Origin: a virus
Taxonomy: Duplodnaviria > Heunggongvirae > Uroviricota > Caudoviricetes
Length of the DNA stretch: 64,000 nucleotides
Reading direction: 5' to 3' (one strand)
Virus record (IMG/VR): IMGVR_UViG_3300036945_000956
In this document: positions 1 to 64,000 of the stretch, in pieces
Position numbering within the stretch: position 1 is the stretch's first letter
How the letters are laid out: each line of letters opens with the position of its first letter
Notes under the pieces: generated by a model
What the model was told of the DNA's origin: nothing
What the model saw: the letters and a program-made list of their open reading frames with translations, nothing else
Database searches by the model: none
Program-made: the position numbers and the translations under genes

Positions 1-3000
1 TAGCACTTAATACTTTTAATGTATCAATTACAGTTGTGTTTGCCCAATAACCAATAAAATCACCTGCTGCTATTGTGCCAACCAATGTGGTACCACTATA
101 AGCAATCTCAGTATTTGATTTGACAGTCGTAATTGTTTGTGTTAGGTTAGCAGCAACCTTTGCAACCAATTCAGAACCAACAAATGAATTTGATGTAGGT
201 ACAATTGTAAAGAATTCATGATCAGTGTTAGTAAAGTGTTGATAACCAGACTTATCATATTGTCCAGTATACAATGTAAATTTAGCATTTTCGTCCTGAT
301 ATGGGGTCCAAGCACGACCGTTTGTTGACGTAAACAATGTGCCATCAAATGTGTCGTGTGTCACATTGATTTTAGCAACTGGATCATAACCTCCGACTTT
401 ACTTAGATGAATATAATAATCAGGGTGATCATTATCTGGTAAAGCAACAAAGGCATATTCAGTATCTGTTTTTAATTCAACTGGTTCTGCAAATGTTACA
501 ATAGTTTTTACAGTAGTACTGATGGATGAGTTTTCCAAGTATACAACACCATTTTTAACAATGCTATTTGAACTTGGGTAACCATTAACAGTTTCACGAA
601 TTTCAATTGTAACACCAATGTTTGCATCAACAGGCTTTTGCTTAAAATATAATTCAAGTTTTGATAGCATAAGAACACTATCTTTACCTGCATCTCTATC
701 AATTCTAAATGTTTGAGCAAGTGGATCTCTATTTTGACGACGTGGTGTTGGACGAGGTGGATTAAATCCCGTATATGCAATATTTGAATATGAAGTATAT
801 GCATCAGGTGTTAATGTAAAGTCATTTACATCACCAATTTCTAATAATCTTTCACCAACAAGGAAAGTATTTGCTGGGATAGTAAATACAGCTGTTAGAT
901 TTCCACCTGAATCTGAAGTTACTGTAGTACCATCAGGATCTGTTGAATAGATGTCGACAAGATTTGTACTACCTGTTAAAAATTTTCCAGGTGCGCAGAA
1001 TGCATTAACATTCTTTTTATCAAATGCAAAGTAATGACGAGCATTTGGACGAAGTCCTGTTGCTCTAATACGAACATTTTGTGGGCGCATGTAAGCTGAT
1101 TGAAATGCAGTTTGTTCAATATTGGTGCCAGTTTTATTTGCACCAGTGGTTCTTATAGCATTTCCAGTTGTTGAATATCTGTAAATAGATGTTGAATCCA
1201 CATCAAAACTTGGTTCTGGTGTAATGTTAGTATCCCAACCCCCATCAAATGATGGATATATTCTAGCATTACCTTTGAATGACCAGAATTGGTCTGCCAA
1301 TCTTCTTGAACCAGTTGCATATGGTTGATTGATTAATACGCTATCAGTGTTTTTTCTCAATGTAACAGTTGAAATGCCGACACTCACATTTGCATTTGTT
1401 GCGGTAAGATCAGGTTTAATAGTTAATGGATATAATCTAAAAATCGGACTGATTTCTTGAGTGGATACATTATAGCCAGCATTATATTCTGGGTCATCAA
1501 TGTTAGCACCTAAAAGATCACTAAAATTATCTACCAAAATACCATTCTTAAATCTATTCAACCCATCAGCACCAGTGATAATTAGATCTTTTGTAGTTGT
1601 TTCCAAAAGACTAAGAGCTGTATAGTATTCAAGATTGTTTACTCGTGTATCAATTTGACCTACATCTCGCATTGTGTAACGACGATTGTTTCTTTTTGAT
1701 AGTGAAACACCATATTGGTTACGTTTGACGGCATTTGCAAGTTTAGCAGTTAATGATGGGAATGGAGGAATTGAAATGTCTGCCAATACCATACCAACAG
1801 AAGGATCAGCCGGTGCAATTGGAGTTTCAGCAGGTGTGCCAGATTTGAGAACAATATTTCCAGTTGTGTCAATCATTAGCAAGTCTTTTCTTGCCAGATA
1901 ATACTCATAATCCGCAACCAATTCTTTGTTTGGTGTAGGAACAAGACCACCAGTATTAAATGATATTGTGGCAGATGGGTTCACTGATGCTGAAGCTGAA
2001 GTTACAGAATTTGCAGCAGTATTAACTGAATATGGTCTAAAGTCAACAACATCTCTTAGATCGTAAATAGCACCATCACTTGAGGTGAATGTTGGAATTT
2101 CATAAGTCTGAATTGCCGAAGTATTAGCTGTGTTTGCATCATCAATAGGATATGATAATACACTAAAGAAACCATTATCAGTAATACCTTTTTTAAATCT
2201 TGTCAATTTGACAACAAGATTTGAATTTGCTACTAATGATAATCCAGACTTTTTAGAGATTGTTGCCAATCCATAATAATCATCTTTTTGATTTGAGTTT
2301 AATACAAAGAATGATGTTTTATCAGCAGCGGTATTAGCATCTTGATAACCAATTGTTGTGTCACCTACATACACATTGTCAATAGAGTAGACATCTGGGA
2401 ATCCAAGACTCCAAGGACCTGTGCTATTTGTTGTTGCTGTGTTACATGCAATTTTTACATATACAGTTTCAAGGATCTTTTGTGTAGGTGCATTGATACC
2501 GTCTTTTTTCACATTGTGATATAGAATACAATTTGAAATAGAACCGGCTGGTGCTCCAACTGTAATTGAAATATTGGTTGTATTTGTTACTGTCGCAGTA
2601 GCACTTGTCAGATCAATTGGTCTATTAGCAACATACGGTGATGAAGTAGCACCAGCAACAAGAATAAGATCTTTTTTCTGATCTGTTGTCAAAGCACCTA
2701 CTGAATACGGCCACTCACCACTTGTAAGTGTAAATGATAGAACACCACCTGAACTCATTGTTAAGGAATTATTAACAGTTCTTAATGTAAAATAGGTAGT
2801 TGTATTTGCTGCTGGTATTGCTTTAATTGCTGAACGACCAACATTAAATACACGGCGTTTAAATGATTGATCATATATTGTGGTTGTAATTAAATCAGCA
2901 GTACCAACGTTTGTTGCATAAACTAATGCTTTTACATCATCCCATTTCTTTGTTGATGCCATAGTAATGTCAGAAATATATGCTTTATATATTGCAGTGT

Positions 3001-4303
3001 TTGAACCAATAGTACCACTATCATAAGTGATTGCCATGATCTTTGCAGTACCAATGGAAGTCCCTGCTGCTGATCCAATTGAACCATCAGTCACATTAGT
3101 CTGAACTGTATCATAAAGTGCCACGTTTGCACCAAGATGAGTATCAAACCGACCCATGAATTCTTTGACAAGAATATAGTTACCATAATTCGTTGAAATA
3201 TTCTGAGAACTTTCAGTCAAATATGTAGATGATTTAGGAAGATCAAGACTAATTTTGTCAAGAAGTTCTACTCTCTTACCTTCAACATATGCTAAACCTT
3301 TATTCACATCAAGTGCAATAGCAGACGTATTTGCGCTATCAGATGTATTAATTACAAAATCATTAACAATATAATTACCTGATTCTTCTTTTGTGCGCTT
3401 TTCAATTACACTCATAATCGTGCTATATTGAGTGTCATTATTTCTACGAATAACACGACCATATGCATATTCTTGAATAGCAAAGAATGATGAATTTGCA
3501 ATTGCTTCATCAGTTGTTTTCGTCACAAGAATTGGAGTAAGTTTTAAACGATCAGCACCTGGCGCATTATAGTTATTAAAACCATTTGCATTATCAAGCA
3601 ATGATGTATCTGCATTGCTATTAATAATTGACTCATCAGTACTAAAACCAACCACAACATTATTTGGGCTGTTTGTATATTTTGAAACTACAGTAAGTTG
3701 TTCTTCAACACGTGAGAAGAAACCTTTTTGATAAATGATACCATCACCAGTTTTTATACCATATGCTTTACCAACTGCATTTGCTGGAACTGTAAGAATA
3801 CTTCCTGCTGCAGTAACAGTATCAATAATAGTATTGCTGGTATTCAGCAAATATAGGTTTTCAGTACTATTAAATGTTTTGATTTCAGTATTTGGGTTAC
3901 CAGAACCTGTATATTTAAAGAATAAAGTATTTAAATCCGGATCTTGAGATTCTAATCCATTAGCATATGTTTGAATAACACCTGAAACACCAGTAGTTGC
4001 ACCAATAATTTTAAGTCCATCATATGAACTCATTGAAACTGGTTGACCATTAGTATTCAGATCAAGAATTTTAATATATGCAAGATTATCAATTTCTGAA
4101 AAATTACAACCTTGAATAATTGTACCATCAACAAGAATATTATTACCAAAGCGTTCAATTTGATTCTGAAGAATCGTTTGAAGTTGAGTTAATTCTCTTG
4201 CTTGTAGTGCAACACCTGGCTTAAATAGCACACGATAAAAGCTATTAGCTTCATTAAAATCATCAAAATATGGCGCTTGATTAAAATCAGTAGTTAGACC
4301 CAT
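1..4303 (-). CDS. Large virion structural protein, 5' partial (continues past the window start); putative tail fiber or baseplate-associated protein
   Basis: ATG at 4303 with a GAGG SD 9 nt upstream. N-terminus MGLTTDFNQAPYFDDFNEANSFYRVLFKPGVALQARELTQLQTILQNQIERFG. No competing long ORFs on either strand across 1 to 4300. Composition is Asn, Thr, Ser and Gly rich, like tail fiber proteins. Confidence 0.55.
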   Translation of the reverse strand, partial: MGLTTDFNQAPYFDDFNEANSFYRVLFKPGVALQARELTQLQTILQNQIERFGNNILVDGTIIQGCNFSEIDNLAYIKILDLNTNGQPVSMSSYDGLKIIGATTGVSGVIQTYANGLESQDPDLNTLFFKYTGSGNPNTEIKTFNSTENLYLLNTSNTIIDTVTAAGSILTVPANAVGKAYGIKTGDGIIYQKGFFSRVEEQLTVVSKYTNSPNNVVVGFSTDESIINSNADTSLLDNANGFNNYNAPGADRLKLTPILVTKTTDEAIANSSFFAIQEYAYGRVIRRNNDTQYSTIMSVIEKRTKEESGNYIVNDFVINTSDSANTSAIALDVNKGLAYVEGKRVELLDKISLDLPKSSTYLTESSQNISTNYGNYILVKEFMGRFDTHLGANVALYDTVQTNVTDGSIGSAAGTSIGTAKIMAITYDSGTIGSNTAIYKAYISDITMASTKKWDDVKALVYATNVGTADLITTTIYDQSFKRRVFNVGRSAIKAIPAANTTTYFTLRTVNNSLTMSSGGVLSFTLTSGEWPYSVGALTTDQKKDLILVAGATSSPYVANRPIDLTSATATVTNTTNISITVGAPAGSISNCILYHNVKKDGINAPTQKILETVYVKIACNTATTNSTGPWSLGFPDVYSIDNVYVGDTTIGYQDANTAADKTSFFVLNSNQKDDYYGLATISKKSGLSLVANSNLVVKLTRFKKGITDNGFFSVLSYPIDDANTANTSAIQTYEIPTFTSSDGAIYDLRDVVDFRPYSVNTAANSVTSASASVNPSATISFNTGGLVPTPNKELVADYEYYLARKDLLMIDTTGNIVLKSGTPAETPIAPADPSVGMVLADISIPPFPSLTAKLANAVKRNQYGVSLSKRNNRRYTMRDVGQIDTRVNNLEYYTALSLLETTTKDLIITGADGLNRFKNGILVDNFSDLLGANIDDPEYNAGYNVSTQEISPIFRLYPLTIKPDLTATNANVSVGISTVTLRKNTDSVLINQPYATGSRRLADQFWSFKGNARIYPSFDGGWDTNITPEPSFDVDSTSIYRYSTTGNAIRTTGANKTGTNIEQTAFQSAYMRPQNVRIRATGLRPNARHYFAFDKKNVNAFCAPGKFLTGSTNLVDIYSTDPDGTTVTSDSGGNLTAVFTIPANTFLVGERLLEIGDVNDFTLTPDAYTSYSNIAYTGFNPPRPTPRRQNRDPLAQTFRIDRDAGKDSVLMLSKLELYFKQKPVDANIGVTIEIRETVNGYPSSNSIVKNGVVYLENSSISTTVKTIVTFAEPVELKTDTEYAFVALPDNDHPDYYIHLSKVGGYDPVAKINVTHDTFDGTLFTSTNGRAWTPYQDENAKFTLYTGQYDKSGYQHFTNTDHEFFTIVPTSNSFVGSELVAKVAANLTQTITTVKSNTEIAYSGTTLVGTIAAGDFIGYWANTTVIDTLKVLSA

Positions 4304-4316
4304 CTATTTTAGCCTC

Positions 4317-6650
4317 TTAAAATTCAATTATTATTTTTACTTTTTCAGTTTGTGAAGTACTACGAGCAATTGGAGTAAATGTTTCAACATATAATATTTC
4401 GCCAGAACCATCAACTACTGAATTCAAAGTATTAACTTTTCCGGTAAGTTTAGCTGTTGCACCATTTATTTGCCCTACAAATGTATTTATAACGCCTGAC
4501 GGATCATCAGAAAGATTAAATACACCTTGAACACCAGTTAAACCAATTACAGTACTTGTTGTATTACTACCATTCAGGCTGTGAATATATCCTAAACCAT
4601 TTGCTTGGAAAGTATTATCAACATTTGATACTGACGCAACAACTGTATTTCCAGATGTTTTAATAATATTGATAGTACTATTTCCAACTAAAAATGTGCC
4701 AAAATTAGGATTAATTGTTATTGTATTTGCACCACGATCAATAATAATACCATTTGCTGTCACTGTAGAATCATTGTATTGTGTAATTAATGCACCTTCA
4801 CTGAACGAAAATGCTGAAGTATTTGTTGTTAACTTTACAACGTCTGAACTAATTAACTGTAATCCTGTCTGAAGAACTAATTCATCAAGTTCAAAACCTT
4901 TATCAGCAGGACCTGTATTTGTGATCACAACATTGTAGATTTCACGTTGATCAAAAGTAGTCAATGATCTATCAATTGCTGAAACACTTGCGGTAGTATT
5001 ACTTGTACTTCCAGTAATGTAGTTTACAGTACTATTTCCTGTTCCAAAAAATCCATCTATGTTGGTAAGTCGTAATGTTGTACCGTCACGATTTGAAACT
5101 TGACCTGTTGCCCCAGTGTTAGCTTGAACAATATATTCGCCTGCCGTAAAGTTAGCTGCAACACTTGCCGATAATGTCAATTGAACATTTGCAAATAATG
5201 GATCTTTAATAATTGATATTTTTCTAAAATCATTTGTTGCTGGAATTGTACTTGATTCCGTATTTGCAAATGACATACCAATACCAATTCTATTTGCATA
5301 TAACTCATTAATTACATCAGAACCGTGACCACCTTGTGGAGAAATGATTGCTCTTGCCTTTGCAGTTGATGTATTAATAACACCATTTGAAGTACCAGTA
5401 GAAATGTTACCAGTGTTTGCAATAATTGTAATATTTGCAAATGTATAATTTGATCCTGAGTTAATAATTTCAATATCTGAAATTGAGTTAGCTGATGGAT
5501 TTACAATGGCAATTGCTTTTGCATTTGATCCATCACCATTAATGACTACACGTGGACCAATTTCAAATACAGAACTTACATCTGGAACTGTTTGTAATGG
5601 TGAATCTAATAGAACACGGCGAGTATCACCAGTAGAATAATATTCTGTGATATTTCTTAACTGACCTGCACCTAAACCTGAACGAATATAAAATGAGTTA
5701 TTTTTATAAAAGCCGGCATTTGGATTTAATGATGTCGTAAGCGGTGTTGCTGAAAGTATTGTTCTATTAGTAGTTGTTGTAACACCAATAATATTTGCGC
5801 CTGGATTAAATGATCTATCAACATTTGTAATTCTTAAAGTATTATTTGAGGTAAATACGGCAACAATAACACCATTTGATGTTTTATTAGTTGCGGTATT
5901 TAGTGATGTAACTTTTTCTTCAGTAAATCCTGCCACACTTGATAATGTCACATCATATTCAGAATAACGTTCTGATGAAATAGAATATAATAATGTATTA
6001 CCACCAACAGTGGCCTCCTTAATGGTGCCTGTTGCATAACTATTGTATTCTGAACCTGGGTTTGTAATAAGAATTGTATTAATTGAACCAACCACAGCAT
6101 TAGATGTCACATTGGCATTTGGAACAACTGGAATATATTCTGCTGTGGCAAATTTGGAGTATGTAGATGCATCCACAGAAAACATATATTTCCACTGATA
6201 CCCGTCATTTGTCACATAAGTTTCATCATCTGCCGATGTTTCTGAAAATAATGGTTGACTTATTGATTGAGACCTGTTATTATTATTCAGACACTTAAAT
6301 ATATGATAATTTGTACTTTCAGGTGATACGACAAAAAAGTTCTTTGTCTCTAAATTGGCCACTGTATCATCATACATATCATATATTGTACCAGAAGTCC
6401 AAGAAACATTTCGAATCATATGCTTAATATCAGCAGGTGTAATATTTTTACCAAAGATAAGATCATCGTATAGATTATAATGGTTTTCTATAATAGAATT
6501 CACAGGATCTGGTGGGGAACTATCATTTGTAAAAGGTGTGCTTTTATGGGCACCAATATAATAGATTGAATTAGCAGATTCATTCACAGACTCAAGAAAT
6601 TGAGCAGCGGCATGTGTACGAAAATTACTTACAATAAGACGAGACATCAA
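4317..6650 (-). CDS. Baseplate wedge or tail structural protein (777 aa; gp8/gp10-position)
   Basis: Long ORF, tightly packed between the gp7-like gene and the giant structural ORF. Composition is Thr, Asn, Ser and Gly rich, typical of fibrous virion proteins. Confidence 0.5.
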   Translation of the reverse strand: MMSRLIVSNFRTHAAAQFLESVNESANSIYYIGAHKSTPFTNDSSPPDPVNSIIENHYNLYDDLIFGKNITPADIKHMIRNVSWTSGTIYDMYDDTVANLETKNFFVVSPESTNYHIFKCLNNNNRSQSISQPLFSETSADDETYVTNDGYQWKYMFSVDASTYSKFATAEYIPVVPNANVTSNAVVGSINTILITNPGSEYNSYATGTIKEATVGGNTLLYSISSERYSEYDVTLSSVAGFTEEKVTSLNTATNKTSNGVIVAVFTSNNTLRITNVDRSFNPGANIIGVTTTTNRTILSATPLTTSLNPNAGFYKNNSFYIRSGLGAGQLRNITEYYSTGDTRRVLLDSPLQTVPDVSSVFEIGPRVVINGDGSNAKAIAIVNPSANSISDIEIINSGSNYTFANITIIANTGNISTGTSNGVINTSTAKARAIISPQGGHGSDVINELYANRIGIGMSFANTESSTIPATNDFRKISIIKDPLFANVQLTLSASVAANFTAGEYIVQANTGATGQVSNRDGTTLRLTNIDGFFGTGNSTVNYITGSTSNTTASVSAIDRSLTTFDQREIYNVVITNTGPADKGFELDELVLQTGLQLISSDVVKLTTNTSAFSFSEGALITQYNDSTVTANGIIIDRGANTITINPNFGTFLVGNSTINIIKTSGNTVVASVSNVDNTFQANGLGYIHSLNGSNTTSTVIGLTGVQGVFNLSDDPSGVINTFVGQINGATAKLTGKVNTLNSVVDGSGEILYVETFTPIARSTSQTEKVKIIIEF

Positions 6651-6657
6651 TTATTCC

Positions 6658-9600
6658 TTAGGCTGATGTTATACTACTATTGGCAATGGCAATACTTAAA
6701 TTAGCTGTTGATCTTTTTTCAACACTACCAAATATTTCATTACCAGCAACATGCAATATCTTTTTAACAATATCTTCATATCTATTTATAGACAATCCTG
6801 AAATGATGTCATACGAATATTCTTGATAGTATCTATTATCCTGAATCTTCTTTTCAGAGTTCAGATGTGATGTTGTTGTTTTCCAATAACCTTCACCAAT
6901 ACCTTGATTCAAAATGTTTGTAGTACCTTCAAGTAAAAACTGATTGTTAACACTTTCAAGAGTGACAACACCATCTTGTACATATCCAAAACCAGAATCA
7001 ATAACCTCAAGTGAAGTTGCAATACCATTTGCAACAATAACATTTGATGATATAATTGCATTATCACCAAGAACACTTGAAGTACTATCGGCCTGAACAT
7101 TTAAAATATTTGCACTAGCATTTGAATCAACACCAGTAATAGCAATTCCAGCCGAAAATGCAACATTAAATGATGTTCTGTGAACTTTAAGTATTTTTCC
7201 AATAGTGTCATATTGTAATACTTTTCCTTTAGCAGATGTACTCTGTTCAAGGTTTTCACCAACAATAAATGATCCAATCACATTGTTTAATTCAAGATAA
7301 AAATCACCTCTTGCATATGAAGCAATATATGGATTATATACTCTTGTAAATGGATTTGCGTTATAGTTAATACCTGGATTTATTTTTCCTAGTGAACCAA
7401 TAGAACCAATAGTAAAGTTTTCAGATGTAAGAAGACTAGTAATAGTATCTGTAATCTCACCTTGTGGATTCTTGATAAATCCATAACCATAATTCATCAC
7501 TGGTGATATGCTAGCAACTGTGCCAGACGTTGCAGGAAGCGTAAGACTAGGTGAAGTGTAGTAACCTTCGCCAGGATCTGTTACAGTCACTGTAGTGATC
7601 ACACCTGAACCATTTGTAGTGATATATGCATTTGCCTGTAACCATGGATTGCCACCGCCTTGACCACCGCCCGTAAATGTAATTAAACCACCATTTGCAT
7701 ATAAAGTGCCACCAGTATTTACAGTTACTGTTTGTACAAATCCAATACCAGATTCTTGACCATTCAATAATACATTCAGGAATGGAGTATTGGCTGTATT
7801 ATTTGCACCTACAAGATCAGTATTTAAAGCAACAGTTTCAGCATTTTCCAATACACCTACTTTAAAATTAGCACCAGTACCTGTTCTTATTCCTGTTATA
7901 ACTGTGTTTAGCTCAATGATAGTACCGTTTGCATATCGTGGAGGTGATATTAATAATTCACGATTTGTTTCAACATAAAAGTTACCTGCTTCATTATAGA
8001 AAAATGGTTGTGTATTTCCATAGATACCAATTGCTATTGTATTCTGCCCAACAATAAATCCATTTGCATATGCTTTTGTTATGTTATTCTTACCTGCAGG
8101 GGCTCCAATAACGCCATTTGCACTATTATTACTATTTAGATATACAGATGCTGCACCAGTATTTGTATTTGATGAAATTGTAGCAATAAGTTTGGTGCGA
8201 TCACCACGAATTTTATTGCCATCATTAAAGACACCATATACAATTCTTGCACTCACATTTGCTCCAGTAACATTAGTTACCAAACCTCTTGCTCCAGTAT
8301 TTGACACCGTAACGGAACTAACTGAACAGTTCACAGTTGGATTACTGGTTTTAATTAGTGATTGAGTTGTTACAAATGTTCCCCACGATTCTTTAACAAT
8401 AATTGTATTTGCAGTGCTTGATTCCACTAAACCAAATGCACTACTAGTAATTGTATTTGACACAGGTTCACGAATTGTTTGACTGACGGCATCATTAACA
8501 TTAAAACCAGTATTTGAAGATACTGATAATGTAACAATACTTTGCTCATCAATATATTCACCGATGGAATATGCTGTTGCTGAACTTAAAGTAAATTTAG
8601 TTTGATCACCAAATGTTGTATCACCGAGTAATTGAACAGTCACTAATGAATTGGCAGATGGTGTTGTGATAATATCACCAGTAGCATTTGTATTAGCAAC
8701 TGAAATAATAATTGAGTTTGCCACCACAGTATTTGCAGCATTTCTACCAGACAGATAGTCACCAACATTGGCGCTATTGACATTTGTTGCGGATGCAAGA
8801 TATATTTTTTCAATTCGTTGCAGAACTGGTTCATATAATGAATATGAAAGATTTGCGTTATTGACATTTAAAAGTGCTGTTGAAACATATACGTTTGTTG
8901 TATTGGTTGTTGTATATCCATAACCGCCATCGACAAGTTTAAAGTCAACACGACCAGTAGCATTCTCAATACCAGTCACACGAACCTTACCGTGTTTTGC
9001 TTCACTGCTTATAATATCAAGAATGTCACCAATTTTATTATCTTTGCCACCAGATATGATATTAATAGAAGTCAATGATCCATTGACTGATGGGGCTCCA
9101 TTGAGTGAAACACTATCAGTAATTTGTTCACCATAAATAAAATTTCCCTTAATTGAACTTAGATATACAATATCAATAAGTTTCCCATTAACACGTTTAG
9201 TAATAATACTTTCAACAAAAGCTTTAGTTCCAGTAATTGAACCAGTAATTTGTTTATTAATGAATGTTTTTGTTCTGGGACTTTTTGTAACTTCAATATA
9301 AATTTGATTGTACCATAAAGAATCCGACGGCTTGATAATATCATCACCTGGATAATACACATCAATTTCTTGATTATAAAGAAGTTTCATAAGCAACTCT
9401 AATGAGTACTTAGAACCTTTTGTTGAATATAGGTCAAGAATATGTTTGATTGCAAATCGCTTATCAGTTGTGATAATTGATGGAAAGTCAGCCAAGAATT
9501 CATTTTTGAAATGTGATATGAATGAATCCAAAGACTCATCAATATCACTTAATTCAAACATTTGACGTGATAATTTTATCGAATACTTGTCAGTTGTTTC

Positions 9601-9714
9601 AAGAAACTCATAATAGGCTTTTATGAATGCAACTAATTCAGCACCTTGCTCACGATAATAAGCAGGAAATTGTGACTCAATTACATGTGATATTGTTTGT
9701 GTAATATCAGTCAT
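6658..9714 (-). CDS. Baseplate wedge protein, gp7-like (1018 aa)
   Basis: Size and position immediately downstream of gp6-like, as in T4-like baseplate operons. It abuts the neighbouring genes with 2 bp and 7 bp gaps. Confidence 0.5.
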   Translation of the reverse strand: MTDITQTISHVIESQFPAYYREQGAELVAFIKAYYEFLETTDKYSIKLSRQMFELSDIDESLDSFISHFKNEFLADFPSIITTDKRFAIKHILDLYSTKGSKYSLELLMKLLYNQEIDVYYPGDDIIKPSDSLWYNQIYIEVTKSPRTKTFINKQITGSITGTKAFVESIITKRVNGKLIDIVYLSSIKGNFIYGEQITDSVSLNGAPSVNGSLTSINIISGGKDNKIGDILDIISSEAKHGKVRVTGIENATGRVDFKLVDGGYGYTTTNTTNVYVSTALLNVNNANLSYSLYEPVLQRIEKIYLASATNVNSANVGDYLSGRNAANTVVANSIIISVANTNATGDIITTPSANSLVTVQLLGDTTFGDQTKFTLSSATAYSIGEYIDEQSIVTLSVSSNTGFNVNDAVSQTIREPVSNTITSSAFGLVESSTANTIIVKESWGTFVTTQSLIKTSNPTVNCSVSSVTVSNTGARGLVTNVTGANVSARIVYGVFNDGNKIRGDRTKLIATISSNTNTGAASVYLNSNNSANGVIGAPAGKNNITKAYANGFIVGQNTIAIGIYGNTQPFFYNEAGNFYVETNRELLISPPRYANGTIIELNTVITGIRTGTGANFKVGVLENAETVALNTDLVGANNTANTPFLNVLLNGQESGIGFVQTVTVNTGGTLYANGGLITFTGGGQGGGNPWLQANAYITTNGSGVITTVTVTDPGEGYYTSPSLTLPATSGTVASISPVMNYGYGFIKNPQGEITDTITSLLTSENFTIGSIGSLGKINPGINYNANPFTRVYNPYIASYARGDFYLELNNVIGSFIVGENLEQSTSAKGKVLQYDTIGKILKVHRTSFNVAFSAGIAITGVDSNASANILNVQADSTSSVLGDNAIISSNVIVANGIATSLEVIDSGFGYVQDGVVTLESVNNQFLLEGTTNILNQGIGEGYWKTTTSHLNSEKKIQDNRYYQEYSYDIISGLSINRYEDIVKKILHVAGNEIFGSVEKRSTANLSIAIANSSITSA

Positions 9715-9715
9715 C

Positions 9716-11509
9716 TTATCCTGCTACTCCATATACGGTGATAAGTACATCTTCTGGTCGAATAGTAATAATTCTATTGTTTGGCGGCACAATGTCACTT
9801 AACACTGTTCTTCCATATATTCTTAAATCAGCACCTTCATATGCAGAAATATTAAGTGCTTTAATAGTAACTTTACCAGTCATATAATCAACACTACCAA
9901 TATCATCATTTAAGTAAATAAAACCACCATTTGTTGTTTGAAGTATTTGTAATTTACCTAAACCATCATCTTGAATAAACGCAGAGTCTTTTCCAGCATA
10001 TGTAAATGTTGAAGATTTAATAGCTGGTTTATGTGTGTTAACCAATTCACCAGTAGTCAATGGATGATCAATGATCAGTTGATTTTTAAATTCTAATGAA
10101 TATGCATTATTTACATTTAATGTTGGATTGATCGCAAGAATGGCTTGAACTGATGTATCATTTGATAGTATGCTAACGTTACTATTATCAATTGTGGATG
10201 TAAAATTAGAATATCTAAATGTTTTCTTAAAATCGGATAGATTATTTGTACTGTATTTGGTGATTGAATTAGCAACAAGATCTTTAATTGCAACAGGAGA
10301 TAAATCTGTTACATTAATATTATAGTAAACATTACTTGTAACATATAGATACATAAATTCAGCAGCTTCAATGATTGGTTCAATACCCAGAGCTGTTCTA
10401 TCTTTTAAGTAGTTGTAATATTTGTTCTTATCATTACTTGATAGTCCATAAGCATTATTGGTATCAACTGCAACAATGACACGACCATATTGTGGCGGAT
10501 CACGTTCTTCACCACCGTAAGCCAATGCAGCTTGAATTTCTGGAAACTTATTTTTCAAAATAATTTCAAAATCAGACTTAGTAATTGCACGATCTTGAAT
10601 CTGAATGGATTTTGGTGCAAAGTATTTGATTGACTCAATACTTTCAATGTCTGAGCCACCTGCCGATGTTGAGTTTAATGATACGGTTGCTTGATAACCA
10701 GAAATAGAACCTGATGGTGCCATGCTAGTAATACCATTTGCAGCCGAACCAACGGTCATACGATATTCAATAAGTACAACATTACCAGTTGTCGGAACAT
10801 TTCCAAATACGTTTTGACCAAATCCAATCTCATACTTATCATCAAAATACGGTTGAACATAGAAAACATTGTCTAATGATCCAACACCAAAGATATTTGA
10901 TTTTGGCATATATGTGATACCGGTTGTATCGGTTGATGTAGCTTTAACAGTGACACGAATACTGTTTGTATCTACATTCTTATTTGAGATAACAAATCGT
11001 TGTGTGTTTATATTAGTGACAGAATATGCTTCAGTGATATAACTGCCTTCATAAACTTCAAGGTTGTTATACACAAATGAGTTATTGACATTTGGTATTG
11101 ACACAGCATCAGTACTATAGAATGTGTAAGTCTTGTTGCCACATCTTGCAATGAATTTTGTTTTTGCAGGAATTGTAATTGTTGCTGGATATGGTGCAGC
11201 CACAGACAGTCTTACAGCAATTTTTGCAACTGATGATGTGTATGATCTTGGAAGATAATTCAAGGACTTTGCATGTGAAATGACTGAATCTCTTAGTTGT
11301 GATGAGTCAAGAAACATTTCAGAAATTGCCATATTTGTATAGAAGTTATTCTGATATGTATTATAAGCCAATATGTCTAATAGGACAGACATATTTGAAC
11401 CTTCAAAATCATAGTCCTTAAACTGGTTTTGACCTTTAAGGTAAGCTTTAAGATCAGCTTTTACCTGATCAAAGTCTAAATTAGTGATACTGTTAACTGT
11501 AGTTGCCAT
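9716..11509 (-). CDS. 6: Baseplate wedge protein gp6
   Basis: N-terminal FKDYDFEGSNMSVLLDILAYNT matches the T4 gp6 motif FLDYDFEGSRLNVLCDLLAYNT. It sits downstream of gp25. Confidence 0.75.
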   Translation of the reverse strand: MATTVNSITNLDFDQVKADLKAYLKGQNQFKDYDFEGSNMSVLLDILAYNTYQNNFYTNMAISEMFLDSSQLRDSVISHAKSLNYLPRSYTSSVAKIAVRLSVAAPYPATITIPAKTKFIARCGNKTYTFYSTDAVSIPNVNNSFVYNNLEVYEGSYITEAYSVTNINTQRFVISNKNVDTNSIRVTVKATSTDTTGITYMPKSNIFGVGSLDNVFYVQPYFDDKYEIGFGQNVFGNVPTTGNVVLIEYRMTVGSAANGITSMAPSGSISGYQATVSLNSTSAGGSDIESIESIKYFAPKSIQIQDRAITKSDFEIILKNKFPEIQAALAYGGEERDPPQYGRVIVAVDTNNAYGLSSNDKNKYYNYLKDRTALGIEPIIEAAEFMYLYVTSNVYYNINVTDLSPVAIKDLVANSITKYSTNNLSDFKKTFRYSNFTSTIDNSNVSILSNDTSVQAILAINPTLNVNNAYSLEFKNQLIIDHPLTTGELVNTHKPAIKSSTFTYAGKDSAFIQDDGLGKLQILQTTNGGFIYLNDDIGSVDYMTGKVTIKALNISAYEGADLRIYGRTVLSDIVPPNNRIITIRPEDVLITVYGVAG

Positions 11510-11925
11510 TATCTTACCCTGTTAAGTACTACGTTTAATGTTATTGGTGTTTGTATATTTATGACGCTAAACATGATGGTAATTGTAGCGCTATTTTGAT
11601 CATTAAAAAGATCACTCACATTTACAGAAATTAAATTGCATCTTGGTTCAAAGTTTTCTATAGTTGTTCTAATAAGATCTTTTAGAATGTATTGTGTTTC
11701 GGGATGAAGAATATTCTCAAACAACATTTTTCTGATATTAGAACCAAGTGTTGGATTAAATAGTCGTTCACCAGTATCGGTCAAAAGTAAATTTTTGATT
11801 GACTCTTTGATAGAATCCTCATCGGTATATCTAACAACATCACTATTTACTGGATTCAATAAAAGATCTTTTCTCAAATCAGAATATAATACATCCTGTT
11901 TTCTTACACTAGGTGTTATGATCAT
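11509..11925 (-). CDS. 25: Baseplate wedge protein gp25 (lysozyme-fold)
   Basis: 138 aa. The pattern YSDL..D...N, R.F.P..G, NFEPR and FSVI matches T4 gp25. Confidence 0.7.
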   Translation of the reverse strand: MIITPSVRKQDVLYSDLRKDLLLNPVNSDVVRYTDEDSIKESIKNLLLTDTGERLFNPTLGSNIRKMLFENILHPETQYILKDLIRTTIENFEPRCNLISVNVSDLFNDQNSATITIMFSVINIQTPITLNVVLNRVR

Positions 11926-11949
11926 TTAACTTCTCCTTTATAGTATTTA

Positions 11950-13521
11950 TCAGGTTCTAAGAGCAGCACGAACATCAGCATTCAATTGATCAATTTCTGC
12001 TGAAGAACCATTTCTAAATTGATCATTAAAATGCAATTTTAAAGCATTTGTGTGTGCTAATGGTCCAGATGTTTCAGTCCATTGTGATCTGTAATCTCGA
12101 ACATCAATATGAATAAAATTATTGTTACCACCAGAGTATGTGCCAATACCCATAGCACCTTCTTCACTAGCTGCTTTAATAAACTTCTCACCTGATTCAA
12201 AGTCTGTACCAAAACTACTTCTTGCCACATCAAGGGCCATACCTGACATATGATAACTATTTTTTGCGCCACCAATACTTCTATTATATGCAGGTGATCT
12301 ATATCCGGAATTAATGCTTAATTTCTTACCTAATTTTTCTGATATTCTCATACCAAGAATAAGAATATCAACAGTTAACTTTTTTACACCTATAGCATCT
12401 GTTGGATTATTCATTGAACCACCAATTGTGCTAAAGTCAAACCATTTTGTACCAGGATGATTACCTGTCAATATATCAGCAGCAGCTGCAGATATAATTG
12501 CTATTGCTGTAGCCTTTTCAGTTTCTGTAAAAGGTCTTGTATACCACTTTCCAGGTTTAGCTTGCCCTGCTTGATCAAGACCAGAATCAGCTCCATTGTT
12601 AAGGTTATCTGAAAGTTGTTTCTTTACAGCTTCAACATTATCATCACTCATTCTAAATGCACCAGCAGTAACAGCAGATAGACTGAATTCAGTTGAAGCA
12701 TTTGTTAATACATTTTTAACATCAGTGCAACTTTGTAAAGCATTTTGTAGTTCTGATAATGGACTACGCATAAATTGTTCAACAGCATTTGATAACTGAC
12801 AGAATCTATAAACAAGATACTCAATATTCTGTTGTGTGATATTAGTAAACTTATTTGAGGTTGATGCAATTACACCATTCACAGTATCTTTTAATGTCTG
12901 AATATTTAAATCACTAAAGAAGTCAGAAGTCTGTTGAACTGTATTTGCAATACCTTTAATAGATCCTAAACAGTTGCTAACTTGCTGTATTAATTGTGTG
13001 ACAAGTTGTGATAACTTTTCTTTTAATGTATCAATCAATGTTTCAATTAATTTTTGTATATTAAGTATTGCACCTATAACATTGTTAACAGTATTTAATG
13101 CATTAAAAACATCATTTAAGACACCAGAGAATATAGTACAAAAACCATCAGTACTTGATGAAAAGTTATTGGTGTAATATGTATTCAGATTTTCAAGATA
13201 TTGTAATGCAGTAATTGATAGTTGATTAGGATTTAATGCTTGAACCATACTTTGAGTTGTGCCAGTTGCAATTAAAAAGTCAGCATATTCAGTGGTACTA
13301 ATTGGACCACTATTTAATCTATCATATAACATTGGATAATCATATTCTTGTCTTGCCAATGTAACCAATAAATTTAAATCTGTTAGTGCTATAAGTAGAA
13401 ATGATTGATCATATTGTTTTGCAGAATCGTTTTGAAGATCAAATAGATCACCAACGGAAAGAATTTTATACTCTAACTCTGCTGTAGTTGAATTAAGATT
13501 AAAATATGGGCTACAAGACAT
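11950..13521 (-). CDS. Baseplate or tail protein with a C-terminal peptidase M15 (LAS-type zinc D-Ala-D-Ala carboxypeptidase-like) domain
   Basis: C-terminal SGYRSPAYNRSIGGAKNSYHMSGMALDV...FIHIDVR gives the SxHxxGxAxD plus HxD zinc-peptidase signature. The N-terminal two thirds are coiled-coil and Q/N/L rich. Confidence 0.55.
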   Translation of the reverse strand: MSCSPYFNLNSTTAELEYKILSVGDLFDLQNDSAKQYDQSFLLIALTDLNLLVTLARQEYDYPMLYDRLNSGPISTTEYADFLIATGTTQSMVQALNPNQLSITALQYLENLNTYYTNNFSSSTDGFCTIFSGVLNDVFNALNTVNNVIGAILNIQKLIETLIDTLKEKLSQLVTQLIQQVSNCLGSIKGIANTVQQTSDFFSDLNIQTLKDTVNGVIASTSNKFTNITQQNIEYLVYRFCQLSNAVEQFMRSPLSELQNALQSCTDVKNVLTNASTEFSLSAVTAGAFRMSDDNVEAVKKQLSDNLNNGADSGLDQAGQAKPGKWYTRPFTETEKATAIAIISAAAADILTGNHPGTKWFDFSTIGGSMNNPTDAIGVKKLTVDILILGMRISEKLGKKLSINSGYRSPAYNRSIGGAKNSYHMSGMALDVARSSFGTDFESGEKFIKAASEEGAMGIGTYSGGNNNFIHIDVRDYRSQWTETSGPLAHTNALKLHFNDQFRNGSSAEIDQLNADVRAALRT

Positions 13522-13530
13522 GTTTATTCC

Positions 13531-15234
13531 TTATACCGTATCATCAATTTGATTAATACTAATACCGCCGGTTGTCGGTGATGATTGTTTTTTAGTTGCA
13601 ATACCGGCAGTTGGTGGTTTTTCAATATTTGCTGCACCTTGAGTATCTGCTACGGTTGCAACAGAACCGTCATTAAGATGAACTTCAGTGCCTTTAATAG
13701 TGGCATTACCACCAGTTGCTTCAATTCCCACTGTTGCCGCATTTACATTGAAATTAGCACCTTTAACTGTAGTATCACCCACTGATTGTAATTGGATCCC
13801 TTCAGAAGATAGAACACCAACACCGCCTGCGGTTGCTGACAAGCCTACACGTGCAGACTTTATGTCTAATGATGTACCAGAGTTCAGTACAATATCACCA
13901 GCGGCTGCTATGTTAATGTTAGAGTTTGATGATATGCTTAAATCACCGACTGAGTGTAACTGAATACCACCATTTTCTACACGAATCGAATAACCACCAT
14001 CAGAAATATTTGTGGTATGACCACCGACCTGTTGTTCAAAGTCATTTATTGAAACTACATGTAAACGACCAATTGCCCCAATTGTTACATTACCATTTTG
14101 ATCTAATGCAATGTGAGCACCGCTCTTATGAATAATATTAATATGTTCATTGTTTTCACCATCACCACCATGCATTTCAATATACGAACCATTATAACTT
14201 GCATTAATTACTGTTGTATTATGTGATCCTCCAACAGCAAGACCTGGATGATAAAGATCACCAGTTGATTTTTGAAAGTTTGCAAGTGCTGGAGCTAGTG
14301 GTGTGTGATGAATGCCTTCACCAGTTCTCTGAGGCGGTAATGCACCCTGACCATATGATTCAATTGTTGATGATACTAATGGTGTATACGGTGCGGTTGA
14401 CGGAAGTGTTGATGTCACAATCCCTGGATCAGTGCCGGTAATTCTAAAATAGTCTTCCAACCAATTTTTTTGATATGTTGCCGAAGTTTGCCCACGATTT
14501 ACACTAAGTTGTTCGGCAGACATATTGCCTTGAGCATTTCCTGTAAACCAAACGTTTGGTATTGCAGCAACATTGTTATTATTCTTTGCAAGAATATCAT
14601 TTACATAGTGTCCGGCTACTGCATCTTGTATGGCTGGAGGTGCATCAGCTGCATGACTATATTCAGTACCAATACCTGCAGCTGTCGCACGTTCTTGCCA
14701 TGTCGAGTCAATAAATTGATAAGCACCTGAAGCTGTAGATCCTATAGCATTACCGTTTGCATCTCTCTCGACATATCTTGTTCCACCATTTTCAGCTGTG
14801 TAATCACCGCCTGATTCTCGAGCTTTAATTGTTCTAAGAACACCTTCTGCAGTACCTGAAACATATGCTGGTGTTGCATTATTCTGGGATTGATCATTAG
14901 CACTCATATCACCAACAGAGCCAGTAGGTTCTAATGTAGGAATCCCAAACTTTGGTGTTGGTATTACCCCAAAGATAAGTGGTTGTTGAGCATCACGTCC
15001 ATCAAGAAAAGCACCAAATACCAATTCACCAATGGCAAGTTTTGCAGAAACACTTACGTTATTAACAAGAACTGTTGCCCATGGTAAATCATCTGCACTA
15101 ACAGTGCCTTCTGCAATAGTAGGATGGAACCCAAAAGCTCTTACTTTTACACGGCCTTCGTGTTTAGGATCATTAATGCGCTGCACAATTCCCATAAACC
15201 AAGTAAGGTTATTTAAGCCCTCATATAATATCAT
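13531..15234 (-). CDS. 5: Baseplate hub and cell-puncturing protein gp5-like, with a central lytic-transglycosylase-like (GH23/SLT-type) domain and a C-terminal beta-helix
   Basis: N-terminal GIVQRINDPKHEGRVKVRAFGFHP resembles the T4 gp5 OB domain. The middle has RESGGDY...GSTASGAYQF.DSTWQ, which fits the E-S...GAxGxxQ SLT motif. The C-terminus is a GxxVxxG repeat beta-helix. Confidence 0.65.
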   Translation of the reverse strand: MILYEGLNNLTWFMGIVQRINDPKHEGRVKVRAFGFHPTIAEGTVSADDLPWATVLVNNVSVSAKLAIGELVFGAFLDGRDAQQPLIFGVIPTPKFGIPTLEPTGSVGDMSANDQSQNNATPAYVSGTAEGVLRTIKARESGGDYTAENGGTRYVERDANGNAIGSTASGAYQFIDSTWQERATAAGIGTEYSHAADAPPAIQDAVAGHYVNDILAKNNNNVAAIPNVWFTGNAQGNMSAEQLSVNRGQTSATYQKNWLEDYFRITGTDPGIVTSTLPSTAPYTPLVSSTIESYGQGALPPQRTGEGIHHTPLAPALANFQKSTGDLYHPGLAVGGSHNTTVINASYNGSYIEMHGGDGENNEHINIIHKSGAHIALDQNGNVTIGAIGRLHVVSINDFEQQVGGHTTNISDGGYSIRVENGGIQLHSVGDLSISSNSNINIAAAGDIVLNSGTSLDIKSARVGLSATAGGVGVLSSEGIQLQSVGDTTVKGANFNVNAATVGIEATGGNATIKGTEVHLNDGSVATVADTQGAANIEKPPTAGIATKKQSSPTTGGISINQIDDTV

Positions 15235-16568
15235 GCTGTTCCAATTCCATATCGTGATAATGTAAGTTTCTGTTTATATTCTTTATTTAGAAATTCATTT
15301 CGTATTTCATTCACCAAATAATAACCACTGCGTTCAACATCTATGTTTTTTGTATTACCTGAATTGGCTTTTGCTCTCAATGGTAACTGAAGATTGATTA
15401 CTGATCCAGCAACAATATCATTATGCCCATGAATTTCAACTTCAATGGTGTTTTGATCATATTGGTAAAAATATGAACCTTTCTTATTATATAGGTCAGA
15501 ATAATTAGCATCAAGTCTGACTGCAGGTCCTGAAACATCTGCAGGTGCTGTATAATCTTTTAAAACAAATCGAGTATACTTATCTGATATGACTTCATCA
15601 ATAAATTGTTTGCTGTGCGGTAACTTTATTTTATTATCTGAAAAGTCATCTAAAATACTATATGGTGTTTGAGGAATTAAAATAGTCCCATTTAAAATAT
15701 CAATTGCATATACGTTGCGTTTGTAAGCACCTTTGTTAATATCATTTATCGTATTTACTTTTTCACCAAAATTGATGTCACGAATATTAAACATCAGCGT
15801 ATATTGTGAATTAGCATCCATGTTTGGTAGATAGTTGTAATAGAAATTCTTTACTTCACCATCTTGCAATACACTTGGTGGTCGCATTTCAGTTTCAGAA
15901 ACTTTTGTTCCATAGCGTTTAATAACATACTCATTTGTTCCAAAAAAGTAACTATCTCTGTTTTCAAAGAAGCGATAAGACTGTGTATTTGAATCTGATT
16001 TATAAGCATAACGAGCAAAAAACAAAAACGTTTCAACAGGAGTAAGATTTGGAATGACAAGATTCTGAATGCCATCAGTTTCTTCAACATCTAATTCCTT
16101 TGGTTTTAAACGCTGTTGATCCATTGCTGCTTTAAATGTAGCATCAAAATGTAGTTTTACATAATCACTTATTTTCTGATTCTTAAATGCTTTCATGACT
16201 CTAAAGCTATCAGTAAGAACTCTAGGTGTTGATACAAAGTTTAATGTGTACTGAATTAATGTTTGGTTATTAGGATCTGAATATTTAATATCAGATACTG
16301 AAAAGACCATAAACACATCAGTTCTTACTTTACCAAAAAAGTCTTTATATATGAACTCAATATATTCTTCACCTATGACTGGCAATCTTGATAAAATATC
16401 ATCACTGTCAAAGAGTGTAGTTGTACCAGTCATAAATGGTGCTGACATTGATTCTGTGATAGTAAAACCAGACATTAAAGCAGACACTTCTATCTTGCTC
16501 TGTCTTGTATAGTCACTGAGATAAACACTCACAAGTTCGTATTGTCCAGCTTGAGTCAGACTAGGCAT
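15231..16568 (-). CDS. 27: Baseplate hub protein gp27-like
   Basis: 445 aa immediately upstream of the gp5-like gene. N-terminal composition and overall pattern resemble T4 gp27. Translationally coupled to its neighbours. Confidence 0.5.
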   Translation of the reverse strand: MPSLTQAGQYELVSVYLSDYTRQSKIEVSALMSGFTITESMSAPFMTGTTTLFDSDDILSRLPVIGEEYIEFIYKDFFGKVRTDVFMVFSVSDIKYSDPNNQTLIQYTLNFVSTPRVLTDSFRVMKAFKNQKISDYVKLHFDATFKAAMDQQRLKPKELDVEETDGIQNLVIPNLTPVETFLFFARYAYKSDSNTQSYRFFENRDSYFFGTNEYVIKRYGTKVSETEMRPPSVLQDGEVKNFYYNYLPNMDANSQYTLMFNIRDINFGEKVNTINDINKGAYKRNVYAIDILNGTILIPQTPYSILDDFSDNKIKLPHSKQFIDEVISDKYTRFVLKDYTAPADVSGPAVRLDANYSDLYNKKGSYFYQYDQNTIEVEIHGHNDIVAGSVINLQLPLRAKANSGNTKNIDVERSGYYLVNEIRNEFLNKEYKQKLTLSRYGIGTA

Positions 16569-17139
16569 TCAACAATCCCTTTAATTCTGATTCGGCTTGC
16601 GACGCATATGCTCTATTAAATAAGAATATGTTTCTTTTATTCTCATTCAGTTCAAGTTCATAATCATAAATTCGTACTGGGTACCAATCACCTGCAGTGA
16701 TCAATCCTAAATCTGCATTTAACAGATAAGTATCCTTACTGATTCTATTGTTCTCGGCATTCTGATACCATAGAATATTGCTGGTAAGTGATGCATTCTG
16801 TGTCCAATTAATAACACCATTTCCAACATATGCTGGATTTACTGCTTGTGCTTGTTCAGTATATTTCTTTATAATCATTTTTTCAAAGTCACTATTTGAT
16901 AATGGCCATTGAGAAACAGGGTCAATGATATTATTGGCCATGAATACAAGCCAAGTTTTACCCATATCATCATAATAATATAGAGCAATGTCTTCTGGCT
17001 TCTCACCATCTTTAATTGAATATGAAAGGAATGAAATAGGTGAACTATATAATTGTTGCTGAATAGCAGTTCGGCGAGTAATATTTACTACCGATTTGCC
17101 GTTGTATGTTACTGTTGGGAAAAATTTAAAGTAGTTCAT
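16561..17139 (-). CDS. Baseplate structural protein (gp53/gp26-size)
   Basis: 192 aa, inside the baseplate operon with 4 bp overlaps on both sides. Confidence 0.4.
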   Translation of the reverse strand: MNYFKFFPTVTYNGKSVVNITRRTAIQQQLYSSPISFLSYSIKDGEKPEDIALYYYDDMGKTWLVFMANNIIDPVSQWPLSNSDFEKMIIKKYTEQAQAVNPAYVGNGVINWTQNASLTSNILWYQNAENNRISKDTYLLNADLGLITAGDWYPVRIYDYELELNENKRNIFLFNRAYASQAESELKGLLNA

Positions 17140-18146
17140 CTTGGCTGTCTCCCGCTATTAGTTCCTGGTGCACCGGTTAGTATGTCTTGTCTAAATTGAT
17201 TCGGATTCGAAATAGGTTCATCAAGAGGTATAATGGTATCAGCACCACCGCCGTAATCATCACTTGTATGAATTTGCACCTCAGTCATCTCTAATGATAA
17301 TTCCACAACAACAGGCTTACCACCTTTAAAAACGTTTAATTGTTCACCTCCATTATATCGTACATCAAACCCAGTGATCATACATGGTTTTAATTTATAA
17401 TAATAATCCTGATTAATACCAAGAAATGTAACCATAACAAGTTTTGGGTATTTAAGAAGTGCATGTGTTAAAGCAGCAGGACCTGCGGCACCAACATATG
17501 CCGGTAACATATTTTTCTTAATTTCCTTAATAACATCTCTTAAAGCATCTGAATCTTTTTGACTTGACGGTGATAATCTCCAGTTAAAAGAATGGGATTT
17601 AAGTTTTACGCCTTTGAATTCCATTGTTTCAAATGAGTTAATAGCCTTACCCAAGAGAAGAGAACCTGTAGTTCCTGCTACTTGATTAGATACAACTGCA
17701 GTTCCACCTAAAAATGTTGTAAGGGCTGCAGCTATTGGACCTTTAAGTTGAGAAGTCGCGGCAGCTGCGGATCCTGCCACATTTTTCATTAAATCAGCAT
17801 AAAATCTAGCATTTGATTCAAAATCTTCACCGCCTTGATATGAACCAAAATCAGCTGCTGTACTTGTAATTGCTGCTATATTACCAGATACTGAACTTGC
17901 TTCAATACCTACAGAATCTCTTAATTGTAATGGTAATGGAAGAACAATAGAACCTTTTGAAATTTCATTTGCAAAATTTTCAGTGCCAAGTCCAATGTTT
18001 TCACTATATATATATTCCTTGAAATTCATAAGCATAACATATGGAATAGCTTCTGATGCTGGGAATCTAAGATTATCAATTGCAGTAGTACTATTTCTTC
18101 GCGCTGCAGCTATTACATAGTTTGGATTTTCTACAAAATTGGGCAT
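17136..18146 (-). CDS. Baseplate tail-tube cap or initiator protein (gp48/gp54-like)
   Basis: First gene of the minus-strand baseplate operon, 38 nt after a TATAAATA late promoter. The C-terminal segment has tube-fold-like beta-strand character. Confidence 0.4.
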   Translation of the reverse strand: MPNFVENPNYVIAAARRNSTTAIDNLRFPASEAIPYVMLMNFKEYIYSENIGLGTENFANEISKGSIVLPLPLQLRDSVGIEASSVSGNIAAITSTAADFGSYQGGEDFESNARFYADLMKNVAGSAAAATSQLKGPIAAALTTFLGGTAVVSNQVAGTTGSLLLGKAINSFETMEFKGVKLKSHSFNWRLSPSSQKDSDALRDVIKEIKKNMLPAYVGAAGPAALTHALLKYPKLVMVTFLGINQDYYYKLKPCMITGFDVRYNGGEQLNVFKGGKPVVVELSLEMTEVQIHTSDDYGGGADTIIPLDEPISNPNQFRQDILTGAPGTNSGRQPR

Positions 18147-18156
18147 AGTATTCCTT

Positions 18157-18191
18157 TATAAATACATATAAGCTTTAACATATTTATATGG
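18157..18191. promoter_or_regulatory. Divergent pair of T4-type late promoters (TATAAATA on each strand)
   Basis: Plus-strand TATAAATA at 18157 to 18164 sits 34 nt upstream of the ATG at 18198. Minus-strand TATAAATA (tatttata at 18184 to 18191) sits about 38 nt upstream of the ATG at 18146. Confidence 0.7.
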
Positions 18192-18197
18192 TTTTTC

Positions 18198-18656
18198 ATG
18201 GCAGCGTATCAAGGCAAATTTAAACCGAAGAATCCTTCTAAGTATAAGGGTGATCCTACAAATATTATTTATAGATCATCGTGGGAACTTAAGTTAATGG
18301 CATATTTGGATTCTCATCCGAATGTTATTAAATGGGGCTCGGAAGAGATTGTGATACCATATGAAAGTCCAGTTGACGGAAGAATGCATAGATACTTTCC
18401 AGACTTTTTTGTAGAGCAAATAAATAGAGATGGTAAAAAAGAAAAGATACTAATTGAAGTGAAACCAAAAGCACAGACAATAGCACCGAATCCAAGTACA
18501 AAGTTAACACCCAAGGGAATGTTGAATAAAAAATATATCAATGAAGTTATGACTTACGGCGTGAATATGGCAAAGTGGAAGGCCGCTGAGGAAGTCTGCA
18601 AGGATCGTGGCTGGATTTTTCGAATTATGACGGAAATAGAACTAGGAATCAAGTAA
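18198..18656 (+). CDS. 4: Head completion protein gp4-like (PD-(D/E)xK motif PDFFV...IEVKPK)
   Basis: 152 aa. The N-terminus K.KNPSKYKGDPTNIIYRSSWEL resembles T4 gp4 and its homologs. A late promoter lies upstream. Confidence 0.5.
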   Translation: MAAYQGKFKPKNPSKYKGDPTNIIYRSSWELKLMAYLDSHPNVIKWGSEEIVIPYESPVDGRMHRYFPDFFVEQINRDGKKEKILIEVKPKAQTIAPNPSTKLTPKGMLNKKYINEVMTYGVNMAKWKAAEEVCKDRGWIFRIMTEIELGIK

Positions 18657-19255
18657 TGGCAATACTATTCGATACTATATTATCAAAGGGTATTCGAGAA
18701 GGAAACATTCCTGCTCGTACTCAAGAAGCACGTGATTGGTATCGTAACACCGCTCAACAGCAAGGCAAGATCAACGAAACATCACTGCTTAAAGGTAGTG
18801 ATGCAACTCGTTTTACTAGTTCTCCTAGAATTGGTCAGATGTATATGTTTACCTATAACCCAAAGCACAAGGATACTTTGCCATATTGGGATAGATTTCC
18901 TCTTGTATTTCCATTCAGAAAAGTTCCAGGTGGATTTCTTGGTATGAATATGCACTATCTTCCATTGCCTTACAGAGCTAAGTTAATGGATGGCCTTTAT
19001 TCCATTACAAACAATACACTGTACAATGATACAACAAAGTTAAAGTTGAATTATGATTTATTAAATGGTGCTGCGCAATTTAAATACTTTAAACCAACAG
19101 TAAAGCATTATTTAAGCGATCATCTGACAAGTAAATTCTTATACATATTTCCTGCAGAGTGGGACGTAGCACTTTTTCTTCCCTTATCAAGATTCCAAAA
19201 AGCGGCGAATCAAAAAGTTTGGGCAGATTCAGTCAAAATTATCAGAGGTCGTTAA
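18656..19255 (+). CDS. Virion or DNA-end protein (gp2-position), hypothetical
   Basis: 199 aa. Its ATG overlaps the stop of the gp4-like gene. Trp and Pro rich. Confidence 0.35.
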   Translation: MAILFDTILSKGIREGNIPARTQEARDWYRNTAQQQGKINETSLLKGSDATRFTSSPRIGQMYMFTYNPKHKDTLPYWDRFPLVFPFRKVPGGFLGMNMHYLPLPYRAKLMDGLYSITNNTLYNDTTKLKLNYDLLNGAAQFKYFKPTVKHYLSDHLTSKFLYIFPAEWDVALFLPLSRFQKAANQKVWADSVKIIRGR

Positions 19256-19256
19256 C

Positions 19257-19952
19257 ATGGTATTTAAATTATCAGAATTCAAAAGTTCACTCAATAGCTA
19301 TGGAGTTGCTAAGACAAACACATATGAAGTAACAATTACGCCACCTCCTTTTGTACAAACATTTGCAAATATTAGTACTGAGGATTTAAGACAGTTATCA
19401 CTTCGTTGTTCTTCTGTTCAGTTGCCAGAACTTGATCTCTTAACAATACCATATTATTCAAGAGTAACTGGTGTTGCAGAGAATCGTGTCATTGGTGCAA
19501 ATCAGTTCAAAATAATTCCCATGGAATTTATTGTTGATGCAGATATGAAAAGTGCTAACTTTTTTCAAAGTTGGTTACAATTTATTGTTAACTATTACTC
19601 ATCAGGAAGTCCCTTTAATTCAATTAATGATGCTGATCAATTACCATATGAAGTATCATATATTAATGAATATGCAGCAACCATTGATATTGACGTTTAT
19701 CCTGGTGGTATGCAAGGTAATCCAGGTGAAGATGGTACCAATACTACTAAAATGCAGAAGTATAAATTAATTAAAGCATTCCCTGTGAACATGGGAAATA
19801 TTTCGTTGAATTGGAATAATACTGATGCTACATCGACTATGATTCTTCCAATTGGTTTTACATACAGTGCAATTGAAGTTCCAAAAATAAATCGTGGAAA
19901 AAATCTAGATCCAATTTCTGCTAATGGTGCTGCACTTAGTGGCACTTTTTAA
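19257..19952 (+). CDS. Tail tube family protein (gp19/gp54-like fold)
   Basis: N-terminal ..KTNTYEVTITPPP resembles gp19 PNLFQVEISYLG. C-terminal FPVNMGNISLNWNNTDA resembles gp19 LWPTNVGELQLDWDSNNE. Confidence 0.55.
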   Translation: MVFKLSEFKSSLNSYGVAKTNTYEVTITPPPFVQTFANISTEDLRQLSLRCSSVQLPELDLLTIPYYSRVTGVAENRVIGANQFKIIPMEFIVDADMKSANFFQSWLQFIVNYYSSGSPFNSINDADQLPYEVSYINEYAATIDIDVYPGGMQGNPGEDGTNTTKMQKYKLIKAFPVNMGNISLNWNNTDATSTMILPIGFTYSAIEVPKINRGKNLDPISANGAALSGTF

Positions 19953-19977
19953 ACTTATAATATAGAAAGATTTTAAA

Positions 19978-20652
19978 ATGAGTTTACCAAAAATTGAACT
20001 ACCACTATTTGAATTGACAGTTCCATCAAGTGGTAAAAAAGTAAAATATAGACCGTATAATGTACGTGAAGAAAAGATCTTATTAGTAGCACAAGAGAGT
20101 GATGATATAGACCAAACAATATTGGCTATTAAGCAGATCATTACAAACTGTGTGTATGATCTTGATGTAAATGAAATTCCAATGTTTGATCTTGAATATA
20201 TTATGTTAAATATTCGAGCAAAATCTGTTAATAATGAAATTGAATTTAATATCATTGATAATGAAACTGATGAAACAGTTACTTTGAAACTTGATATTAA
20301 TAATATAAAACTTATTCAGAATGAAAAGCATAGTAAAAAGATTGATCTTGATAATCATTATACTTTAATTATGAAATACCCTACAATTGATAAGATTAAT
20401 AGTGGTGAAGATCTTGTTATTAATTGTATTGATGTTCTTGTCAGTAATGACGGCGAAAAGGTTTATAAGTTATCTGAATATACTAAAGAAGAAATTGAAA
20501 AATTTATTGAAGAATTAAATCCAAAGAATATTGATTCAATCAAAGATTTTTTCAAAACAATACCAGTACTTAAAGTTGAAATACCATATAAAGATAAAAC
20601 TGGTGTTGATAAAACTTTTGTATTGGAGGGATTGAGTAATTTTTTTACTTAA
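19978..20652 (+). CDS. Hypothetical structural-module protein
   Basis: 224 aa ORF, acidic and Lys rich, in the plus-strand late operon. Confidence 0.4.
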   Translation: MSLPKIELPLFELTVPSSGKKVKYRPYNVREEKILLVAQESDDIDQTILAIKQIITNCVYDLDVNEIPMFDLEYIMLNIRAKSVNNEIEFNIIDNETDETVTLKLDINNIKLIQNEKHSKKIDLDNHYTLIMKYPTIDKINSGEDLVINCIDVLVSNDGEKVYKLSEYTKEEIEKFIEELNPKNIDSIKDFFKTIPVLKVEIPYKDKTGVDKTFVLEGLSNFFT

Positions 20653-20807
20653 TGGTGAGTCATACTTCTTTGATTCACCTATATACAAATATTTTTAAAT
20701 TGGTAACCATTCATAGATATGCATTAAGTGATATTGAAAACATGATACCATATGAATTAGAATTGTACATACATATGTTAACAGACCACATAGAGAAAGA
20801 TAACTAA

Positions 20808-22202
20808 ATGGTAGAAGTAACCAGCAAACCAACTGATATATCTAAGATTCAAGATATTATGAATGCAATTAGTTCAAATGGTGGTTCAGATAAAACTGGG
20901 CTTATGGTAGATTATGCTGCTGGTTCAAAACTTGAAAGTGGTATCAATGAACTTAAAATGATTGGCAAAGAACAAGCTGTTTATCTTAAAAAAATGGTTG
21001 GTTATCAAGAAGCAATGCTTGGAAAGGCCAGAAGAGAAGATGTATCTAGTGCTGCAACGCCATCAAAAAAAGGTAAAAAAGATAATGATGAAGAAGAAAG
21101 TAAATCTGCTAGTTTAGGTTCGGTATTAGCAGCTGCTGGATCAGCAGGACTTATGTCATTACTTGGACCTTTAGGATTACAAGCTGCAGCAGGAATGTTA
21201 CTTAGAGGTGGAGGTGGCGCTGACAAATTAAAGGGAGCACCTGGAAATGACCGACTGAATGTTAATGACACAAAACCAAAAACATCGACAAAATACTTAA
21301 CTGTAGATGAGCGTCTTGCAGCAATTGCCGAAGATAAGCGTCTTGCCACACTTGCTGAGCAAGCATCATCCAAACCAAAAACATCAACAAAATACTTAAC
21401 TGTAGATGAGCGTCTTGCAGCATTTGCTAAAGATAAACTTCTTGCATCAATTGATGATCTGAATACAGTGCCAAAACCAAAACTATCTACAAAATACTTA
21501 ACTGTAGATGAGCATCTTGCAGCGCTCGGTGATAAAAAACCAACACTCAAACCAATGCCACCAATGAATGCTGGGTTAGAACCATTCAAATTAACACAAG
21601 ATATGCGTGTTACCACTGAAGCCGCACCTAAAATATATCCTAAAATATCAGATGCACCAACAAAAGGTATAGTTAAGCCACCAAAAATGTCCAAAGTACC
21701 TGGCGCACTTGGAGCATTATTATCAGGTGGTATGGGTTATTTTGATCAAGAATTAAAAGATGCCGGACTTGATGCCACACAAAGAATTCGTCAAGGTCTT
21801 CTTGAATCTATTCCTGGCGCAATTGATATGTTTGTTCAAGGTTTAATCACAGATCCACTTAATAGCATAACAGGAAGAGGATTTGCCGCTGAGGAAGATA
21901 AGTTTAATCTTGATATTACACCGGCATTTCGTAAATATATGTTGGCATCAATTGATGAAACGCCTAATAAAACAATAGCTGCAGCTCCAAATAGAATGAC
22001 AGCATTTAAAACGGCTATGGCACCAACAACAGTACCTGATAAAACCCTTGCACAACCACAAGCAGCACCTATTATTATTGCACCGCCTGCAGCACCAGCA
22101 TCATCTGTAGTGAACTCTAATAACCAACAGACCACCATTGTAAATCAAACAAAAAATGTGTCTGCATCGTTATACACACAGATGCTTGGTGGTAATCGGT
22201 AA
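20808..22202 (+). CDS. Repeat-containing virion protein, putative tape-measure or baseplate-hub (gp29-like), with a hydrophobic segment and 3 tandem repeats
   Basis: 464 aa. The hydrophobic stretch is SASLGSVLAAAGSAGLMSLLGPLGLQAAAGMLL. The repeat KPKTSTKYLTVDERLAAIAEDKRLA occurs three times (DNA repeats at about 21283, 21373 and 21478). A terminator follows at 22203. Confidence 0.45.
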   Translation: MVEVTSKPTDISKIQDIMNAISSNGGSDKTGLMVDYAAGSKLESGINELKMIGKEQAVYLKKMVGYQEAMLGKARREDVSSAATPSKKGKKDNDEEESKSASLGSVLAAAGSAGLMSLLGPLGLQAAAGMLLRGGGGADKLKGAPGNDRLNVNDTKPKTSTKYLTVDERLAAIAEDKRLATLAEQASSKPKTSTKYLTVDERLAAFAKDKLLASIDDLNTVPKPKLSTKYLTVDEHLAALGDKKPTLKPMPPMNAGLEPFKLTQDMRVTTEAAPKIYPKISDAPTKGIVKPPKMSKVPGALGALLSGGMGYFDQELKDAGLDATQRIRQGLLESIPGAIDMFVQGLITDPLNSITGRGFAAEEDKFNLDITPAFRKYMLASIDETPNKTIAAAPNRMTAFKTAMAPTTVPDKTLAQPQAAPIIIAPPAAPASSVVNSNNQQTTIVNQTKNVSASLYTQMLGGNR

Positions 22203-22242
22203 CAAAAAGGGGATGCATTTCTGCACCCCCTCATATTTCATA
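22203..22242. terminator. Bidirectional rho-independent terminator between the convergent genes
   Basis: GGGGATGCA...TGCACCCCC hairpin flanked by A and T runs on both strands. Confidence 0.6.
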
Positions 22243-22260
22243 ATATAGTCACATTACTGA

Positions 22261-23175
22261 TTAGTCATCAGCAAGGTTCTTGAAGAATGATAGACTGTCG
22301 TCATCATCCTCATCAATAGAAGGCGATGAAGCTTCACTCATAGCAGGAGCAGAACGTTCCTTAAACTTAGGAGTGTAGTCCATCACCTCATCATCGTCCT
22401 CAGCAGCAGTGGATGTGGGTGCACGTTTGCTACCGTCAAGACCAAGTGTGCTATACAATTTGGTCTTGAGTTCTTCATATGATTTGAAGTTTTTAGGATC
22501 GACAATATCCTTTAGAGAATTTTCTGATTTCCAGATTTCCTCTAGGCGATCATCATCTTCCAACAAAGGACCTGCTGGGGCAAAATCTGATTTGTCATAG
22601 TTCTGATAACCTTCATACTTACGAATTTTAAGTTGAAAGTTAGCACCTTTCCATAGATCGAAAGGGTTAACCTTTGCTTCACCTTCAAATTGTGGATTCA
22701 TAAGGTCATTGAGTTTTTCAAAGATTTTCTTACCAAACTTGTATAGGAAAACTTTGCCTTCATTAGAAGGATTTGCTGGATCACGTACGATATAGACGTT
22801 TGCAATATATGACTCACGACGCTTTTGTTTACGAACAATCTCTTTGTTTGCTTCAATACCTGTTGCCCAAAGTTCTGAGTTATGTTCAGAAACTGGATCA
22901 GGCATTCCAAGAGTTGTAAGTGATTTCTCAATATACCATTTACCAGTTGGTCCCTGGAATCCATGATCCCATAGGCGCACAAATGGCATTTCTTCATTTA
23001 CTGGAGGAGGGAGGAAACGAAGGACGGCAAAACCATTGCCAGCCTTATCAACGATTGGTTTCCAATATTTATCTTCGTCATTAGAATAGTTCGGCTTGCC
23101 CATTGATTTCAATTGATTATTCAATTTATCAAATGACGATGAACTGTTTTTCTTAAGGTCTGCGAAATTAACCAT
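22261..23175 (-). CDS. 32: Single-stranded DNA-binding protein gp32
   Basis: KAGNGFAVLRFLPPP, GKWYIEKS, VYIVRDPANPSNEGKVFLYKFGKKI and an acidic C-terminal tail, all T4 gp32 signatures. Confidence 0.85.
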   Translation of the reverse strand: MVNFADLKKNSSSSFDKLNNQLKSMGKPNYSNDEDKYWKPIVDKAGNGFAVLRFLPPPVNEEMPFVRLWDHGFQGPTGKWYIEKSLTTLGMPDPVSEHNSELWATGIEANKEIVRKQKRRESYIANVYIVRDPANPSNEGKVFLYKFGKKIFEKLNDLMNPQFEGEAKVNPFDLWKGANFQLKIRKYEGYQNYDKSDFAPAGPLLEDDDRLEEIWKSENSLKDIVDPKNFKSYEELKTKLYSTLGLDGSKRAPTSTAAEDDDEVMDYTPKFKERSAPAMSEASSPSIDEDDDDSLSFFKNLADD

Positions 23176-23196
23176 GTTTAGTATCCTTTATGCGAT

Positions 23197-23787
23197 TTAT
23201 TTGCGAAATGTTGCGATTATAGTAGTTTTAATTTTTGCCTTATCGAATGATAAGAATGGTCTATATTTGACACATGTTCTCTTTATATCAGGCCATATTA
23301 TTTTGTCAACCAATTTCTTATCCCAATAATCAAAAATATTTATCACGTCGTTTATCATAATCAAGGTTTCAGAATGTATTTGTTTTGTCAAGTACATTCG
23401 GATCAGTGGTGGATGTTGACCGTCCTTTGTAAGAACATTGGAATCAAAATCTCCATCCATGTTATTTATATCAGATTGGAAAGTATACATCAGTGATTGC
23501 TGAACTTTTTTCCAATCATTGTAGATAGTTTCACCATTACCATTACCAAGATCACCTATCCATAATTTAGGATTATGAATGATATTTGCTAAAAGATAAC
23601 TTTGAGAATCAGATCGTTTTGATAGTTTATAGAAAAAGAACTTGTCTTTTCTATTCTCAAAGGCATCTTGTGATGCTCTCACTTTACCATTGTATTTGAA
23701 AAAATCATAATCAGTGGTAAAGTGTTTCTTTAAAGCCAAATAGTACACATACAGATCATATGCAGCTTTTGTTGAATATATACTCAT
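23197..23787 (-). CDS. 59: gp59 loader of the gp41 DNA helicase
   Basis: RKDKFFFYKLSKR and the N-terminal HMG-like region resemble T4 gp59 RRDKYFFQKLSEK. The gene order 59 then 32 is as in T4. Confidence 0.7.
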   Translation of the reverse strand: MSIYSTKAAYDLYVYYLALKKHFTTDYDFFKYNGKVRASQDAFENRKDKFFFYKLSKRSDSQSYLLANIIHNPKLWIGDLGNGNGETIYNDWKKVQQSLMYTFQSDINNMDGDFDSNVLTKDGQHPPLIRMYLTKQIHSETLIMINDVINIFDYWDKKLVDKIIWPDIKRTCVKYRPFLSFDKAKIKTTIIATFRK

Positions 23788-24005
23788 ACTGGAAGTTGTG
23801 CCGTTTTTTCTTCTAATAAGTTAAGACGTTCTGCATCATTACGAACTTTTGCTTTTAATACAACAGAACGTCTTACAATTTCACCAATCAATTCAATTTC
23901 AATATCATGTTTTTCAGAGAAATGTACTAAAGCATCAATAAGACTGACTTCATTATTTGTATATTGTTCTACTTCTTTTAGGATCATTTCAGCTGAAAGT
24001 GTCAT
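23784..24005 (-). CDS. Hypothetical small protein (gp33/DsbA position)
   Basis: 73 aa ORF overlapping the gp59 start by 4 nt. Confidence 0.35.
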   Translation of the reverse strand: MTLSAEMILKEVEQYTNNEVSLIDALVHFSEKHDIEIELIGEIVRRSVVLKAKVRNDAERLNLLEEKTAQLPV

Positions 24006-24006
24006 A

Positions 24007-24204
24007 TTATTCCTTCAATACTTGAATCTGTGATGCCCATGTTTCGGCAATGTTTTGTGCCGTTTGTTCATTGACAAAGTTTTCAGATCTGAATAACTGA
24101 CCACTATTATTGTAGTAATGAACCTCATATAGACCATTATTTTTAATCACTTCAGCTCGGGCCTTTGAAGTCTGTTCATTAAAGTATGTTGAAATTAATT
24201 CCAT
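24007..24204 (-). CDS. Hypothetical small protein
   Basis: 65 aa ORF with the promoter cassette upstream (gatatgtcaatc at 24250). Confidence 0.4.
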   Translation of the reverse strand: MELISTYFNEQTSKARAEVIKNNGLYEVHYYNNSGQLFRSENFVNEQTAQNIAETWASQIQVLKE

Positions 24205-24267
24205 GTTTATCCTTTCATAGTCTATAGTTTAATATACACCAACTATAAGATATGTCAATCTAATAAT

Positions 24268-24302
24268 AAAATGTGGAGAGATTAAGTTCTCTCCACATTT
24301 TT
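24268..24302. terminator. Rho-independent terminator (AAAATGTGGAGAG...CTCTCCACATTTTT)
   Basis: Perfect 11 bp stem with A and T runs on both sides, immediately after the stop of the 24308..24655 gene. Confidence 0.7.
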
Positions 24303-24307
24303 AAGTA

Positions 24308-24655
24308 TTAGAAACTAACAGTGGCGCCAATAACTACATCACCGAAGTTAAAATTCTCATCTGTAGATACATTTGCATACAAATTAAAACTGTCGTTCAA
24401 ATCATACGAAGCTTCAAGATCAAGACCGACAAAATATACATCAGCCAAATCAATATCGGTACCGATTGTCAAGTCGACAGAAGCAAGACTGTAATACAAT
24501 GCTGGAGTTGCAGTCAATGCAATATCACCACCAGCGGTCAAATTGTATTCTGCATTGATGTCGGCGCCAACAGAGAAGCCATAGCCAAGGTCAGCAGCCA
24601 TTGCAGAAACAGCGGTCATTGCAAGGATGGTAGTTGCAAGAAGAATCTTTTTCAT
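24308..24655 (-). CDS. Secreted small beta-barrel outer-membrane-protein-like protein
   Basis: Signal peptide MKKILLATTILAMTAVSAMA. Alternating hydrophobic beta-strand pattern and a C-terminal Phe (…ATVSF), which is an OMP signature. Confidence 0.5.
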   Translation of the reverse strand: MKKILLATTILAMTAVSAMAADLGYGFSVGADINAEYNLTAGGDIALTATPALYYSLASVDLTIGTDIDLADVYFVGLDLEASYDLNDSFNLYANVSTDENFNFGDVVIGATVSF

Positions 24656-24689
24656 AGTATTTCCTTTAATTATATAAACATGTTTAAGT

Positions 24690-24996
24690 GAGCCCGTTAG
24701 GTTATACGGTGGAGCTCATACCGCAAGAGATTAAGCCGCTAGGCGAACCTCAGGTGCGAAATTTTCATTTGCCTTTAGTTTATTTAGCCGATACGAGGCC
24801 ATCCGGTAAACTCCACTCTATCTTCACACCTGTCGATCCTAATTTCGACCCCAGCAAAGATACACTACCAGACGGCGTAAAGCCTATCCCCGTGTCAAAA
24901 GACCATAAGCAGTGTATCTATGGTGGAGTCGTGCGGTACCGCCCCGCAGTCCAGAATGTGTCCATGTTGCTTCAATATTTACAAGTCTATTTATAA
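24690..24996 (-). ncRNA. ssrA: Circularly permuted (two-piece) tmRNA (ssrA)-like gene: acceptor piece followed by coding piece with a tag ORF
   Basis: On the minus strand, a T-arm UGCGG-GGCGGUA-CCGCA is followed by acceptor 3' strand CGACUCC, then A, then CCA (plus 24921 to 24950). After an intervening segment bracketed by the 9-bp inverted repeat AGAUACACU/AGUGUAUCU comes GGGGUCGAAAUUAGGAUCGACAGG (plus 24830 to 24853). That matches the tmRNA 5' consensus GGGGnnGAnnnnGGAUUCGACGGG, and its first 7 nt pair perfectly with CGACUCC. The downstream reading frame GCA AAU GAA AAU UUC GCA CCU GAG GUU CGC CUA GCG GCU UAA gives ANENFAPEVRLAA-stop (plus 24772 down to 24731). The GC content is far above the phage background. 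Confidence 0.6.
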
Positions 24997-25027
24997 CACC
25001 TTAATTAGTATATGTCAACCATTGTTT

Positions 25028-25327
25028 TCAAAGGTGTCCCCATGGTGTCCATGCTTTAGAATTATCAGTATCGGTAAAGTCATAGGTCTTTTCAAAGATG
25101 GCTTTATCACAAATATAAAGTTCAGCATCAATACCCATCATGAGATAGTCACCAGCTTTACCTTGCTTGTAATTACCTTCAAGAGTATTGACACGGAACT
25201 CTTCATGTATCTGTTTGGCATGAACAACAATAGGTCGTTTCATACAAGGTTGTAAATTATGCACATATTCATAAGTTTCAAACGTTTTCATATCAACCTC
25301 TATCATATCGCCTAATTGTTTCTTCAT
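25028..25327 (-). CDS. Hypothetical protein
   Basis: 99 aa ORF with the promoter cassette nearby (tatatgtcaacc at 25005 belongs to the downstream gene). Confidence 0.35.
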   Translation of the reverse strand: MKKQLGDMIEVDMKTFETYEYVHNLQPCMKRPIVVHAKQIHEEFRVNTLEGNYKQGKAGDYLMMGIDAELYICDKAIFEKTYDFTDTDNSKAWTPWGHL

Positions 25328-25425
25328 GTGTTAACTTATGTTTTGGTGTTGTCACAGGCACAGGAGGATTATCATCTTTCTTTTTAGCATCCTCTATGTC
25401 TGTTTCAAGTTTTTTATTATCCCAT

Positions 25426-25893
25426 TTAGCCATTGTCAGTTTCTTTCTTGTAAAAAATATGTCCGTCAATCTTTGTAGTAACAACATATGATTTTCTCCA
25501 AGAAGGTTTACTATTTAATGTGTGAAACATAACAGCACCATCTGTTGGATCGTTGCTAACCTTATGGGTTTTAAGAATCACATATGCTATATATAAGGCT
25601 CTAGCCCATGCATTATCATCCTTAGGATCATCAGACTTTTTATCTCTTGTCCATGAGAATTGACCTCTATCATAGACAACATCACAAATATCGTCTGGGT
25701 ATTCTGGAGAGTTAGTCCTATTAAGAGTCACCCATGCAACAGCTTTTTGACCCAGACTAGATTCACCTCTTGATTCAAAATAAACATTAAGTGCTAGACA
25801 ATTTAATTCATTCATATAATCATCATGTAGTGCTTCAACTTTAGTACTTGTTAAGATACTAGTGAGAATAATTATTCCTAAGATATATCTCAT
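25426..25893 (-). CDS. SleB-like cell wall hydrolase (Hydrolase_2 family) with signal peptide
   Basis: N-terminal hydrophobic leader. The motifs NVYFESRGE, AVAWVTLNR and YPDDICDVVYDRGQFSW match spore-cortex-lytic and cell-wall-hydrolase family proteins. Confidence 0.6.
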   Translation of the reverse strand: MRYILGIIILTSILTSTKVEALHDDYMNELNCLALNVYFESRGESSLGQKAVAWVTLNRTNSPEYPDDICDVVYDRGQFSWTRDKKSDDPKDDNAWARALYIAYVILKTHKVSNDPTDGAVMFHTLNSKPSWRKSYVVTTKIDGHIFYKKETDNG

Positions 25894-26036
25894 TTTGTAT
25901 TTCCTTATATAGTTAAAATATATTAGTTATAACTCATTAATCCTTTCATATTATTCAGAACCATTAATTCATTATACCATACTATAGAACTTTGTCAATA
26001 TAAATATGTTATATACTTATACAAAAATTACGTACT

Positions 26037-26354
26037 ATGGACAGAACAATGGACAAAAAGTCAAGTCGCATTGGTTATGATAGTGATGGAGATGGTGTTA
26101 TTTCAAATAGTGATATTAAAAAGACTCAAGAGATAATTGAGATTGAGAATCTAGATAAAAAAGAAGACCAACAACGGCGCATGGCATGGATTGCTATGGC
26201 GTCAATGGTCTTCTTTACAGCATTGTTATTTTTACCATGGATTGATACAGAACGCATCCAGGCTATAGATAATATCCTGGGCATGTTTTACATTGCCCAG
26301 GCTGGTGTAGTCGCTACATTTTTTGGAAGTCAAGCTTACATGAGCAGAAGTTAA
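26037..26354 (+). CDS. Small membrane protein (2 TM), candidate holin-like partner of the divergent hydrolase; late promoter upstream
   Basis: A rare plus-strand gene in this region. TATAAATA at 26005 to 26012 lies 25 nt upstream of the ATG. Hydrophobic segments are FFTALLFLPW and IAQAGVVATFFG. Confidence 0.45.
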   Translation: MDRTMDKKSSRIGYDSDGDGVISNSDIKKTQEIIEIENLDKKEDQQRRMAWIAMASMVFFTALLFLPWIDTERIQAIDNILGMFYIAQAGVVATFFGSQAYMSRS

Positions 26355-27301
26355 GCAGCCTCTGCCATTTCCAAGGCCAATTCCAAGGCCTGAGTTTTCA
26401 GCTTTTTGTTAGTGCCATACCATGCCGATTGCATCCGCGTATCGGCCGAGCGACCCAATTCATGGTCAGTCATGAAGGTAATCGAGTTAAAGGCAGACCA
26501 CCAAGAGCCTTCGGCAAACTCAGCACCTGGTTGTTCAATCAGAACTTCCATTGCACGGGCGGCGGTGCGGCTCAATTCACCTTCCTTCTTGTTTGACATA
26601 CCCAACAACTCACCGAAGTATTGTTTGACGGTATCCTCAGTGGTGCGCTTGGAGCCAAGGAAGGAAGCCATTTCCTTGTATTGCGACATCTTGAAGTGTG
26701 CAATGCCCATCATATCTTTGACAGCATCAGCATCAAACTTTTGACGGTGGTTCAACTTGACTGCATTTGCAGCGGTCTGGTTGAGCGACAATGTCAAGGT
26801 GTTGTTACATACCACACGGATAGGAGTAAACCGAATGTCGATGGTCTTGCCGTATTGGTGTGGGTTCGAGAAGAGCATGTAGCTCTCAACTTTATCACCA
26901 TTGAACAATTCAAAGTCATCATCAACTTTTGCCAAGGCCCAGATGATCTCACCGTTCTTCAAAGAACCTGCAGTGTGCATTTTCATCTTACCAGCATCGG
27001 TGAAGTCCTTGAAGAACTCAAAGGCCTCTTCGTTTTGGACAGGGTGCCAACCCTTGCCGACCTGAGTCAATACACGGCCGTCAGTTTCACGGATCAGTGC
27101 TTTCATACCGGTTGGGACTTTTTTGCCGTTGAACTCAGCAAAGGTTTCAACCTCTTGTACACGCCAGTCAACACCAGCAGCCTTCATCATATCGGCAGGA
27201 GCCAAATCATCGGCAACCTGAACACCCAGGCCATGCCAAGGCAATTCACCGACAAATGCCATCTGAGCAGCGCCGTTAACAAATTCAATCTCGTGAGCCA
27301 T
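26351..27301 (-). CDS. DUF932 family protein (phage and plasmid HGT-associated)
   Basis: 316 aa with the N-terminal signature ...LPWHGLGV... GC is about 50 percent against a background near 33 percent. Confidence 0.55.
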   Translation of the reverse strand: MAHEIEFVNGAAQMAFVGELPWHGLGVQVADDLAPADMMKAAGVDWRVQEVETFAEFNGKKVPTGMKALIRETDGRVLTQVGKGWHPVQNEEAFEFFKDFTDAGKMKMHTAGSLKNGEIIWALAKVDDDFELFNGDKVESYMLFSNPHQYGKTIDIRFTPIRVVCNNTLTLSLNQTAANAVKLNHRQKFDADAVKDMMGIAHFKMSQYKEMASFLGSKRTTEDTVKQYFGELLGMSNKKEGELSRTAARAMEVLIEQPGAEFAEGSWWSAFNSITFMTDHELGRSADTRMQSAWYGTNKKLKTQALELALEMAEAA

Positions 27302-27556
27302 TTTGTATTCCTCTGTTTTGTTTTGGTTACATAGTCAACATAACATACAATTAAAACAATGTCAACAATTATTTTTAAAATATTTCACAACCATCATATC
27401 TTTTTCAGTCAGCTTTTTCACAAAGGGCATACCTTGGTGAGCAACAAGATCACCGACACGAGCAAACTCATTTGCAAGAATGTCATTGTGATAGGTCTTA
27501 GCGACAGTCATCATGCGATCGCCTAGGATTTGAAGTTTATTCATGGTCAGTTCTCC

Positions 27557-27934
27557 TTATGCTGCAAACAAGAATTTTGCCATATCTTCGGCACATTTGT
27601 AACGCTTACCGTCAGAAGCTTTCTGATAGATGAAAGGCATCTTATGGGCACGACTGTTATAGCCAACAAGTTCATCACCATTGGCATTCTTCAGTTTTAG
27701 ACCTTTCAGTTTGATCACAGTCTCAAGCATAGAATCGGCACGAGTTTTCACACCGATGACCTTAGCCGTCACTTTGATCTCGACTTCAGCTTCACTGAAC
27801 TTCATATTGCCGACAGCAATCTCAAGATTTGCGGCAACACCGTATTTTTCAAGGACGGCAGCCATTTCAGCGCGAAGAGCTTTCAGATTAGCACGGTCAA
27901 ACTTAGCAAATTTAGTCATTGTCATTTCCTTCAT
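27557..27934 (-). CDS. Hypothetical protein; start inside the conserved promoter-SD cassette
   Basis: ATGAAGGAAATGACAATG sits directly downstream of TTGACA-17-TATAAA. The likely true start is the third ATG, with AAGGAAA as the SD. Confidence 0.5.
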   Translation of the reverse strand: MKEMTMTKFAKFDRANLKALRAEMAAVLEKYGVAANLEIAVGNMKFSEAEVEIKVTAKVIGVKTRADSMLETVIKLKGLKLKNANGDELVGYNSRAHKMPFIYQKASDGKRYKCAEDMAKFLFAA

Positions 27935-27947
27935 TGGTTACATATAC

Positions 27948-27976
27948 TTTATAATATAAACAAAAGCAAATGTCAA
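27948..27976 (-). promoter_or_regulatory. Early sigma70-like promoter (TTGACA, 17 bp spacer, TATAAA), prototype of the repeated cassette
   Basis: Read on the minus strand: GTTGTTGACATTTGCTTTTGTTTATATTATAAAGTATATGTAACCAATGAAGGAAATG. A near-identical 75 to 95 bp copy lies at 29457 to 29530. Confidence 0.7.
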
Positions 27977-27989
27977 CAACAAAATGCAT

Positions 27990-28235
27990 TTATTTCAAAT
28001 TATTTTTTGTTTCAATCAGAACACAAGGTGCCTCGGTTTCAATCCAAAGCTTTGCACCACATGGTCTAGGACTGTCTGGTCTATAGATCATTCGACTAGG
28101 ACCTTGTATATCGACTTCCATACAGTATTGTACAACACCATTGGTTTCGACACGGACAACTGGTTCCGCCCGACTATGCTTTGCATTCTGTTGAATGATG
28201 TTTCTATTGATATGGATAATGGTTGTGGTAGCCAT
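27990..28235 (-). CDS. Hypothetical small protein
   Basis: 81 aa ORF in the array of small early genes. Confidence 0.35.
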   Translation of the reverse strand: MATTTIIHINRNIIQQNAKHSRAEPVVRVETNGVVQYCMEVDIQGPSRMIYRPDSPRPCGAKLWIETEAPCVLIETKNNLK

Positions 28236-28238
28236 ATG

Positions 28239-28586
28239 TTATCTCCGCATTGCACTCACTTCGATGGCCTGTTCGGCTGTAGTGATGGGGATGGCATTGC
28301 TCTTATGTGTTGTAGCAATACCTTTGATCAATGTACCAGTATATACATTCCGTTCCTTTGCAGCACCATTCGAGCATACTTTATTGCTCAAAGGAACCGA
28401 AGGTTTTGTTGACTTGTAGTCTGGAATACTATTGACAGAAGACTTGGCTACTTTATTGTAACCTTGTTCTTCCATCCATTTCTCATGTCGTTCCTGTGCA
28501 GCTAGAAGCCGTTTATTCTTTGTCTTTTTTGTCTTGCTGTTATACTTTGTGGTCGCCATATACGGACCAACAAGATGCATTGTCAT
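28239..28586 (-). CDS. Hypothetical basic protein
   Basis: 115 aa ORF with a Lys-rich N-terminus. Confidence 0.35.
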   Translation of the reverse strand: MTMHLVGPYMATTKYNSKTKKTKNKRLLAAQERHEKWMEEQGYNKVAKSSVNSIPDYKSTKPSVPLSNKVCSNGAAKERNVYTGTLIKGIATTHKSNAIPITTAEQAIEVSAMRR

Positions 28587-28765
28587 TTCCAGCCTCCGAT
28601 AGGGGAATATGTCGATACAATTTTATTCGAACTCATCTCAACAATGTTGCACTCGAACCCACATGCAACTGCTGCATCCTTAGCTTTTGATACATCAGTG
28701 AACTTCTTCCCCAATGCATGACCAAAATTATAGAACTGAACTTCATAGTACATGTCATTCTACCT

Positions 28766-29029
28766 TTAATAAGAGTATTTGTCTTTGAATGCTGCATTCG
28801 GAAACAATTGTTTCAGAGCAGTAACAATGTGAGCATCAACCACTGACCGATCAGTATAGGCTTCCTCAGTAATACCAGAACGGTGAGCAATCGTCCATGC
28901 ACTTGTAGCATCAGTCACATGGGAACGTTCAGTGATGCCGAACCGATCGGTAATACCAAAGTTCTTAGAAAACCATACATCAATCATCTCGGTCCAACGA
29001 ACAATTGTTTCTTGATCAAACTTTGACAT
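28766..29029 (-). CDS. Hypothetical protein
   Basis: 87 aa ORF. Confidence 0.35.
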   Translation of the reverse strand: MSKFDQETIVRWTEMIDVWFSKNFGITDRFGITERSHVTDATSAWTIAHRSGITEEAYTDRSVVDAHIVTALKQLFPNAAFKDKYSY

Positions 29030-29250
29030 TAGATATTGATCCCTTCAAAGTAACGAATGTCAGCTTCGGTAGTCCATGGATCCTCATTTTGAATCCGCAT
29101 AACAAATTCAGCCCAAAGACCTTTGGCTTTGGCATCAAGTGCACGGGACAATCCAAAATCATTTGCAGCAAAAGCAAGTTTGGAATTGCGGATCATGGAC
29201 TTAATGGCGTCACGGATTTGGTCAATTGTCAAGTCAGCATATTTGGTCAT
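29029..29250 (-). CDS. Hypothetical protein
   Basis: 73 aa ORF with stop and start overlap to its neighbour. Confidence 0.35.
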   Translation of the reverse strand: MTKYADLTIDQIRDAIKSMIRNSKLAFAANDFGLSRALDAKAKGLWAEFVMRIQNEDPWTTEADIRYFEGINI

Positions 29251-29262
29251 GGTCAGTTCTCC

Positions 29263-29454
29263 TTAGTTGAAGCTGCGAACAAAGACGACTTTGTCGGTGA
29301 TCATATCCGACAGGCAGACTGTTTCTTGTGACAACTCCCGCAATGCCAAGAAGGCCTCAGCGGCTGCGACTGTCTCAAAAGATACCTTTTCCAGGCGGGC
29401 TGACGAAGTGAGCACATATGCAACAAACCGTTTAGTCATGTCATGTTCCTTCAT
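29263..29454 (-). CDS. Hypothetical protein carrying the promoter-SD-ATG cassette (MKEHDMTK)
   Basis: Starts with ATGAAGGAACATGACATGACTAAA downstream of the second promoter copy (tgtcaa at 29491 to 29496). Confidence 0.45.
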   Translation of the reverse strand: MKEHDMTKRFVAYVLTSSARLEKVSFETVAAAEAFLALRELSQETVCLSDMITDKVVFVRSFN

Positions 29455-29467
29455 TGGTTACATATAC

Positions 29468-29496
29468 TTTATAAAACAAACTAAAGTATATGTCAA
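29468..29496 (-). promoter_or_regulatory. Early promoter, duplicate of the 27948 cassette including the A-tract UP element
   Basis: Identical -35, spacer and -10. The identity extends through aaaatgcatttatttcaaattatttt. Confidence 0.65.
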
Positions 29497-29530
29497 CAAC
29501 AAAATGCATTTATTTCAAATTATTTTTCAA

Positions 29531-29758
29531 TCAATCCTTGGCTTTTACAATATGACCGCTTTTGGTGAAAGTTGACCATACATATCCTGCTCGACGAGTT
29601 GCATTTAAAAGATCGGATTTATCTTCGACGTGCAAAAAAATAGAGATGAATTTATTGAAAAATTGATCTTGAGTAAATTGTCTATCTTTAAATGTTCTTT
29701 TCATAGCTCGATCATACCAGACATTGCTTTTAATTCTCTTATTCGTGTATGTATACAT
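29531..29758 (-). CDS. Hypothetical protein
   Basis: 75 aa ORF. Confidence 0.35.
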   Translation of the reverse strand: MYTYTNKRIKSNVWYDRAMKRTFKDRQFTQDQFFNKFISIFLHVEDKSDLLNATRRAGYVWSTFTKSGHIVKAKD

Positions 29759-29947
29759 ATTAAAGTTCCTTTAATTATTCAACAGTAGGCCATGGAATCA
29801 ACTCAACTTTATATGATTCAATGCCCCACTTTTCAGGTGCACCAAATTTTCTTACGCTCATTGTTTGAGCATCAGCTTCATCTTTTGCATATTCATAACC
29901 CAAAAAGTTATTTCCTGCAAAAATCTTCCAAGTGCGGTTATCCCATA

Positions 29948-30466
29948 TCATGCTAGTTCCTTCACTTTAAACCATTCTGGTACTTCACGTTTAGTCCAAG
30001 ACATCTTGAACCGGTCTTGTTTTGTTTGATAGAACTCACGGTATGACCGAACAGGATCATTCGGATGCATGCACTCTGGATTTGAACCCATCGCCAATGG
30101 AAATTGTGTCCGATAGTTGGTCGGCAAATTCTTTGGATAGTTTGCCAATGGATTACGCAACAATGTATCGGTAGAATGTACTTTGCCATAGCGGTGATTA
30201 TATTCGTCACACAGCGCAGTAAAGTGCACATAGTGCCACCAATAGTTGCCAGTGTTGATGGTTGACCACACAGTGCATGGATGACCCATATGTACTGCCT
30301 TGTACATAATAGAGTCACGGCTATCGGGCAATATCCAATGTTTTGATAATGTCTTGCCAGACTTGGATGGAGCACGTTTGAGTTCACCATCCAGCATACG
30401 ATGAACTGTCGAGAGCATTTGAGCAGACTCGACAATCATTTTTACTACATGTTTGTCACACTGCAA
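29948..30466 (-). CDS. Hypothetical protein (172 aa)
   Basis: ORF with His, Trp and Tyr-rich conserved-looking blocks (HMGHPCTVWS, WWHYVHF). No family assignment. Confidence 0.4.
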   Translation of the reverse strand: MQCDKHVVKMIVESAQMLSTVHRMLDGELKRAPSKSGKTLSKHWILPDSRDSIMYKAVHMGHPCTVWSTINTGNYWWHYVHFTALCDEYNHRYGKVHSTDTLLRNPLANYPKNLPTNYRTQFPLAMGSNPECMHPNDPVRSYREFYQTKQDRFKMSWTKREVPEWFKVKELA

Positions 30467-30778
30467 TTGTGCAGCAGCAACTGGATCTTTGTCAAGGATG
30501 AAAATATTAATTTTTTATTCCCCATATGTTTACATTAGTTTTATAATATAACCAGAACCAAATGTCAACAACTATTTTTGGTGAGTCTGATTTACGCCAA
30601 GAATACCGAGGATAACTGACTTGATGTGGTAGCATTCAAACTTCATCTTCTTTTTGCAGTTACACACGAAGCCGTCTGATAGCATTTCTACCTGAAACTG
30701 ACCATGTGGCCAGACAGTGCCGACTAACATATTGCCATCGGTGTTGATGTGTCTATGATTGAATGTCATTCAGTTCTC

Positions 30779-30979
30779 CTATTTCACTCTATCTAAAATT
30801 TCAAATTCATCTGAGTGATAATCATAGACTCGTCTAGTTTTGAATCGCTTATCTAGCTTAACCAAAGCTACGTTATCAACAAAACCACCGCCCACAATAG
30901 TGCCCTCTTTTCCACCAGTTGGTCTATTGCCGATAATTCTAACCCTATCGCCATACTTCCAATTGGTCATCGTGCCCAC
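30779..30979 (-). CDS. Hypothetical small protein (KOW-like Gly-rich)
   Basis: 66 aa ORF. Confidence 0.3.
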   Translation of the reverse strand: MGTMTNWKYGDRVRIIGNRPTGGKEGTIVGGGFVDNVALVKLDKRFKTRRVYDYHSDEFEILDRVK

Positions 30980-31227
30980 ATATCATTGTTAGGATTCCGC
31001 AGTCGATCATTCTCACGCTGCAACTCTTCTGTGGTCTGGTCCCACGCAACATGGAGCATATCAATAACCGTATTGAGCGAAGTGATTTCGAGTTGCAACT
31101 CTTCGATGCGATCAGCGGCAGCACTCATGCTTTCTGCCATCATTTTATAAAGATGATCTTTATTGAGTGCCATAGACATCACGGGCGGGTTTCGTAGTTG
31201 GTACATCAAAAGTTCTGTGTCAGTCAT
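30967..31227 (-). CDS. Hypothetical coiled-coil protein
   Basis: 86 aa ORF. Confidence 0.3.
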   Translation of the reverse strand: MTDTELLMYQLRNPPVMSMALNKDHLYKMMAESMSAAADRIEELQLEITSLNTVIDMLHVAWDQTTEELQRENDRLRNPNNDMWAR

Positions 31228-31447
31228 TATACAATCTCCAAAATATCAGCTTCATCACGGAAAAAAGAAGTTCCATGGGTGTTCCAAAACATCATATCAT
31301 CATGATCATCATATGCATAAATCACATCAATCTGCCACCCGTTTTGACCAGCAGGATTGAAATGCAGTATTACAATAGAACCATCAACCAGACGGGCATT
31401 TTCCCCATTCTGGGCTGCCTGAGTGTATTCGGTCATCTTAGTTCTCC

Positions 31448-31702
31448 TTAATAAGCCAAGTAGGAAACAGAAATGATAGGATCATCGCCAAGTTTATACT
31501 CTTTAGCATATTCTACAGCCTTAGTAACCGCTTCCATGAAAGTCGGTGCCGTCACTGTCACCGGTATGGTCTTACCAACATAGCGAACCATCCACGTAGT
31601 CATAGTCTTTGCTCCATCACAATGCCCACAAGTACCTTCGGCACAGGCAACTCCTTCTTCTCTGTAACAAATCCCAGTCTCTGCTTCCCAATGTCCAGCC
31701 AT
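31448..31702 (-). CDS. Hypothetical Cys-rich protein
   Basis: 84 aa ORF with a CxxGxCGHC cluster. Promoter at 31705 to 31760. Confidence 0.4.
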   Translation of the reverse strand: MAGHWEAETGICYREEGVACAEGTCGHCDGAKTMTTWMVRYVGKTIPVTVTAPTFMEAVTKAVEYAKEYKLGDDPIISVSYLAY

Positions 31703-31762
31703 TTGATCTCTTCCCTTTTGGTTACATATACTTTATAATATAAACAAAAGTAAATGTCAACA

Positions 31763-31789
31763 AAAAAGAGCGCCGAAGCGCTCTTTTTC
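31763..31789 (-). terminator. Rho-independent terminator fused to the next promoter (GAGCGCTTCGGCGCTC hairpin plus T-run overlapping the -35 UP region)
   Basis: AAAAAGAGCGCCGAAGCGCTCTTTTT. The same element recurs at 34969 and 36630. Confidence 0.7.
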
Positions 31790-31799
31790 ACAACTATTT

Positions 31800-32468
31800 T
31801 CAGATACCTTTGAGTTCTGTATATTTTTTTCGGAGTACAATGAAGTTGTGAATATGATCATCACGGTTCTCAATAAAGACTTGTGGGTCATCACTATCGA
31901 CTGCTACAATCGTTACCAGTTGCTTGATGGGTTTACCTATACGCTCTTCGAAGGCAACAGCATAGAACGATTCTTGCATGAAGTAATTCTGAATCCACTC
32001 ACGTTTCTTTGGCTTACGAGAGGTTTTGAAGTCAATAATTGACAGTTTACCATTCCATTCTGCAACCAAGTCAACACGACCAGCTACTCGGATAAAATGT
32101 GAATAAAGAGGTGCTTCTTGGAACCAGATGTTATCTAGATGTTTGTCTAACAATGGTTTAATCTGATTGAAGGTAAACATATTGGTTGGCATTTTACCGA
32201 CGGCATAGTCTGGCTTGTTGTCAATATACTCTTCGGCAATCAAGTGAACTTCAGTTCCTCGAATGCCAGCCTGAGTGACAATTTTGGCTGCTTGTTCTTC
32301 ACCAACACTTTTCTTCCATTTTTCAAGACCATCCTTCTCCATAATAGATAGGACTGTAGTGACCGATGGATACTTTTCACCTGTTGGTGGGTAATAGAAT
32401 CTTCCAGTTGGAGTAGTATCACAATGTAGATCAGGTAGAATTAACCCGTGTTTCACATGATTAAACAT
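31800..32468 (-). CDS. PD-(D/E)xK superfamily nuclease (RecB/YqaJ-like)
   Basis: The motif GRVDLVAEWNGKLSIIDFKTS gives a D..E.K pattern. 222 aa. Sits 3 nt downstream of the PAAR-like gene. Confidence 0.5.
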   Translation of the reverse strand: MFNHVKHGLILPDLHCDTTPTGRFYYPPTGEKYPSVTTVLSIMEKDGLEKWKKSVGEEQAAKIVTQAGIRGTEVHLIAEEYIDNKPDYAVGKMPTNMFTFNQIKPLLDKHLDNIWFQEAPLYSHFIRVAGRVDLVAEWNGKLSIIDFKTSRKPKKREWIQNYFMQESFYAVAFEERIGKPIKQLVTIVAVDSDDPQVFIENRDDHIHNFIVLRKKYTELKGI

Positions 32469-32470
32469 TT

Positions 32471-32725
32471 TTATCCTATAATTACAGTACTTGATCCTGT
32501 AGCAGAATGACCGCAGGATGCAGTATCACCAGTTTTGACTATTGACTTACCACCGATTTTAACACTTGATGTACCAGAAATAGTGGCTGCAGCATGAAGG
32601 CCAATACCATGTGGTTGCACAGCATCACCATCTACAATCACTAATTTACCATTAAAGTAAACAGTTGATTGTGATGAAATTAATGCACCACCGGCCAAAT
32701 CATTCTGAAGGCAAGCTGCCGGCAT
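32471..32725 (-). CDS. PAAR-repeat protein (gp5.4-like spike tip)
   Basis: MPAAC..., GKLVIVDGDAV and VKIGGKSIVKTGDTASCGH match PAAR motifs. 84 aa. Confidence 0.6.
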   Translation of the reverse strand: MPAACLQNDLAGGALISSQSTVYFNGKLVIVDGDAVQPHGIGLHAAATISGTSSVKIGGKSIVKTGDTASCGHSATGSSTVIIG

Positions 32726-32877
32726 CTTTCACCTCTCGTATTGTAACCATATCATCACTTATGATCCATTCAATAAGTGTATCCTCGGTCCATCCCATTT
32801 GATTGAGTAGTTCAACGGGGAATTGAACAATCGCATCCCCGTTGATATCTTCTTGTACTTCCATAGTGTATGTCATA

Positions 32878-33633
32878 TTAATATCCTAATTTGTCTCTTG
32901 CAATAATGTATGATTTGACCAAGTCACTACGAACAATATCATCAATGAAAAATTCAACAAATTTAAATTCACTCATACTGCTAATGATCTTCATAAAATC
33001 AGCAATACCTGACTGTTCGTTATAGCGCTTGTTAGTAAGGTCGTCTTGTTTAATATCACCGGCAAAGATGATTCGGCAATTCTGTCCAACACGAGTCATA
33101 ATGGTATGCAATTCACCATCGTTCATGTTCTGCATTTCATCAACAACAATAATACAATCATCAAAGGTAACGCCTCTTAGAAATGATGTACTTCTAAATT
33201 CAATAATATCCTTTTGCTTTAAAATAGAATATGAATCACCACGACCGAAGAACTTTTGGCAGATAGGTGGATATGGTTCTTCATATACCGCTTCTTTCTG
33301 TGCTTTAGTTCCTGGCATAAAGCCTTGATCACGAGCAGAAACAGTTGATCGAACGATCCAAACTTTTTTCTGTGGTGTGTTTTTATTCATCACTGTTTTT
33401 AATGCAAAGTATAGAGCAAGGAATGTCTTACCTGTACCAGCAATACCATGTAACATGACATTATTGTCATCATCCCATGCATCAAAGGCTTTGCCTTGAT
33501 TCAAAGTCATAGGTCTAATATCTTCTACAATATTAAATGAAGCAGATAGTCTATTACCATCCTCCAACACTCCTTGTTGCTTTAATCCACGCTTTTGTCT
33601 TTTATTGATTCGTTGTTGTTGTTGAAAAGCCAT
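32878..33633 (-). CDS. phoH: PhoH-like ATPase
   Basis: Walker A GIAGTGKTFLAL and Walker B IIVVDEMQN. 251 aa. Confidence 0.75.
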   Translation of the reverse strand: MAFQQQQRINKRQKRGLKQQGVLEDGNRLSASFNIVEDIRPMTLNQGKAFDAWDDDNNVMLHGIAGTGKTFLALYFALKTVMNKNTPQKKVWIVRSTVSARDQGFMPGTKAQKEAVYEEPYPPICQKFFGRGDSYSILKQKDIIEFRSTSFLRGVTFDDCIIVVDEMQNMNDGELHTIMTRVGQNCRIIFAGDIKQDDLTNKRYNEQSGIADFMKIISSMSEFKFVEFFIDDIVRSDLVKSYIIARDKLGY

Positions 33634-33641
33634 AATTGTCC

Positions 33642-33932
33642 TCAGTTGCGAGTTTCAATAGTACTATGTAAATGTGCCTTCTTGGCCTTTTTTAGTACGT
33701 CGTTAAATCCGTCATCAATTCTACGGAAGCCTAATCGGACTGAGTCTCCAATAGATACCATTGGTGGTACTTGCATGTAATCTTGATTTTCTTCTAGGAA
33801 TTTCTCTCTCTCTGCCAAAGATAAAATTTGTGTTACTTCTTCAAGGGTTTCCTTGTTACGAAAAGTATACGTCGGCAATATAATACTCCTTAATAAAAAA
33901 GGCGGCATAGTAGCCGCCTTCACTTCCACCAT
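33642..33932 (-). CDS. Hypothetical protein; annotated start overlaps a terminator, so the true start is probably downstream (possibly TTG at about 33876 after GGAG)
   Basis: The ORF 5' end coincides with the hairpin at 33894 to 33920. Confidence 0.3.
   Translation of the reverse strand: MVEVKAATMPPFLLRSIILPTYTFRNKETLEEVTQILSLAEREKFLEENQDYMQVPPMVSIGDSVRLGFRRIDDGFNDVLKKAKKAHLHSTIETRN
33894..33920 (-). terminator. Rho-independent terminator (GGCGGCTACTATGCCGCC plus T6)
   Basis: The hairpin is followed by TTTTTT on the minus strand, just after the stop of the 33948..34538 gene. Confidence 0.6.
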
Positions 33933-33947
33933 AGGAGTATTTATAAT

Positions 33948-34538
33948 CTAATGAAAGAATGTAATCATCTCATAAATTTCCTTCCAGCCTTTTACAACAG
34001 GAACATCTGGGTGAACAAAGTCTTTGTTATAGTCATGTTCAATTAGGACTGCCCACAAACCAAGATCATTACCACACACTGCGTTTTCTGGTTTATCTTC
34101 AATCCAGAAACAATCAGTATCTTTGTATGGAAGCAATGCCTGATCCTTATCAGCACCACAATCCAAGCAGATCACCTTTTCAAAGATGTTGGCGCCAAAG
34201 ATTGAGTTCAGATTCTTCCGCCGAAGTTTGCCGGCATATTCATTGGTACTCAGTGAGGTAATGCAATGGAAAACAAACCCATGTTCCTCATGAAGTTTCC
34301 GAACATATTTAATAGCATCACGGAAAGGAGTAAGAGAACCAATGTTAGACGATTCATTGAACTGCCGAACAAAGGCCTTCATATCAGCCTTTGGAATGTC
34401 ATATGTAATTGCCAAATCATATACACCATCAACCTTTTTGGTGTATCCATGTTCTTTCATGTAATTGTCAAATGAGTATACCCAATCAAGAAGAACACCA
34501 TCACAATCGGTTAGGATCACTTTATCTTTCAGTTTCAT
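33948..34538 (-). CDS. HAD-superfamily 5'(3')-deoxyribonucleotidase-like hydrolase
   Basis: Motif I LTDCDGVLLDW (DxDGV) and the C-terminal WIEDKPENA resemble the NT5C family. Confidence 0.5.
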   Translation of the reverse strand: MKLKDKVILTDCDGVLLDWVYSFDNYMKEHGYTKKVDGVYDLAITYDIPKADMKAFVRQFNESSNIGSLTPFRDAIKYVRKLHEEHGFVFHCITSLSTNEYAGKLRRKNLNSIFGANIFEKVICLDCGADKDQALLPYKDTDCFWIEDKPENAVCGNDLGLWAVLIEHDYNKDFVHPDVPVVKGWKEIYEMITFFH

Positions 34539-34909
34539 TTTGCACCTTTCAGGTTCATTTCAACTTCTTCAAACTTTTTATTCCGTGGTGCATAAAACCA
34601 AATGTCACCATCCCAGAGATATAAATATTGTGCACCTGTGTCTGCATGACCTTCGTTCAGATATTCATCAACAGAATTGAAAGTTTCTGGACGATCATTA
34701 TGGGCCGCTCCAGCACGGCTCTGAGCATAGTCATGATATAGAGCCGAAAGATAACCACCGTAGGCAACCTTTTGTGCGCCGAGTTCAGTGTTATACGAAT
34801 CAACAAGTGTTGCGCCAACACCGTCAACATAGCCATCAAAGTGTACATACGAGGCAATAACTTTGCCGGTGCCCTTGTCAAAATGGCCGATCATTGCAGA
34901 AGTACCCAT
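34535..34909 (-). CDS. Hypothetical protein
   Basis: 124 aa. Start ATG lies within the cassette (AAAAGGAAATGACATGGGT). Confidence 0.4.
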   Translation of the reverse strand: MGTSAMIGHFDKGTGKVIASYVHFDGYVDGVGATLVDSYNTELGAQKVAYGGYLSALYHDYAQSRAGAAHNDRPETFNSVDEYLNEGHADTGAQYLYLWDGDIWFYAPRNKKFEEVEMNLKGAK

Positions 34910-34968
34910 GTCATTTCCTTTTCATTGGTTACATATATCTTATAAAACAACTACAACCCATTGTCAAC

Positions 34969-34994
34969 AAAAAAGAGCGCCGAAGCGCTCTTTT
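34969..34994 (-). terminator. Terminator-promoter fusion (copy 2)
   Basis: AAAAGAGCGCCGAAGCGCTCTTTT directly after the RtcB stop. TTGACA at 34962 to 34967. Confidence 0.7.
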
Positions 34995-34995
34995 C

Positions 34996-36369
34996 TCACA
35001 TTTTTTTCCACGACTTTTCAAAGTTACCAGCCATGATGTTACCATATGGCATGATACGATCAACAGTCACAGCCAAACCAAAACCCAACATATCAGCCTG
35101 AACAGTAGCAGCACTTTTGTAAGCACTTGGCAATTCACTGATGTCAGGTATTCCAGACCAGAACCGAGCATCAATACCACGAGTTTCCTGTGCTACCAAT
35201 TCGGCTTCAGACAAGGTCTGTTGACGAGCAAATTGTGAACGACTGAAGATACGACCGGCACCGTGTGGTGCAAAACCTATCTCATTGTCGGCATGTGCCT
35301 TAACAAACAAAATTGGCTCAGCCATGTTCATAGGAACAATTTGAGTGTCATATGGGTCACGCAACAAAGCAGTGTTAACAGGTGTAGAACCTTTGGCGTG
35401 ATATACCAATTGATCATCACTTGGGTCACGGAATACAAAGTTGTGTGGAGTAAAGATACGATCAGTACCAGAAACAGACAAACGACTCAACACAGCATCA
35501 TGCAAACTGTTATGGTTAGCACGAGTCCAATCGTGGGCAATCTCCAAAGCATCCCAATATTCAACACCTTCGTCAGTGTCCAATGGAATCCAGGCATTCT
35601 GCTTCAACGTTTTTGGGCTCATTTGAATCCGAAACTTTTCAGCAATCTCCATACCTTTTTTATAGATACCAGCGCCAAAACCACGGCTACCGAAGTGCGA
35701 GATCAACCAAACATCACCAGTGTTTTCACTACGGCCAACAGATATAAAATGGTTACCATCGCCAGAGGTGCGCAAATGACTCATAGAAGCATTTACAGTT
35801 TTTTGATCACGAGTAAAGCGGTTAACCAAAATGCGATCCAACAAACTCAAGTCAATTTGTTCAACAGGAGTCGAATGGCCACCAGGACCAAAGTGACTCA
35901 ATTCATGTGCAACATTCAATACATCCAAAGGATCAACATCACCGAAGTTGGTGGCACTCATAGAGCAACACACATCAGCTGAGTGCATGCCAGGATGGAT
36001 AGCATTACGAGTCACAACCATACCACCCACTGGGATAGTACCAATTGAACCTGCAGGACAAGCATCTGGCATTACCGAAGCACTTACAACTGTGGGAGTC
36101 TTGACCAATTCAGCCATAGTAGCCATTACAGCATTGTAGTTTGCGGTCTCGTATTCATCACCTTGTGACAAAAATACATTAATAGCAATATTGTCTTGCA
36201 ATGGCATATACACTGGTTCTACAGGCATATTTCGTTGGATAATGTCAGCCAAGACAGAGTCATCAACTACAGCAATCTGACGCAATTCTTTCAGGATCTT
36301 ACCGATATGTGGACCTGGCTTTACACCACGGTCAATCAAATCTTTGCCAGTCCAAACATATTGTTCCAT
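34996..36369 (-). CDS. rtcB: RtcB RNA 3'-phosphate/5'-OH ligase
   Basis: ASVMPDACPAGSIG, GDGNHF, PHNF and HGAGR match the RtcB catalytic motifs. 457 aa. Confidence 0.8.
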   Translation of the reverse strand: MEQYVWTGKDLIDRGVKPGPHIGKILKELRQIAVVDDSVLADIIQRNMPVEPVYMPLQDNIAINVFLSQGDEYETANYNAVMATMAELVKTPTVVSASVMPDACPAGSIGTIPVGGMVVTRNAIHPGMHSADVCCSMSATNFGDVDPLDVLNVAHELSHFGPGGHSTPVEQIDLSLLDRILVNRFTRDQKTVNASMSHLRTSGDGNHFISVGRSENTGDVWLISHFGSRGFGAGIYKKGMEIAEKFRIQMSPKTLKQNAWIPLDTDEGVEYWDALEIAHDWTRANHNSLHDAVLSRLSVSGTDRIFTPHNFVFRDPSDDQLVYHAKGSTPVNTALLRDPYDTQIVPMNMAEPILFVKAHADNEIGFAPHGAGRIFSRSQFARQQTLSEAELVAQETRGIDARFWSGIPDISELPSAYKSAATVQADMLGFGLAVTVDRIMPYGNIMAGNFEKSWKKM

Positions 36370-36380
36370 AGTTATTCTCC

Positions 36381-36578
36381 TTAAAGACTGTTGATACGTT
36401 CAACTTCACCGCTTTGGATGTCTTTCATTGCCCGAAAATATCCTTGAGTATTGGCACGTGACATTTCTTTAAGCAGAAGATCAGCAAGACGATCTACACC
36501 ATACAGATTAAAAGGAATATCAGATTCAAGGGATCCTTCAATCAAACTGATAAGGTCATTGCGAGTCATCATGATCAT
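36381..36578 (-). CDS. Hypothetical small protein
   Basis: 65 aa. SD AGAGGAAATGA within the cassette. Confidence 0.4.
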   Translation of the reverse strand: MIMMTRNDLISLIEGSLESDIPFNLYGVDRLADLLLKEMSRANTQGYFRAMKDIQSGEVERINSL

Positions 36579-36629
36579 TTCCTCTATTGGTTACATATAC
36601 TATATAAAACAAATAGAACCCATTGTCAA

Positions 36630-36655
36630 CAAAAAAGAGCGCCGAAGCGCTCTTT
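36630..36655 (-). terminator. Terminator-promoter fusion (copy 3)
   Basis: The same GAGCGC-TTCG-GCGCTC hairpin. TTGACA at 36624 to 36629. Confidence 0.7.
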
Positions 36656-36657
36656 TC

Positions 36658-36876
36658 TCACATTTTTTTCCATGTCTTGTTGTCGACCACAGGAGTATCA
36701 AGTTCATCTAGATACTGACTACGCTGATTCAACTTTTCTCTCCGTTTGTCACGAATGGATTGTTTCTTGTCATCATAGTCAAAGTCTGGAGCCCAATCAC
36801 TACCATAATCTTCTGCATAGGCATTACGCTTTTTCGACATCGCTTTTCTCATTAATAATGTTACCGAATGCTTCAT
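36658..36876 (-). CDS. Hypothetical basic protein
   Basis: 72 aa. Confidence 0.35.
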   Translation of the reverse strand: MKHSVTLLMRKAMSKKRNAYAEDYGSDWAPDFDYDDKKQSIRDKRREKLNQRSQYLDELDTPVVDNKTWKKM

Positions 36877-37264
36877 TGATTGCTTTTACTGGCAGATCTT
36901 TATATCCAGTCTGTGCAATCATATCTAACAAAAGTAAAGCATCTTCTTTATGGACAGATTCAAGCATCTGAATAAAGATTTGTTCCCGCTTAATTTTTTG
37001 TACTTTTTCACCGCCAAACCCATCAACAAAATATTTGAGTTTGCGGCATTCGTGATATAAAGCACCTTGATTCTCAACTGCACCTGATGGACTATATGGA
37101 GGCGCTTCAGAAGGAATGAGAAACTTTACTTTGCCTTTATCATACATTGCAGTAAGAATGTCACGAATTTGTGGACTATCATGATTCTTAAGCCACGCAA
37201 CCTTCTCATCATGAGTTTTAAGTTTGCGAGACTTATTGATAATCTCAGATAACATTTGGACCAT
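36824..37264 (-). CDS. Hypothetical protein (146 aa)
   Basis: ORF directly downstream of rnh with a 3 bp gap. Confidence 0.4.
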   Translation of the reverse strand: MVQMLSEIINKSRKLKTHDEKVAWLKNHDSPQIRDILTAMYDKGKVKFLIPSEAPPYSPSGAVENQGALYHECRKLKYFVDGFGGEKVQKIKREQIFIQMLESVHKEDALLLLDMIAQTGYKDLPVKAINEAFGNIINEKSDVEKA

Positions 37265-37266
37265 TA

Positions 37267-38115
37267 TTAGAATTCCTGTATATTTTGCATTAAATTACGA
37301 AGGTTGTTTTCCATAAAATATTCAAATAGTTTTGATCTATCTTTTGGGTTAATCTCTTCAAACTTTTCAGTAATTTTTGCTTGAAGAGAAGCAGGGATTT
37401 TTGTCAAATCAATTAAGGTTTGATTACGATTAAAGTTACGAAGAATTTGTTCATTAGTAATAGAACCTTGTAACTCACTCATACGTTTTTGTGTGATAGG
37501 CTTTTGACGTTCACCAACGACAAAACAATTGTCATTTGATAGAACATTTGGTACACCATCGCCAGTATCGCCCTTGATGATGTGCTCAAGTAGATATGTA
37601 TCAGGGTCAGAATGAGCAATCCAACGCTTGCGGATTGGATCATATTGCTTGATATTGGCATACTTATGAAGTTGAATATAGTCTTTGTCTGATGAAAGGA
37701 TCAGAATAGGTTCACCACTGTTGAGAATGGTACCTTTGGTATGGCAGATGGTACCAATAATGTCATCGGCCTCGGCTGTATCAATCTGAATTACCTTATA
37801 AGGGAATACAGTTTTGAGTTCCTCACGAATTTTGTTGAGTGAAACAAAAATAGCATTCCAATCAAGTTCAGATTCCTCACGACTCTTACGACGTGATGCT
37901 TTATAATATGGAAAGAGTGTCCGACGCCAATAGTTTTTATCATCAGCACAGATGATCATTTCGCCAAACTCTGGGCCAAATTTAACTTTATTCATACGAA
38001 GAGAATTAAGAACCATATGACGGATCATATTCTCATCAATAGCAGCATTGTGGTGATTGCCAATATTTGCCATTAGGTTGGCAATCATCACTTGGTTAAG
38101 GTCTACAAGTATCAC
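37267..38115 (-). CDS. rnh: RNase H / 5'-3' flap exonuclease (T4 rnh, FEN-1 family)
   Basis: YWRR..F.YYK..R, REES.WDW, DTAEADD, ILSSDKDY.QLHKY and a C-terminal ..NIQEF all match T4 RNase H. Confidence 0.85.
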   Translation of the reverse strand: MILVDLNQVMIANLMANIGNHHNAAIDENMIRHMVLNSLRMNKVKFGPEFGEMIICADDKNYWRRTLFPYYKASRRKSREESELDWNAIFVSLNKIREELKTVFPYKVIQIDTAEADDIIGTICHTKGTILNSGEPILILSSDKDYIQLHKYANIKQYDPIRKRWIAHSDPDTYLLEHIIKGDTGDGVPNVLSNDNCFVVGERQKPITQKRMSELQGSITNEQILRNFNRNQTLIDLTKIPASLQAKITEKFEEINPKDRSKLFEYFMENNLRNLMQNIQEF

Positions 38116-38170
38116 TTATTATCTCCAAAAATTAACTCATAGTATAAGTATACACTATTTATAGCAAATG

Positions 38171-38500
38171 TCAATCACTTTCCATAATTTCACGAAAACT
38201 AATTAAATGTTCCTCGTATTCAATGTCGATAAGTTTTTCCGATAGGATTTGTGCATCACATGGAATTCCGGCAACACGAGTGATCAATGCTTTTAGAACA
38301 TCAATCATCAGATAAATATCACCCATTGATTTAATGTCATTCTCTAATGGAATACCCATCTCATCTAATAGGACTCCAATATCCGCGGCAATACTGATTG
38401 CATATTGTAGGGCTTCATCTTCGTCAAGAATCGCAATATTTTCTTCGTCTTGTTCTTTTTTCTTTTCTTTTGCTACAGTAAAGTCGACTACATTGTTCAT
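38171..38500 (-). CDS. Hypothetical acidic protein
   Basis: 109 aa. Confidence 0.35.
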   Translation of the reverse strand: MNNVVDFTVAKEKKKEQDEENIAILDEDEALQYAISIAADIGVLLDEMGIPLENDIKSMGDIYLMIDVLKALITRVAGIPCDAQILSEKLIDIEYEEHLISFREIMESD

Positions 38501-39696
38501 TTATATACTTTCAGAATAATTGTTTCGTTATTAATTCGCCCTGTAAACTCACTTGGTGATGTTTTGATTTCACTGAAGAATTTCAAGGACTTTGCCTTCG
38601 TCATACTCATCAGTTCCTTCAATGCTTCGTCAGGTTTACGAAGCATCTTCTTAGATGTATTGGTGGCATCAATACCTTGCAGTGTAGTACCTTTTAGAGT
38701 GAAGCCAGACGAACTCTGAGTCACAACATGAGCAAGGGTACGATATTTGACATTGAACAAATACAGTTCACTGGCACCAATGATATTCATGGGGTCCACA
38801 CTTGTGATCTTATATTCGACACTTTCTTTTAGATAGAGAACTTTTGACACTTGTTGTGTAGCAGATTTTGGTTTGGCAACTCGTGTTTTCCGAACAGCCT
38901 TTTTGGAAGTCATGAACTGTTCAGCATCATCAATGATGAGAGTGATGAGTTTGAGCAATTCTTTCTTCTTAGGTAGTGTTAAATGTTGATAACCTTCAAC
39001 AAGGTCAGGTGTTTTCTTTTGAAGCAATTCATTGAGTTCATCCTTGAAAGGAGTATAGTATTCAATGATTGCCTTCGCCACATTGGATGATGCATCAATC
39101 TTTTTCAGTTCATTATAAACCGAATAGTTTTCAACATCTAACCATACACCTTCATCCCATATGTCAATCACTTCTTCAATCTCGGCAATGAAGTCCGAGG
39201 TACGTTGTTTAATAATGTCAGAAGGACTCATCCGTGTTGGAGTTGTTATAACAGTCTTTTTCTTATTCAGAGAACCAGCAACAATTGCTTCCTGAAGTTT
39301 GTTTTTAATCCAAGCAATCCGATCAGCATCAAATGGTGCGCCGTTAAGATGCATTTTGCATAGACCAGCAGCAGTCATACTGGTGCGCCATGTTTCAGCT
39401 TCTTGGTAGTTTGAAAGGTCTTCTTTGGTCATGTGCTTTTTCATCCACATTGCAACCCACTTCACACCATCTTTCAGATCATAGAAATAGTTGTAATGTC
39501 GAAGTGTTTCATATACCGCTTTATTCATATCTTCAACTTGAAGCCAGTTAACAACTTCAACTCCGACATGCCGTTCTTCAAGGGTAATGGACTTACGGCC
39601 GCTACTTACAAAAGCCGTCTTTTTCTTTTTTGCAGAGATTTTAGTCAGTGCGGTAGCCATGTTCGAAGTCCTTTCAATAACTCTCAAGATCAACAT
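38497..39696 (-). CDS. Hypothetical protein (about 390 aa); probable true start MATALTK at about 39660
   Basis: Long ORF with no recognised motif. Promoter gcaatgtcaacc at 39708. Confidence 0.4.
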   Translation of the reverse strand: MLILRVIERTSNMATALTKISAKKKKTAFVSSGRKSITLEERHVGVEVVNWLQVEDMNKAVYETLRHYNYFYDLKDGVKWVAMWMKKHMTKEDLSNYQEAETWRTSMTAAGLCKMHLNGAPFDADRIAWIKNKLQEAIVAGSLNKKKTVITTPTRMSPSDIIKQRTSDFIAEIEEVIDIWDEGVWLDVENYSVYNELKKIDASSNVAKAIIEYYTPFKDELNELLQKKTPDLVEGYQHLTLPKKKELLKLITLIIDDAEQFMTSKKAVRKTRVAKPKSATQQVSKVLYLKESVEYKITSVDPMNIIGASELYLFNVKYRTLAHVVTQSSSGFTLKGTTLQGIDATNTSKKMLRKPDEALKELMSMTKAKSLKFFSEIKTSPSEFTGRINNETIILKVYK

Positions 39697-39716
39697 AACT
39701 TACTTATATGGCAATG

Positions 39717-40655
39717 TCAACCACTTTTTTGCAAAATGTTGTGCATTAGATTCTTCCATTGAATTGCACGATTATCCCAACTATAGACCACATCAGCAAT
39801 TGACTTTTCAACGGCAAGATTATTCATATGTTTTGATAGCATAGTTTTATCATTGTGGATCATAATTGCTTGTCGAAGATTGTTATAGAAAATCATTGCG
39901 TGAGTATTTGGATCTTCATGATAGTCATACATATGAGTAAGACTCAATGATGTTTCTGGTAGCGCAGCCAACGATGAGTGGACACAAGTAAGCCCAGCAG
40001 ACATTGCTTCAATAAGAACTAGGCATGATGTTTCAGCCCATGTAGATGGATAAGCAAGAATATGATTGCGCTTGAGTTCTTCACGAATCTGATCATTTGA
40101 TACTGATTTGCTATAATTGATCTGAGGATGATCCTCAAGTTTCTTAAATAGATCCTTGTGTTGTTCATCACGCTCGGGCCATGCATATAGATCAAATGAA
40201 CTGAATATATTCAATTCTAAGTTTGGAAACTCTTTTGCCAATGGAACAAAAGCTGCATATAGAATATCCAACCCACGATGGGGAGTAGAGTAATACATCA
40301 GACGAATTTTGTCTGTTGGCTTAGTATGTTCTTCAATTGGAGTGATTGCATTTTTCAATACAACACCAGCTGAAGGTGGCACACCAAGATAATCAAAGAA
40401 TTGTTGTTTCTGCCAATGACTTACAAAGACAAGTTTGTCAAAGTTTTTCCAACCACCATTACGTAGATGATCATGCATAGGATCAAGTGCAAGGTCATGT
40501 AATACCAAAATGTTCTTCTTGGTAAAACTAATATTTGTTTCACGTGAATGCATAATATTAAAATGTGAAAGTAACTCGGCAGGGAGAGTATTAATTCTCC
40601 CTGCCATCAGTTCAGTGCCGCCTCTTGGCTTTAATTCAGACATCATATCCGGCAT
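39717..40655 (-). CDS. Glycosyltransferase, GT4-like (GT-B fold)
   Basis: ETSCLVLIEAMSAGLTCV matches the E-x7-E motif of retaining GT4 enzymes. 312 aa. Confidence 0.55.
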   Translation of the reverse strand: MPDMMSELKPRGGTELMAGRINTLPAELLSHFNIMHSRETNISFTKKNILVLHDLALDPMHDHLRNGGWKNFDKLVFVSHWQKQQFFDYLGVPPSAGVVLKNAITPIEEHTKPTDKIRLMYYSTPHRGLDILYAAFVPLAKEFPNLELNIFSSFDLYAWPERDEQHKDLFKKLEDHPQINYSKSVSNDQIREELKRNHILAYPSTWAETSCLVLIEAMSAGLTCVHSSLAALPETSLSLTHMYDYHEDPNTHAMIFYNNLRQAIMIHNDKTMLSKHMNNLAVEKSIADVVYSWDNRAIQWKNLMHNILQKSG

Positions 40656-41031
40656 ACTCTTCTTCTAAGTCTAGATGGTCAAAGATCACGCCGTTTACTG
40701 AAATGAGAGAGTCCCATCTGAATGAGCGCCAGCCTTGATTAATCAAATCAAATACAGCCACGACATCAGGATTTGTTGCTTTCTTTTGTACTGCTTCTTC
40801 AAGACCAACTTGATCAGGAAGAGATTCTGCTTTCAGTGTTGCAGTCATAACACGAACTGTGCCATCCTTCTTTACAAATTCCAGATCAACAGTTTCAGTG
40901 TGTAGCAGTTCAAGTACTTTAGATTTTTCCATTACCATAGTCTCCCATTGTGTTTTCAATTTCAGCGGCAAAGTCAGTATAGCCACCAATGTAACGATCA
41001 TCCCACCAGATTTGTGGTAGGGTCTTAACAC
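40636..41031 (-). CDS. Hypothetical protein; true start probably the internal MVMEK at about 40925, giving only a short overlap with the upstream gene
   Basis: The ORF overlaps the glutaredoxin gene in another frame. The conserved-looking block is KKDGTVRVMTATL...WRSFRWDSLISVNGV. Confidence 0.4.
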   Translation of the reverse strand: MLRPYHKSGGMIVTLVAILTLPLKLKTQWETMVMEKSKVLELLHTETVDLEFVKKDGTVRVMTATLKAESLPDQVGLEEAVQKKATNPDVVAVFDLINQGWRSFRWDSLISVNGVIFDHLDLEEEYAGYDV

Positions 41032-41173
41032 CTGGCATTAGAGCACTCAATTCAAAAATGAATTGGATATTATCATCGACATTACGATAGTCATGTGTCA
41101 ATGAACGACTTTCAGCCAATCCCTTAGCTGCAGTGCACCATTTGCAATTATTCTTTGCATAGATGGTGATCAT
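40919..41173 (-). CDS. nrdC: Glutaredoxin/thioredoxin (NrdC-like)
   Basis: CKWC active site near the N-terminus. 84 aa. Glutaredoxin-like C-terminal GGY motif. Confidence 0.65.
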   Translation of the reverse strand: MITIYAKNNCKWCTAAKGLAESRSLTHDYRNVDDNIQFIFELSALMPGVKTLPQIWWDDRYIGGYTDFAAEIENTMGDYGNGKI

Positions 41174-41436
41174 GCCTCAACTTCTTTCATACCCTTTTGG
41201 TTATGCTTCAAAGAGTTGATGTAATCTTTACCATTCACCTTGATAACCTTGTTTGGCATTACCTTGCCATTTTTACCCAAAACAGGCAATGACCAAACCA
41301 CATTCTTACCTTTTTGAAGGGCAGCAATTTGATTCAAAAGCTTTTGAGCAGGATCTTTCACCGAGGTACTCATACAACTGATACGTTCACCCTTCGAAGT
41401 CTTAACACCGCTCGAACTTTTTTTACCTTTAGCCAT
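41170..41436 (-). CDS. Hypothetical basic protein
   Basis: 88 aa. Confidence 0.35.
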   Translation of the reverse strand: MAKGKKSSSGVKTSKGERISCMSTSVKDPAQKLLNQIAALQKGKNVVWSLPVLGKNGKVMPNKVIKVNGKDYINSLKHNQKGMKEVEA

Positions 41437-41667
41437 TTTATATTCCTTACTTTTCTAGGGATTCAATACGATATTCAAGTTCATCAAGTTCACTTATGAA
41501 CTTTAATTTAATTTCATTTGCACGTTCATATGCTTCTTTTGTGTGGTTATGACTAGTCCCATAAACAGACTTTGCAACATCTGCTGATCGTTGTAGTTCA
41601 ACATAAATTAGAAATAGTGATTTAAGTGACATAATAATCTCCGATATGTTTACTATATATCAAGCAT

Positions 41668-41994
41668 TTAGTATGTCAACATATTTCTACGCCATTTTGT
41701 AACCCAGGATAATTTCTGCTCCTTAGTCCATTCGTTCAGATAATCATTATCTTTATCAAACAACTCGAGCAGTTGAGTTTCATCTAATAGAACACTGTCA
41801 ATGATTGTTTCACCAAGGTGCTTTTGTGAAAACTCCTCTACATCTTCACATGTAACACAATCCTCTGCCCATTCAAGTTCTAGACCTTCAATTGGTACTT
41901 CTGGATTCAAAGCTTGAAGTTGATCTACTGGAATTGCATAACGATTTCGAAAAGTAGAAATTACTGTAACCATTGCATATTGAGTCATAGACAA
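41668..41994 (-). CDS. Hypothetical protein
   Basis: 108 aa. Promoter agtatgtcaaca at 41668. Confidence 0.35.
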   Translation of the reverse strand: MSMTQYAMVTVISTFRNRYAIPVDQLQALNPEVPIEGLELEWAEDCVTCEDVEEFSQKHLGETIIDSVLLDETQLLELFDKDNDYLNEWTKEQKLSWVTKWRRNMLTY

Positions 41995-42123
41995 TCCTCA
42001 TCTGAATAATAGTTGTCAGCATGCCAAACAATGAATTCCCATACAATGTTTTCAAATGCTTTGCTAATAAAGTAAATACCACCAAACAAAAGTACATTTG
42101 GTAGAACGTAGTATAAAATTAAA

Positions 42124-42522
42124 TCAATCATTCTTGTCCCAATCTAATAGAGTGTCTTTATCTTTGTAAAATGGCAGGGTGGTTTTCCAACTGTTGGTAT
42201 TCTCAATAACATATTCGTAATTATTAAACCTCATGTTATCACGAAGGATACTATTTTCTTTTGTATCTGGAATATCATCAAGTGTTAAGAGTCTACCACC
42301 AAGGTAATACATGCCAGATTCTTTGACAGTCTTTGGCGACCAACCATCACTTTCTTTAGTTTTAAATCTAAAGCCATATGGGGTAGCGCCGTGACGTTCT
42401 TTAATCTTTTTAGCATAGTATACAGCTAGATCAACACTCCACATGTCAATCTCTTTTGTTGTGGTCTCTGATACAAAAGTTCCAGGAGAGTGAAAAGTTA
42501 CATAGTGTTTTTGGTCATTCAT
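42124..42522 (-). CDS. Hypothetical protein
   Basis: 132 aa. Confidence 0.35.
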   Translation of the reverse strand: MNDQKHYVTFHSPGTFVSETTTKEIDMWSVDLAVYYAKKIKERHGATPYGFRFKTKESDGWSPKTVKESGMYYLGGRLLTLDDIPDTKENSILRDNMRFNNYEYVIENTNSWKTTLPFYKDKDTLLDWDKND

Positions 42523-42797
42523 TCTGTTTTCTCCAGTTCAGCCAGCACCTCATAAATCCCGCCTTCCAGTCCAAACTTATCACGTAAATCCCGCAGCGCC
42601 TCCACAGCCTTAGCCAGCTTGGCTTCTGCGGCAAGGCGTTCCTCTACTCTCGCATTTGCAAAATCTCGCCAATAGTCGGCAGCGTCCCTTGCCGTGGCTC
42701 GTTCCTTCACCAACTGTTCAATGCGGTTGGCTGCATCATGCACAGTATAACCCCATGCGTTTTGGCGTAGTCCACGTATCAATTCTTCGTCGGTCAT
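42519..42797 (-). CDS. Hypothetical protein, paralog A of a tandem pair, GC-rich
   Basis: Shares N-terminal L..LRQNAWGYTVHDAANRIEQLV with the adjacent gene (GRNGFGWTEDAADRIEQLV). GC is about 50 percent. Confidence 0.45.
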   Translation of the reverse strand: MTDEELIRGLRQNAWGYTVHDAANRIEQLVKERATARDAADYWRDFANARVEERLAAEAKLAKAVEALRDLRDKFGLEGGIYEVLAELEKTE

Positions 42798-43138
42798 TTT
42801 TTATCCAGTTCGGTAATAAAGTATTGTGCATCATCCAACATGATGCGCCACTCGTCATCGTCGCCATCTGGCGCAATGTCGATTATGTCCTTAATAACAC
42901 CAATAGCTTTAGTCAGCTTGGCTTCTGCATCTTTACGCTTGCAACCACTTTCGCGCAGTGTCTCAACCAGAGATTCCTGTGCCCCAGCAAGACTCTTGTT
43001 GTCTTCCACCAACTGCTCAATGCGGTCAGCGGCATCTTCTGTCCATCCAAAGCCGTTGCGACCACGTAGTGTTTCAATCAACTCTTTATCAGTCATCGTT
43101 TTGCTCCCACTCCTACTGCAAGACCGAGTGCGACCCAA
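42794..43138 (-). CDS. Hypothetical protein, paralog B of the tandem pair, GC-rich
   Basis: See paralog A. Overlaps it by 4 nt. Confidence 0.45.
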   Translation of the reverse strand: MGRTRSCSRSGSKTMTDKELIETLRGRNGFGWTEDAADRIEQLVEDNKSLAGAQESLVETLRESGCKRKDAEAKLTKAIGVIKDIIDIAPDGDDDEWRIMLDDAQYFITELDKK

Positions 43139-43277
43139 CCAACAACTTGGTCAGCAGGTTCACCAAAAAGCCAAGCAAAGAAATACACTACACCTATAAC
43201 AATCAACACATCAACAAGGCTTGAAAAGCTCACATTCCGCAGACCTTCAACAAAACCTTCTTTAAACTTATTCCACA

Positions 43278-43721
43278 TCAGAAATCCTCCGTTCCTTGAT
43301 ACACATCAGCAACAAACACACCATTCTCACGCAGCATCTTCACAACACGAGGACGGTCATCAAACCACAGATCAGGCTTTTGGCCCCAATCAAGAACAAT
43401 ATGTGCCAGAAGTAAACTCTTGACAATGTCGTCTGACCGATGATCTTTCTCCGCCCTCATGTATAATTTCTTAAACCTAATGTTATGTCTGTTCAACCAG
43501 TTTTCAGTTACTTCACGATTTTCTTCACCACGACCAGTGCACAGGATAACATGATGGCCTAGAAGAGACATGCTACGAGCCATAAAGCAAATCGGTTCAA
43601 TAGGTATGTCATTGATCATTTCCGACTTGAACATATTCCAGTTCTTTGGTTCTTCACGCCAGTAATGAACACGGTGGCTCAGATCAGCAAGTGTACCATC
43701 AATATCGAAACAGATCAGCAT
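43278..43721 (-). CDS. HAD-superfamily phosphatase
   Basis: Motif I ICFDIDGTLAD (DxDGT). 147 aa. Confidence 0.5.
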   Translation of the reverse strand: MLICFDIDGTLADLSHRVHYWREEPKNWNMFKSEMINDIPIEPICFMARSMSLLGHHVILCTGRGEENREVTENWLNRHNIRFKKLYMRAEKDHRSDDIVKSLLLAHIVLDWGQKPDLWFDDRPRVVKMLRENGVFVADVYQGTEDF

Positions 43722-43723
43722 AG

Positions 43724-44005
43724 TTATTCTCCTTCAAACCCGATCAACTCAACCACCGTATAACAAGGGGCCACAGTAAACGGCAAACCAAATTTATCTT
43801 TTTTGAACAAACCCCACAAAAAGTCATAGATGGCTTGTTCAGCTTCTTTACGAGTTTCAAATTGTTTGTCTGAGTATTCATCACCAAACAAGAATTCACC
43901 TGGAGTACCTTCAGACCAGTTAGAAGCAACAGGGCGGATCATCAAGCCTTCTTTAGTTAATTGACGGATTACATAAACTCTGGTCAACATGGTTATTTCC
44001 TTCAT
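43724..44005 (-). CDS. Hypothetical protein; likely start MLTRV after the cassette SD
   Basis: ATGAAGGAAATAACCATG within the promoter cassette. Confidence 0.4.
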   Translation of the reverse strand: MKEITMLTRVYVIRQLTKEGLMIRPVASNWSEGTPGEFLFGDEYSDKQFETRKEAEQAIYDFLWGLFKKDKFGLPFTVAPCYTVVELIGFEGE

Positions 44006-44050
44006 TGGTTACATATACTTTATAAAACAATTCAAAGCAAATGTCAACAA

Positions 44051-44374
44051 CTATTTTTGTAAAAAGAATAATATAAGCCAAAAGGCTGACATTATTGTGA
44101 ACACACTCACAGCAATAAAGATTTGTCCATTAACTGCATCTCTCAAGTCTCGTTTTACTTTTTGAGTTGTATTAATTTGTTCTTGTAACATTCTATAATA
44201 TTTCTGGGACTCAGTTCGAGCTTGAGTAACCAGCTGTGCCCACTGCTCGTCTCGCTCTTGGTCAATTGGTGCATCAGCTTTCAAACCTTTCTTGCGAGCC
44301 ATGCGAAGGCAAGCAATAGCTTCATCTTCGGAAGTGGTGCTTAGAGCCTTGGCTATTAGTTGATTAGCACTCAT
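44051..44374 (-). CDS. Hypothetical membrane-anchored protein (C-terminal TM)
   Basis: 107 aa. C-terminal IFIAVSVFTIMSAFWLILFFL. Confidence 0.35.
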   Translation of the reverse strand: MSANQLIAKALSTTSEDEAIACLRMARKKGLKADAPIDQERDEQWAQLVTQARTESQKYYRMLQEQINTTQKVKRDLRDAVNGQIFIAVSVFTIMSAFWLILFFLQK

Positions 44375-44748
44375 TTTCTGAACTCCAAGTAATTGTTCAA
44401 CAGACCTTCGATGTTCGCTTTACCGATAAGATTCTTTGAGTGAACATAGAATGCAAAGTCTGCAGGGAACTGCATATGTGGTTCATCAGGAAAGTCAAGG
44501 GCATCATTAATTAGCCTTTTGGCAAGCACATTTCCTGTCAGTTGATTTACACCCAAGTCATGGTCAAACGAGATAAACTTAGGCATACTGCATCGGCTGA
44601 TGATCATTCTACTTGCAGATGAAACACTCCGAACAACCACCCACTCTTCATTACGATACATTTCTTGAACCTGCCAAGGAGCCCAAGTCACATCAGCAGG
44701 CATTCTTTCATCATCTAGAAATAGATTCCAAGTCATGTCAATATCCAC
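44371..44748 (-). CDS. Hypothetical protein
   Basis: 125 aa. Confidence 0.35.
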   Translation of the reverse strand: MDIDMTWNLFLDDERMPADVTWAPWQVQEMYRNEEWVVVRSVSSASRMIISRCSMPKFISFDHDLGVNQLTGNVLAKRLINDALDFPDEPHMQFPADFAFYVHSKNLIGKANIEGLLNNYLEFRK

Positions 44749-45008
44749 TTAAAAATTTCAGAGTCGACCATAATAGTGCCGAAATACAAAAGAGATGGGC
44801 TAAAGTCCTTGTTGTTGCGGAAAGCATGGCAATATGCGATAAAACAAGTAATCATTTTGACACACAGACTCCATCTATACCTTTCCATAACCCTGTGAAC
44901 CTTGAATTTTTTCCAATGCATCTTGACATGTTTTGAAAGAATTAAAATCTATCATAGCAATTGTATGTGCACCAGAGACTCCCCACCCAACTAAAATAAG
45001 AACATACA

Positions 45009-45311
45009 TCATTTCCACACCTGTGCTGTCACATCATACCCATCAAAACGAGACACAAGGATCACATCATATCCTTCAAGTTCTGCTACATGCTTTTTCA
45101 GATGCCGTCTAAACGCTTTGTAACTACGGCAAGGCGCATGGGTAGACCCACTCCATTTCACGTCAAGTGTAGAAGTCACCCACCGACGAGTTTCATAGCA
45201 CCACCACAGAGGTGGCTGATCTTTATCACGAGTCCATGTTGTAATCCCCATGAAGCGACTGTTCATAATCCGTTCACGAATACCAGCTTCAAAGCCAATC
45301 ATCATTTTCAT
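45009..45311 (-). CDS. Hypothetical protein
   Basis: 100 aa. Confidence 0.3.
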   Translation of the reverse strand: MKMMIGFEAGIRERIMNSRFMGITTWTRDKDQPPLWWCYETRRWVTSTLDVKWSGSTHAPCRSYKAFRRHLKKHVAELEGYDVILVSRFDGYDVTAQVWK

Positions 45312-45516
45312 TTTATACCTCCACGGCAGTTACAGTATCATCAGCTTGTTCATAATAGTCAGGAGCAGTTGCAGCAGTATTCTTATCGTCATACCACTTA
45401 ATACGAGCTTTGGCTTCTTGCAGTGTATCAAAGTCTTCGGTCCAATGGTCTTGACCCCAACCACGTTCAGACGATAGACATTTAATCCGAAACTTGACAG
45501 TCATAGTGTATTCCTT

Positions 45517-45780
45517 TCAATAAGCAAAATCGGGGTGAGAACGACCATATGTATCACGAGTTCCAATAACCTCAGTACGTTTGATAAAAGACTTCATTTT
45601 CTTTGGAGTTCCATAAGTCTTAACAGCTTTTTCAGGGTTTTTGAGAACGATATTTGCCACAGCATATTTCAGAACATCACGATATTCTTTTGGTGTGGCA
45701 TCATAGAGTTCCATTATTTCTTGGGAAGTACGTTTTGGACCTTTTGGAAAACCTGTTACACCGTTGTTGTTAATTGTCAT
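45517..45780 (-). CDS. Hypothetical protein
   Basis: 87 aa. Confidence 0.3.
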   Translation of the reverse strand: MTINNNGVTGFPKGPKRTSQEIMELYDATPKEYRDVLKYAVANIVLKNPEKAVKTYGTPKKMKSFIKRTEVIGTRDTYGRSHPDFAY

Positions 45781-45788
45781 TGTTTATC

Positions 45789-46127
45789 TCACTCAGCTTC
45801 TGTTACTTCAATTGCCACTACATGGAATTCAGCAGGACCTTCATCTGCATACCACTCGTCTTCTGGGTCAAACCAGCAAAAGTCAGACAGTGGAATAAAA
45901 CTAATTCCATTAGGACCTTTAGAATTGACAAAATACCGTTTAGTTTTGAAAGTGCTATGACGGCCCATTTCACTTACAGACACTTCAACTAAACGACTTG
46001 TGACGTCACAACAAATGCCGTCGATTTCAATAACTCTGATGTCAGTCAGTACTTTACCACCAGCTTTGTAAACATGGTGGCCATATTCATCTTCAAAGTA
46101 AATAGTGTGTTTCATCTTCATCTCCAT
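45789..46127 (-). CDS. Hypothetical protein
   Basis: 112 aa. Promoter with tgtcaa at 46163. Confidence 0.35.
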   Translation of the reverse strand: MEMKMKHTIYFEDEYGHHVYKAGGKVLTDIRVIEIDGICCDVTSRLVEVSVSEMGRHSTFKTKRYFVNSKGPNGISFIPLSDFCWFDPEDEWYADEGPAEFHVVAIEVTEAE

Positions 46128-46178
46128 TTGATATATACTTTATAAAACAAATCAAAGCAAATGTCAACAACTAAATGC

Positions 46179-46209
46179 AAAAAAGGCGACCGAAGCCGCC
46201 TTTTGTTTT
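46179..46209 (-). terminator. Terminator variant (GGCGGCTTCGGTCGCC plus T-run) fused to a promoter
   Basis: AAAAAAGGCGACCGAAGCCGCCTTTTG directly after the SPFH stop. Confidence 0.65.
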
Positions 46210-46226
46210 ATAATATATTCAAAATG

Positions 46227-47171
46227 TTACTTAACTACATCCATGAAAGGCACAGTCGAGTCAGGAATCATAGTGGTTGGCAGTGCACCATTCCAGCGTT
46301 CGGCTTGGATCAGAGCAATCAAACCAGCATTATCTTTCAGAGCTTCTGCTTTTGCCTTAATAGCACTTGCCTCGGCTTCACCTTGGATACGAGTTGCCTC
46401 TGCAGCAGCCTTTGCTTCGGCAAGTTTTGAGTCAGCCGCGGCTTGAGCTTGGATCACAGTAATCTCTGCAGTGATCTTTTCACGCTCGGCATTTTGTTTG
46501 ACCTTCTGAACTTCAACTTCTGCTTCCATACGGGCAGCAATTGCACGCTCATAACCGTCATCAAAGTCGATGTTTTCAATCTGAACGGATTCGATGATGA
46601 TAGGACCTTTGACCGATTCCATCAAAGCAGTCGAAACTTCATTGACCAACCGACCACGCTCATTGATAGCAGTCACAGCATTGAAGCGACCAAACACATT
46701 TTTTACAGCTTGCGGGACTTGACGGTCAAGCAAACGATTCACAACACCTTCAGCGCCACCATATTCACCATAAATGGTTTCAACTTGATCAGCTGGCAAG
46801 CGATAGTTGACTGAGATCATCAAGCTAGCAGTTTGCTGGTCTTTCGAGTAAGTCTGGACATTTTCATAAGTGCGAGCTTGAGACTGCACACTGATGTCGA
46901 CAACAGAGTCGATCACAGGCATCTTAAAGCCAAGACCAGGTTCAGCAGTGCCAACAACAGCACCGTTGCGCAGCTGCACACCACGATAACCTTCACCTAC
47001 AGTATACCACGAACCACCAAGAACGGTCAGGGCAACAAGACCAGCAACAGCAGCAACACCGGATCCAACAACAGCATTCATTTTCATTTTCCTTACATAT
47101 TGATTATAACGTTTTTTAGCAGCTTCGTATTCCGCATTAGTTTTGAAGTCCCAACGTTCGGGTTTATTCAT
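46227..47171 (-). CDS. SPFH/band-7 (stomatin, prohibitin, HflC-like) domain protein
   Basis: N-terminal TM, then a band-7 domain with an Ala and Glu-rich coiled-coil tail (AQAAADSKLAEAKAAAEATRIQGEAEASAIKAKAEAL). Elevated GC. Confidence 0.65.
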   Translation of the reverse strand: MNKPERWDFKTNAEYEAAKKRYNQYVRKMKMNAVVGSGVAAVAGLVALTVLGGSWYTVGEGYRGVQLRNGAVVGTAEPGLGFKMPVIDSVVDISVQSQARTYENVQTYSKDQQTASLMISVNYRLPADQVETIYGEYGGAEGVVNRLLDRQVPQAVKNVFGRFNAVTAINERGRLVNEVSTALMESVKGPIIIESVQIENIDFDDGYERAIAARMEAEVEVQKVKQNAEREKITAEITVIQAQAAADSKLAEAKAAAEATRIQGEAEASAIKAKAEALKDNAGLIALIQAERWNGALPTTMIPDSTVPFMDVVK

Positions 47172-47328
47172 TAGTGTTATCTTTCACGCTCATATTTCCA
47201 TTTTCATCAGTCTTGTACTCATACGGGTTTGGTTGTTTCTTGAAGGTGATGTTTTGCACCAACCAATAAGCACCTGCAGCAAACACTGCTGCAACAACAA
47301 TCATACCCAACATTGTATAGATAGCCAT
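47164..47328 (-). CDS. Small single-TM membrane protein (NfeD/YqiJ-like partner), overlapping the SPFH start by 8 nt
   Basis: 54 aa MAIYTMLGMIVVAAVFAAGAYWLVQNI... Not in the ORF track because it is under 60 aa. Found by reading the minus strand. Confidence 0.45.
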   Translation of the reverse strand: MAIYTMLGMIVVAAVFAAGAYWLVQNITFKKQPNPYEYKTDENGNMSVKDNTNE

Positions 47329-47329
47329 T

Positions 47330-47614
47330 TTAGTATTCCTTCATTTTATTGATAATATCAACCCACATATCAATCTCTTTGTTTTTGTTTGCGAGCATAG
47401 TAATCAGCCATTTGATCCGATCAATTGAATTAGCATGCCGCCAATCCTTTGAGTCATATAGATCATCGGGCAACAATTCACGCAACTCAACTTGTAGTGG
47501 CGAACAATCACACGTGCCATAAGAACAGCAATATGGACAAAATTCGTCTTTTGATAGGATAAAGTCTGTCATTTGATGTATTCCTCTATTGGTTCCAAAA
47601 CTTTGTTGCATCAC
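47330..47614 (-). CDS. Hypothetical Cys-rich protein
   Basis: 94 aa with CPYCCSYGTCDC. Confidence 0.35.
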   Translation of the reverse strand: MMQQSFGTNRGIHQMTDFILSKDEFCPYCCSYGTCDCSPLQVELRELLPDDLYDSKDWRHANSIDRIKWLITMLANKNKEIDMWVDIINKMKEY

Positions 47615-47673
47615 GAGGTGTTAGGTTTTTGCTCTTAAAGCAATCTTCAAGTCTTCTTCACTAAACGTGAAAG

Positions 47674-47892
47674 TCATTTTTCCTCCACAATATCTTGAAA
47701 GAATTGAAGCAGTTCTTCCTTTTGATCTGCAACAGTTTCTTCATGAGAGATGAAGATACCATTCGTATCCCATCTCTCATTGTTCAATCCATCTTTCAGG
47801 ACCACCATGACACCATTACCTTCAGACCACATCTTTCCGACCTTGGTCAGTCGACGTTTACCTAACCACTTGGTGATCATAGCAGTATTCAT
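47674..47892 (-). CDS. Hypothetical protein
   Basis: 72 aa. SD AGGAGG. Promoter with tgtcaa at 47953. Confidence 0.4.
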   Translation of the reverse strand: MNTAMITKWLGKRRLTKVGKMWSEGNGVMVVLKDGLNNERWDTNGIFISHEETVADQKEELLQFFQDIVEEK

Positions 47893-48007
47893 GTAAGGTC
47901 CTCCTAGACCTGTTGCCTACATATATTTTATATACCAACCAAAACCAAATGTCAACAACTATTTTGTCTCATTTTGCAATTATCACCGTGCCATCTGTTA
48001 TGGTTTC

Positions 48008-48628
48008 CTATGTCCATAAGCTTTCAAAATAAACACCAAAAAGTCTGAAGCCATTACTCATGCGATCTTGGTGCGCTTTCAACCCTTCATAATCACATTT
48101 AAATTTATCGTTGGGTTCGTTGTAATACTGACTTGACCAGTCATAGCTCGCTTTGCTTTCAAATGCCCAAATCATTTCATCAATTACGTAATCCCAACGT
48201 TTGATAATCAAGCTGTCATGATCTGGGTGTTCAGCATCCTCAACTACTTTTTTGTTTCGAAGAGCTTTAGGAACATCAATATCATCTACCCAACTTGAAC
48301 CACGTTTATCTTCTTTTACTTTTTTTAACAAAGGGTAAATGATATGAGCGAGAGTATCATCAGCACTCCATGCATCATAGTTGTCAATATGAACATTGAT
48401 CTTCTGGTCTGTTCGTTTGTCGAAGATCTTGTTGACTGTCACATTGTAGATAACCTGCAAAGTGTCTTCAAGTTTCTCAAGGAAGCTTTCATAGATATTG
48501 TGATTGTTTTCCCAGTTATAACCATAACGTTTTTTCATATAATTACAATAAACGTTGCTGTGCCAACGATGGCGATACGGTCCGATGTGGATTTTCATTA
48601 GCAGGTCACTTTCATAAATGTTGGACAT
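48008..48628 (-). CDS. Hypothetical protein (206 aa)
   Basis: ORF with no recognised motif. Confidence 0.4.
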   Translation of the reverse strand: MSNIYESDLLMKIHIGPYRHRWHSNVYCNYMKKRYGYNWENNHNIYESFLEKLEDTLQVIYNVTVNKIFDKRTDQKINVHIDNYDAWSADDTLAHIIYPLLKKVKEDKRGSSWVDDIDVPKALRNKKVVEDAEHPDHDSLIIKRWDYVIDEMIWAFESKASYDWSSQYYNEPNDKFKCDYEGLKAHQDRMSNGFRLFGVYFESLWT

Positions 48629-49005
48629 TGTGCGTCATTACAAACATATCCCATGACGCCAGAAAGATGGATACCACACTTGGGACATTGTGGCTTTGGA
48701 TTATCTAGGGTTGGGTATTTGATGTAAGGGCGAGGGAAACTCGGTGTTTGCTCCATAGGTGAATGCCATGGTTGTCGTTTAACCATTTCAACCATATTAT
48801 TCCACGTCTGAATGATGTCGCGTTCTTGAACTGGCTCTTCCCAATCTTCAAGAAGTTCCATCAGTTCAAACAACGACATTTTGTTGATGTGTTCTTCGAA
48901 TTGTGTTTCTGGAGTATCTCTGTAATGAAGTGGTGGAGGTTCATGCGGTGCTTGATGTTCGATCCACCATTTTTTATATTGTGTGTAACTATTCATTTTG
49001 CCCAC
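48598..49005 (-). CDS. Hypothetical protein with a C-terminal zinc ribbon
   Basis: CPKCG...CNDAQCP. Confidence 0.4.
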   Translation of the reverse strand: MGKMNSYTQYKKWWIEHQAPHEPPPLHYRDTPETQFEEHINKMSLFELMELLEDWEEPVQERDIIQTWNNMVEMVKRQPWHSPMEQTPSFPRPYIKYPTLDNPKPQCPKCGIHLSGVMGYVCNDAQCPTFMKVTC

Positions 49006-49156
49006 TTTGTTTTAATATTGCCACAGCATTCGCATTGCAGTGTGTACCTATTTGCTAGACCGCTTGAAAAGTCGTTGTCATATCTAACATCTTCGGTATT
49101 GATAATCTTCCATTTGTGCCAGCAACCACTGAACAAAAATCCAATAAGTTTAAACA

Positions 49157-49534
49157 TCAGTTAATATCCTCATCTTGCCATTCTTTTGTATATATTACGT
49201 TCGAGGGGCGATTGTACTTCTCAACAAGAGGCTTGATCTGATCACGACGATAACCAGCAAGGCCACAGCCAATAGGAGTCAGCATAAACTCGTCGTCAGG
49301 ATGCGCTTCTGCATGTCTTAAAAACTCAGCAATGTAAAGCTCAATCTGATTTAGAGGCAAAGTATTTAATTGCCTATCCTTGGTTGGCAGAGCATACGAC
49401 ATACCGGTACGGCCAACACCAACACCATACTCTGCGCCATAATAGTTCATAGCATAAAGAGCTGCACCAGCGCCATGACGACCAGCAAGGTTCGATCCGA
49501 ATACGAAAATCTTAGTCATTCTTTGTTCTCCCAA
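49157..49534 (-). CDS. Small Rossmann-like protein with a Gly-rich FVFGSNLAGRHGAGAA motif (possible SLOG/LOG-like nucleotide-binding fold)
   Basis: 125 aa. The motif resembles the GGxRGxDxxA of DUF2493 and DprA SLOG proteins. Low-certainty family call. Confidence 0.3.
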   Translation of the reverse strand: MGEQRMTKIFVFGSNLAGRHGAGAALYAMNYYGAEYGVGVGRTGMSYALPTKDRQLNTLPLNQIELYIAEFLRHAEAHPDDEFMLTPIGCGLAGYRRDQIKPLVEKYNRPSNVIYTKEWQDEDIN

Positions 49535-49830
49535 GAGTAGTCTCGTTTTACTGGCCCAGAAGGAATTGCTACAATATCAATTTTGATTTTGACTTCTCGA
49601 CCCAACTCAAAAATTTGATCGTAGTCAGCACGATACGCCGAATGTTTGAACACTGCAGCCAAGTCAGTAATAATGACAGGTGGTTTTTCAGCACTAACCC
49701 AGACGTATTTTGGTTTTGGTTCAGCTTTCATAGTTCTCTCCGTTTGTAGTTGAGACACATCGCCCACTAAACTAAAGTGTATACACTGCTTATTACCGCA
49801 AACAGGATACTCTCTTGCTTCTCGCATCAC
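49516..49830 (-). CDS. Hypothetical protein
   Basis: 104 aa. Confidence 0.3.
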   Translation of the reverse strand: MMREAREYPVCGNKQCIHFSLVGDVSQLQTERTMKAEPKPKYVWVSAEKPPVIITDLAAVFKHSAYRADYDQIFELGREVKIKIDIVAIPSGPVKRDYSWENKE

Positions 49831-50084
49831 GCCACAATGTGGACAGGGTGTTGGTCGCCAATCTGTGTTGTTTATTTAGTTTACCTCATATTCAAATGTT
49901 TGAGTTTCATATCCTTGGCTTTCATACCAGTCAGAGATGTATCCTGCAAATTTTGGATCGGATTCAACACGTTGACCAATCTTGATCAAACCTTCGTAGA
50001 TAGCAATCACATAACGTTTCATCATATATCCTTTGTTCATAATCATAAGTAAGTTATACCATAAACAAAACCAAATGTCAACAA

Positions 50085-50306
50085 CTATTTTACCTGAAAT
50101 GTACCAATTGGGCTATTCAGTGCAATTTGGAACTGCTCAAACATTTCGGGTGACATACCAACTTCCTTAAAGTTTTCAGAATCTTCATCCCACTGTCGGA
50201 TGATAACAATATCCTCATACAAATAGATTTGTACATCTTCATAGAATCCACCATCATCTAGAATTGTTACAATTGTTTCATCATGATCCATTTCATTTGT
50301 GAACAT
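50085..50306 (-). CDS. Hypothetical acidic protein
   Basis: 73 aa. Confidence 0.3.
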   Translation of the reverse strand: MFTNEMDHDETIVTILDDGGFYEDVQIYLYEDIVIIRQWDEDSENFKEVGMSPEMFEQFQIALNSPIGTFQVK

Positions 50307-50320
50307 CCATATACTTTCTA

Positions 50321-51169
50321 TTAAACTGGCAGTGTTGCGCCGACATCTTTTGGTTTACGTTTTGCTCTGGGTTTGATATTAGTCGGAAATGCTTTTTCAT
50401 TATTAATCTTTGCAATGTTATTTGAGTTTTTTAACCCAGCATTTGCGCCAATCAAAAGCAATACGGCAAGAGGATCAAAGACAAAAATAATGATCAGAAT
50501 AATAAGACGAACGGCATGTTCAATTGTGGCCGTTTCTGAATTACCATACACAATCTCTGCAACATACTTCAAAGGGCCAATCTCTGTTTCAAGAGCAGAT
50601 GCTTCAATATCAACCTTTTGTTTTTCCTCAAGTAGTTTTGATACTGTGTTACTATTTGATGCAATTAAAGCATTCAAAGAATCACGTTCAGCTTGTTGGT
50701 TATTCCTAACAGCAACTGCACCTTCAGCACCACGAATCCGTTGAGCATCAGTTAATGCTTTTACAACAGAATCCAAATTAGCCAATGTTGCACGTGCAAG
50801 TGCAATATCCTGATTTGCAATATCAAGTTTCATTTGAATAGCGTCTTGGTCAACAATAGAGATAGAAGACTTGGACGACTGGTCTATATGTGCTTTCGAC
50901 AGATAACCAAAGATACCAATGCTAGTGATAAACATTAGCACAGTCACAGCCAGCATCAGGTAGTATCGAACAAAGCGTGGTGCGATAGTCCAGTTCTGAT
51001 AGAGCCAAGAAGTCGTGACAACCTTAGCCACTTCAAGTGTAGAACCCATCACCACAATAGGCCAGAATGATGCTGCAAAGATTGCAGTCAGACCGATGAT
51101 TGAGTAGTAGGCAGCAACGGCTGATAACGATAGCGATACCAGTAGTGCTAGAATGTTAATAAACTTCAT
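50321..51169 (-). CDS. Membrane protein with 4 TM segments and a central coiled coil
   Basis: 282 aa. Hydrophobic helices lie at the N-terminus and at residues 230 to 250. A long Ala, Leu and Gln-rich helix sits between them. Confidence 0.45.
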   Translation of the reverse strand: MKFINILALLVSLSLSAVAAYYSIIGLTAIFAASFWPIVVMGSTLEVAKVVTTSWLYQNWTIAPRFVRYYLMLAVTVLMFITSIGIFGYLSKAHIDQSSKSSISIVDQDAIQMKLDIANQDIALARATLANLDSVVKALTDAQRIRGAEGAVAVRNNQQAERDSLNALIASNSNTVSKLLEEKQKVDIEASALETEIGPLKYVAEIVYGNSETATIEHAVRLIILIIIFVFDPLAVLLLIGANAGLKNSNNIAKINNEKAFPTNIKPRAKRKPKDVGATLPV

Positions 51170-51345
51170 TTTATGTCTTTCTACTTGTTTGGATCGACAA
51201 TAAGCAACATATTATTTAGACTGCAATTAATATGATTACCATCTTTTGGGATAAATTCCACAATCAAATCTGTATCAATATCTAGAATTTTTGCAAAGTG
51301 CTTCTTATAGTTTATATAGTTCATTTTTTATCCTTTGGTATTGTT

Positions 51346-51561
51346 TCATTGATCCTCTGTCCATCTTTTGTCACAGTCGGGGCAGTAATGTTTAATCCAG
51401 TAGCAATCATCACCACGGTCCCAGTTACCTGTTGAACTATCTCTTTTGCTAATCGATTTTGGATGCAAACATTCTTCTTGCAGCGCCTTGTATGCAAGAT
51501 GCCACTTTCTTTGATGTTTCATAATCGTTTGATATCTGCGTCTTACTTGTGCCGGAGTCAT
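51346..51561 (-). CDS. Small zinc-ribbon protein
   Basis: CLHP...CPDCDKRW. Confidence 0.35.
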   Translation of the reverse strand: MTPAQVRRRYQTIMKHQRKWHLAYKALQEECLHPKSISKRDSSTGNWDRGDDCYWIKHYCPDCDKRWTEDQ

Positions 51562-51908
51562 TATGTTTGTCCTGTCATTTTCAAGAATTCATCAAGTTCC
51601 AACATATCCATATCCGAATCACCACCATTATACCAATGGCATTTGTATGGTCGTACTCTATCCATATGTGCTTCAATATCAAATTGTAATAGATCATAAA
51701 ATGGTGTTTTTGAATGAGTATCAGTCAATCCAAAAGTAATACCGTATTCACTACTATCTTCAGCAGTATAAGCAAGGGTTCCTTCATAATTGATCCGAAT
51801 GCTTGATCCTTGATCATAAAGCAATTCATTCCATTTGTCCAGTTCTTCTTCTGTTAGTTTACGACTCAAAGGAGCCATAAGACCTGCAGATGTTACATTT
51901 CTACTCAT
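51561..51908 (-). CDS. Hypothetical protein
   Basis: 115 aa. Confidence 0.3.
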   Translation of the reverse strand: MSRNVTSAGLMAPLSRKLTEEELDKWNELLYDQGSSIRINYEGTLAYTAEDSSEYGITFGLTDTHSKTPFYDLLQFDIEAHMDRVRPYKCHWYNGGDSDMDMLELDEFLKMTGQT

Positions 51909-52297
51909 AACGTAATCTTTCCGATAATTTCATCAAGTTTTTCTAGAATGGGATTGAGATGATCGAATGTTTTGTGCCCGTAATGGTAGCGCAGATCATT
52001 CCGCAAATTAATCAATTCATAAGACAACTCTCCATAGACTTTATTGACAATAGCGTGCCTCATCCGCTCAACCGCATAATCAATCACCTTTCCACCAGAA
52101 GCGTTAATTGCTTCTTCTGCAATCCATTCACTGGCGCCAAGAGTCACAGTAATTACATATTCCCTTGCATACTTCCCTTGCCAGTCTGGTTCTTTATCAC
52201 CAATAAGTTTAATCTTATACAAAGGTTCTTCAATGTGACTCCTATGTCCAGTTGCAACTGCTTTAATACCATCAACTAGTCTCATTTTATAATCCAA
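51905..52297 (-). CDS. Hypothetical protein
   Basis: 130 aa. Confidence 0.3.
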   Translation of the reverse strand: MDYKMRLVDGIKAVATGHRSHIEEPLYKIKLIGDKEPDWQGKYAREYVITVTLGASEWIAEEAINASGGKVIDYAVERMRHAIVNKVYGELSYELINLRNDLRYHYGHKTFDHLNPILEKLDEIIGKITL

Positions 52298-52303
52298 TCC
52301 ATG

Positions 52304-53017
52304 TTAAGTTTTTAATTTACAATTGTCAAAATGCCATCTATTCATTACACCACCAGATCCTTTTTTGAGACAGTGTGGGCACATAACCTCAACAATCTTT
52401 CCACAATTTTTGCCGTGCCACTTTGTATAATTGCCAGGATCTGATACGACACCACACTTTTCACATAGCATGTTTTTATATGGAGTTTTATTTCGTAATA
52501 AAGACATGGTAGAAGATTGTTTAATTCTTGATGGCTCTAACATATTTGTAACCCATTCGTCACTTTCTTGTCTTGCCTTGTATTTTTCTTTTATAGTATT
52601 AGATTTTTTTAATCCAATAGTTTGCAACCATTCTTCACTATTGGTTGTGATTTTTCTTTTTTCAATTGCAGCAGGAGTATTACATTTACTGTAATCAATA
52701 AATGGTGATGTATCCCCTCCATCCTGTCCATTTTCAGGTTTCAGATTAGACCATTCATCACTTTCAACAATGTTTAGTTTTCTACTCAAATCCAAAGCAT
52801 ATTTAACGATAGAGGTGTCAAAGAACCAATCACTATTCCAAATGTGAATAGCAGCGGCTTTATGTTTTTTTAGATGTCTTTGCCACACGGTGCCGGATCC
52901 CGAGTAAGATTTAATATCATTTGAAACTGATTTTCCTAAATAGTTTAGGCCACAATGAGAGCATTGTTTGTGATAGATACGAGTGGGCTTTTTTAAAGCC
53001 TCATATAAATAAGTCAT
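52304..53017 (-). CDS. GIY-YIG-like homing endonuclease (divergent), C-terminal CPHC...HFDNC zinc finger
   Basis: N-terminal YLGKSVSN..YSGSG. The C-terminus CPHCLKKGSGGVMNRWHFDNCK is near-identical to the 54477 endonuclease. It has the same 65 bp leader. Confidence 0.5.
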   Translation of the reverse strand: MTYLYEALKKPTRIYHKQCSHCGLNYLGKSVSNDIKSYSGSGTVWQRHLKKHKAAAIHIWNSDWFFDTSIVKYALDLSRKLNIVESDEWSNLKPENGQDGGDTSPFIDYSKCNTPAAIEKRKITTNSEEWLQTIGLKKSNTIKEKYKARQESDEWVTNMLEPSRIKQSSTMSLLRNKTPYKNMLCEKCGVVSDPGNYTKWHGKNCGKIVEVMCPHCLKKGSGGVMNRWHFDNCKLKT

Positions 53018-53089
53018 GCTGGAACTCCTATATTGTTCTAGAGTAGGTGGGGATACTGGGGAGTCTCCCGTGACCTACATGACTTATTT
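53015..53089 (-). promoter_or_regulatory. Late promoter TATAAATA plus conserved 65 bp leader (hairpin GGGAGACTCCC, SD TAGGAG) of homing endonuclease copy 1
   Basis: The 65 bp element is repeated identically at 55236 to 55300. tatttata at 53082 to 53089. Confidence 0.55.
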
Positions 53090-53098
53090 ATATTTTTA

Positions 53099-53428
53099 CT
53101 ACTTTATAATATAGTCAAGATTAAGCCAGTCAGTATCTTCTGGCATCAATTCAACTTCAAACAATGTACTTTCTTTCATGTGAGTCCAAATGCCTGAATT
53201 GTTCCTACGAATACAATATGCAGTTTTGATACACTCATAGCAGGAGCCAGATGCGCCATAAAACAAGAATGAATGTTCACTCTCCTCAACACGAACAATA
53301 CCACTGTTAATCCGCCAAGTGTCACTGTCAAGATACCCACCGGATGTCCCAGCAAGAATACGATAATGAGTTGGTTCATCGTTATATTTGTATTTAATCA
53401 CAACCCAATTATCTGGAATGTATGTCAT
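53099..53428 (-). CDS. Hypothetical protein
   Basis: 109 aa. Confidence 0.3.
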   Translation of the reverse strand: MTYIPDNWVVIKYKYNDEPTHYRILAGTSGGYLDSDTWRINSGIVRVEESEHSFLFYGASGSCYECIKTAYCIRRNNSGIWTHMKESTLFEVELMPEDTDWLNLDYIIK

Positions 53429-53730
53429 TTCTTGTAATATTCCTTATACAGATAAGCAATCTTTTTGATTTCAGGATGCTTTCGAATCCATTGACCAGTC
53501 GATGGATCGAAGTGTTTCTTAAAGTAATTATCACACTTTTTGTTGCCAGTGTCAATATTTAAATTGACTTCCAGGCACATTTTGTCAAACTCAGCATCTG
53601 ACATAATCGACTCATCAAGATACTCATATGCATATGCGGCAACAGATAACTTAATTCGGCGCCGCACTTCAACTTCAACTGAGTTACCCCAAACTGGTAC
53701 AGGTTCATCAAAAAATGCTTCAAGACTCAT
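53425..53730 (-). CDS. Hypothetical protein
   Basis: 101 aa. Confidence 0.3.
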   Translation of the reverse strand: MSLEAFFDEPVPVWGNSVEVEVRRRIKLSVAAYAYEYLDESIMSDAEFDKMCLEVNLNIDTGNKKCDNYFKKHFDPSTGQWIRKHPEIKKIAYLYKEYYKK

Positions 53731-54377
53731 AGTTCAACATCCACATAATCAAGAATACCAATGCACTGGAACATTGTGCGACCATGCTTGTATTGCATAG
53801 TGTGGTGCCAATGACCAAAGTACCACTCGTCAGGCTGATGGATATCAAACATCTTCTGAAGGTAATTGCCAGTTCGAGTAGGATAACGAGGACCTTTTAA
53901 AAACCCAGTATCCCAGAACATATGACCAGCAATCATATGAGGACAGTCATGGGTGATCATAACACGAGGCTTAACAGTGCTATAGACATCTAGCATCTGC
54001 TCAAACTGTTCATGAGAACATTGTTCATCAGCCCACCAGTCATAGTTTTCTGTGCGCTTGAGCCAACCATCAGGCGCATCTGGATTATCAATCGACCACG
54101 CACCACCAATGAACATCACATCACCTTCGACTGTGCCATCTGGAATACAGCTTGGCATGGTCTTGCATAAAGCAGGATGATCATGATTACCCCGAATGAA
54201 GCGATGACCGCCTAACTTATGAAACTCTGATACAGAGTTCAACCAGTAGTCGCCTTGACCAAAGCCAATGCCGAAGTCGCCAATCTGAATGGTTGGTCCT
54301 TCAAAGTTATCAATTGCGTATGCTTTACAGTCATACACAGCACCATGAATATCACCAATCAATCGTGTTAGAGTCAT
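53727..54377 (-). CDS. Calcineurin-like metallophosphoesterase (Ser/Thr phosphatase-like)
   Basis: GDIHG, GDFG, GNHD and GHWH motifs. Confidence 0.65.
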   Translation of the reverse strand: MTLTRLIGDIHGAVYDCKAYAIDNFEGPTIQIGDFGIGFGQGDYWLNSVSEFHKLGGHRFIRGNHDHPALCKTMPSCIPDGTVEGDVMFIGGAWSIDNPDAPDGWLKRTENYDWWADEQCSHEQFEQMLDVYSTVKPRVMITHDCPHMIAGHMFWDTGFLKGPRYPTRTGNYLQKMFDIHQPDEWYFGHWHHTMQYKHGRTMFQCIGILDYVDVEL

Positions 54378-54476
54378 TTATCAATCTCCAATACAGGAAC
54401 CCCTGCTTCTCGTCCAATTTTTATCATATGGGCAGTACCATTACCGCCTTTAAAAGCTACTATAACATCATTTGTA

Positions 54477-55238
54477 TTATTTGTCAATATTTGATTTGCA
54501 ATTATCAAAGTGCCATCTTTTCATACTATTGCCCTTACCGTTTTTTCCACAATGTGGACATTCAATAATGGGATTGTTTAAATGAGTATTTTTCATTTTT
54601 AATTTTGTTTCTTCTGATACAATTTTATTCTTTTGCGATTTGCTCATTTTTTTACGAGATTCTTCTGAAAAAGTCCTGCCTATTTTTGAATTTCTCATTT
54701 TTGTTTTTGTTTCTTCAGAATATTCACGGCCTTTCAGTGATTGGCCTATCTTTTGCTTTGTACTCAAATCGTGTTTCTTTCCCAATCTGGACTTTCTCAT
54801 ATTGTTTCTTTCAATATCTGTTCTTTCTCGGGTTTTTAGTTTTTGTTTAGTCTCTTCTGATAATTTGTGATCTAAATGAGAATTACTCAATTTTCTTCTT
54901 GTTTCTTCTGAGTGTTTTCTTCCTTTGGCTTTTCTTGATATTTTATCCCTACTTTCTGCAGAAAGTTTTCCAGAACCATCCCCATTTTCTTCCATTAGGT
55001 TTGCAAAGTCTGGGTTTTCAATAATCGACCAAAGTTTAGAATAATAAAGACCTATTTTCTTCAATTCATCTTTATCTCTACAAATATCTAAAATATCAGT
55101 TTTAACGTCATTGCCATGTACTGAAATATGCCTTAGCCAGTATATACCCGAGCCTTTATATTTGAATGGATCTTTTGTAGTCTGACCTAGGTATTTTTTA
55201 CCGGTAATGTTGTGAGTTTTTAAATATAAATAAAACAT
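54477..55238 (-). CDS. GIY-YIG homing endonuclease with NUMOD3 repeats and a C-terminal zinc finger
   Basis: YLYLKTHNITGKKYLGQTT...YKGSG. It has five SEETxxKxS NUMOD3-like repeats. The C-terminus is CPHCGKNGKGNSMKRWHFDNC. Confidence 0.65.
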   Translation of the reverse strand: MFYLYLKTHNITGKKYLGQTTKDPFKYKGSGIYWLRHISVHGNDVKTDILDICRDKDELKKIGLYYSKLWSIIENPDFANLMEENGDGSGKLSAESRDKISRKAKGRKHSEETRRKLSNSHLDHKLSEETKQKLKTRERTDIERNNMRKSRLGKKHDLSTKQKIGQSLKGREYSEETKTKMRNSKIGRTFSEESRKKMSKSQKNKIVSEETKLKMKNTHLNNPIIECPHCGKNGKGNSMKRWHFDNCKSNIDK

Positions 55239-55314
55239 GCTGGAACTCCTATATTGTTCTAGAGTAGGTGGGGATACTGGGGAGTCTCCCGTGACCTACA
55301 TGTTTATTTATAAC
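55236..55314 (-). promoter_or_regulatory. Late promoter TATAAATA plus conserved 65 bp leader of homing endonuclease copy 2
   Basis: tatttata at 55307 to 55314. The leader is identical to 53015 to 53080. Confidence 0.55.
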
Positions 55315-55317
55315 ATT

Positions 55318-55698
55318 TTAATCTTTCACAAAATAAATTGGTATTCCTGCTTTTTTGGATATATTTACCATGTTAGCAGTTCCTTTTCCACCAGGAAAGG
55401 CAATTACTGCGTGTGGGTTTTCTGTCAACATCAATTTGTTTCGGATGGGTCCTGCTGCTTTTTTGTCTCGTTCCCAATTTGCATGGTATACTCTAACATT
55501 GCCGCCCTCAAGTGTGATTTTTCGCTCTGTCGCCCATACATGTGCAAGCGAGTCAGCACCTCGGCATCCTCCATGGATAAGCGTAAAAGATTTTCCTGCC
55601 ATGGTTACAGCTTGTAGTGCTTGATCAAGGACTCTAAAGAGTCTTTCTCGGTTGTCATAGTCTCTACCCCCACAAACAAGGACGCGGAATTCTTTCAC
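55318..55698 (-). CDS. DUF2493 / SLOG-domain protein (DprA/LOG-like Rossmann fold)
   Basis: VLVCGGRDYDN, LIHGGCRGADSLAHVWA, AAGPIRN, IAFPGGKGTANMV and AGIPIY. Confidence 0.6.
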   Translation of the reverse strand: MKEFRVLVCGGRDYDNRERLFRVLDQALQAVTMAGKSFTLIHGGCRGADSLAHVWATERKITLEGGNVRVYHANWERDKKAAGPIRNKLMLTENPHAVIAFPGGKGTANMVNISKKAGIPIYFVKD

Positions 55699-56008
55699 TT
55701 ACTCCAAGCCTTTGCAAAAAAATTACTCATTGTATCAGTCCCTGCACTATAACCAGCCAACCATGCAAGAAACAATGCCTCTGTCTGATCATTCCGCAAA
55801 AGGTCTATTAGTTTATCCTTATGTTCTTCTAACCAAGTATCAAAGTCCATTTATTGCTTCACTTCCCTTACACAGATGATGTTTTCATGAGGAATGTTTG
55901 CTCTATAACAGTAAGTTCTAGCATCATATGGATGATTAAATGCTTCTAATAATCCTGATGCTGATTCCACAATCCAAAATACTCTGAGTTGTTGATCATT
56001 GGTATCCA

Positions 56009-56233
56009 TTATCGTTTCCTCAACTTCTCATAGATTTCATAACCAATCGTTCCAGGCAGAGACATCTGGAACTTGTTAAGTATAAAAGTAATCTCTTCCT
56101 GAGACAACTCTTCGTCTGGCTCCCAACCTTTTTCTTCACCCACAAACCAACCACGATTCTCAAGTTCGGCGATCAATTCTTGGTCGTCAACCGTGTCCAA
56201 TTCAAACTCAACATCCATATTAACGTAAGGCAT
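56009..56233 (-). CDS. Hypothetical acidic protein
   Basis: 74 aa. Confidence 0.3.
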   Translation of the reverse strand: MPYVNMDVEFELDTVDDQELIAELENRGWFVGEEKGWEPDEELSQEEITFILNKFQMSLPGTIGYEIYEKLRKR

Positions 56234-56416
56234 TTTACTTCTCCATTATTATATTAGTTTTATATCACAACCAACACAAAATGTCAATCCTTAATTGCAT
56301 CTTTAATAAAAGTTGTTGCTTTTACTTCTCCACAAGCAGCGCAATAAACTAGACTATATGGAAAAAGAAAGTCACCATATTTCAGATGACTTTCTTTAAT
56401 TATAATAATAGTATTA

Positions 56417-56911
56417 CTACAACACTTCACTTCTTGATGAACCTCGGCCATGAGCAATACCATCAGCACCAAACGAAGCAGCCCATGACTCAGGTTTTAG
56501 TTTTGGAACAATACCAGTCATGCCAAGAACGTAACCGGCCGCTTCACTTGCAGCACAATTAGAACCATATTTAGGATCTGTATTAATATCAAGATGCAGT
56601 TCAACTTCAAATTCGTCAATAAAAGGCGCCAATTGAGTATATAGTTCACATACCTTTTGTACTTCTTTCATCATTCTCATCTTAGGTCTATTTGCTTTTA
56701 GATCATAGTTGGCTTCATGTGATATATGTGAGAAGATACGACAACCATTCTTACCATTCATATGAACAATAGCAACAGTAGCATACCTAGCCATAGCACG
56801 ATTATGTTTATCTACATATCGTACCGAATCACAACCTAGATATACCTTTGTTTCAGGATTCAATCCAATCAACAGATTCACCATATCTTCAATTTGTTTT
56901 TCAGTAAGCAT
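56417..56911 (-). CDS. Hypothetical protein, possible RNase H-like fold
   Basis: KVYLGCDS ... MRMMKE ... LHLDINTD resembles a D-E-D arrangement. Weak call. Confidence 0.3.
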   Translation of the reverse strand: MLTEKQIEDMVNLLIGLNPETKVYLGCDSVRYVDKHNRAMARYATVAIVHMNGKNGCRIFSHISHEANYDLKANRPKMRMMKEVQKVCELYTQLAPFIDEFEVELHLDINTDPKYGSNCAASEAAGYVLGMTGIVPKLKPESWAASFGADGIAHGRGSSRSEVL

Positions 56912-56993
56912 AATATTATTACCTTTCCATTACCTATAATTAATTATACACCTACCTACTTATATGTCAACTAAAAAGTAGATTCTAGACATA

Positions 56994-57030
56994 AAAAAAG
57001 CGGAGCACAGAGGCTCCGCTTGAGGGTAGT
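56994..57030 (-). terminator. Rho-independent terminator after speD
   Basis: AGCGGAGCCTCTGTGCTCCGCT hairpin plus T7 on the minus strand. Confidence 0.65.
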
Positions 57031-57040
57031 TTGTTACTGA

Positions 57041-57457
57041 TTAGCCAGCACTACGAGTAATAAAGTTAACTCGAACCTTAGTTGGCTTGAAGTATTTGTC
57101 AATAACATCTTGTGCAATGCCAATATCAACTGGTTTACAAGAGAAGATGTCAATATATGCATCGCCATTGGAATCAACAAGGTGACCGGTAATATTACTA
57201 GTTTCAATCATTTGACAGAAGCTAATACCTGCTTTATCAGCCGCATGAGTAGCAAAGTGTTCGATCATTGGCTCGCCAAAGGCTACCATGTCGATTGCAG
57301 GAACAAGTTCTTTGATAAACTTGTAAACATTTTCTTTGCTAGTGATAAGATCTTTATCACAAGCAGCGCAATCAAACATTGCCATATAACCCCAGTATGC
57401 CATTGAAACTCCTAATAATGAAAAATGGTGCCCCAGGTAGGAATCGAACCCACACAC
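57041..57457 (-). CDS. speD: S-adenosylmethionine decarboxylase proenzyme (SpeH-type, class 1A); probable start at the internal MAYWGY
   Basis: GYMAMFDCAAC resembles SpeH HLVAEFYECD. ...IETSNITGHLVDSNGDAYIDIFSCK resembles [23 protein letters not shown]. Confidence 0.55.
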   Translation of the reverse strand: MCGFDSYLGHHFSLLGVSMAYWGYMAMFDCAACDKDLITSKENVYKFIKELVPAIDMVAFGEPMIEHFATHAADKAGISFCQMIETSNITGHLVDSNGDAYIDIFSCKPVDIGIAQDVIDKYFKPTKVRVNFITRSAG

Positions 57458-57500
57458 TCGCCTTACAAGAGCGAACCTCTACCATTAAGGATACAAGGGC
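57426..57500 (-). tRNA. tRNA (anticodon loop CUUGUAA, probably Thr-UGU), CCA encoded
   Basis: T-arm GTGGG-TTCGATT-CCTAC. Acceptor 7 bp with one mismatch. Confidence 0.55.
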
Positions 57501-57504
57501 ATAT

Positions 57505-57579
57505 TGGAGCGGGCAATGGGGATCGAACCCACGACAATCAGTTTGGAAAACTGGAGCTCTACCACTGAGCTATACCCGC
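57505..57579 (-). tRNA. tRNA-Gly (UCC)
   Basis: GCGGGTATAGCTCAGTGGTAGAGC...TTTCCAA loop...GGGTTCGATCCCC...TGCCCGCTCCA. Confidence 0.7.
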
Positions 57580-57773
57580 ATTAAGTGTCTGTCTCTCCAG
57601 ACTGTCACATCAGCCCCAGAAGGCGTTTACCCGATGTTTGGTAGGTAGCTTCATATATTCGCACTTCACAAATTTATTACAGGATGGTCTGTGTGTGCAT
57701 TGAATGTACTATCTAACCATCTACAATAAGATCTTACGATCATGCTTGGTGGCAGTATCCATCCTAATCTTAT

Positions 57774-58229
57774 TTATACGACCAGCGTTGCCCATTGCTG
57801 AATTTTTTGTTTTAAAATAGCAGTTGCTTCGTATTTATTTTTCTCACGATTCCAAATCCGATCACCATCTTGCTTACCGTATTTTGCTACCATAGCCCAT
57901 ACACGAGGTAGGGTTAGAATTTGAAAGTATGACTCGTTTTCAGGCTTACGCTTTTGTTCGACTGATGTATAAGGCACACCAGCAATATAAGCACGAGCAA
58001 GGAAGGTGGCACGATTCTCATTCCGAACATCCCACTTACGGTGGTTATTCAATGAACAATATGTATTGAATGCTTTATCATCCCAACGAGGATACATATC
58101 GTTGTTTCCAGCGGCATGCCATTTATTTAGCGCCCATTGATACTGTTTGAGTTGCTTCCGTTCTTCAAATTTAATGATACGGGCTTCTTCGGATAGGTGT
58201 TTCGATTTTACTTTAAGTTCTACAGACAT
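57774..58229 (-). CDS. Hypothetical protein (151 aa)
   Basis: ORF just downstream of the tRNA-like element at 58622. Confidence 0.4.
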   Translation of the reverse strand: MSVELKVKSKHLSEEARIIKFEERKQLKQYQWALNKWHAAGNNDMYPRWDDKAFNTYCSLNNHRKWDVRNENRATFLARAYIAGVPYTSVEQKRKPENESYFQILTLPRVWAMVAKYGKQDGDRIWNREKNKYEATAILKQKIQQWATLVV

Positions 58230-58621
58230 TTTATTCTCCTAAATTGATTTCAAATTGGTTTCATGTTACAGTCCAATTTAGGGTGGTTTAGTAATCTACA
58301 AGTTATCACTCATTGTGATTCTCCTTTTTTAGAATTTCTTCGTATTTAGATACGACAACATCCAGTTCATCAACCTGTTTAACACTTTCTTCTGTGAACT
58401 TAAGATCACCTGATTTAATTTTAGTCATCATAGATTCAAGTCTATCAGCCATATTTTGTAGAGTCACAGTTAGTTCTCCTTGTTAATATCCAATATATCA
58501 GCCATGTCATGATTCACATCAGCATGACCTTGTTCATCAGCTCTTACACACAAAACAACATCACGCAAGGCCAATCTGGTAAGTTGTGATTTAGATACGA
58601 CATAAATTAGCCTTTCTTTAA

Positions 58622-58697
58622 TGGTGGGTCTACTGGGACTCGAGCCCAGATTGTTCGTTTTAGAGGCGATTGCATACACCGTTCATGCTCTAGACCC
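58622..58697 (-). ncRNA. tRNA-like element with an aberrant anticodon arm (possible tRNA pseudogene or noncanonical tRNA)
   Basis: Perfect acceptor GGGTCTA/TAGACCC-A-CCA, D-stem GCAT/ATGC and T-arm CTGGG-CTCGAGT-CCCAG. No 5 bp anticodon stem can be drawn. Confidence 0.35.
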
Positions 58698-58829
58698 AAA
58701 TTTGGGATGCCCTATACTTCCCGATATGACAGTCAGCATTTGATTTCTTCCATAGCCGACATCCAACTATAGCATATACCGTTACTAATTACTCTACTCT
58801 ATCAACGATCTAACTTTGAGTAGAAATTC

Positions 58830-59345
58830 TTATGTTATTTTTATCAATGTGCGGTTATGAATTCGTTGGATATTGTAACCGCCGGCAAGGATAGTGCGGA
58901 TATTGATATGATGATCACCAACGTTGAAACTACCTTCATAACCATCACTCATGTGTGTCAGATCAAAGTCAGGAATAGTCTCAATATTCTTCTTACGCAG
59001 AGCCGAGATGATTTGCAAATCACGTTTTGCAATAAGAGCATTCGTATTCTTCATCATGTTCTCAAGGCCACCGGCAAGACCACGATCGGCAATCAAATTC
59101 ATCATGGATTGACTACCCCAGTACTTGATCACTTCAGGACCACGCAATTTGTAATCCATACGGCCTGTATGTTGAGCATCCCATTCCTTCATATGAGGTT
59201 GGAAACCTTTGATCTTTTTCTCTGCCCATTCTTGGTCAGACTTAATCAGTTTGGCATTCAACTCTGCAAACGCTTTAGTGATCTTGGCTTGCATATCTTT
59301 TTCAATTGAAAAGGTCGAGAAATTTGATACGGTCATGGCGAACAT
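58830..59345 (-). CDS. Hypothetical protein (171 aa)
   Basis: ORF 40 nt downstream of a promoter cassette (taatgtcaacaac at 59385). Confidence 0.4.
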   Translation of the reverse strand: MFAMTVSNFSTFSIEKDMQAKITKAFAELNAKLIKSDQEWAEKKIKGFQPHMKEWDAQHTGRMDYKLRGPEVIKYWGSQSMMNLIADRGLAGGLENMMKNTNALIAKRDLQIISALRKKNIETIPDFDLTHMSDGYEGSFNVGDHHINIRTILAGGYNIQRIHNRTLIKIT

Positions 59346-59401
59346 CTCCTGTTGATATAATACTTATATATCACATAGAAAGTAATGTCAACAACTATTT
59401 T

Positions 59402-59493
59402 TGGCGGATCGTGTAGGATTTGAACCTACGGTAGAACTTTTGCCCTACGACGGTTTAGCAAACCGCTGATTTAAACCACTCATCCAACGATCC
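59402..59493 (-). tRNA. tRNA-Ser (GCU), long variable arm
   Basis: Acceptor GGATCGT/ACGATCC-G-CCA. Anticodon loop TTGCTAA. Long variable arm. T-arm GTAGG-TTCAAAT-CCTAC. Confidence 0.7.
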
Positions 59494-59608
59494 AATTCTT
59501 CATATGAAGGATACACCGGTCTTAATCCACCAGACATCGGTTCATCCACGTACACGCGGCAGCCATAAGCAAGACGATCGAGCACGCTTCACGGTGTATC
59601 CATGATAT

Positions 59609-59686
59609 AAAGAATATTGGTGCCTTCGGTGAGATTCGAACTCACACTAGACCGCTTTTGAGGCAGTCGCCTCTACCAGGTTGGGC
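59609..59686 (-). tRNA. tRNA, type I, anticodon loop CUCAAAA (reads as CAA by position; identity uncertain)
   Basis: Acceptor GCCTTCG/CGAAGGC-A-CCA. T-arm GTGAG-TTCGAAT-CTCAC. Confidence 0.5.
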
Positions 59687-60283
59687 TACGAAGGCATTAC
59701 GTATTTCTTTGTTATGGATTTTCTTGATCATGTCATCACGCATATCAATGCAGACGCAGCACCAACACTTATCCACCTTTGTCTTCTTGCCGTGCATATT
59801 GATATTGGCAGCGGCAGGATGATTTAGTGATCCGCGTGGCTTGTGATCACGATTGCGACCACGACCATAGACTGGAGATTTAGCCATTGTAATCCTCATC
59901 AGTTGCTTTATAGTAATCATCCATGCGCTTTTCTTGCATTGTCTTGCTTTTCCAGTGCTTGCGAGGATTGCCGCACATATAACAAGAACAATTATGTGGA
60001 GTATGCGCCAGTTGACCAATAGACGATTCATCAAGTGGTCGCCATTTGGAAAAGATCTTAACAACCCATTTCTTTTTCTTCAACTCTTGAAACCGCCGAA
60101 AAGCTCTATCACGCATTAGACTCTCCTATAGCATTTAACAGAATGTTTGGGGAAAGCTAAGATTACTCTTAGCGGCACCTTGCCATACTCCCCATCAAAG
60201 ATACACTGTTTGGATTCAAACCTTGTTCTAGTCTTGTCGATCTGCGCTTCTCACAGTGCTGACAGAGTATCTATGGTGGGGAG

Positions 60284-60916
60284 TTAGTTAAATTTAAGTT
60301 TTCTTCCGATTGACCAACCATTTGGTATTAATTGATCTCTATTTATTTTTTTACTTTGTTTTAATTCTATAGAATGAATCCACATTGTCCCATATTGTGA
60401 ATTGTTAGGACCTTTTTGATGATCAATTTTATCATATGTCAGTTTCTTTTTTTCAATAGCTTCTGGTGCACGTGAAGCTTCGTTTGCAATACGTCTAACA
60501 TTGGGATCAAAAAATCCTAATTGTTTTTCTTTAAGAGTTTTAATCGTTTTAGAATTACCTTTTCTTTTATCTAAAGATTGTTGGAATTCTGGCGATCTGA
60601 ATGGATTTTTAGCTTCACCTAACTCATTATTTATATAACCCCAACCGCCTCTGCCACCAGCACAAAGATTGTATGTATTTTCTTTTAAACAAAACTCTTC
60701 AGTTACTAACTCCGCTTCTTTAGCGTCCATATCAGATTCATTATCAAATTGGAAGAGTATTTCTTTTTCAAAATTCTCAATTCCATATTTTTTAATAGAT
60801 TCCTTTATCAACTTACCTGAACCCATATAACCATCATTGAGGTTCCGAGTTTGATGCTTACCAACATAAATTTTGTTATTCACTTTGTTTGTTATTTTAT
60901 AAATCGTATAGAACAT
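60284..60916 (-). CDS. GIY-YIG homing endonuclease (Seg-like)
   Basis: FYTIYKITNKVNNKIYVGKHQT ... YMGSG. Late promoter TATAAATA at 60941 to 60948 and SD AAGGAG. Confidence 0.7.
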   Translation of the reverse strand: MFYTIYKITNKVNNKIYVGKHQTRNLNDGYMGSGKLIKESIKKYGIENFEKEILFQFDNESDMDAKEAELVTEEFCLKENTYNLCAGGRGGWGYINNELGEAKNPFRSPEFQQSLDKRKGNSKTIKTLKEKQLGFFDPNVRRIANEASRAPEAIEKKKLTYDKIDHQKGPNNSQYGTMWIHSIELKQSKKINRDQLIPNGWSIGRKLKFN

Positions 60917-61116
60917 TCAATTACTCCTTGCATATCAGTATTTATAATACTATTTATTTCATAGGAGTATCGGAATCGAACCGATAGTTTTTGTTTTCTT
61001 GCTGTAAACATTCTAAATTAGTATTGCTAGGGGTTTCGGACGCTCCCTATTACGCAGCACTACGCTACTCGACTTACGCCTAAGTCTGGGTCTGTTAGTT
61101 CCGGCCTAGCAATTTT

Positions 61117-61194
61117 TGGTGCCTCTAGTCGGATTCGAACCGACACTGTATGGCTTCTAAGACCATTGCCTGCTACCAATTGGGCTACAGAGGC
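61117..61194 (-). tRNA. tRNA, type I, anticodon loop CUUAGAA (UAG by position; identity uncertain)
   Basis: Acceptor GCCTCTG/TAGAGGC-A-CCA. T-arm GTCGG-TTCGAAT-CCGAC. Confidence 0.5.
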
Positions 61195-61199
61195 ATATT

Positions 61200-61273
61200 T
61201 GGTAGTCTGTGAGGGAATCGAACCCACGTAGTCGCCGTGTAAAGACGATGTTCTACCATTGAACTAACAGACC
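61200..61273 (-). tRNA. tRNA-Val (UAC)
   Basis: Acceptor GGTCTGT/ACAGACT-A-CCA. D-stem GTTC/GAAC. Anticodon stem TCGTC/GGCGA with loop TTTACAC. Confidence 0.65.
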
Positions 61274-61416
61274 ATAATTGCTGGAGTCGACGTGATAATT
61301 CAATCGACTCCGAAACCCTTTTGTGCACATGGTACATAGGGAAATTTGGTGAAGTGGATTTACGTCGTATGCCACTTCGGTGTTGAGATTTCGACACGGA
61401 GTACTCAACGTATATT

Positions 61417-61490
61417 GGCGATCTATGGGGTAATCGAAACCCCGCCCTCGGATAGACAATCCGGTACGCTACCACTACGTCAATAGACCA
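61417..61490 (-). tRNA. tRNA-Asp (GUC) probable
   Basis: Acceptor GGTCTAT/ATAGATC-G-CCA. T-arm GGGGT-TTCGATT-ACCCC. Anticodon loop TTGTCTA on a 4 bp stem. Confidence 0.55.
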
Positions 61491-61495
61491 ATTTT

Positions 61496-61570
61496 GGAGC
61501 GGAGAATGGGAATCGAACCCACGACCTTCTCGTTGGCAACGAGTGGCTCTACCTCTGAGCTACCTCCGCA
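61496..61570 (-). tRNA. tRNA-Gly (GCC)
   Basis: GCGGAGGTAGCTCAGAGGTAGAGC...TTGCCAA loop...GTGGGTTCGATTCCCAT...CTCCGCTCCA. Confidence 0.65.
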
Positions 61571-61778
61571 ATTTAATTCTGGTGTCGATCTTCCTGCAAA
61601 TCCTGAGAAGGAATTTAACGATTTTACCAGCAGGCCGTCGATCATAAAGTAAAAATCTCGGTTATAAATACACCGCCAGAAACTGAATATGATGGAATAA
61701 CGAGCATCGGCCATGAACCGATAGTCTTTTTAGTTTCCATGTCAATACTTTGTAAACTCTGACACAACCATCATAACT

Positions 61779-61853
61779 TGGTGGAGAATGGGGGATTCGA
61801 ACCCCCGACTCAAGCGTGCAAGGCTAGTGTTTTCCCGATTAGACTAATTCCCC
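61779..61853 (-). tRNA. tRNA (anticodon not resolved by eye)
   Basis: Acceptor GGGGAAT/ATTCTCC-A-CCA. T-arm GGGGG-TTCGAAT-CCCCC. Confidence 0.5.
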
Positions 61854-62053
61854 GTTATTTGTTGTTTCTCATAAAGAATGAACACTTCTTAAAGTTTTCA
61901 AGACCTATCTCTTTGATAGTTGCCACAAACGCGGCAATTAATGCTTCTTCTCGTGTCATTGTTCATTCCTTTTAATTTAACAGGATCGTTTTGTCCGCTA
62001 AGACATCATTGCATTGATTTAGCGTTTTGGTTTGCTGAACCGATCCTAAACTA

Positions 62054-62144
62054 TGGCGGAGAGTGTGAGATTCGAACTCACGGAACGCTATTAACGTTCG
62101 GTAGTTTTCAAGACTACAGGCATAATCCTCTCGCCCAACTCTCC
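62054..62144 (-). tRNA. tRNA-Ser (UGA), long variable arm
   Basis: Acceptor GGAGAGT/ACTCTCC-G-CCA. Anticodon stem GTAGT/ACTAC with loop CTTGAAA. Variable arm CGAACGTTAATAGCGTTCC. Confidence 0.7.
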
Positions 62145-62151
62145 GTATATT

Positions 62152-62227
62152 TGGCTCCTGAGGAGGGTTACGATCCCCCGACCAACGAGTTAACAGCTCG
62201 GCGCTCTACCAACTGAGCTACTCAGGA
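62152..62227 (-). tRNA. tRNA-Asn (GUU)
   Basis: TCCTGAGTAGCTCAGTTGGTAGAGC...CTGTTAA loop...CTCAGGAGCCA. Confidence 0.65.
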
Positions 62228-62299
62228 ACATTGGTTATAATATGAAGGGCGACTATATCCTTCATCATTTTACCCTGACTAGCAGGTCTGCGCTGTATT

Positions 62300-62375
62300 T
62301 GGTTGCGGTGGGACGGACTCGAACCGTCGATCTACTGGTTATGAGCCAGTCAAGATGCCTCTTCTCTACCCCGCA
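62300..62375 (-). tRNA. tRNA-Met/Ile-like (CAU anticodon), slightly irregular acceptor and T-arm junction
   Basis: Anticodon stem ACTGG/CCAGT with loop CTCATAA. D-stem GAGA/TCTT. T-arm GACGG-TTCGAGT-CCGTC. The acceptor has 1 mismatch and an extra nucleotide. Confidence 0.5.
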
Positions 62376-62714
62376 AAACTTAATTTGAAAATGCTTTGGT
62401 CGACTCACCGATTCGAACGGTTAAGTAACTAGTGTAGTATCCACATACCTACGCCAAAGAATGCACTAGACTCATTTTCAAAACTCTGTTTTCAACGATA
62501 CACCACCAAAGCGTCTTTCTGGGCATAACCAGCGACCACCATGTCTACTCGCTTACATCTTTCGAATGGCGCACGAGGTATATCTGTGAAAACAGAATTT
62601 CTTCTGTTTCTCTCTATTATCGACCGAAGTCTAAGAGTAATTCTAAATTGTCAAAGAGCAAGTAGTAAGGTTGTTTTTCATTCCCTATGTGTTATATATA
62701 TCATATATGGAATG

Positions 62715-62745
62715 GATGTCAACAACTATTTTTGTTTTTTACATT
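62715..62745 (-). promoter_or_regulatory. Early promoter cassette upstream of the tRNA cluster
   Basis: ggatgtcaacaactatttttg, the same -35 and UP context as the other copies, oriented toward the tRNAs. Confidence 0.5.
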
Positions 62746-63243
62746 TATTTTTTAACAGGATCAACTTTTTGCTACGTGTGCTAACCATTACACTAGTGAC
62801 CCATTTGGCGCCACTTGGGATTCGAACCCAAACTCCGATCGTTCAATGATATGCTATTTGTTGCTGTAATGATCCTAAAATTTTACGTTTGTTGTAGATA
62901 TGGTTTAATTTCCCAGAGACCATCGGTCACTGTAACACAAAAGTGTTTAGTCCCCAATGTCACGATCCATCTTTTATTCATTCGAGTATCTCCAAAATTA
63001 TGTAGCCACGACCCATTACAGGTCGTAGCGAGCATTCATCAATCAAAGTCTTGATAAGAGGTGCCGATAATCTTATCAGAGCCACCATACTTATCAAGCA
63101 TTTTTTCAAATTCTTTACGATGATCAACTTTTGGTTCAGCTTCAGGTTTTTTCTTTTTCTTTAAAAAATCCTTAAACTTATCTATTGTTCTTTTCATTCA
63201 GACACCTTTAAAGGAAATTCCAGCTATGACTATTTATACAGTC

Positions 63244-64000
63244 TTAGTAATCATACCGAGCATTAAGTAATGTACGACACATGACGTTGTAAGGAGTGTA
63301 ATCCTCAAGGTCGTTTGCAAGAACACTCTTCATGATGGAAGGAGAGAAACCAGACACAAGCGCAGTGCCGTTCTTGTCGAACTTAACTGGAGTGTTGCCA
63401 TTTTCTTTGCCATACATTGACAAGTTCCAGAAAACGATCTTAGGAAGATCATAGCCTGCATCCTTATACTTTCGCTTGATCATCTGCATTGCAGAGTCAT
63501 CATAGCGAGTGCAAGAATCGAACTGCATGTCAGACAATACCAACATCATGTCAGGCATATCTTTCTGAGCCACTTTACCCTTGACAGCAATCTTCAGGAT
63601 TTCATCAAATGCTGCGTGTAGGTTGGTGTTCATTTGCCAAGAAGATGTTGACATTTGATCCATCTTCTGAGACAGGGTGCCTTTCAGATGCAACATTTCT
63701 GGGTGTCCAGAGAAGGTCAAGAACAAGTCTTTGAATGCACCAGTGTTCTTGCTTGCGCAGTAAAGACCAAGGGAAACAGCAATGTCGATTGGTTGTAGAG
63801 CGCTACCTGTTGAGTAGTGAAGCGAACCCATAGAACCAGAGACGTCGACCATAGGCAGAACCTTTGCATCGCCGATGTAGTTAGGCAGAGCTTTCCATTG
63901 TTCATCAGCGACAGCTTTGTTACCCTTGATCACAGACTTCACAACATCATACGGATATACCGCACCAGCGTTAATCTTGACCTTTGGATCACGTTCTGCT
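63244..64000 (-). CDS. von Willebrand factor A (vWA) domain protein, 5' partial (continues past the window end); CobT-like C-terminal domain possible
   Basis: MIDAS motif VDVSGSMG (DxSxS). The frame stays open upstream of the GTG at 63942 through to position 64000. Confidence 0.5.
   Translation of the reverse strand, partial: AERDPKVKINAGAVYPYDVVKSVIKGNKAVADEQWKALPNYIGDAKVLPMVDVSGSMGSLHYSTGSALQPIDIAVSLGLYCASKNTGAFKDLFLTFSGHPEMLHLKGTLSQKMDQMSTSSWQMNTNLHAAFDEILKIAVKGKVAQKDMPDMMLVLSDMQFDSCTRYDDSAMQMIKRKYKDAGYDLPKIVFWNLSMYGKENGNTPVKFDKNGTALVSGFSPSIMKSVLANDLEDYTPYNVMCRTLLNARYDY

What the first reader, a model, noticed from the sequence alone, without database searches (positions are those of the whole stretch)
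34996..36369. RtcB RNA ligase encoded alongside a 13-tRNA cluster, a likely tRNA-repair countermeasure
All RtcB catalytic motifs are present (C-x-x-S/G pocket, GDGNHF, HNF, HGAGR). T4 repairs host-cleaved tRNA with Pnk plus Rnl1. An RtcB (3'-P/5'-OH ligase) could do the same job in one step against anticodon nucleases of the PrrC, RloC or colicin type. A HAD nucleotidase-like gene and an unknown 124 aa gene sit immediately downstream. No Pnk or Rnl was seen in this window.
Basis: partly seen in the sequence, partly recalled or inferred. Interest (0 to 1): 0.65.

Follow-up and report, generated by a model that had tools for sequence, protein, structure and literature searches.

The report
Phage RtcB RNA ligase on a swappable cassette
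The gene is an intact but divergent RtcB RNA-sealing enzyme, and it sits on a small cassette that almost identical marine T4-like phages have lost, which fits the already published (untested) idea that phages carry RtcB to repair RNA cut by host defences.

Summary
ORF 34996-36369 (minus strand, 457 aa) is an RtcB-family ligase. It scores 112.6 bits on Pfam PF01139 (cut-off 27), its model has the RtcB fold (pLDDT 90.8, Foldseek E 6e-23), and all metal ligands and the histidine nucleophile are present.

It is not new in kind. Homologues occur in 530 phage records. The "RtcB plus tRNAs counters host tRNA cleavage" idea was published in 2011 and 2021 but, in the papers I found, never tested.

- The 13 tRNAs lie 21-27 kb away, not alongside.
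- The HAD-like gene is a backbone gene, present in 44 of 44 related loci that lack RtcB.
- The 124-aa gene also occurs without RtcB and is not an archease.
- The window does hold a stand-alone Pnkp-type 3'-phosphatase and a cREC domain, though no kinase or Rnl.

New points:
- RtcB and a 65-aa gene form a cassette of about 1.66 kb, bounded by 93-nt terminator/promoter repeats of the PeSL type.
- A phage about 95% identical lacks the cassette and keeps an RtcB-derived scar.
- dN/dS is 0.13.
- The clade lacks both guanine-contact residues of canonical RtcB, has four extra invariant Cys/His residues, and has an N-terminal module resembling the tail of CCA-adding enzymes.

The parts
34996..36369 (-). 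rtcB, 457 aa: a divergent RtcB-family 3'-phosphate/5'-OH RNA ligase
   Evidence: PF01139 112.6 bits. PHROG 1075 E 6e-78. AF2 model pLDDT 90.8; its best Foldseek match is P. horikoshii RtcB 1uc2, E 6e-23, TM 0.67. Catalytic D132, C135, N206, H207, H225, H309 and H369 are conserved. dN/dS is 0.13 against a 93%-identical homologue.
36220..36369 (-). Codons 1-50 of rtcB: a clade-specific three-helix N-terminal module (TGKDLIxxGxxPG...) that resembles the C-terminal tail motif of class II CCA-adding enzymes
   Evidence: Helices 8-13, 21-30 and 37-47 in the model. PF13735 E 1e-3, matched by 4 of 28 clade members. A profile of this segment hits six CCA-adding-enzyme structures, all at their C-terminal tails: 3h37 E 0.01, 4x4w, 9ns2, 8cbm, 1ou5, 1miv. 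Each hit is marginal on its own.
36381..36578 (-). p65, a 65-aa ORF of unknown function; the first gene of the cassette, co-transcribed with rtcB by position
   Evidence: No Pfam, PHROG or NCBIfam match. Only 3 homologous clusters in 5.8 billion proteins. Absent from all 80 related loci. An 88%-identical copy lies two genes upstream of an Rnl5-type RNA ligase in L101.
36586..36678 (-). Upstream cassette boundary: a PeSL-like composite repeat. On the coding strand it holds the last codons ..WKKM-stop of the preceding gene, a GC hairpin AAAAGAGCGC-TTCG-GCGCTCTTTT, a TTGACA-17 nt-TATATA promoter and a conserved GTATATGTAACCAA.
   Evidence: Direct-repeat family D3, 92% identical to the 34924-35016 copy. 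Sequence read.
34924..35016 (-). Downstream cassette boundary: the second copy of the same repeat. It overlaps the last 7 codons of rtcB, places a terminator hairpin right after the rtcB stop codon, and provides the promoter for the 124-aa gene.
   Evidence: In L020 a single copy joins the two flanks.
34535..34909 (-). 124-aa gene next to the cassette. Not an RtcB partner and not an archease; function unknown.
33948..34538 (-). 196-aa HAD-like protein (DxDG motif). A conserved backbone gene, not linked to RtcB.
   Evidence: PHROG 420, unknown function. Sub-threshold HAD-IA match. Present in 44 of 44 related loci that lack RtcB. Absent from other RtcB loci.
43278..43721 (-). Stand-alone Pnkp-type HAD polynucleotide 3'-phosphatase (147 aa; DxDxT motif FDIDGT). 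Context only: a predicted RNA/DNA end-healing enzyme.
   Evidence: PF25109 E 9.5e-24. PDB Pnkp1 4xrp E 3.8e-9 and T4 Pnkp 1ltq residues 162-296 E 2e-5. PHROG 415/505 'polynucleotide kinase', phosphatase half only. Sequence.
44371..44736 (-). cREC domain protein (121 aa), a predicted cyclic-phosphate phosphoesterase. Context only.
   Evidence: PF20274 E 2.7e-16. The role is predicted, not tested, in PMC7824862 and PMC9503650. Sequence.
57426..62375 (-). Cluster of 13 tRNA genes, interspersed with ORFs including a GIY-YIG homing endonuclease. Context only; 21-27 kb from rtcB.
24687..25036 (-). Permuted (two-piece, alphaproteobacterial-type) tmRNA gene. Context only: a second translation-rescue element.
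   Evidence: ARAGORN. Rfam RF04321 99.6 bits and RF01849 86.7 bits.

Best explanation
The ORF encodes a catalytically competent RNA ligase of the RtcB family. It is carried with a 65-aa ORF on a cassette of about 1.66 kb in a hyperplastic early region of an uncultured marine T4-like myovirus. The phage's nearest cultured relatives are the Sinorhizobium phiM12/phiN3 group, at about 35-39% amino-acid identity.

Shown:
- The fold, the binuclear-metal ligands and the histidine nucleophile are conserved.
- The gene has a strong Shine-Dalgarno sequence. Upstream of p65 there is a TTGACA-17 nt-TATA(T/A)A promoter, and a GC hairpin followed by a T run lies immediately after the rtcB stop codon.
- The cassette is bounded by 93-nt direct repeats of this terminator/promoter composite.
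- The gene is under purifying selection.
- Closely related phages lack it.

Inferred:
- Host RNA polymerase transcribes the cassette early in infection.
- The enzyme reseals RNAs carrying 2',3'-cyclic-phosphate or 3'-phosphate and 5'-OH ends, made by metal-independent host ribonucleases such as anticodon nucleases, toxin-antitoxin or abortive-infection RNases, and HEPN enzymes.
- tRNA is the most likely substrate class, because the clade-specific N-terminal module resembles the tail of tRNA nucleotidyltransferases.
- Resealing keeps translation running. The benefit depends on the host strain, which explains why the cassette is gained and lost by recombination between the flanking repeats.
- It acts alone. 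No conserved partner gene was found.
For: Enzyme identity: and (all seven catalytic positions invariant in 121 clade members).

Expression signals: (sequence read directly).

Accessory, mobile status:
- 0 of 44 syntenic relatives carry RtcB.
- L020 is about 95% identical in nucleotides on both flanks. Its two alignment blocks overlap by 110 nt, which is a single repeat copy.
- In L020 the upstream gene still ends in WKKM-stop. That ending matches the rtcB 3' end and the W-K-K that is conserved across the clade. This marks L020 as a deletion derivative.
- The same cassette position is occupied in L102 and L103, whose RtcB is 93% identical, but there the upstream small gene is unrelated.
- The 53-nt promoter core occurs 10 times between 27 and 48 kb. 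This matches the PeSL mechanism described for T4-type phages (PMC4122927).

Selection: dN 0.040, dS 0.311, ratio 0.13.

RNA-maintenance context in the same window: Pnkp-type phosphatase, cREC, 13 tRNAs and tmRNA.

Possible tRNA-binding module.

Alternative ligase in a related slot: an 88%-identical p65 homologue lies beside an Rnl5-type RNA ligase.

Published hypothesis.
Against: - No substrate, host or host nuclease is known, and no experiment on any phage RtcB turned up in the literature searches.
- The tRNA cluster is distant from rtcB, and I did not test whether tRNA content tracks RtcB presence.
- The similarity of the N-terminal module to the CCA-enzyme tail is marginal (E 0.01 to 4).
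- The clade lacks both residues that read the guanine base in P. horikoshii RtcB. The Glu206 position is F, Y, S or N, and the Lys480 position is M or A, in 121 of 121 sequences. Canonical GTP-dependent chemistry therefore cannot be assumed.
- A 3'-phosphatase in the same genome would destroy the 3'-phosphate end that RtcB needs, so the two enzymes may serve different pathways.
- The simple promoter/terminator scanner did not flag the sites. They rest on my direct reading of the sequence and on their repetition.
Confidence: 0.6

Rival explanations
1. It is a general RNA repair enzyme rather than a tRNA-specific one. It reseals rRNA, mRNA or tmRNA cut by ribotoxins such as colicin E3-like or MazF-like enzymes, working with the phage tmRNA to rescue stalled ribosomes, in analogy to the bacterial PrfH-RtcB2 pair.
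For: RtcB enzymes join any suitable 3'-P/5'-OH ends, a property of the family. A bacterial RtcB repairs damaged ribosomes (PMC9304027, listed). The phage encodes a tmRNA. There is no gene-order link to the tRNA cluster.
Against: The protein scores far below the cut-off of the PrfH-coupled RtcB model TIGR03073 (37.5 bits against 271.8). No PrfH-like gene appeared among the ORFs scanned. The N-terminal module points weakly towards tRNA.
Confidence: 0.2
2. It matures the phage's own RNAs, for example by joining pieces of phage tRNAs or the permuted tmRNA, or by splicing.
For: RtcB is the tRNA splicing ligase in archaea and animals. The phage has 13 tRNAs and a permuted tmRNA.
Against: A phage about 95% identical has deleted the gene, and 44 of 44 syntenic relatives lack it, so it is not needed for core phage RNA maturation. 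ARAGORN and Rfam report complete, uninterrupted tRNAs. As established knowledge, two-piece tmRNAs function without ligation.
Confidence: 0.05
3. It acts on DNA, or caps nucleic-acid ends, during replication or repair rather than repairing RNA.
For: RtcB can ligate 5'-OH DNA strands in vitro (PMC8051266 abstract). The gene sits among replication and recombination genes: RNase H, gp32, gp59 and a PD-(D/E)XK nuclease. A polynucleotide 3'-phosphatase is also encoded.
Against: No conserved linkage to any DNA-repair gene across loci. The gene is dispensable in close relatives.
Confidence: 0.05
4. It is a passenger gene carried along by cassette shuffling, with no current function.
For: It lies in a hyperplastic region where cassettes are exchanged, and it is absent from most relatives.
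Against: dN/dS is 0.13 over 1374 nt. All catalytic residues and more than 100 clade-invariant positions are intact. The gene has intact expression signals.
Confidence: 0.05

Closest known systems
Canonical RtcB (E. coli RtcB; Pyrococcus horikoshii RtcB, PDB 1uc2/4dwq; human RTCB)
   Same: Same fold (Foldseek E about 1e-22, TM 0.6-0.7). Same two-metal ligand set (Asp, Cys, three His) and same histidine nucleophile in HGAGR.
   Different: - Only 15-20% identical.
- The Pfam model matches only the C-terminal 60%, and every NCBIfam RtcB model scores far below its cut-off.
- The guanine-contacting Glu and Lys are replaced in all 121 clade members.
- PDxHxG is replaced by an invariant PDACP, and there are extra invariant residues H125, H129 and C134.
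- There is an extra N-terminal helical module of about 50 aa.
- No rtcA or rtcR neighbours.
Phage RtcB genes already annotated: mycobacteriophage cluster K1, jumbo phages, Tenacibaculum phage PTm1/PTm5, Cellulophaga Calle/phi38:1, Rhizobium RHEph10-like phages
   Same: Same family. The closest are 40-52% identical over the full length, including the N-terminal module. They have the same proposed role: protecting tRNA from host cleavage.
   Different: This copy is in an uncultured marine T4-like phage with no nucleotide-level match in the phage collection. Its neighbours differ from those in every other locus examined. The mycobacteriophage copies are only about 26% identical.
T4 Pnkp + Rnl1 tRNA repair pathway against the PrrC anticodon nuclease
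   Same: The same biological logic is proposed: a phage restores tRNA cut by a host nuclease. A Pnkp-type phosphatase domain is present in the window.
   Different: The chemistry differs: direct 3'-P/5'-OH sealing instead of heal-then-seal. No kinase domain and no Rnl1 or Rnl2 were found in the ORFs scanned. No PrrC-like target is known for the unknown host.
PeSL (promoter-early stem-loop) cassettes of T4-type phages (Arbiol et al. 2010; Comeau et al. 2014)
   Same: A composite terminator hairpin plus sigma-70-type promoter, repeated at many intergenic sites of an early region. It bounds an indel between nearly identical phages.
   Different: The repeat sequence is specific to this phage group. 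Here the repeat has extended about 21 nt into the coding 3' ends. Circular cassette intermediates were not, and cannot be, tested here.
RtcB2-PrfH ribosome rescue and repair module
   Same: An RtcB paralogue dedicated to repairing the translation apparatus after ribotoxin damage.
   Different: The score on the PrfH-coupled model is 37.5 bits against a cut-off of 271.8. No PrfH gene was seen.

Membership tests
RtcB family (PF01139) | Profile HMM match above the curated threshold | tested here: met
   112.6 bits against a gathering score of 27, E 3.5e-32. The match covers residues 189-445 only. All 28 aligned relatives also match.
RtcB family (PF01139) | RtcB fold | tested here: met
   AF2 model pLDDT 90.8, pTM 0.85. 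The top 16 Foldseek PDB hits are all RtcB/RTCB, E 6e-23 to 8e-17; the next hit has E 0.04.
RtcB family (PF01139) | Binuclear metal site: M1 ligands His234, His329, Cys98 and M2 ligands Cys98, Asp95, His203 (P. horikoshii numbering, PMC9745838) | tested here: met
   H225, H309, C135, D132 and H207 align to these positions in the profile-to-PDB alignment and in the alignment with E. coli RtcB. They are invariant in 121 clade sequences.
RtcB family (PF01139) | Histidine nucleophile that forms the His-GMP intermediate (Pho His404, Eco His337) in the HGAGR motif | tested here: met
   H369 in APHGAGR; invariant.
RtcB family (PF01139) | Guanine-specific contacts (Pho Glu206 to N1/N2, Lys480 to O6) | tested here: not met
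   Position 210 is Ser here, and F 93, Y 21, S 5, N 2 across the clade. Positions 446/447 are Met/Ala, invariant or nearly so. There is no Glu or Lys at these positions in any of 121 sequences. This bears on cofactor specificity, not on family membership as usually defined.
RtcB family (PF01139) | GTP- and Mn2+-dependent joining of 3'-P or 2',3'-cyclic-P ends to 5'-OH ends | not testable with these tools
   Needs an enzyme assay.
Orthologue of E. coli RtcB (NF007153) or of PrfH-coupled RtcB (TIGR03073) | Score above the NCBIfam equivalog cut-off | tested here: not met
   64.2 bits against 407, and 37.5 bits against 271.8.
RtcB-archease pair | An archease gene present or adjacent | tested here: not met
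   [not shown]
T4-type heal-and-seal tRNA repair (Pnkp + Rnl1) | Polynucleotide 5'-kinase domain | tested here: not met
   Only two Walker A motifs occur in ORFs of 80 aa or more: PhoH and a likely homing endonuclease. The Pnkp-like protein aligns only to the phosphatase half.
T4-type heal-and-seal tRNA repair (Pnkp + Rnl1) | Polynucleotide 3'-phosphatase of the DxDxT type | tested here: met
   43278-43721: PF25109 84.6 bits against 27.6. FDIDGT motif. Matches the T4 Pnkp phosphatase domain.
T4-type heal-and-seal tRNA repair (Pnkp + Rnl1) | ATP-dependent RNA ligase (Rnl1 or Rnl2) | tested here: not met
   No RNA_ligase family hit among about 70 window ORFs scanned. The window covers only part of the genome.
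PeSL-bounded mobile cassette of T4-type phages | Composite terminator stem-loop plus early sigma-70-type promoter, repeated in intergenic regions | tested here: met
   The hairpin GAGCGC-TTCG-GCGCTC with a T run, followed by TTGACA-17-TATA(T/A)A, read. Ten copies of the promoter core and three of the full 93-nt composite. The generic scanner missed them.
PeSL-bounded mobile cassette of T4-type phages | Indel between closely related genomes with end points in the repeats | tested here: met
   The window and L020 are about 95% identical on both flanks, with a single repeat copy at the junction in L020.
PeSL-bounded mobile cassette of T4-type phages | Early transcription from the promoter; excised circular intermediates | not testable with these tools
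   Needs transcript mapping and PCR on infected cells.

The most novel reading that the evidence does not exclude
The roughly 460-aa 'PDACP / HPGMHSADxCCS' clade, to which this phage enzyme belongs, may be a functionally distinct kind of RtcB. The clade is common in marine Flavobacteriaceae, Rhodobacterales and their phages. On this reading it uses a nucleotide cofactor other than GTP, or recognises GTP in a new way, because both guanine-reading residues are gone. It would have a modified metal or redox centre, because of four extra invariant Cys/His residues beside the metal site. And it would be targeted to tRNA by an N-terminal module borrowed from CCA-adding enzymes. In addition, the cassette slot may be a swappable RNA-ligase locus, in which related phages carry either RtcB or an Rnl5-type ligase behind the same 65-aa gene.
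Probability: 0.2. Interest if true: 0.55.

Novelty: new member of a known kind. Interest (0 to 1): 0.32.

Why it matters
That makes it ordinary.

What could make it useful is the natural experiment found here. Nearly identical environmental phages differ by a clean RtcB cassette indel, and the loss left a traceable scar. If the host were identified, comparing such a pair on strains with and without RNase-based defences would be a direct test of whether phage RtcB is a counter-defence gene. I found no such test in the literature I could search.

The clade-level features also flag an abundant, biochemically uncharacterised branch of RtcB that is worth an enzyme assay. These features are the lost guanine contacts, the extra Cys/His residues and the CCA-enzyme-like N-terminal module.

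Tried and rejected
- Nucleotide search of the locus against 50,697 phage records found nothing. The phage is only distantly related to cultured ones.
- Is the 124-aa gene an RtcB partner or an archease? Neighbours of RtcB in PTm5, Calle_1 and RHph_X66 do not align with it. Its family occurs without RtcB. Its fold is not archease. Rejected.
- Is the 196-aa HAD-like gene an RtcB partner? It is absent from other RtcB loci and present in all RtcB-less relatives. Rejected. It has no PDB sequence relative.
- Looked for a conserved partner in bacterial and phage loci of the clade. Contexts differ everywhere: a WYL regulator, integrase and DUF3825 in Allomuricauda; ribosomal protein genes in Actibacterium; a second RtcB, GmrSD and a methylase in L017. 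No recurrent partner.
- ORF 52304-53017 has a Walker-A-like motif and was considered as a Pnk kinase. PHROG matches point to a homing endonuclease instead. Rejected.
- The generic promoter/terminator scan did not report the repeat-borne sites. I relied on reading the sequence directly.
- Burroughs and Aravind 2016 (NAR), the main survey of RNA repair systems, is not held in the library, so its classification of RtcB clades could not be checked.
It was repeated with alignment A3.
Full report
**1. The observation.**
- The ORF listing gives a 457-aa ORF at 34996-36369 on the minus strand, exactly as reported. It has an AAGGAG Shine-Dalgarno sequence 8 nt before the ATG.
- Pfam RtcB (PF01139) matches with E 3.5e-32 and 112.6 bits against a gathering score of 27, but only over residues 189-445.
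- PHROG 1075 'tRNA splicing ligase' matches the full length, E 6e-78.
- phmmer against PDB sequences finds the P. horikoshii, T. thermophilus and human RtcB entries. A profile of 28 relatives raises this to E 2e-23.
- An AlphaFold model built on 32 homologues has mean pLDDT 90.8. Its 16 best Foldseek hits in the PDB are all RtcB/RTCB, with E 6e-23 to 8e-17 and TM about 0.6-0.7. The next hit has E 0.04.

**2. Catalytic residues.**
- PMC9745838 lists the P. horikoshii active site. Metal 1 is bound by His234, His329 and Cys98. Metal 2 is bound by Cys98, Asp95 and His203. The nucleophile is His404. Asn202 contacts the GTP phosphates. Glu206 and Lys480 read the guanine base. The paper also gives the E. 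coli equivalents.
- The profile-to-PDB alignment and an alignment with E. coli RtcB fetched from NC_000913.3 map these to D132, C135, N206, H207, H225, H309 and H369. All seven are invariant in 121 members of the clade.
- Two features do not carry over. The position of Glu206 is Ser here, and F, Y, S or N across the clade. The position of Lys480 falls on an invariant Met-Ala. No clade member has Glu or Lys there.
- The canonical PDxHxG is an invariant PDACP in this clade. H125, H129 and C134 are additional invariant residues next to the metal-binding D132 and C135.
- All NCBIfam RtcB models score far below their cut-offs. The protein is an RtcB by fold and catalytic core, but it belongs to a divergent branch whose nucleotide specificity should not be assumed.

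**3. The clade and its N-terminal module.**
- The database search returns thousands of relatives. The best 120 are about 460 aa and align over 98-100% of the query. At 47-51% identity they include chromosomal genes of Tenacibaculum, Polaribacter, Aquimarina, Allomuricauda and Actibacterium.
- In the phage collection 530 records hold a homologue. The closest are Tenacibaculum phage PTm5 (48%), Cellulophaga phages (45%) and Rhizobium phages (40%). The mycobacteriophage copies are about 26% identical.
- Residues 1-50 form three helices in the model and carry the motif TGKDLIxxGxxPGxxxGxxL.
- Pfam PF13735, the tail region of tRNA nucleotidyltransferases, matches it weakly: E 1e-3 here, and 4 of 28 members at E up to 0.01.
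- A profile of this segment alone retrieves six distinct CCA-adding-enzyme structures from the PDB, each at its C-terminal tail: 3h37 E 0.01, plus 4x4w, 9ns2, 8cbm, 1ou5 and 1miv.
- Each hit is marginal, but their recurrence at the same position suggests real homology. That this module binds tRNA is my inference.

**4.
- The 196-aa protein has a DxDG motif and a sub-threshold HAD-IA match, and belongs to PHROG 420, function unknown. It is a backbone gene, as section 5 shows.
- Neighbours of RtcB in eight other loci differ in every case. No conserved partner exists.

**5. RtcB is on a mobile cassette.**
- I used the adjacent RNase H as a probe and fetched 80 related viral contigs.
- Of these, 44 have at least 3.5 kb downstream of RNase H. 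All 44 show the backbone RNase H - DUF6433 - ... - HAD196 - p96 (absent in 3 loci) - PhoH, and most also have PAAR and PD-(D/E)XK. None has RtcB or the 65-aa ORF.
- L020 (IMGVR_UViG_3300017778_002158) is about 95% identical in nucleotides to the window on both sides. Window 40000-36570 aligns to L020 3313-6743. Window 35016-31718 aligns to L020 6634-9931. The two blocks overlap by 110 nt in L020.
- That overlap is a single copy of a repeat that occurs twice in the window, at 36586-36678 and 34924-35016. The two copies are 93 nt long and 92% identical. A third copy lies at 31717-31809.
- Read on the coding strand, the repeat holds, in order: the last codons ..W-K-K-M-stop; a hairpin AAAAGAGCGC-TTCG-GCGCTCTTTT running into a T tract; TTGACA, 17 nt, TATATA or TATAAG; and a conserved GTATATGTAACCAA.
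- The 53-nt promoter core occurs ten times between 27.3 and 48 kb, in front of minus-strand genes.
- This is the promoter-early stem-loop (PeSL) architecture reported to mediate cassette indels in the hyperplastic regions of T4-type phages (PMC2839356, PMC4122927).
- The cassette therefore runs from about 36678 to 35017 and contains p65 (36381-36578) and rtcB. It has its own promoter and a terminator right after the rtcB stop codon.

**6. Direction of the event.**
- The W-K-K near the C-terminus is conserved across the RtcB clade: W454 in 117 of 121 sequences (consensus).
- In the window, the gene upstream of the cassette (p72) also ends in ..KTWKKM-stop.
- In L102, which carries RtcB at 93% identity in the same position, the p72 homologue ends ..DRLRKRF-stop. 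In L021, which has no cassette, it ends ..KSGKKF-stop.
- So in the window lineage the repeat has spread about 21 nt into the 3' end of p72, copying the rtcB end.
- L020 has no RtcB, yet its p72 ends in ..KTWKKM-stop, followed by the promoter variant that sits downstream of rtcB in the window.
- The simplest reading is that L020 descends from a cassette-bearing phage and lost p65 and rtcB by recombination between the two repeats.
- In L102 and L103 the small gene in front of rtcB is unrelated to p65, so this slot is itself being exchanged.

**7. Selection.**
- Against the L102 copy, rtcB shows dN 0.040, dS 0.311 and a ratio of 0.13 by the Nei-Gojobori method. The gene is maintained by purifying selection where it is present.

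**8.
- 43278-43721 encodes a 147-aa stand-alone Pnkp-type phosphatase. Evidence: PF25109 E 9.5e-24; Pnkp1 4xrp E 3.8e-9 and T4 Pnkp residues 162-296 E 2e-5; PHROG 415/505; FDIDGT motif.
- 44371-44736 encodes a cREC domain (PF20274 E 2.7e-16). Iyer and colleagues predict this domain to open cyclic phosphates and find it linked to RNA ligases in phages. It has not been tested experimentally.
- There is no kinase. The only Walker A motifs are in PhoH and in a likely homing endonuclease.
- No ATP-dependent RNA ligase appeared among about 70 ORFs scanned.
- A permuted, alpha-type tmRNA lies at 24687-25036.
- The 13th tRNA, at 58625-58697, has the anticodon CUA.
- A 3'-phosphatase removes the end that RtcB needs, so these enzymes probably serve separate routes. 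Together they show a phage invested in RNA-end chemistry and in keeping translation running.

**9. A lead on p65.**
- p65 has only three homologous clusters in the large database.
- One of them is 88% identical and lies on a short contig, L101, two genes upstream of a protein with the PHA02142 OB-fold domain (PF21189, E 2.3e-30) and the RNA_ligase domain (PF09414, E 7e-9). That protein is an ATP-dependent ligase of the DraRnl/Rnl5 type, with a KLDG motif.
- Another homologue, 53% identical, is followed by an unrelated 94-aa protein.
- Two of the three contexts pair p65 with non-homologous RNA ligases. The sample is too small to conclude anything.

**10. Comparison with what is known, and verdict.**
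- Phage RtcB is widely annotated.
- The hypothesis that it protects tRNA against host cleavage was put forward for cluster K1 mycobacteriophages in 2011 and generalised for jumbo phages in 2021. Literature searches found no experimental test of a phage RtcB.
- The finding is therefore a correct identification of a new member of a known kind, with a standard interpretation that remains unproven.
- Its added value lies in three things: the cassette indel between near-identical phages, the scar that shows recent loss, and the clade-level departures from canonical RtcB.
- My confidence is about 0.95 that this is an active RtcB-type ligase, about 0.6 that it serves as RNA repair against host ribonucleases, and about 0.4 that tRNA is the main substrate.

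Noticed in passing
window 24687-25036 (-): A permuted (two-piece) tmRNA gene of the alphaproteobacterial type, with tag peptide ANENFAPEVRLAA, encoded by the phage (ARAGORN; Rfam RF04321 99.6 bits, RF01849 86.7 bits). It hints at an alphaproteobacterial host and at phage investment in ribosome rescue.
   Followed up: partly
window 58625-58697 (-): The 13th tRNA, found by Rfam (44.4 bits) and missed by default ARAGORN, has the anticodon CUA, so it is a candidate amber suppressor. TAG ends 6 of 61 predicted genes, including the HAD-like gene 33948-34538. I did not test for stop-codon recoding.
   Followed up: partly
window 43278-43721 (-) and 44371-44736 (-): A stand-alone Pnkp-type 3'-phosphatase (no kinase half) and a cREC 'cyclic-phosphate processing' domain protein lie two small genes apart, 7-8 kb upstream of rtcB. 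Both belong to predicted RNA-end or ADP-ribose-processing networks. A copy of the promoter repeat sits between them at 44005-44057.
   Followed up: partly
L101 341-1569: An 88%-identical homologue of the cassette's 65-aa gene lies two genes upstream of an ATP-dependent RNA ligase of the Rnl5/DraRnl type (PF21189 + PF09414). Related phages may therefore carry different RNA ligases behind the same small gene.
   Followed up: partly
window 36658-36678 versus 34996-35016; L020 about 6620-6650: The gene upstream of the cassette ends with the same WKKM-stop codons as rtcB, apparently through spread of the flanking repeat into coding sequence. The RtcB-less phage L020 keeps this ending as a scar.
   Followed up: yes
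[not shown]
   Followed up: partly
window 53425-53730 (-) and 53727-54377 (-): A stand-alone NAD+-binding Ia domain of DNA ligase (PF22745, E 3.7e-13), without a ligase body, lies next to a metallophosphoesterase (PHROG 1649).
   Followed up: no
window 60284-60916 (-), 54477-55238 (-), 52304-53017 (-), 18198-18656 (+): There are several homing or mobile-type endonuclease genes. They are a SegE-like GIY-YIG gene inside the tRNA cluster, a NUMOD3 protein, an intron-endonuclease-like protein, and a TnsA-like endonuclease placed between baseplate and tail genes.
   Followed up: no
L017 8001-12706: A phage-like contig carries two RtcB genes (460 aa and 299 aa), separated by an EcoRI-type methylase and a GmrSD/HNH protein.
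   Followed up: no
L007 2311-8211: In an Allomuricauda chromosome the clade's RtcB sits beside a divergently oriented WYL-WCX regulator, a 300-aa protein of unknown function and DUF3825, next to an integrase. This looks like an inducible RNA-repair module on a mobile island.
   Followed up: no
window 57041-57403 (-), 46227-47171 (-), 32471-32725 (-), 40636-41001 (-): Auxiliary genes: an S-adenosylmethionine decarboxylase-like protein adjacent to the tRNA cluster, a Band 7/SPFH protein, a PAAR-motif protein and a WYL_2 domain protein.
   Followed up: no

What the first reader, a model, noticed from the sequence alone, without database searches (positions are those of the whole stretch)
60961..61116. 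Orphan tRNA 3' halves and other structured RNAs inside the tRNA cluster
Five structured elements sit in or near the cluster. First, 60961 to 60987 encodes a perfect T-arm (ATCGG-TTCGATT-CCGAT) plus acceptor 3' strand but no matching 5' half. An 8 bp long-range stem TTGCTAGG/CCTAGCAA (61022 to 61116) encloses about 70 nt. Second, 62795 to 62845 is another isolated T-arm plus acceptor 3' strand (TTGGG-TTCGAAT-CCCAA-GTGGCGC) without a 5' half. Third, 61285 to 61416 holds three consecutive hairpins with stems of 8, 7 and 6 bp. Fourth, 59494 to 59608 is closed by a 10 bp long-range stem GGATACACCG/CGGTGTATCC. Fifth, 58622 to 58697 is tRNA-like with a broken anticodon arm. T4 carries stable RNAs C and D in its tRNA cluster. 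These may be analogous small RNAs, split or intron-containing tRNAs, or decoys for host anticodon nucleases.
Basis: seen in the sequence. Interest (0 to 1): 0.55.

Follow-up and report, generated by a model that had tools for sequence, protein, structure and literature searches.

The report
Phage Y RNAs mistaken for tRNA halves
The two "orphan tRNA 3' halves" are parts of tRNA-mimicking Y RNAs that sit beside a phage Ro60-like RNA-binding protein gene, and one of them has been split by a mobile endonuclease gene, so they extend a known RNA class into T4-like phages and are not broken tRNAs.

Summary
All five sequence observations are real. They are several different things.

- **Both isolated T-arms (62815-62831 and 60969-60985, minus strand)** belong to YrlA-type Y RNAs, which are circularly permuted tRNA mimics. 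The order is T-arm, then an acceptor-like hairpin, then a D-arm, so the partner strand lies downstream, not upstream.
- **Shared closing module.** Each RNA is closed by a conserved stem followed by a CNGCAA motif. A covariance model of this module finds 144 copies in 48 related phage loci, all on the strand of a neighbouring gene.
- **The neighbouring gene.** Its predicted fold matches Ro60 crystal structures (Pfam calls it DUF2828+DUF7788). In the window it occupies 63244-64000.
- **Copy Y3 (60136-61017)** is interrupted by a 684-nt GIY-YIG homing-endonuclease cassette, which is why its T-arm looks orphaned.
- **Element 5 (58622-58697)** is a conserved tRNA with a CUA anticodon.
- **Still unclassified:** 61023-61113, 61274-61415 and 59497-59613 are stable structured spacers with no informative relatives.

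No Rfam family matches the Y RNAs. The same module occurs next to this gene in mycobacteriophage LeBron, Listeria phage A511 and Salmonella phage FelixO1.

Verdict: a new variant of a known kind, of moderate to high interest.

The parts
63244..64000 (-). C-terminal 251 codons of a Ro60-like RNA-binding protein gene. The full gene is 475 aa in L001, the same phage. It has a helical N-domain and a vWA/MIDAS C-domain.
   Evidence: PHROG 850 'RNA-binding protein', E = 1.4e-69. Pfam DUF2828+DUF7788, no TROVE match. The AlphaFold model of homolog P0110 (pLDDT 80.8) has Ro60 structures 9KOP, 2NVO, 1YVP, 9NEN, 2I91 and 1YVR as its top 7 PDB matches, aligned over the full length.
62750..62885 (-). Y1, a YrlA-type Y RNA and the finding's element 2. 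Closing stem AGGAUCA (62876-62870) pairs with UGAUCCU (62763-62757). The motif ACAGCAAC follows the 5' strand. T-arm 62831-62815, acceptor-like hairpin 62814-62796, UA junction, D-arm GUGU-AAUGGUUA-GCAC 62793-62778.
   Evidence: Model R1 scores 40.3 bits, E = 2.7e-8. In the alignment of 29 relatives, 22 pairs are 91.5% paired against 63% in shuffles, and 17 pairs show compensatory changes. It lies about 360 nt downstream of the Ro60-like gene on the same strand.
62717..62729 (-). ATAGTTGTTGACA box, probably the -35 and upstream part of a phage promoter, directly after the 3' end of Y1.
   Evidence: Six exact copies in the window, all on the minus strand. At up to 2 mismatches there are 14 matches against 3.8 expected. 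Its role as a promoter is inferred.
61978..62050 (-). It has the same closing stem and a UUCAGCAA motif around one hairpin (CGCUAA...UUAGCG).
   Evidence: Model R1 scores 55.3 bits, E = 2.7e-12. Fold z = -2.9. Orthologs occur in L003, L004, L009, L010, L012, L014, L015 and L016.
60964..61017 (-). Y3, 5' piece, which holds the finding's element 1 T-arm. It comprises the closing-stem 5' strand AGAAUGUUU, the motif ACAGCAAG, the T-arm AUCGG-UUCGAUU-CCGAU (60985-60969) and the first 5 nt (ACUCC) of the acceptor-like stem.
   Evidence: 91-96% identical to intact orthologs in L015, L010 and L014. Junction mapped.
60280..60963 (-). Mobile cassette of 684 nt inserted at the junction of the T-stem and the acceptor-like stem of Y3. 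It carries a TATAAATA late-promoter-like box, a hairpin that pairs ACUCCU with the AAGGAGU ribosome-binding site, and a Seg-like GIY-YIG homing endonuclease ORF (60284-60916). It is flanked by a direct ACTCC repeat.
   Evidence: Pfam SegE_GIY-YIG and GIY-YIG. Absent from six intact orthologs. RBS hairpin fold z = -2.2. Related endonuclease genes in other loci also sit right after T-arm sequences.
60136..60283 (-). Y3, 3' piece. It comprises a 20-bp acceptor-like stem with a variable tip, a D-like hairpin GGCA-AGG-UGCC, an extra 7-bp hairpin, and the closing-stem 3' strand AAACAUUCU followed by GUUA.
   Evidence: Fold z = -4.5. With the cassette removed the RNA aligns end to end with six orthologs. 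The consensus has 46 pairs, 21 of them with compensatory changes.
58622..58697 (-). tRNA with anticodon CUA (amber-suppressor type), an encoded CCA and a weak anticodon stem. This is the finding's element 5.
   Evidence: Rfam tRNA 44.4 bits. ARAGORN calls a cta-anticodon tRNA at the syntenic position in 5 of 5 relatives. The alignment keeps the loop CUCUAAA.
57677..57768 (-). Possible fourth, divergent Y-module RNA. Closing stem AGGAUGG/CCAUCCU followed by GUAA, but ACUGCCA in place of the CAGCAA motif.
   Evidence: Model R1 scores 17.8 bits, E = 0.028 over the whole window. Fold z = -2.2. Weak.
61023..61113 (-). Unclassified structured RNA-like element, the second half of the finding's element 1. 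It has a 9-bp closing stem and two internal hairpins, directly after tRNA-Leu(UAG).
   Evidence: Fold z = -1.8. 97% identical copy at the same position in L004. An exact-word scan found no other relative. No match to R1 or Rfam.
61274..61415 (-). Unclassified spacer with four stable hairpins between tRNA-Asp and tRNA-Val, the finding's element 3.
   Evidence: MFE -39.2 kcal/mol, z = -3.8. Found only in the identical contig L001.
59497..59613 (-). Unclassified element E4, the finding's element 4. A two-tier helix of about 20 bp (outer 9-11 bp, 3x3 internal loop, inner GGAUACACCG/CGGUGUAUCC) encloses about 70 nt, between tRNA-Leu(CAA) and tRNA-Ser(GCU).
   Evidence: Fold z = -2.1. It shares architecture and the inner-stem words GAUAYACC/GGUGUAUC with 62485-62598. 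No relatives in the 80 loci.
62485..62598 (-). Unclassified element E6, a possible paralog of E4. It has a two-tier helix of about 20 bp, and its interior contains UUCGAAAG.
   Evidence: MFE -38.8 kcal/mol, z = -3.75; 0 of 200 shuffles fold as well. Motif pair found. Interior similarity to E4 is weak.

Best explanation
The two isolated T-arms are parts of genes for YrlA-type Y RNAs. These are non-coding RNAs in which a tRNA-like body is circularly permuted. The T-arm comes first, its 3' side runs into an acceptor-like stem that is closed by a loop, and the D-arm follows.

The two ends of the RNA pair in a 7-10 bp stem. On the 5' side the stem is followed by a conserved unpaired (U/A)(U/A)CNGCAA. 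On the 3' side it is preceded by an A-rich run and followed by GUU. I infer that this stem-and-motif module is the binding site for the Ro60-like ring protein encoded next door. I also infer that the tRNA-like body is the effector end, either tethering or sequestering a tRNA-recognising host or phage factor. This is by analogy with bacterial Rsr-YrlA-PNPase particles.

The window holds one intact long copy (Y1), one short hairpin copy (Y2), and one long copy (Y3) whose gene was invaded by a GIY-YIG homing-endonuclease cassette. The cassette sits exactly between the T-stem and the acceptor-like stem, which separates the T-arm from its partner by 684 nt.

Shown here: the architecture, the covariation, the strand-specific link to the protein gene, the Ro60 fold of that protein, and the insertion. 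Inferred: RNA-protein binding, expression, and the biological role.

Element 5 is an ordinary, conserved CUA-anticodon tRNA. The remaining three elements are stable structured spacers of unknown kind.
For: - **Architecture.** Read on the minus strand, Y1 is T-arm, then the hairpin GUGGC...GUCAC, then UA, then the D-arm GUGU-AAUGGUUA-GCAC, all inside a closing stem.
- **Covariation.** In 29 such RNAs from diverged phages, 22 pairs in four helices are 91.5% paired against 63% in shuffles and 35-45% when slid. The covariation score is 0.713 against 0.185, and 17 pairs show double changes.
- **Closing module, tested without assuming pairing.** Of 570 CAGCAA words on the protein's strand, 220 have the upstream 7-mer complemented within 300 nt. 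The figures are 29 of 555 on the other strand and 15-26 of 570 for displaced 7-mers. There are 89 different stem sequences.
- **Model R1.** It gives 144 hits at E <= 1e-3 in 48 loci, all on the protein's strand, clustered just upstream and downstream of the gene and between tRNA genes. In the window it gives 55.3 and 40.3 bits.
- **Protein.** The AlphaFold model (pLDDT 80.8, pTM 0.71) has as its best PDB matches Thermus phage Ro60 9KOP (E = 2e-8, TM 0.57), D. radiodurans Rsr 2NVO, Xenopus Ro60 1YVP/1YVR and human Ro60 9NEN.
- **Y3.** Six orthologs without the cassette are contiguous. With the cassette removed, the window copy aligns end to end, giving 46 pairs of which 21 show compensatory changes.
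- **Same module beside the homologous gene in cultured phages.** Mycobacteriophage LeBron has three copies, and the middle one is a textbook YrlA with a 7-bp acceptor-like stem. Listeria phage A511 has three tandem copies just upstream of the gene. FelixO1 has three copies between tRNA genes.
- **Published context.** YrlA architecture and its location near Ro60 on the same strand are described in PMC4201824. Three very abundant transcripts lie within 2 kb upstream of, and in the same direction as, the Rsr-like gene of the A511-like phage CKA15 (PMC12282133).
Against: - Pfam does not call the protein TROVE, and sequence identity to solved Ro60 structures is only 12-18%.
- The bacterial YrlA 5' motif GNCGAAN0-1G is absent; the conserved motif here is CNGCAA.
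- Rfam 15 gives no match at E <= 10.
- There is no expression or binding data for this phage.
- The D-stem (78% paired) and the acceptor-like stem (84% paired) are less clean than the other helices, partly because of alignment.
- The sequences in A1 and A5 were picked by a rule that required a closing stem, so counts for that helix are circular. The motif-anchored test and the strand bias are the independent checks.
- Y3 may be inactivated by the insertion.
- Model R1 found nothing within 6 kb of the homologous gene in KVP40 or Citrobacter phage Ci1.
Confidence: 0.75

Rival explanations
1. The isolated T-arms are dead remnants of ordinary tRNA genes, left by recombination or by homing-endonuclease activity in the cluster.
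For: A homing endonuclease gene does lie directly beside one T-arm. Related endonuclease genes in other loci sit next to tRNA 3' ends.
Against: Both T-arms lie inside longer RNAs that are conserved across phages whose neighbouring protein is only 55-90% identical. Compensatory changes occur in four helices. The 'missing' partner strand is present downstream. The six intact orthologs of Y3 are not tRNAs.
Confidence: 0.04
2. They are split, permuted or intron-containing tRNA genes that are processed into working tRNAs.
For: A permuted order (3' half before 5' half) is known for some tRNA and tmRNA genes. M. smegmatis YrlA is cut by RNase P and receives CCA (PMC4201824). In Citrobacter phage Ci1, tRNA-like genes carry the CAGCAA motif in the anticodon position together with a free GCCA end.
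Against: Y1 has no anticodon arm. The hairpin in Y3 at that position has a 4-nt loop. The GCCA in the acceptor-like loop of Y1 is not kept in orthologs L003 and L004. ARAGORN and the Rfam tRNA model do not call them. No group I or II intron match was found.
Confidence: 0.04
3. The same RNAs exist, but their job is to act as decoys or baits for host tRNA-cleaving defence nucleases. Alternatively, they present damaged-tRNA-like substrates to the phage RtcB ligase. In both cases the role is not to tether Ro60 to an exonuclease.
For: The family displays different tRNA parts in different members: T, acceptor-like and D arms; D, anticodon and T arms without an acceptor stem; or an anticodon-like stem-loop alone. 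About 35 of 178 unique members carry a 5-bp stem with a YU-NNN-R-N loop that is not a T-loop, against 1.6 for any such hairpin in shuffles. The commonest loops are Thr-UGU, Lys-UUU and Tyr-GUA types. The phage also encodes RtcB, and A511 has RtcB and another RNA ligase close by.
Against: This is pure inference, with no functional data. The window's own copies (Y1-Y3) carry no anticodon-like loop. Many of the counted loops are orthologs of one RNA. The library search found no report of such decoys.
Confidence: 0.15
4. The three unclassified elements (61023-61113, 61274-61415, 59497-59613, plus 62485-62598) are processing spacers, such as RNase III or RNase E sites for maturing the polycistronic tRNA transcript, or are stable RNAs analogous to T4 RNAs C and D.
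For: They lie between tRNA genes on the transcribed strand and fold better than shuffles (z from -1.8 to -3.8). E4 and E6 have helices of about 20 bp with a small internal loop, a shape typical of RNase III substrates (established knowledge).
Against: There are no relatives beyond near-identical contigs, so no covariation test was possible. There are no Rfam matches.
Confidence: 0.4

Closest known systems
YrlA (Y RNA-like A) of bacteria and mycobacteriophages (Chen et al. 2014, RNA 20:1715, PMC4201824)
   Same: It is encoded within a few hundred nucleotides of a Ro60-type gene on the same strand. The 5' and 3' ends pair. The internal module runs (V)-T-arm, acceptor-like stem-loop, D-arm, with tRNA-like conserved bases: GUUCGAAUC in the T-loop, GG in the D-loop, and a UA junction before the D-stem. 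Several Y RNAs occur per locus. The copy in mycobacteriophage LeBron found with my model is a classical YrlA with a 7-bp acceptor-like stem.
   Different: The conserved single-stranded motif is CNGCAA directly after the closing stem, not GNCGAAN0-1G. The partner protein is not recognised as TROVE by Pfam. Copies are scattered through a phage tRNA cluster. The inner module is swapped freely between tRNA-part types. One copy carries a homing-endonuclease insertion.
YrlB, D. radiodurans Yrn2 and Thermus phage phiLo Yrl1/Yrl2 (short Y RNAs; PMC4201824, PMC12135203)
   Same: These are short stem-bulge-stem RNAs next to the Ro60 gene that accompany a longer tRNA-like Y RNA. The phiLo RNAs were shown to bind the phage Ro60 and host PNPase. 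Y2 (61978-62050) has this simple form.
   Different: The phiLo RNAs were identified through a CGAA motif in a large internal bulge. Y2 has UUCAGCAA next to the stem. No binding data exist here.
Phage T4 segB and other Seg GIY-YIG homing endonucleases (own knowledge of the T4 tRNA region)
   Same: It is a free-standing GIY-YIG endonuclease gene lodged in a phage tRNA-gene region, with a TATAAATA late-promoter-like box and a hairpin over its ribosome-binding site.
   Different: Here the cassette lies inside a structured RNA gene, at a helix junction, not between genes. Cleavage specificity was not tested.
Two-piece (permuted) tmRNA
   Same: The T-arm and acceptor strand are encoded ahead of the 5' acceptor strand. 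A genuine permuted tmRNA exists elsewhere in the window (24687-25036).
   Different: Y1-Y3 have no tag reading frame, no pseudoknots and no Rfam tmRNA match. The only signal is a 15-nt T-loop fragment scoring 10.9 bits.

Membership tests
YrlA-type Y RNA | Encoded within about 4 kb of a Ro60 ortholog, on the same strand | tested here: met
   Y1 ends about 360 nt downstream of the gene's stop at 63244, and Y2 and Y3 lie 1.2-3 kb downstream, all on the minus strand. All 144 model hits in 48 loci lie on the gene's strand.
YrlA-type Y RNA | Order T stem-loop, then acceptor-like stem-loop, then D stem-loop, enclosed by pairing of the 5' and 3' ends | tested here: met
   Four helices are supported by covariation in 29 sequences. 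The Y3 class has the same order plus one extra hairpin.
YrlA-type Y RNA | tRNA-like conserved nucleotides in the T and D arms that allow tertiary contacts (T-loop UUCRAnY, D-loop GG, U8/A9-like junction) | tested here: met
   Invariant GGTTC.A..CC columns and a near-invariant TAG...GG...A pattern in alignment A5. The Levitt 15:48 pair was not scored.
YrlA-type Y RNA | GNCGAAN0-1G motif near the 5' end, the proposed Rsr contact | tested here: not met
   The motif is absent from Y1-Y3. The invariant motif in A1 and A5 is CAGCA(A), with CCGCAA, CUGCAA and CGGCAA variants.
YrlA-type Y RNA | Bound by the Ro60/Rsr protein; carries tRNA modifications | not testable with these tools
   Needs immunoprecipitation or gel-shift assays, and modification mapping.
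Ro60/Rsr (TROVE + vWA) protein | HEAT-repeat ring plus a C-terminal vWA domain with a MIDAS motif | tested here: met
   The model is helical over residues 1-230 and alpha/beta over 240-440. Ro60 structures are the top 7 full-length PDB matches. A DxSxS motif (VDVSGSM) is conserved.
Ro60/Rsr (TROVE + vWA) protein | Match to the Pfam TROVE model or sequence similarity to solved Ro60 | tested here: not met
   Pfam gives only DUF2828 and DUF7788. phmmer against PDB sequences finds nothing at E <= 0.01.
tRNA (element 5, 58622-58697) | Cloverleaf scoring above the Rfam RF00005 gathering score, with a 7-nt anticodon loop | tested here: met
   44.4 bits against a gathering score of 29. The loop is CUCUAAA and a CCA is encoded. 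ARAGORN calls the orthologs.
Split or intron-containing tRNA | A 5' half with matching acceptor strand, D-arm and anticodon arm that can be joined to the 3' half, or a recognisable intron | tested here: not met
   No anticodon arm is present. There is no ARAGORN call and no intron family in Rfam. The 684-nt interruption is almost entirely an endonuclease reading frame.
GIY-YIG (Seg-like) homing endonuclease | N-terminal GIY-YIG catalytic domain; present or absent between otherwise collinear genomes | tested here: met
   Pfam PF19835 and PF01541 pass their cut-offs. The cassette is absent from six orthologous loci. Nuclease activity was not tested.

The most novel reading that the evidence does not exclude
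Many tailed phages (T4-like, FelixO1-like, Herelleviridae, mycobacteriophages) carry a modular family of Ro60-docking RNAs. One constant docking stem with a CNGCAA motif displays interchangeable pieces of tRNA: the whole elbow, a body without an acceptor stem, or just an anticodon stem-loop of a particular tRNA. These RNAs would serve as baits, decoys or repair platforms against host tRNA-cleaving defence nucleases, working with the phage's own tRNAs, RtcB ligase and tmRNA.
Probability: 0.15. Interest if true: 0.85.

Novelty: new variant of a known kind. Interest (0 to 1): 0.6.

Why it matters
Y RNAs and Ro60 are well studied in animals and in a few bacteria, but the job of the tRNA-like end of bacterial Y RNAs is still unknown.

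This work shows a simple sequence-and-structure signature, a closing stem plus CNGCAA. It picks out several such RNAs per genome in hundreds of phage contigs and in well-known laboratory phages (A511, FelixO1, LeBron). No Rfam family covers them, and genome annotation either skips the regions or, as in Citrobacter phage Ci1, labels a nearby tRNA-like gene a 'pseudo-tRNA'.

Three practical consequences follow:
- It gives genetically tractable phage systems for asking what Ro60-Y RNA particles do.
- It offers an identity for the three abundant unexplained transcripts seen upstream of the Rsr-like gene in an A511-like Listeria phage.
- It warns that 'tRNA fragments' in phage tRNA clusters may be functional mimics.

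The endonuclease-split copy is a natural experiment on whether such an RNA tolerates a large insertion at a helix junction.

Tried and rejected
- **Rfam 15.** I scanned the cluster at E <= 5, the region 62380-63250 at E <= 10, and the whole window at gathering scores. Only tRNAs and the tmRNA appeared; there was no Y RNA, intron or other family.
- **Close relatives among deposited phages.** A megablast and a blastn search of 58500-63200 found only tRNA and endonuclease similarity.
- **Relatives through the 171-aa ORF 58830-59345.** None found.
- **Recoded amber codon as an explanation for the CUA tRNA.** Reading-frame statistics fit the standard code.
- **Loose pattern scan for the stem module.** It was not specific, giving about 20 chance hits per window, so I replaced it with a covariance model.
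- **Model hit at 62590-62647 (15.1 bits).** I rejected it as a member because it lacks the motif and overlaps the outer stem of E6.
- **E4 and E6 as paralogs.** Their closing helices are alike, but MAFFT found no convincing interior similarity. I left them unclassified.
- **More relatives of 61023-61113.** An exact 18-mer scan of viral contigs returned only the contig already held as L004.
- **Consensus promoter and terminator scan of the cluster.** Not above chance.
- **Supplementary list of the 22 phages in Chen et al. 2014.** Not held in the library. I therefore could not check which phage YrlAs were already reported.
Full report
**Setting.** The window comes from a T4-like myovirus. It has baseplate wedge and hub proteins by PHROG, a G+C content of 37% and standard stop-codon use. 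No close relative exists among deposited phages. All RNA genes of the cluster lie on the minus strand. ARAGORN finds 12 tRNAs between 57426 and 62375, so every element of the finding has to be read as its reverse complement.

**Check of the observation.** Each of the five descriptions is correct at the stated coordinates, with small adjustments.
- The T-arm ATCGG-TTCGATT-CCGAT and following strand are at 60987-60961.
- The TTGCTAGG/CCTAGCAA stem is 9 bp (61023-31 with 61105-13).
- The second T-arm, TTGGG-TTCGAAT-CCCAA-GTGGCGC, is at 62831-62808.
- 61274-61418 folds into four hairpins with z = -3.8.
- GGATACACCG/CGGTGTATCC is present and is extended by an outer stem, with z = -2.1.
- 58625-58697 scores 44.4 bits as a tRNA, with two mismatched anticodon-stem pairs.

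Perfect T-arm-like hairpins occur 14 times in the window against 1.7 expected in shuffles. Eleven lie on the minus strand of the cluster: nine in called tRNAs plus the two 'orphans'.

**The neighbouring protein.** The reading frame that runs off the window end (63244-64000, minus strand) matches PHROG 850, 'RNA-binding protein'.
- In contig L001, which is 100% identical to the window over the shared part, the gene is 475 codons. Pfam assigns DUF2828 and DUF7788 and no TROVE domain. There is no sequence match to any solved structure.
- I predicted the structure of a 440-residue homolog from a 70-sequence alignment. The model has pLDDT 80.8 and pTM 0.71.
- Its seven best PDB matches are all Ro60 proteins aligned over the full length. 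They are Thermus phage phiLo Ro60 (9KOP, E = 2e-8, TM 0.57), D. radiodurans Rsr (2NVO), Xenopus Ro60 (1YVP, 1YVR, 2I91) and human Ro60 (9NEN). Isolated vWA domains follow.
- The family occurs in 711 deposited phage records, including KVP40, FelixO1, A511, CPX and phiM7. It also includes mycobacteriophages, where it is annotated 'Ro-like RNA binding protein'.
- The window also encodes an RtcB ligase (34996-36369).

**What the 'orphan' at 62795-62845 is.** On the minus strand the T-arm is followed at once by a hairpin (GUGGC-loop-GUCAC), then UA, then a D-arm (GUGU-AAUGGUUA-GCAC). The whole is enclosed by AGGAUCA...UGAUCCU.

This is the order that Chen et al. (2014) describe for YrlA. [quoted passage not shown] The 'missing 5' half' was sought on the wrong side.

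**Comparative evidence.** A search with the window's protein fragment returned 252 related viral contigs, of which 80 were fetched.
- A conserved module recurs in them: UUUAG(G/A)AU-nnnn-(U/A)(U/A)CAGCAA ... A-rich-nnnn-AU(C/U)CUGUU.
- The pairing was tested without assuming it. Of 570 CAGCAA words on the protein's strand, 220 have their upstream 7-mer complemented within 300 nt. The figures are 29 of 555 on the opposite strand and 15-26 of 570 for displaced 7-mers. There are 89 different stem sequences.
- A covariance model was built from 66 short members (A1, R1). It gives 144 hits at E <= 1e-3 in 48 loci, all on the protein's strand, mostly just upstream or downstream of the gene and between tRNA genes.
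- For 29 long members including the window copy, four helices (closing, T, acceptor-like, D) are 91.5% paired against 63% in shuffles and 35-45% when the partners are slid. Seventeen of 22 pairs show compensatory changes.
- A caveat applies. The sequences were chosen by a rule that required a closing stem, so counts for that one helix are circular. The T, acceptor-like and D helices were not part of the rule.

**Copies in the window.** Model R1, run without filters over both strands, gives the following.

| Coordinates (minus strand) | Score | Assessment |
|---|---|---|
| 62753-62879 | 40.3 bits | Y1 |
| 57677-57768 | 17.8 bits, E = 0.028 | Divergent candidate |
| 62590-62647 | 15.1 bits | Rejected |
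| 60933-61017 | 13.8 bits | Partial hit; the 5' half of a third copy |

**The 'orphan' at 60961-60987.** BLAST of the spacers against the loci showed two conserved blocks, 60964-61019 and 60121-60208. They lie about 70 nt apart in L015, L010, L014, L019 and L023, but 755 nt apart in the window.
- The intact orthologs are 180-230-nt RNAs. Each has the closing module, a T-arm, a 20-bp acceptor-like stem with a variable tip, a D-like hairpin and one further hairpin.
- With 684 nt removed (60963-60280), the window sequence aligns end to end with six orthologs. The consensus has 46 pairs, 21 with compensatory changes.
- The insert is flanked by an ACTCC repeat and sits exactly between the T-stem and the acceptor-like stem.
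- It consists of a TATAAATA box, a hairpin that pairs ACUCCU with the AAGGAGU ribosome-binding site, and a GIY-YIG Seg-like endonuclease frame.
- Related endonuclease genes in other loci also sit right after T-arm sequences.
- Whether the split RNA still works is unknown. Both halves are 95-96% identical to L015, which suggests a recent event.

**Cultured phages.** Model R1 finds three tandem copies just upstream of the Ro-like gene of Listeria phage A511. It finds three copies between tRNA genes downstream of the gene in FelixO1, and three copies just downstream of LeBron gp53.
- The middle LeBron copy is a textbook YrlA with a 7-bp acceptor-like stem, and it has AGCAGCAAUUAA after its closing stem.
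- A transcriptome study of the A511-like phage CKA15 reported three very abundant unexplained RNAs within 2 kb upstream of its Rsr-like gene, in the same direction. Its authors raised the Y RNA possibility (PMC12282133).
- Nothing was found near the gene in KVP40 or Ci1 at E <= 1. Ci1, however, has tRNA-like genes with a CAGCAA-bearing insert in the anticodon position.

**Element 5.** This is a tRNA with loop CUCUAAA (anticodon CUA) and an encoded CCA. ARAGORN missed it in the window but calls the ortholog at the same position in five of five relatives. The weak anticodon stem is a shared trait.

**Unresolved elements.** 61023-61113 has one 97% identical relative at the same position in L004 and no other. 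61274-61415 and 59497-59613 have none. 59497-59613 and 62485-62598 share a two-tier helix of about 20 bp and the inner-stem words GAUAYACC/GGUGUAUC, but little else. They may be RNase III-type processing helices or stable RNAs. No test was possible.

**Mechanism.**
- Shown: a family of structured RNAs with a constant closing module and tRNA-like inner modules, genetically linked in a strand-specific way to a Ro60-fold protein.
- Inferred, from the Xenopus Ro60-Y RNA structure and from the phiLo Ro60-Yrl complexes (PMC12135203): the closing stem and the CNGCAA strand dock on the protein ring, and the tRNA-like module engages another factor.
- The tether model (Rsr-Y RNA-PNPase) is the default by analogy.
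- The decoy or repair-platform model is suggested by members that display anticodon-like stem-loops and by the co-occurrence of RtcB. It is untested.

**Novelty.** Phage YrlAs (22 phages in Chen et al. 2014) and a phage Ro60 with two Y-like RNAs (phiLo) are known. Iyer et al. (2021) note that some jumbo phages have a TROVE protein 'with a tRNA-like partner'.

I found no description of the following in the searchable library:
- the CNGCAA module;
- its multi-copy, modular spread through tRNA clusters of T4-like, FelixO1-like and Herelleviridae phages;
- a homing-endonuclease-split copy.

No Rfam family covers these RNAs. One published defining feature, the GNCGAA motif, is not met. I therefore rate this a new variant of a known kind.

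Noticed in passing
window 24687-25036 (-): A permuted (two-piece) tmRNA gene of the alphaproteobacterial type, with tag peptide ANENFAPEVRLAA. Rfam scores are tmRNA_permuted 99.6 bits and alpha_tmRNA 86.7 bits. This hints at an alphaproteobacterial host.
   Followed up: partly
window 58622-58697 (-); L015:10310-10384, L010:14653-14730, L014:16037-16114, L004:14964-15038, L003:14789-14866: A CUA-anticodon (amber-suppressor type) tRNA is conserved at the same place in all relatives checked. Each has an encoded CCA and mismatches at anticodon-stem pairs 27:43 and/or 31:39. The phage nevertheless appears to use the standard code; 15 of 109 long ORFs end in TAG.
   Followed up: partly
loci L001-L080, e.g. 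L049:1464-1526, L039:2366-2427, L057:986-1054, L001:9130-9212: About 35 of 178 unique module RNAs carry a 5-bp stem with a 7-nt YU-NNN-R-N loop that is not a T-loop and looks like a specific anticodon stem-loop. The commonest loops are CUUGUAA (Thr-UGU), CUUUUAA (Lys-UUU) and CUGUAAA (Tyr-GUA). Shuffles give 1.6 for any such hairpin. Other members are tRNA bodies (D, anticodon and T arms) in which the acceptor stem is replaced by the closing module.
   Followed up: partly
L083:4690-4960 (Listeria phage A511), L082:6719-7408 (FelixO1), L084:6452-6706 (mycobacteriophage LeBron): Three copies of the module lie beside the Ro-like gene in each of these laboratory phages. None is annotated. The A511 trio matches the position of three abundant unexplained transcripts reported for the related phage CKA15.
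   Followed up: partly
L085:7880-8125 (Citrobacter phage Ci1): Two tRNA-like genes lie downstream of the Ro-like gene, and part of the stretch is annotated 'tRNA-Pseudo'. The first has normal acceptor, D and T arms and a GCCA end, but a long insert containing UACAGCAAAAC replaces the anticodon arm. This is the inverse topology of the window's RNAs.
   Followed up: no
window 62717-62729, 59386-59398, 50076-50088, 47950-47962, 44042-44054, 30563-30575 (all -): Six exact copies of ATAGTTGTTGACA, all on the minus strand. This is probably the -35 region plus upstream element of this phage's early promoters. One copy lies directly after Y1 and one directly after tRNA-Ser(GCU).
   Followed up: partly
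window 62380-62470 (-): Another T-arm-like hairpin (ACCG-UUCGAAU-CGGU, 62425-62411). It is preceded by a D-arm-like hairpin (GGUAU-GUGG-AUACU) and closed by CUUUGG..CCAAAG, with no anticodon arm. ARAGORN, Rfam and model R1 do not call it, and its fold is no better than shuffles (z = 0).
   Followed up: partly
window 56417-56911 (-) and L081:7476-8006 (KVP40): A PF04308 RNase H-like (DUF458) gene lies at the far end of the tRNA/Y RNA cluster in the window. In KVP40 it is the immediate downstream neighbour of the Ro-like gene, so the two genes may be functionally linked.
   Followed up: no
window 57041-57400 (-): An S-adenosylmethionine decarboxylase-like ORF (Pfam AdoMet_dc, E = 5.5e-17) lies inside the tRNA cluster, abutting tRNA-Thr.
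   Followed up: no
L048:4526-5134, 6226-6825, 13234-13782; L024:12896-13507; L071:2419-3036: Seg-like GIY-YIG endonuclease genes 40-46% identical to the window's sit repeatedly just after tRNA T-arm/acceptor sequences. Most are preceded by a GTATAAATAGT box and a hairpin over the ribosome-binding site. This suggests a lineage of endonucleases that target T-arm regions.
   Followed up: partly
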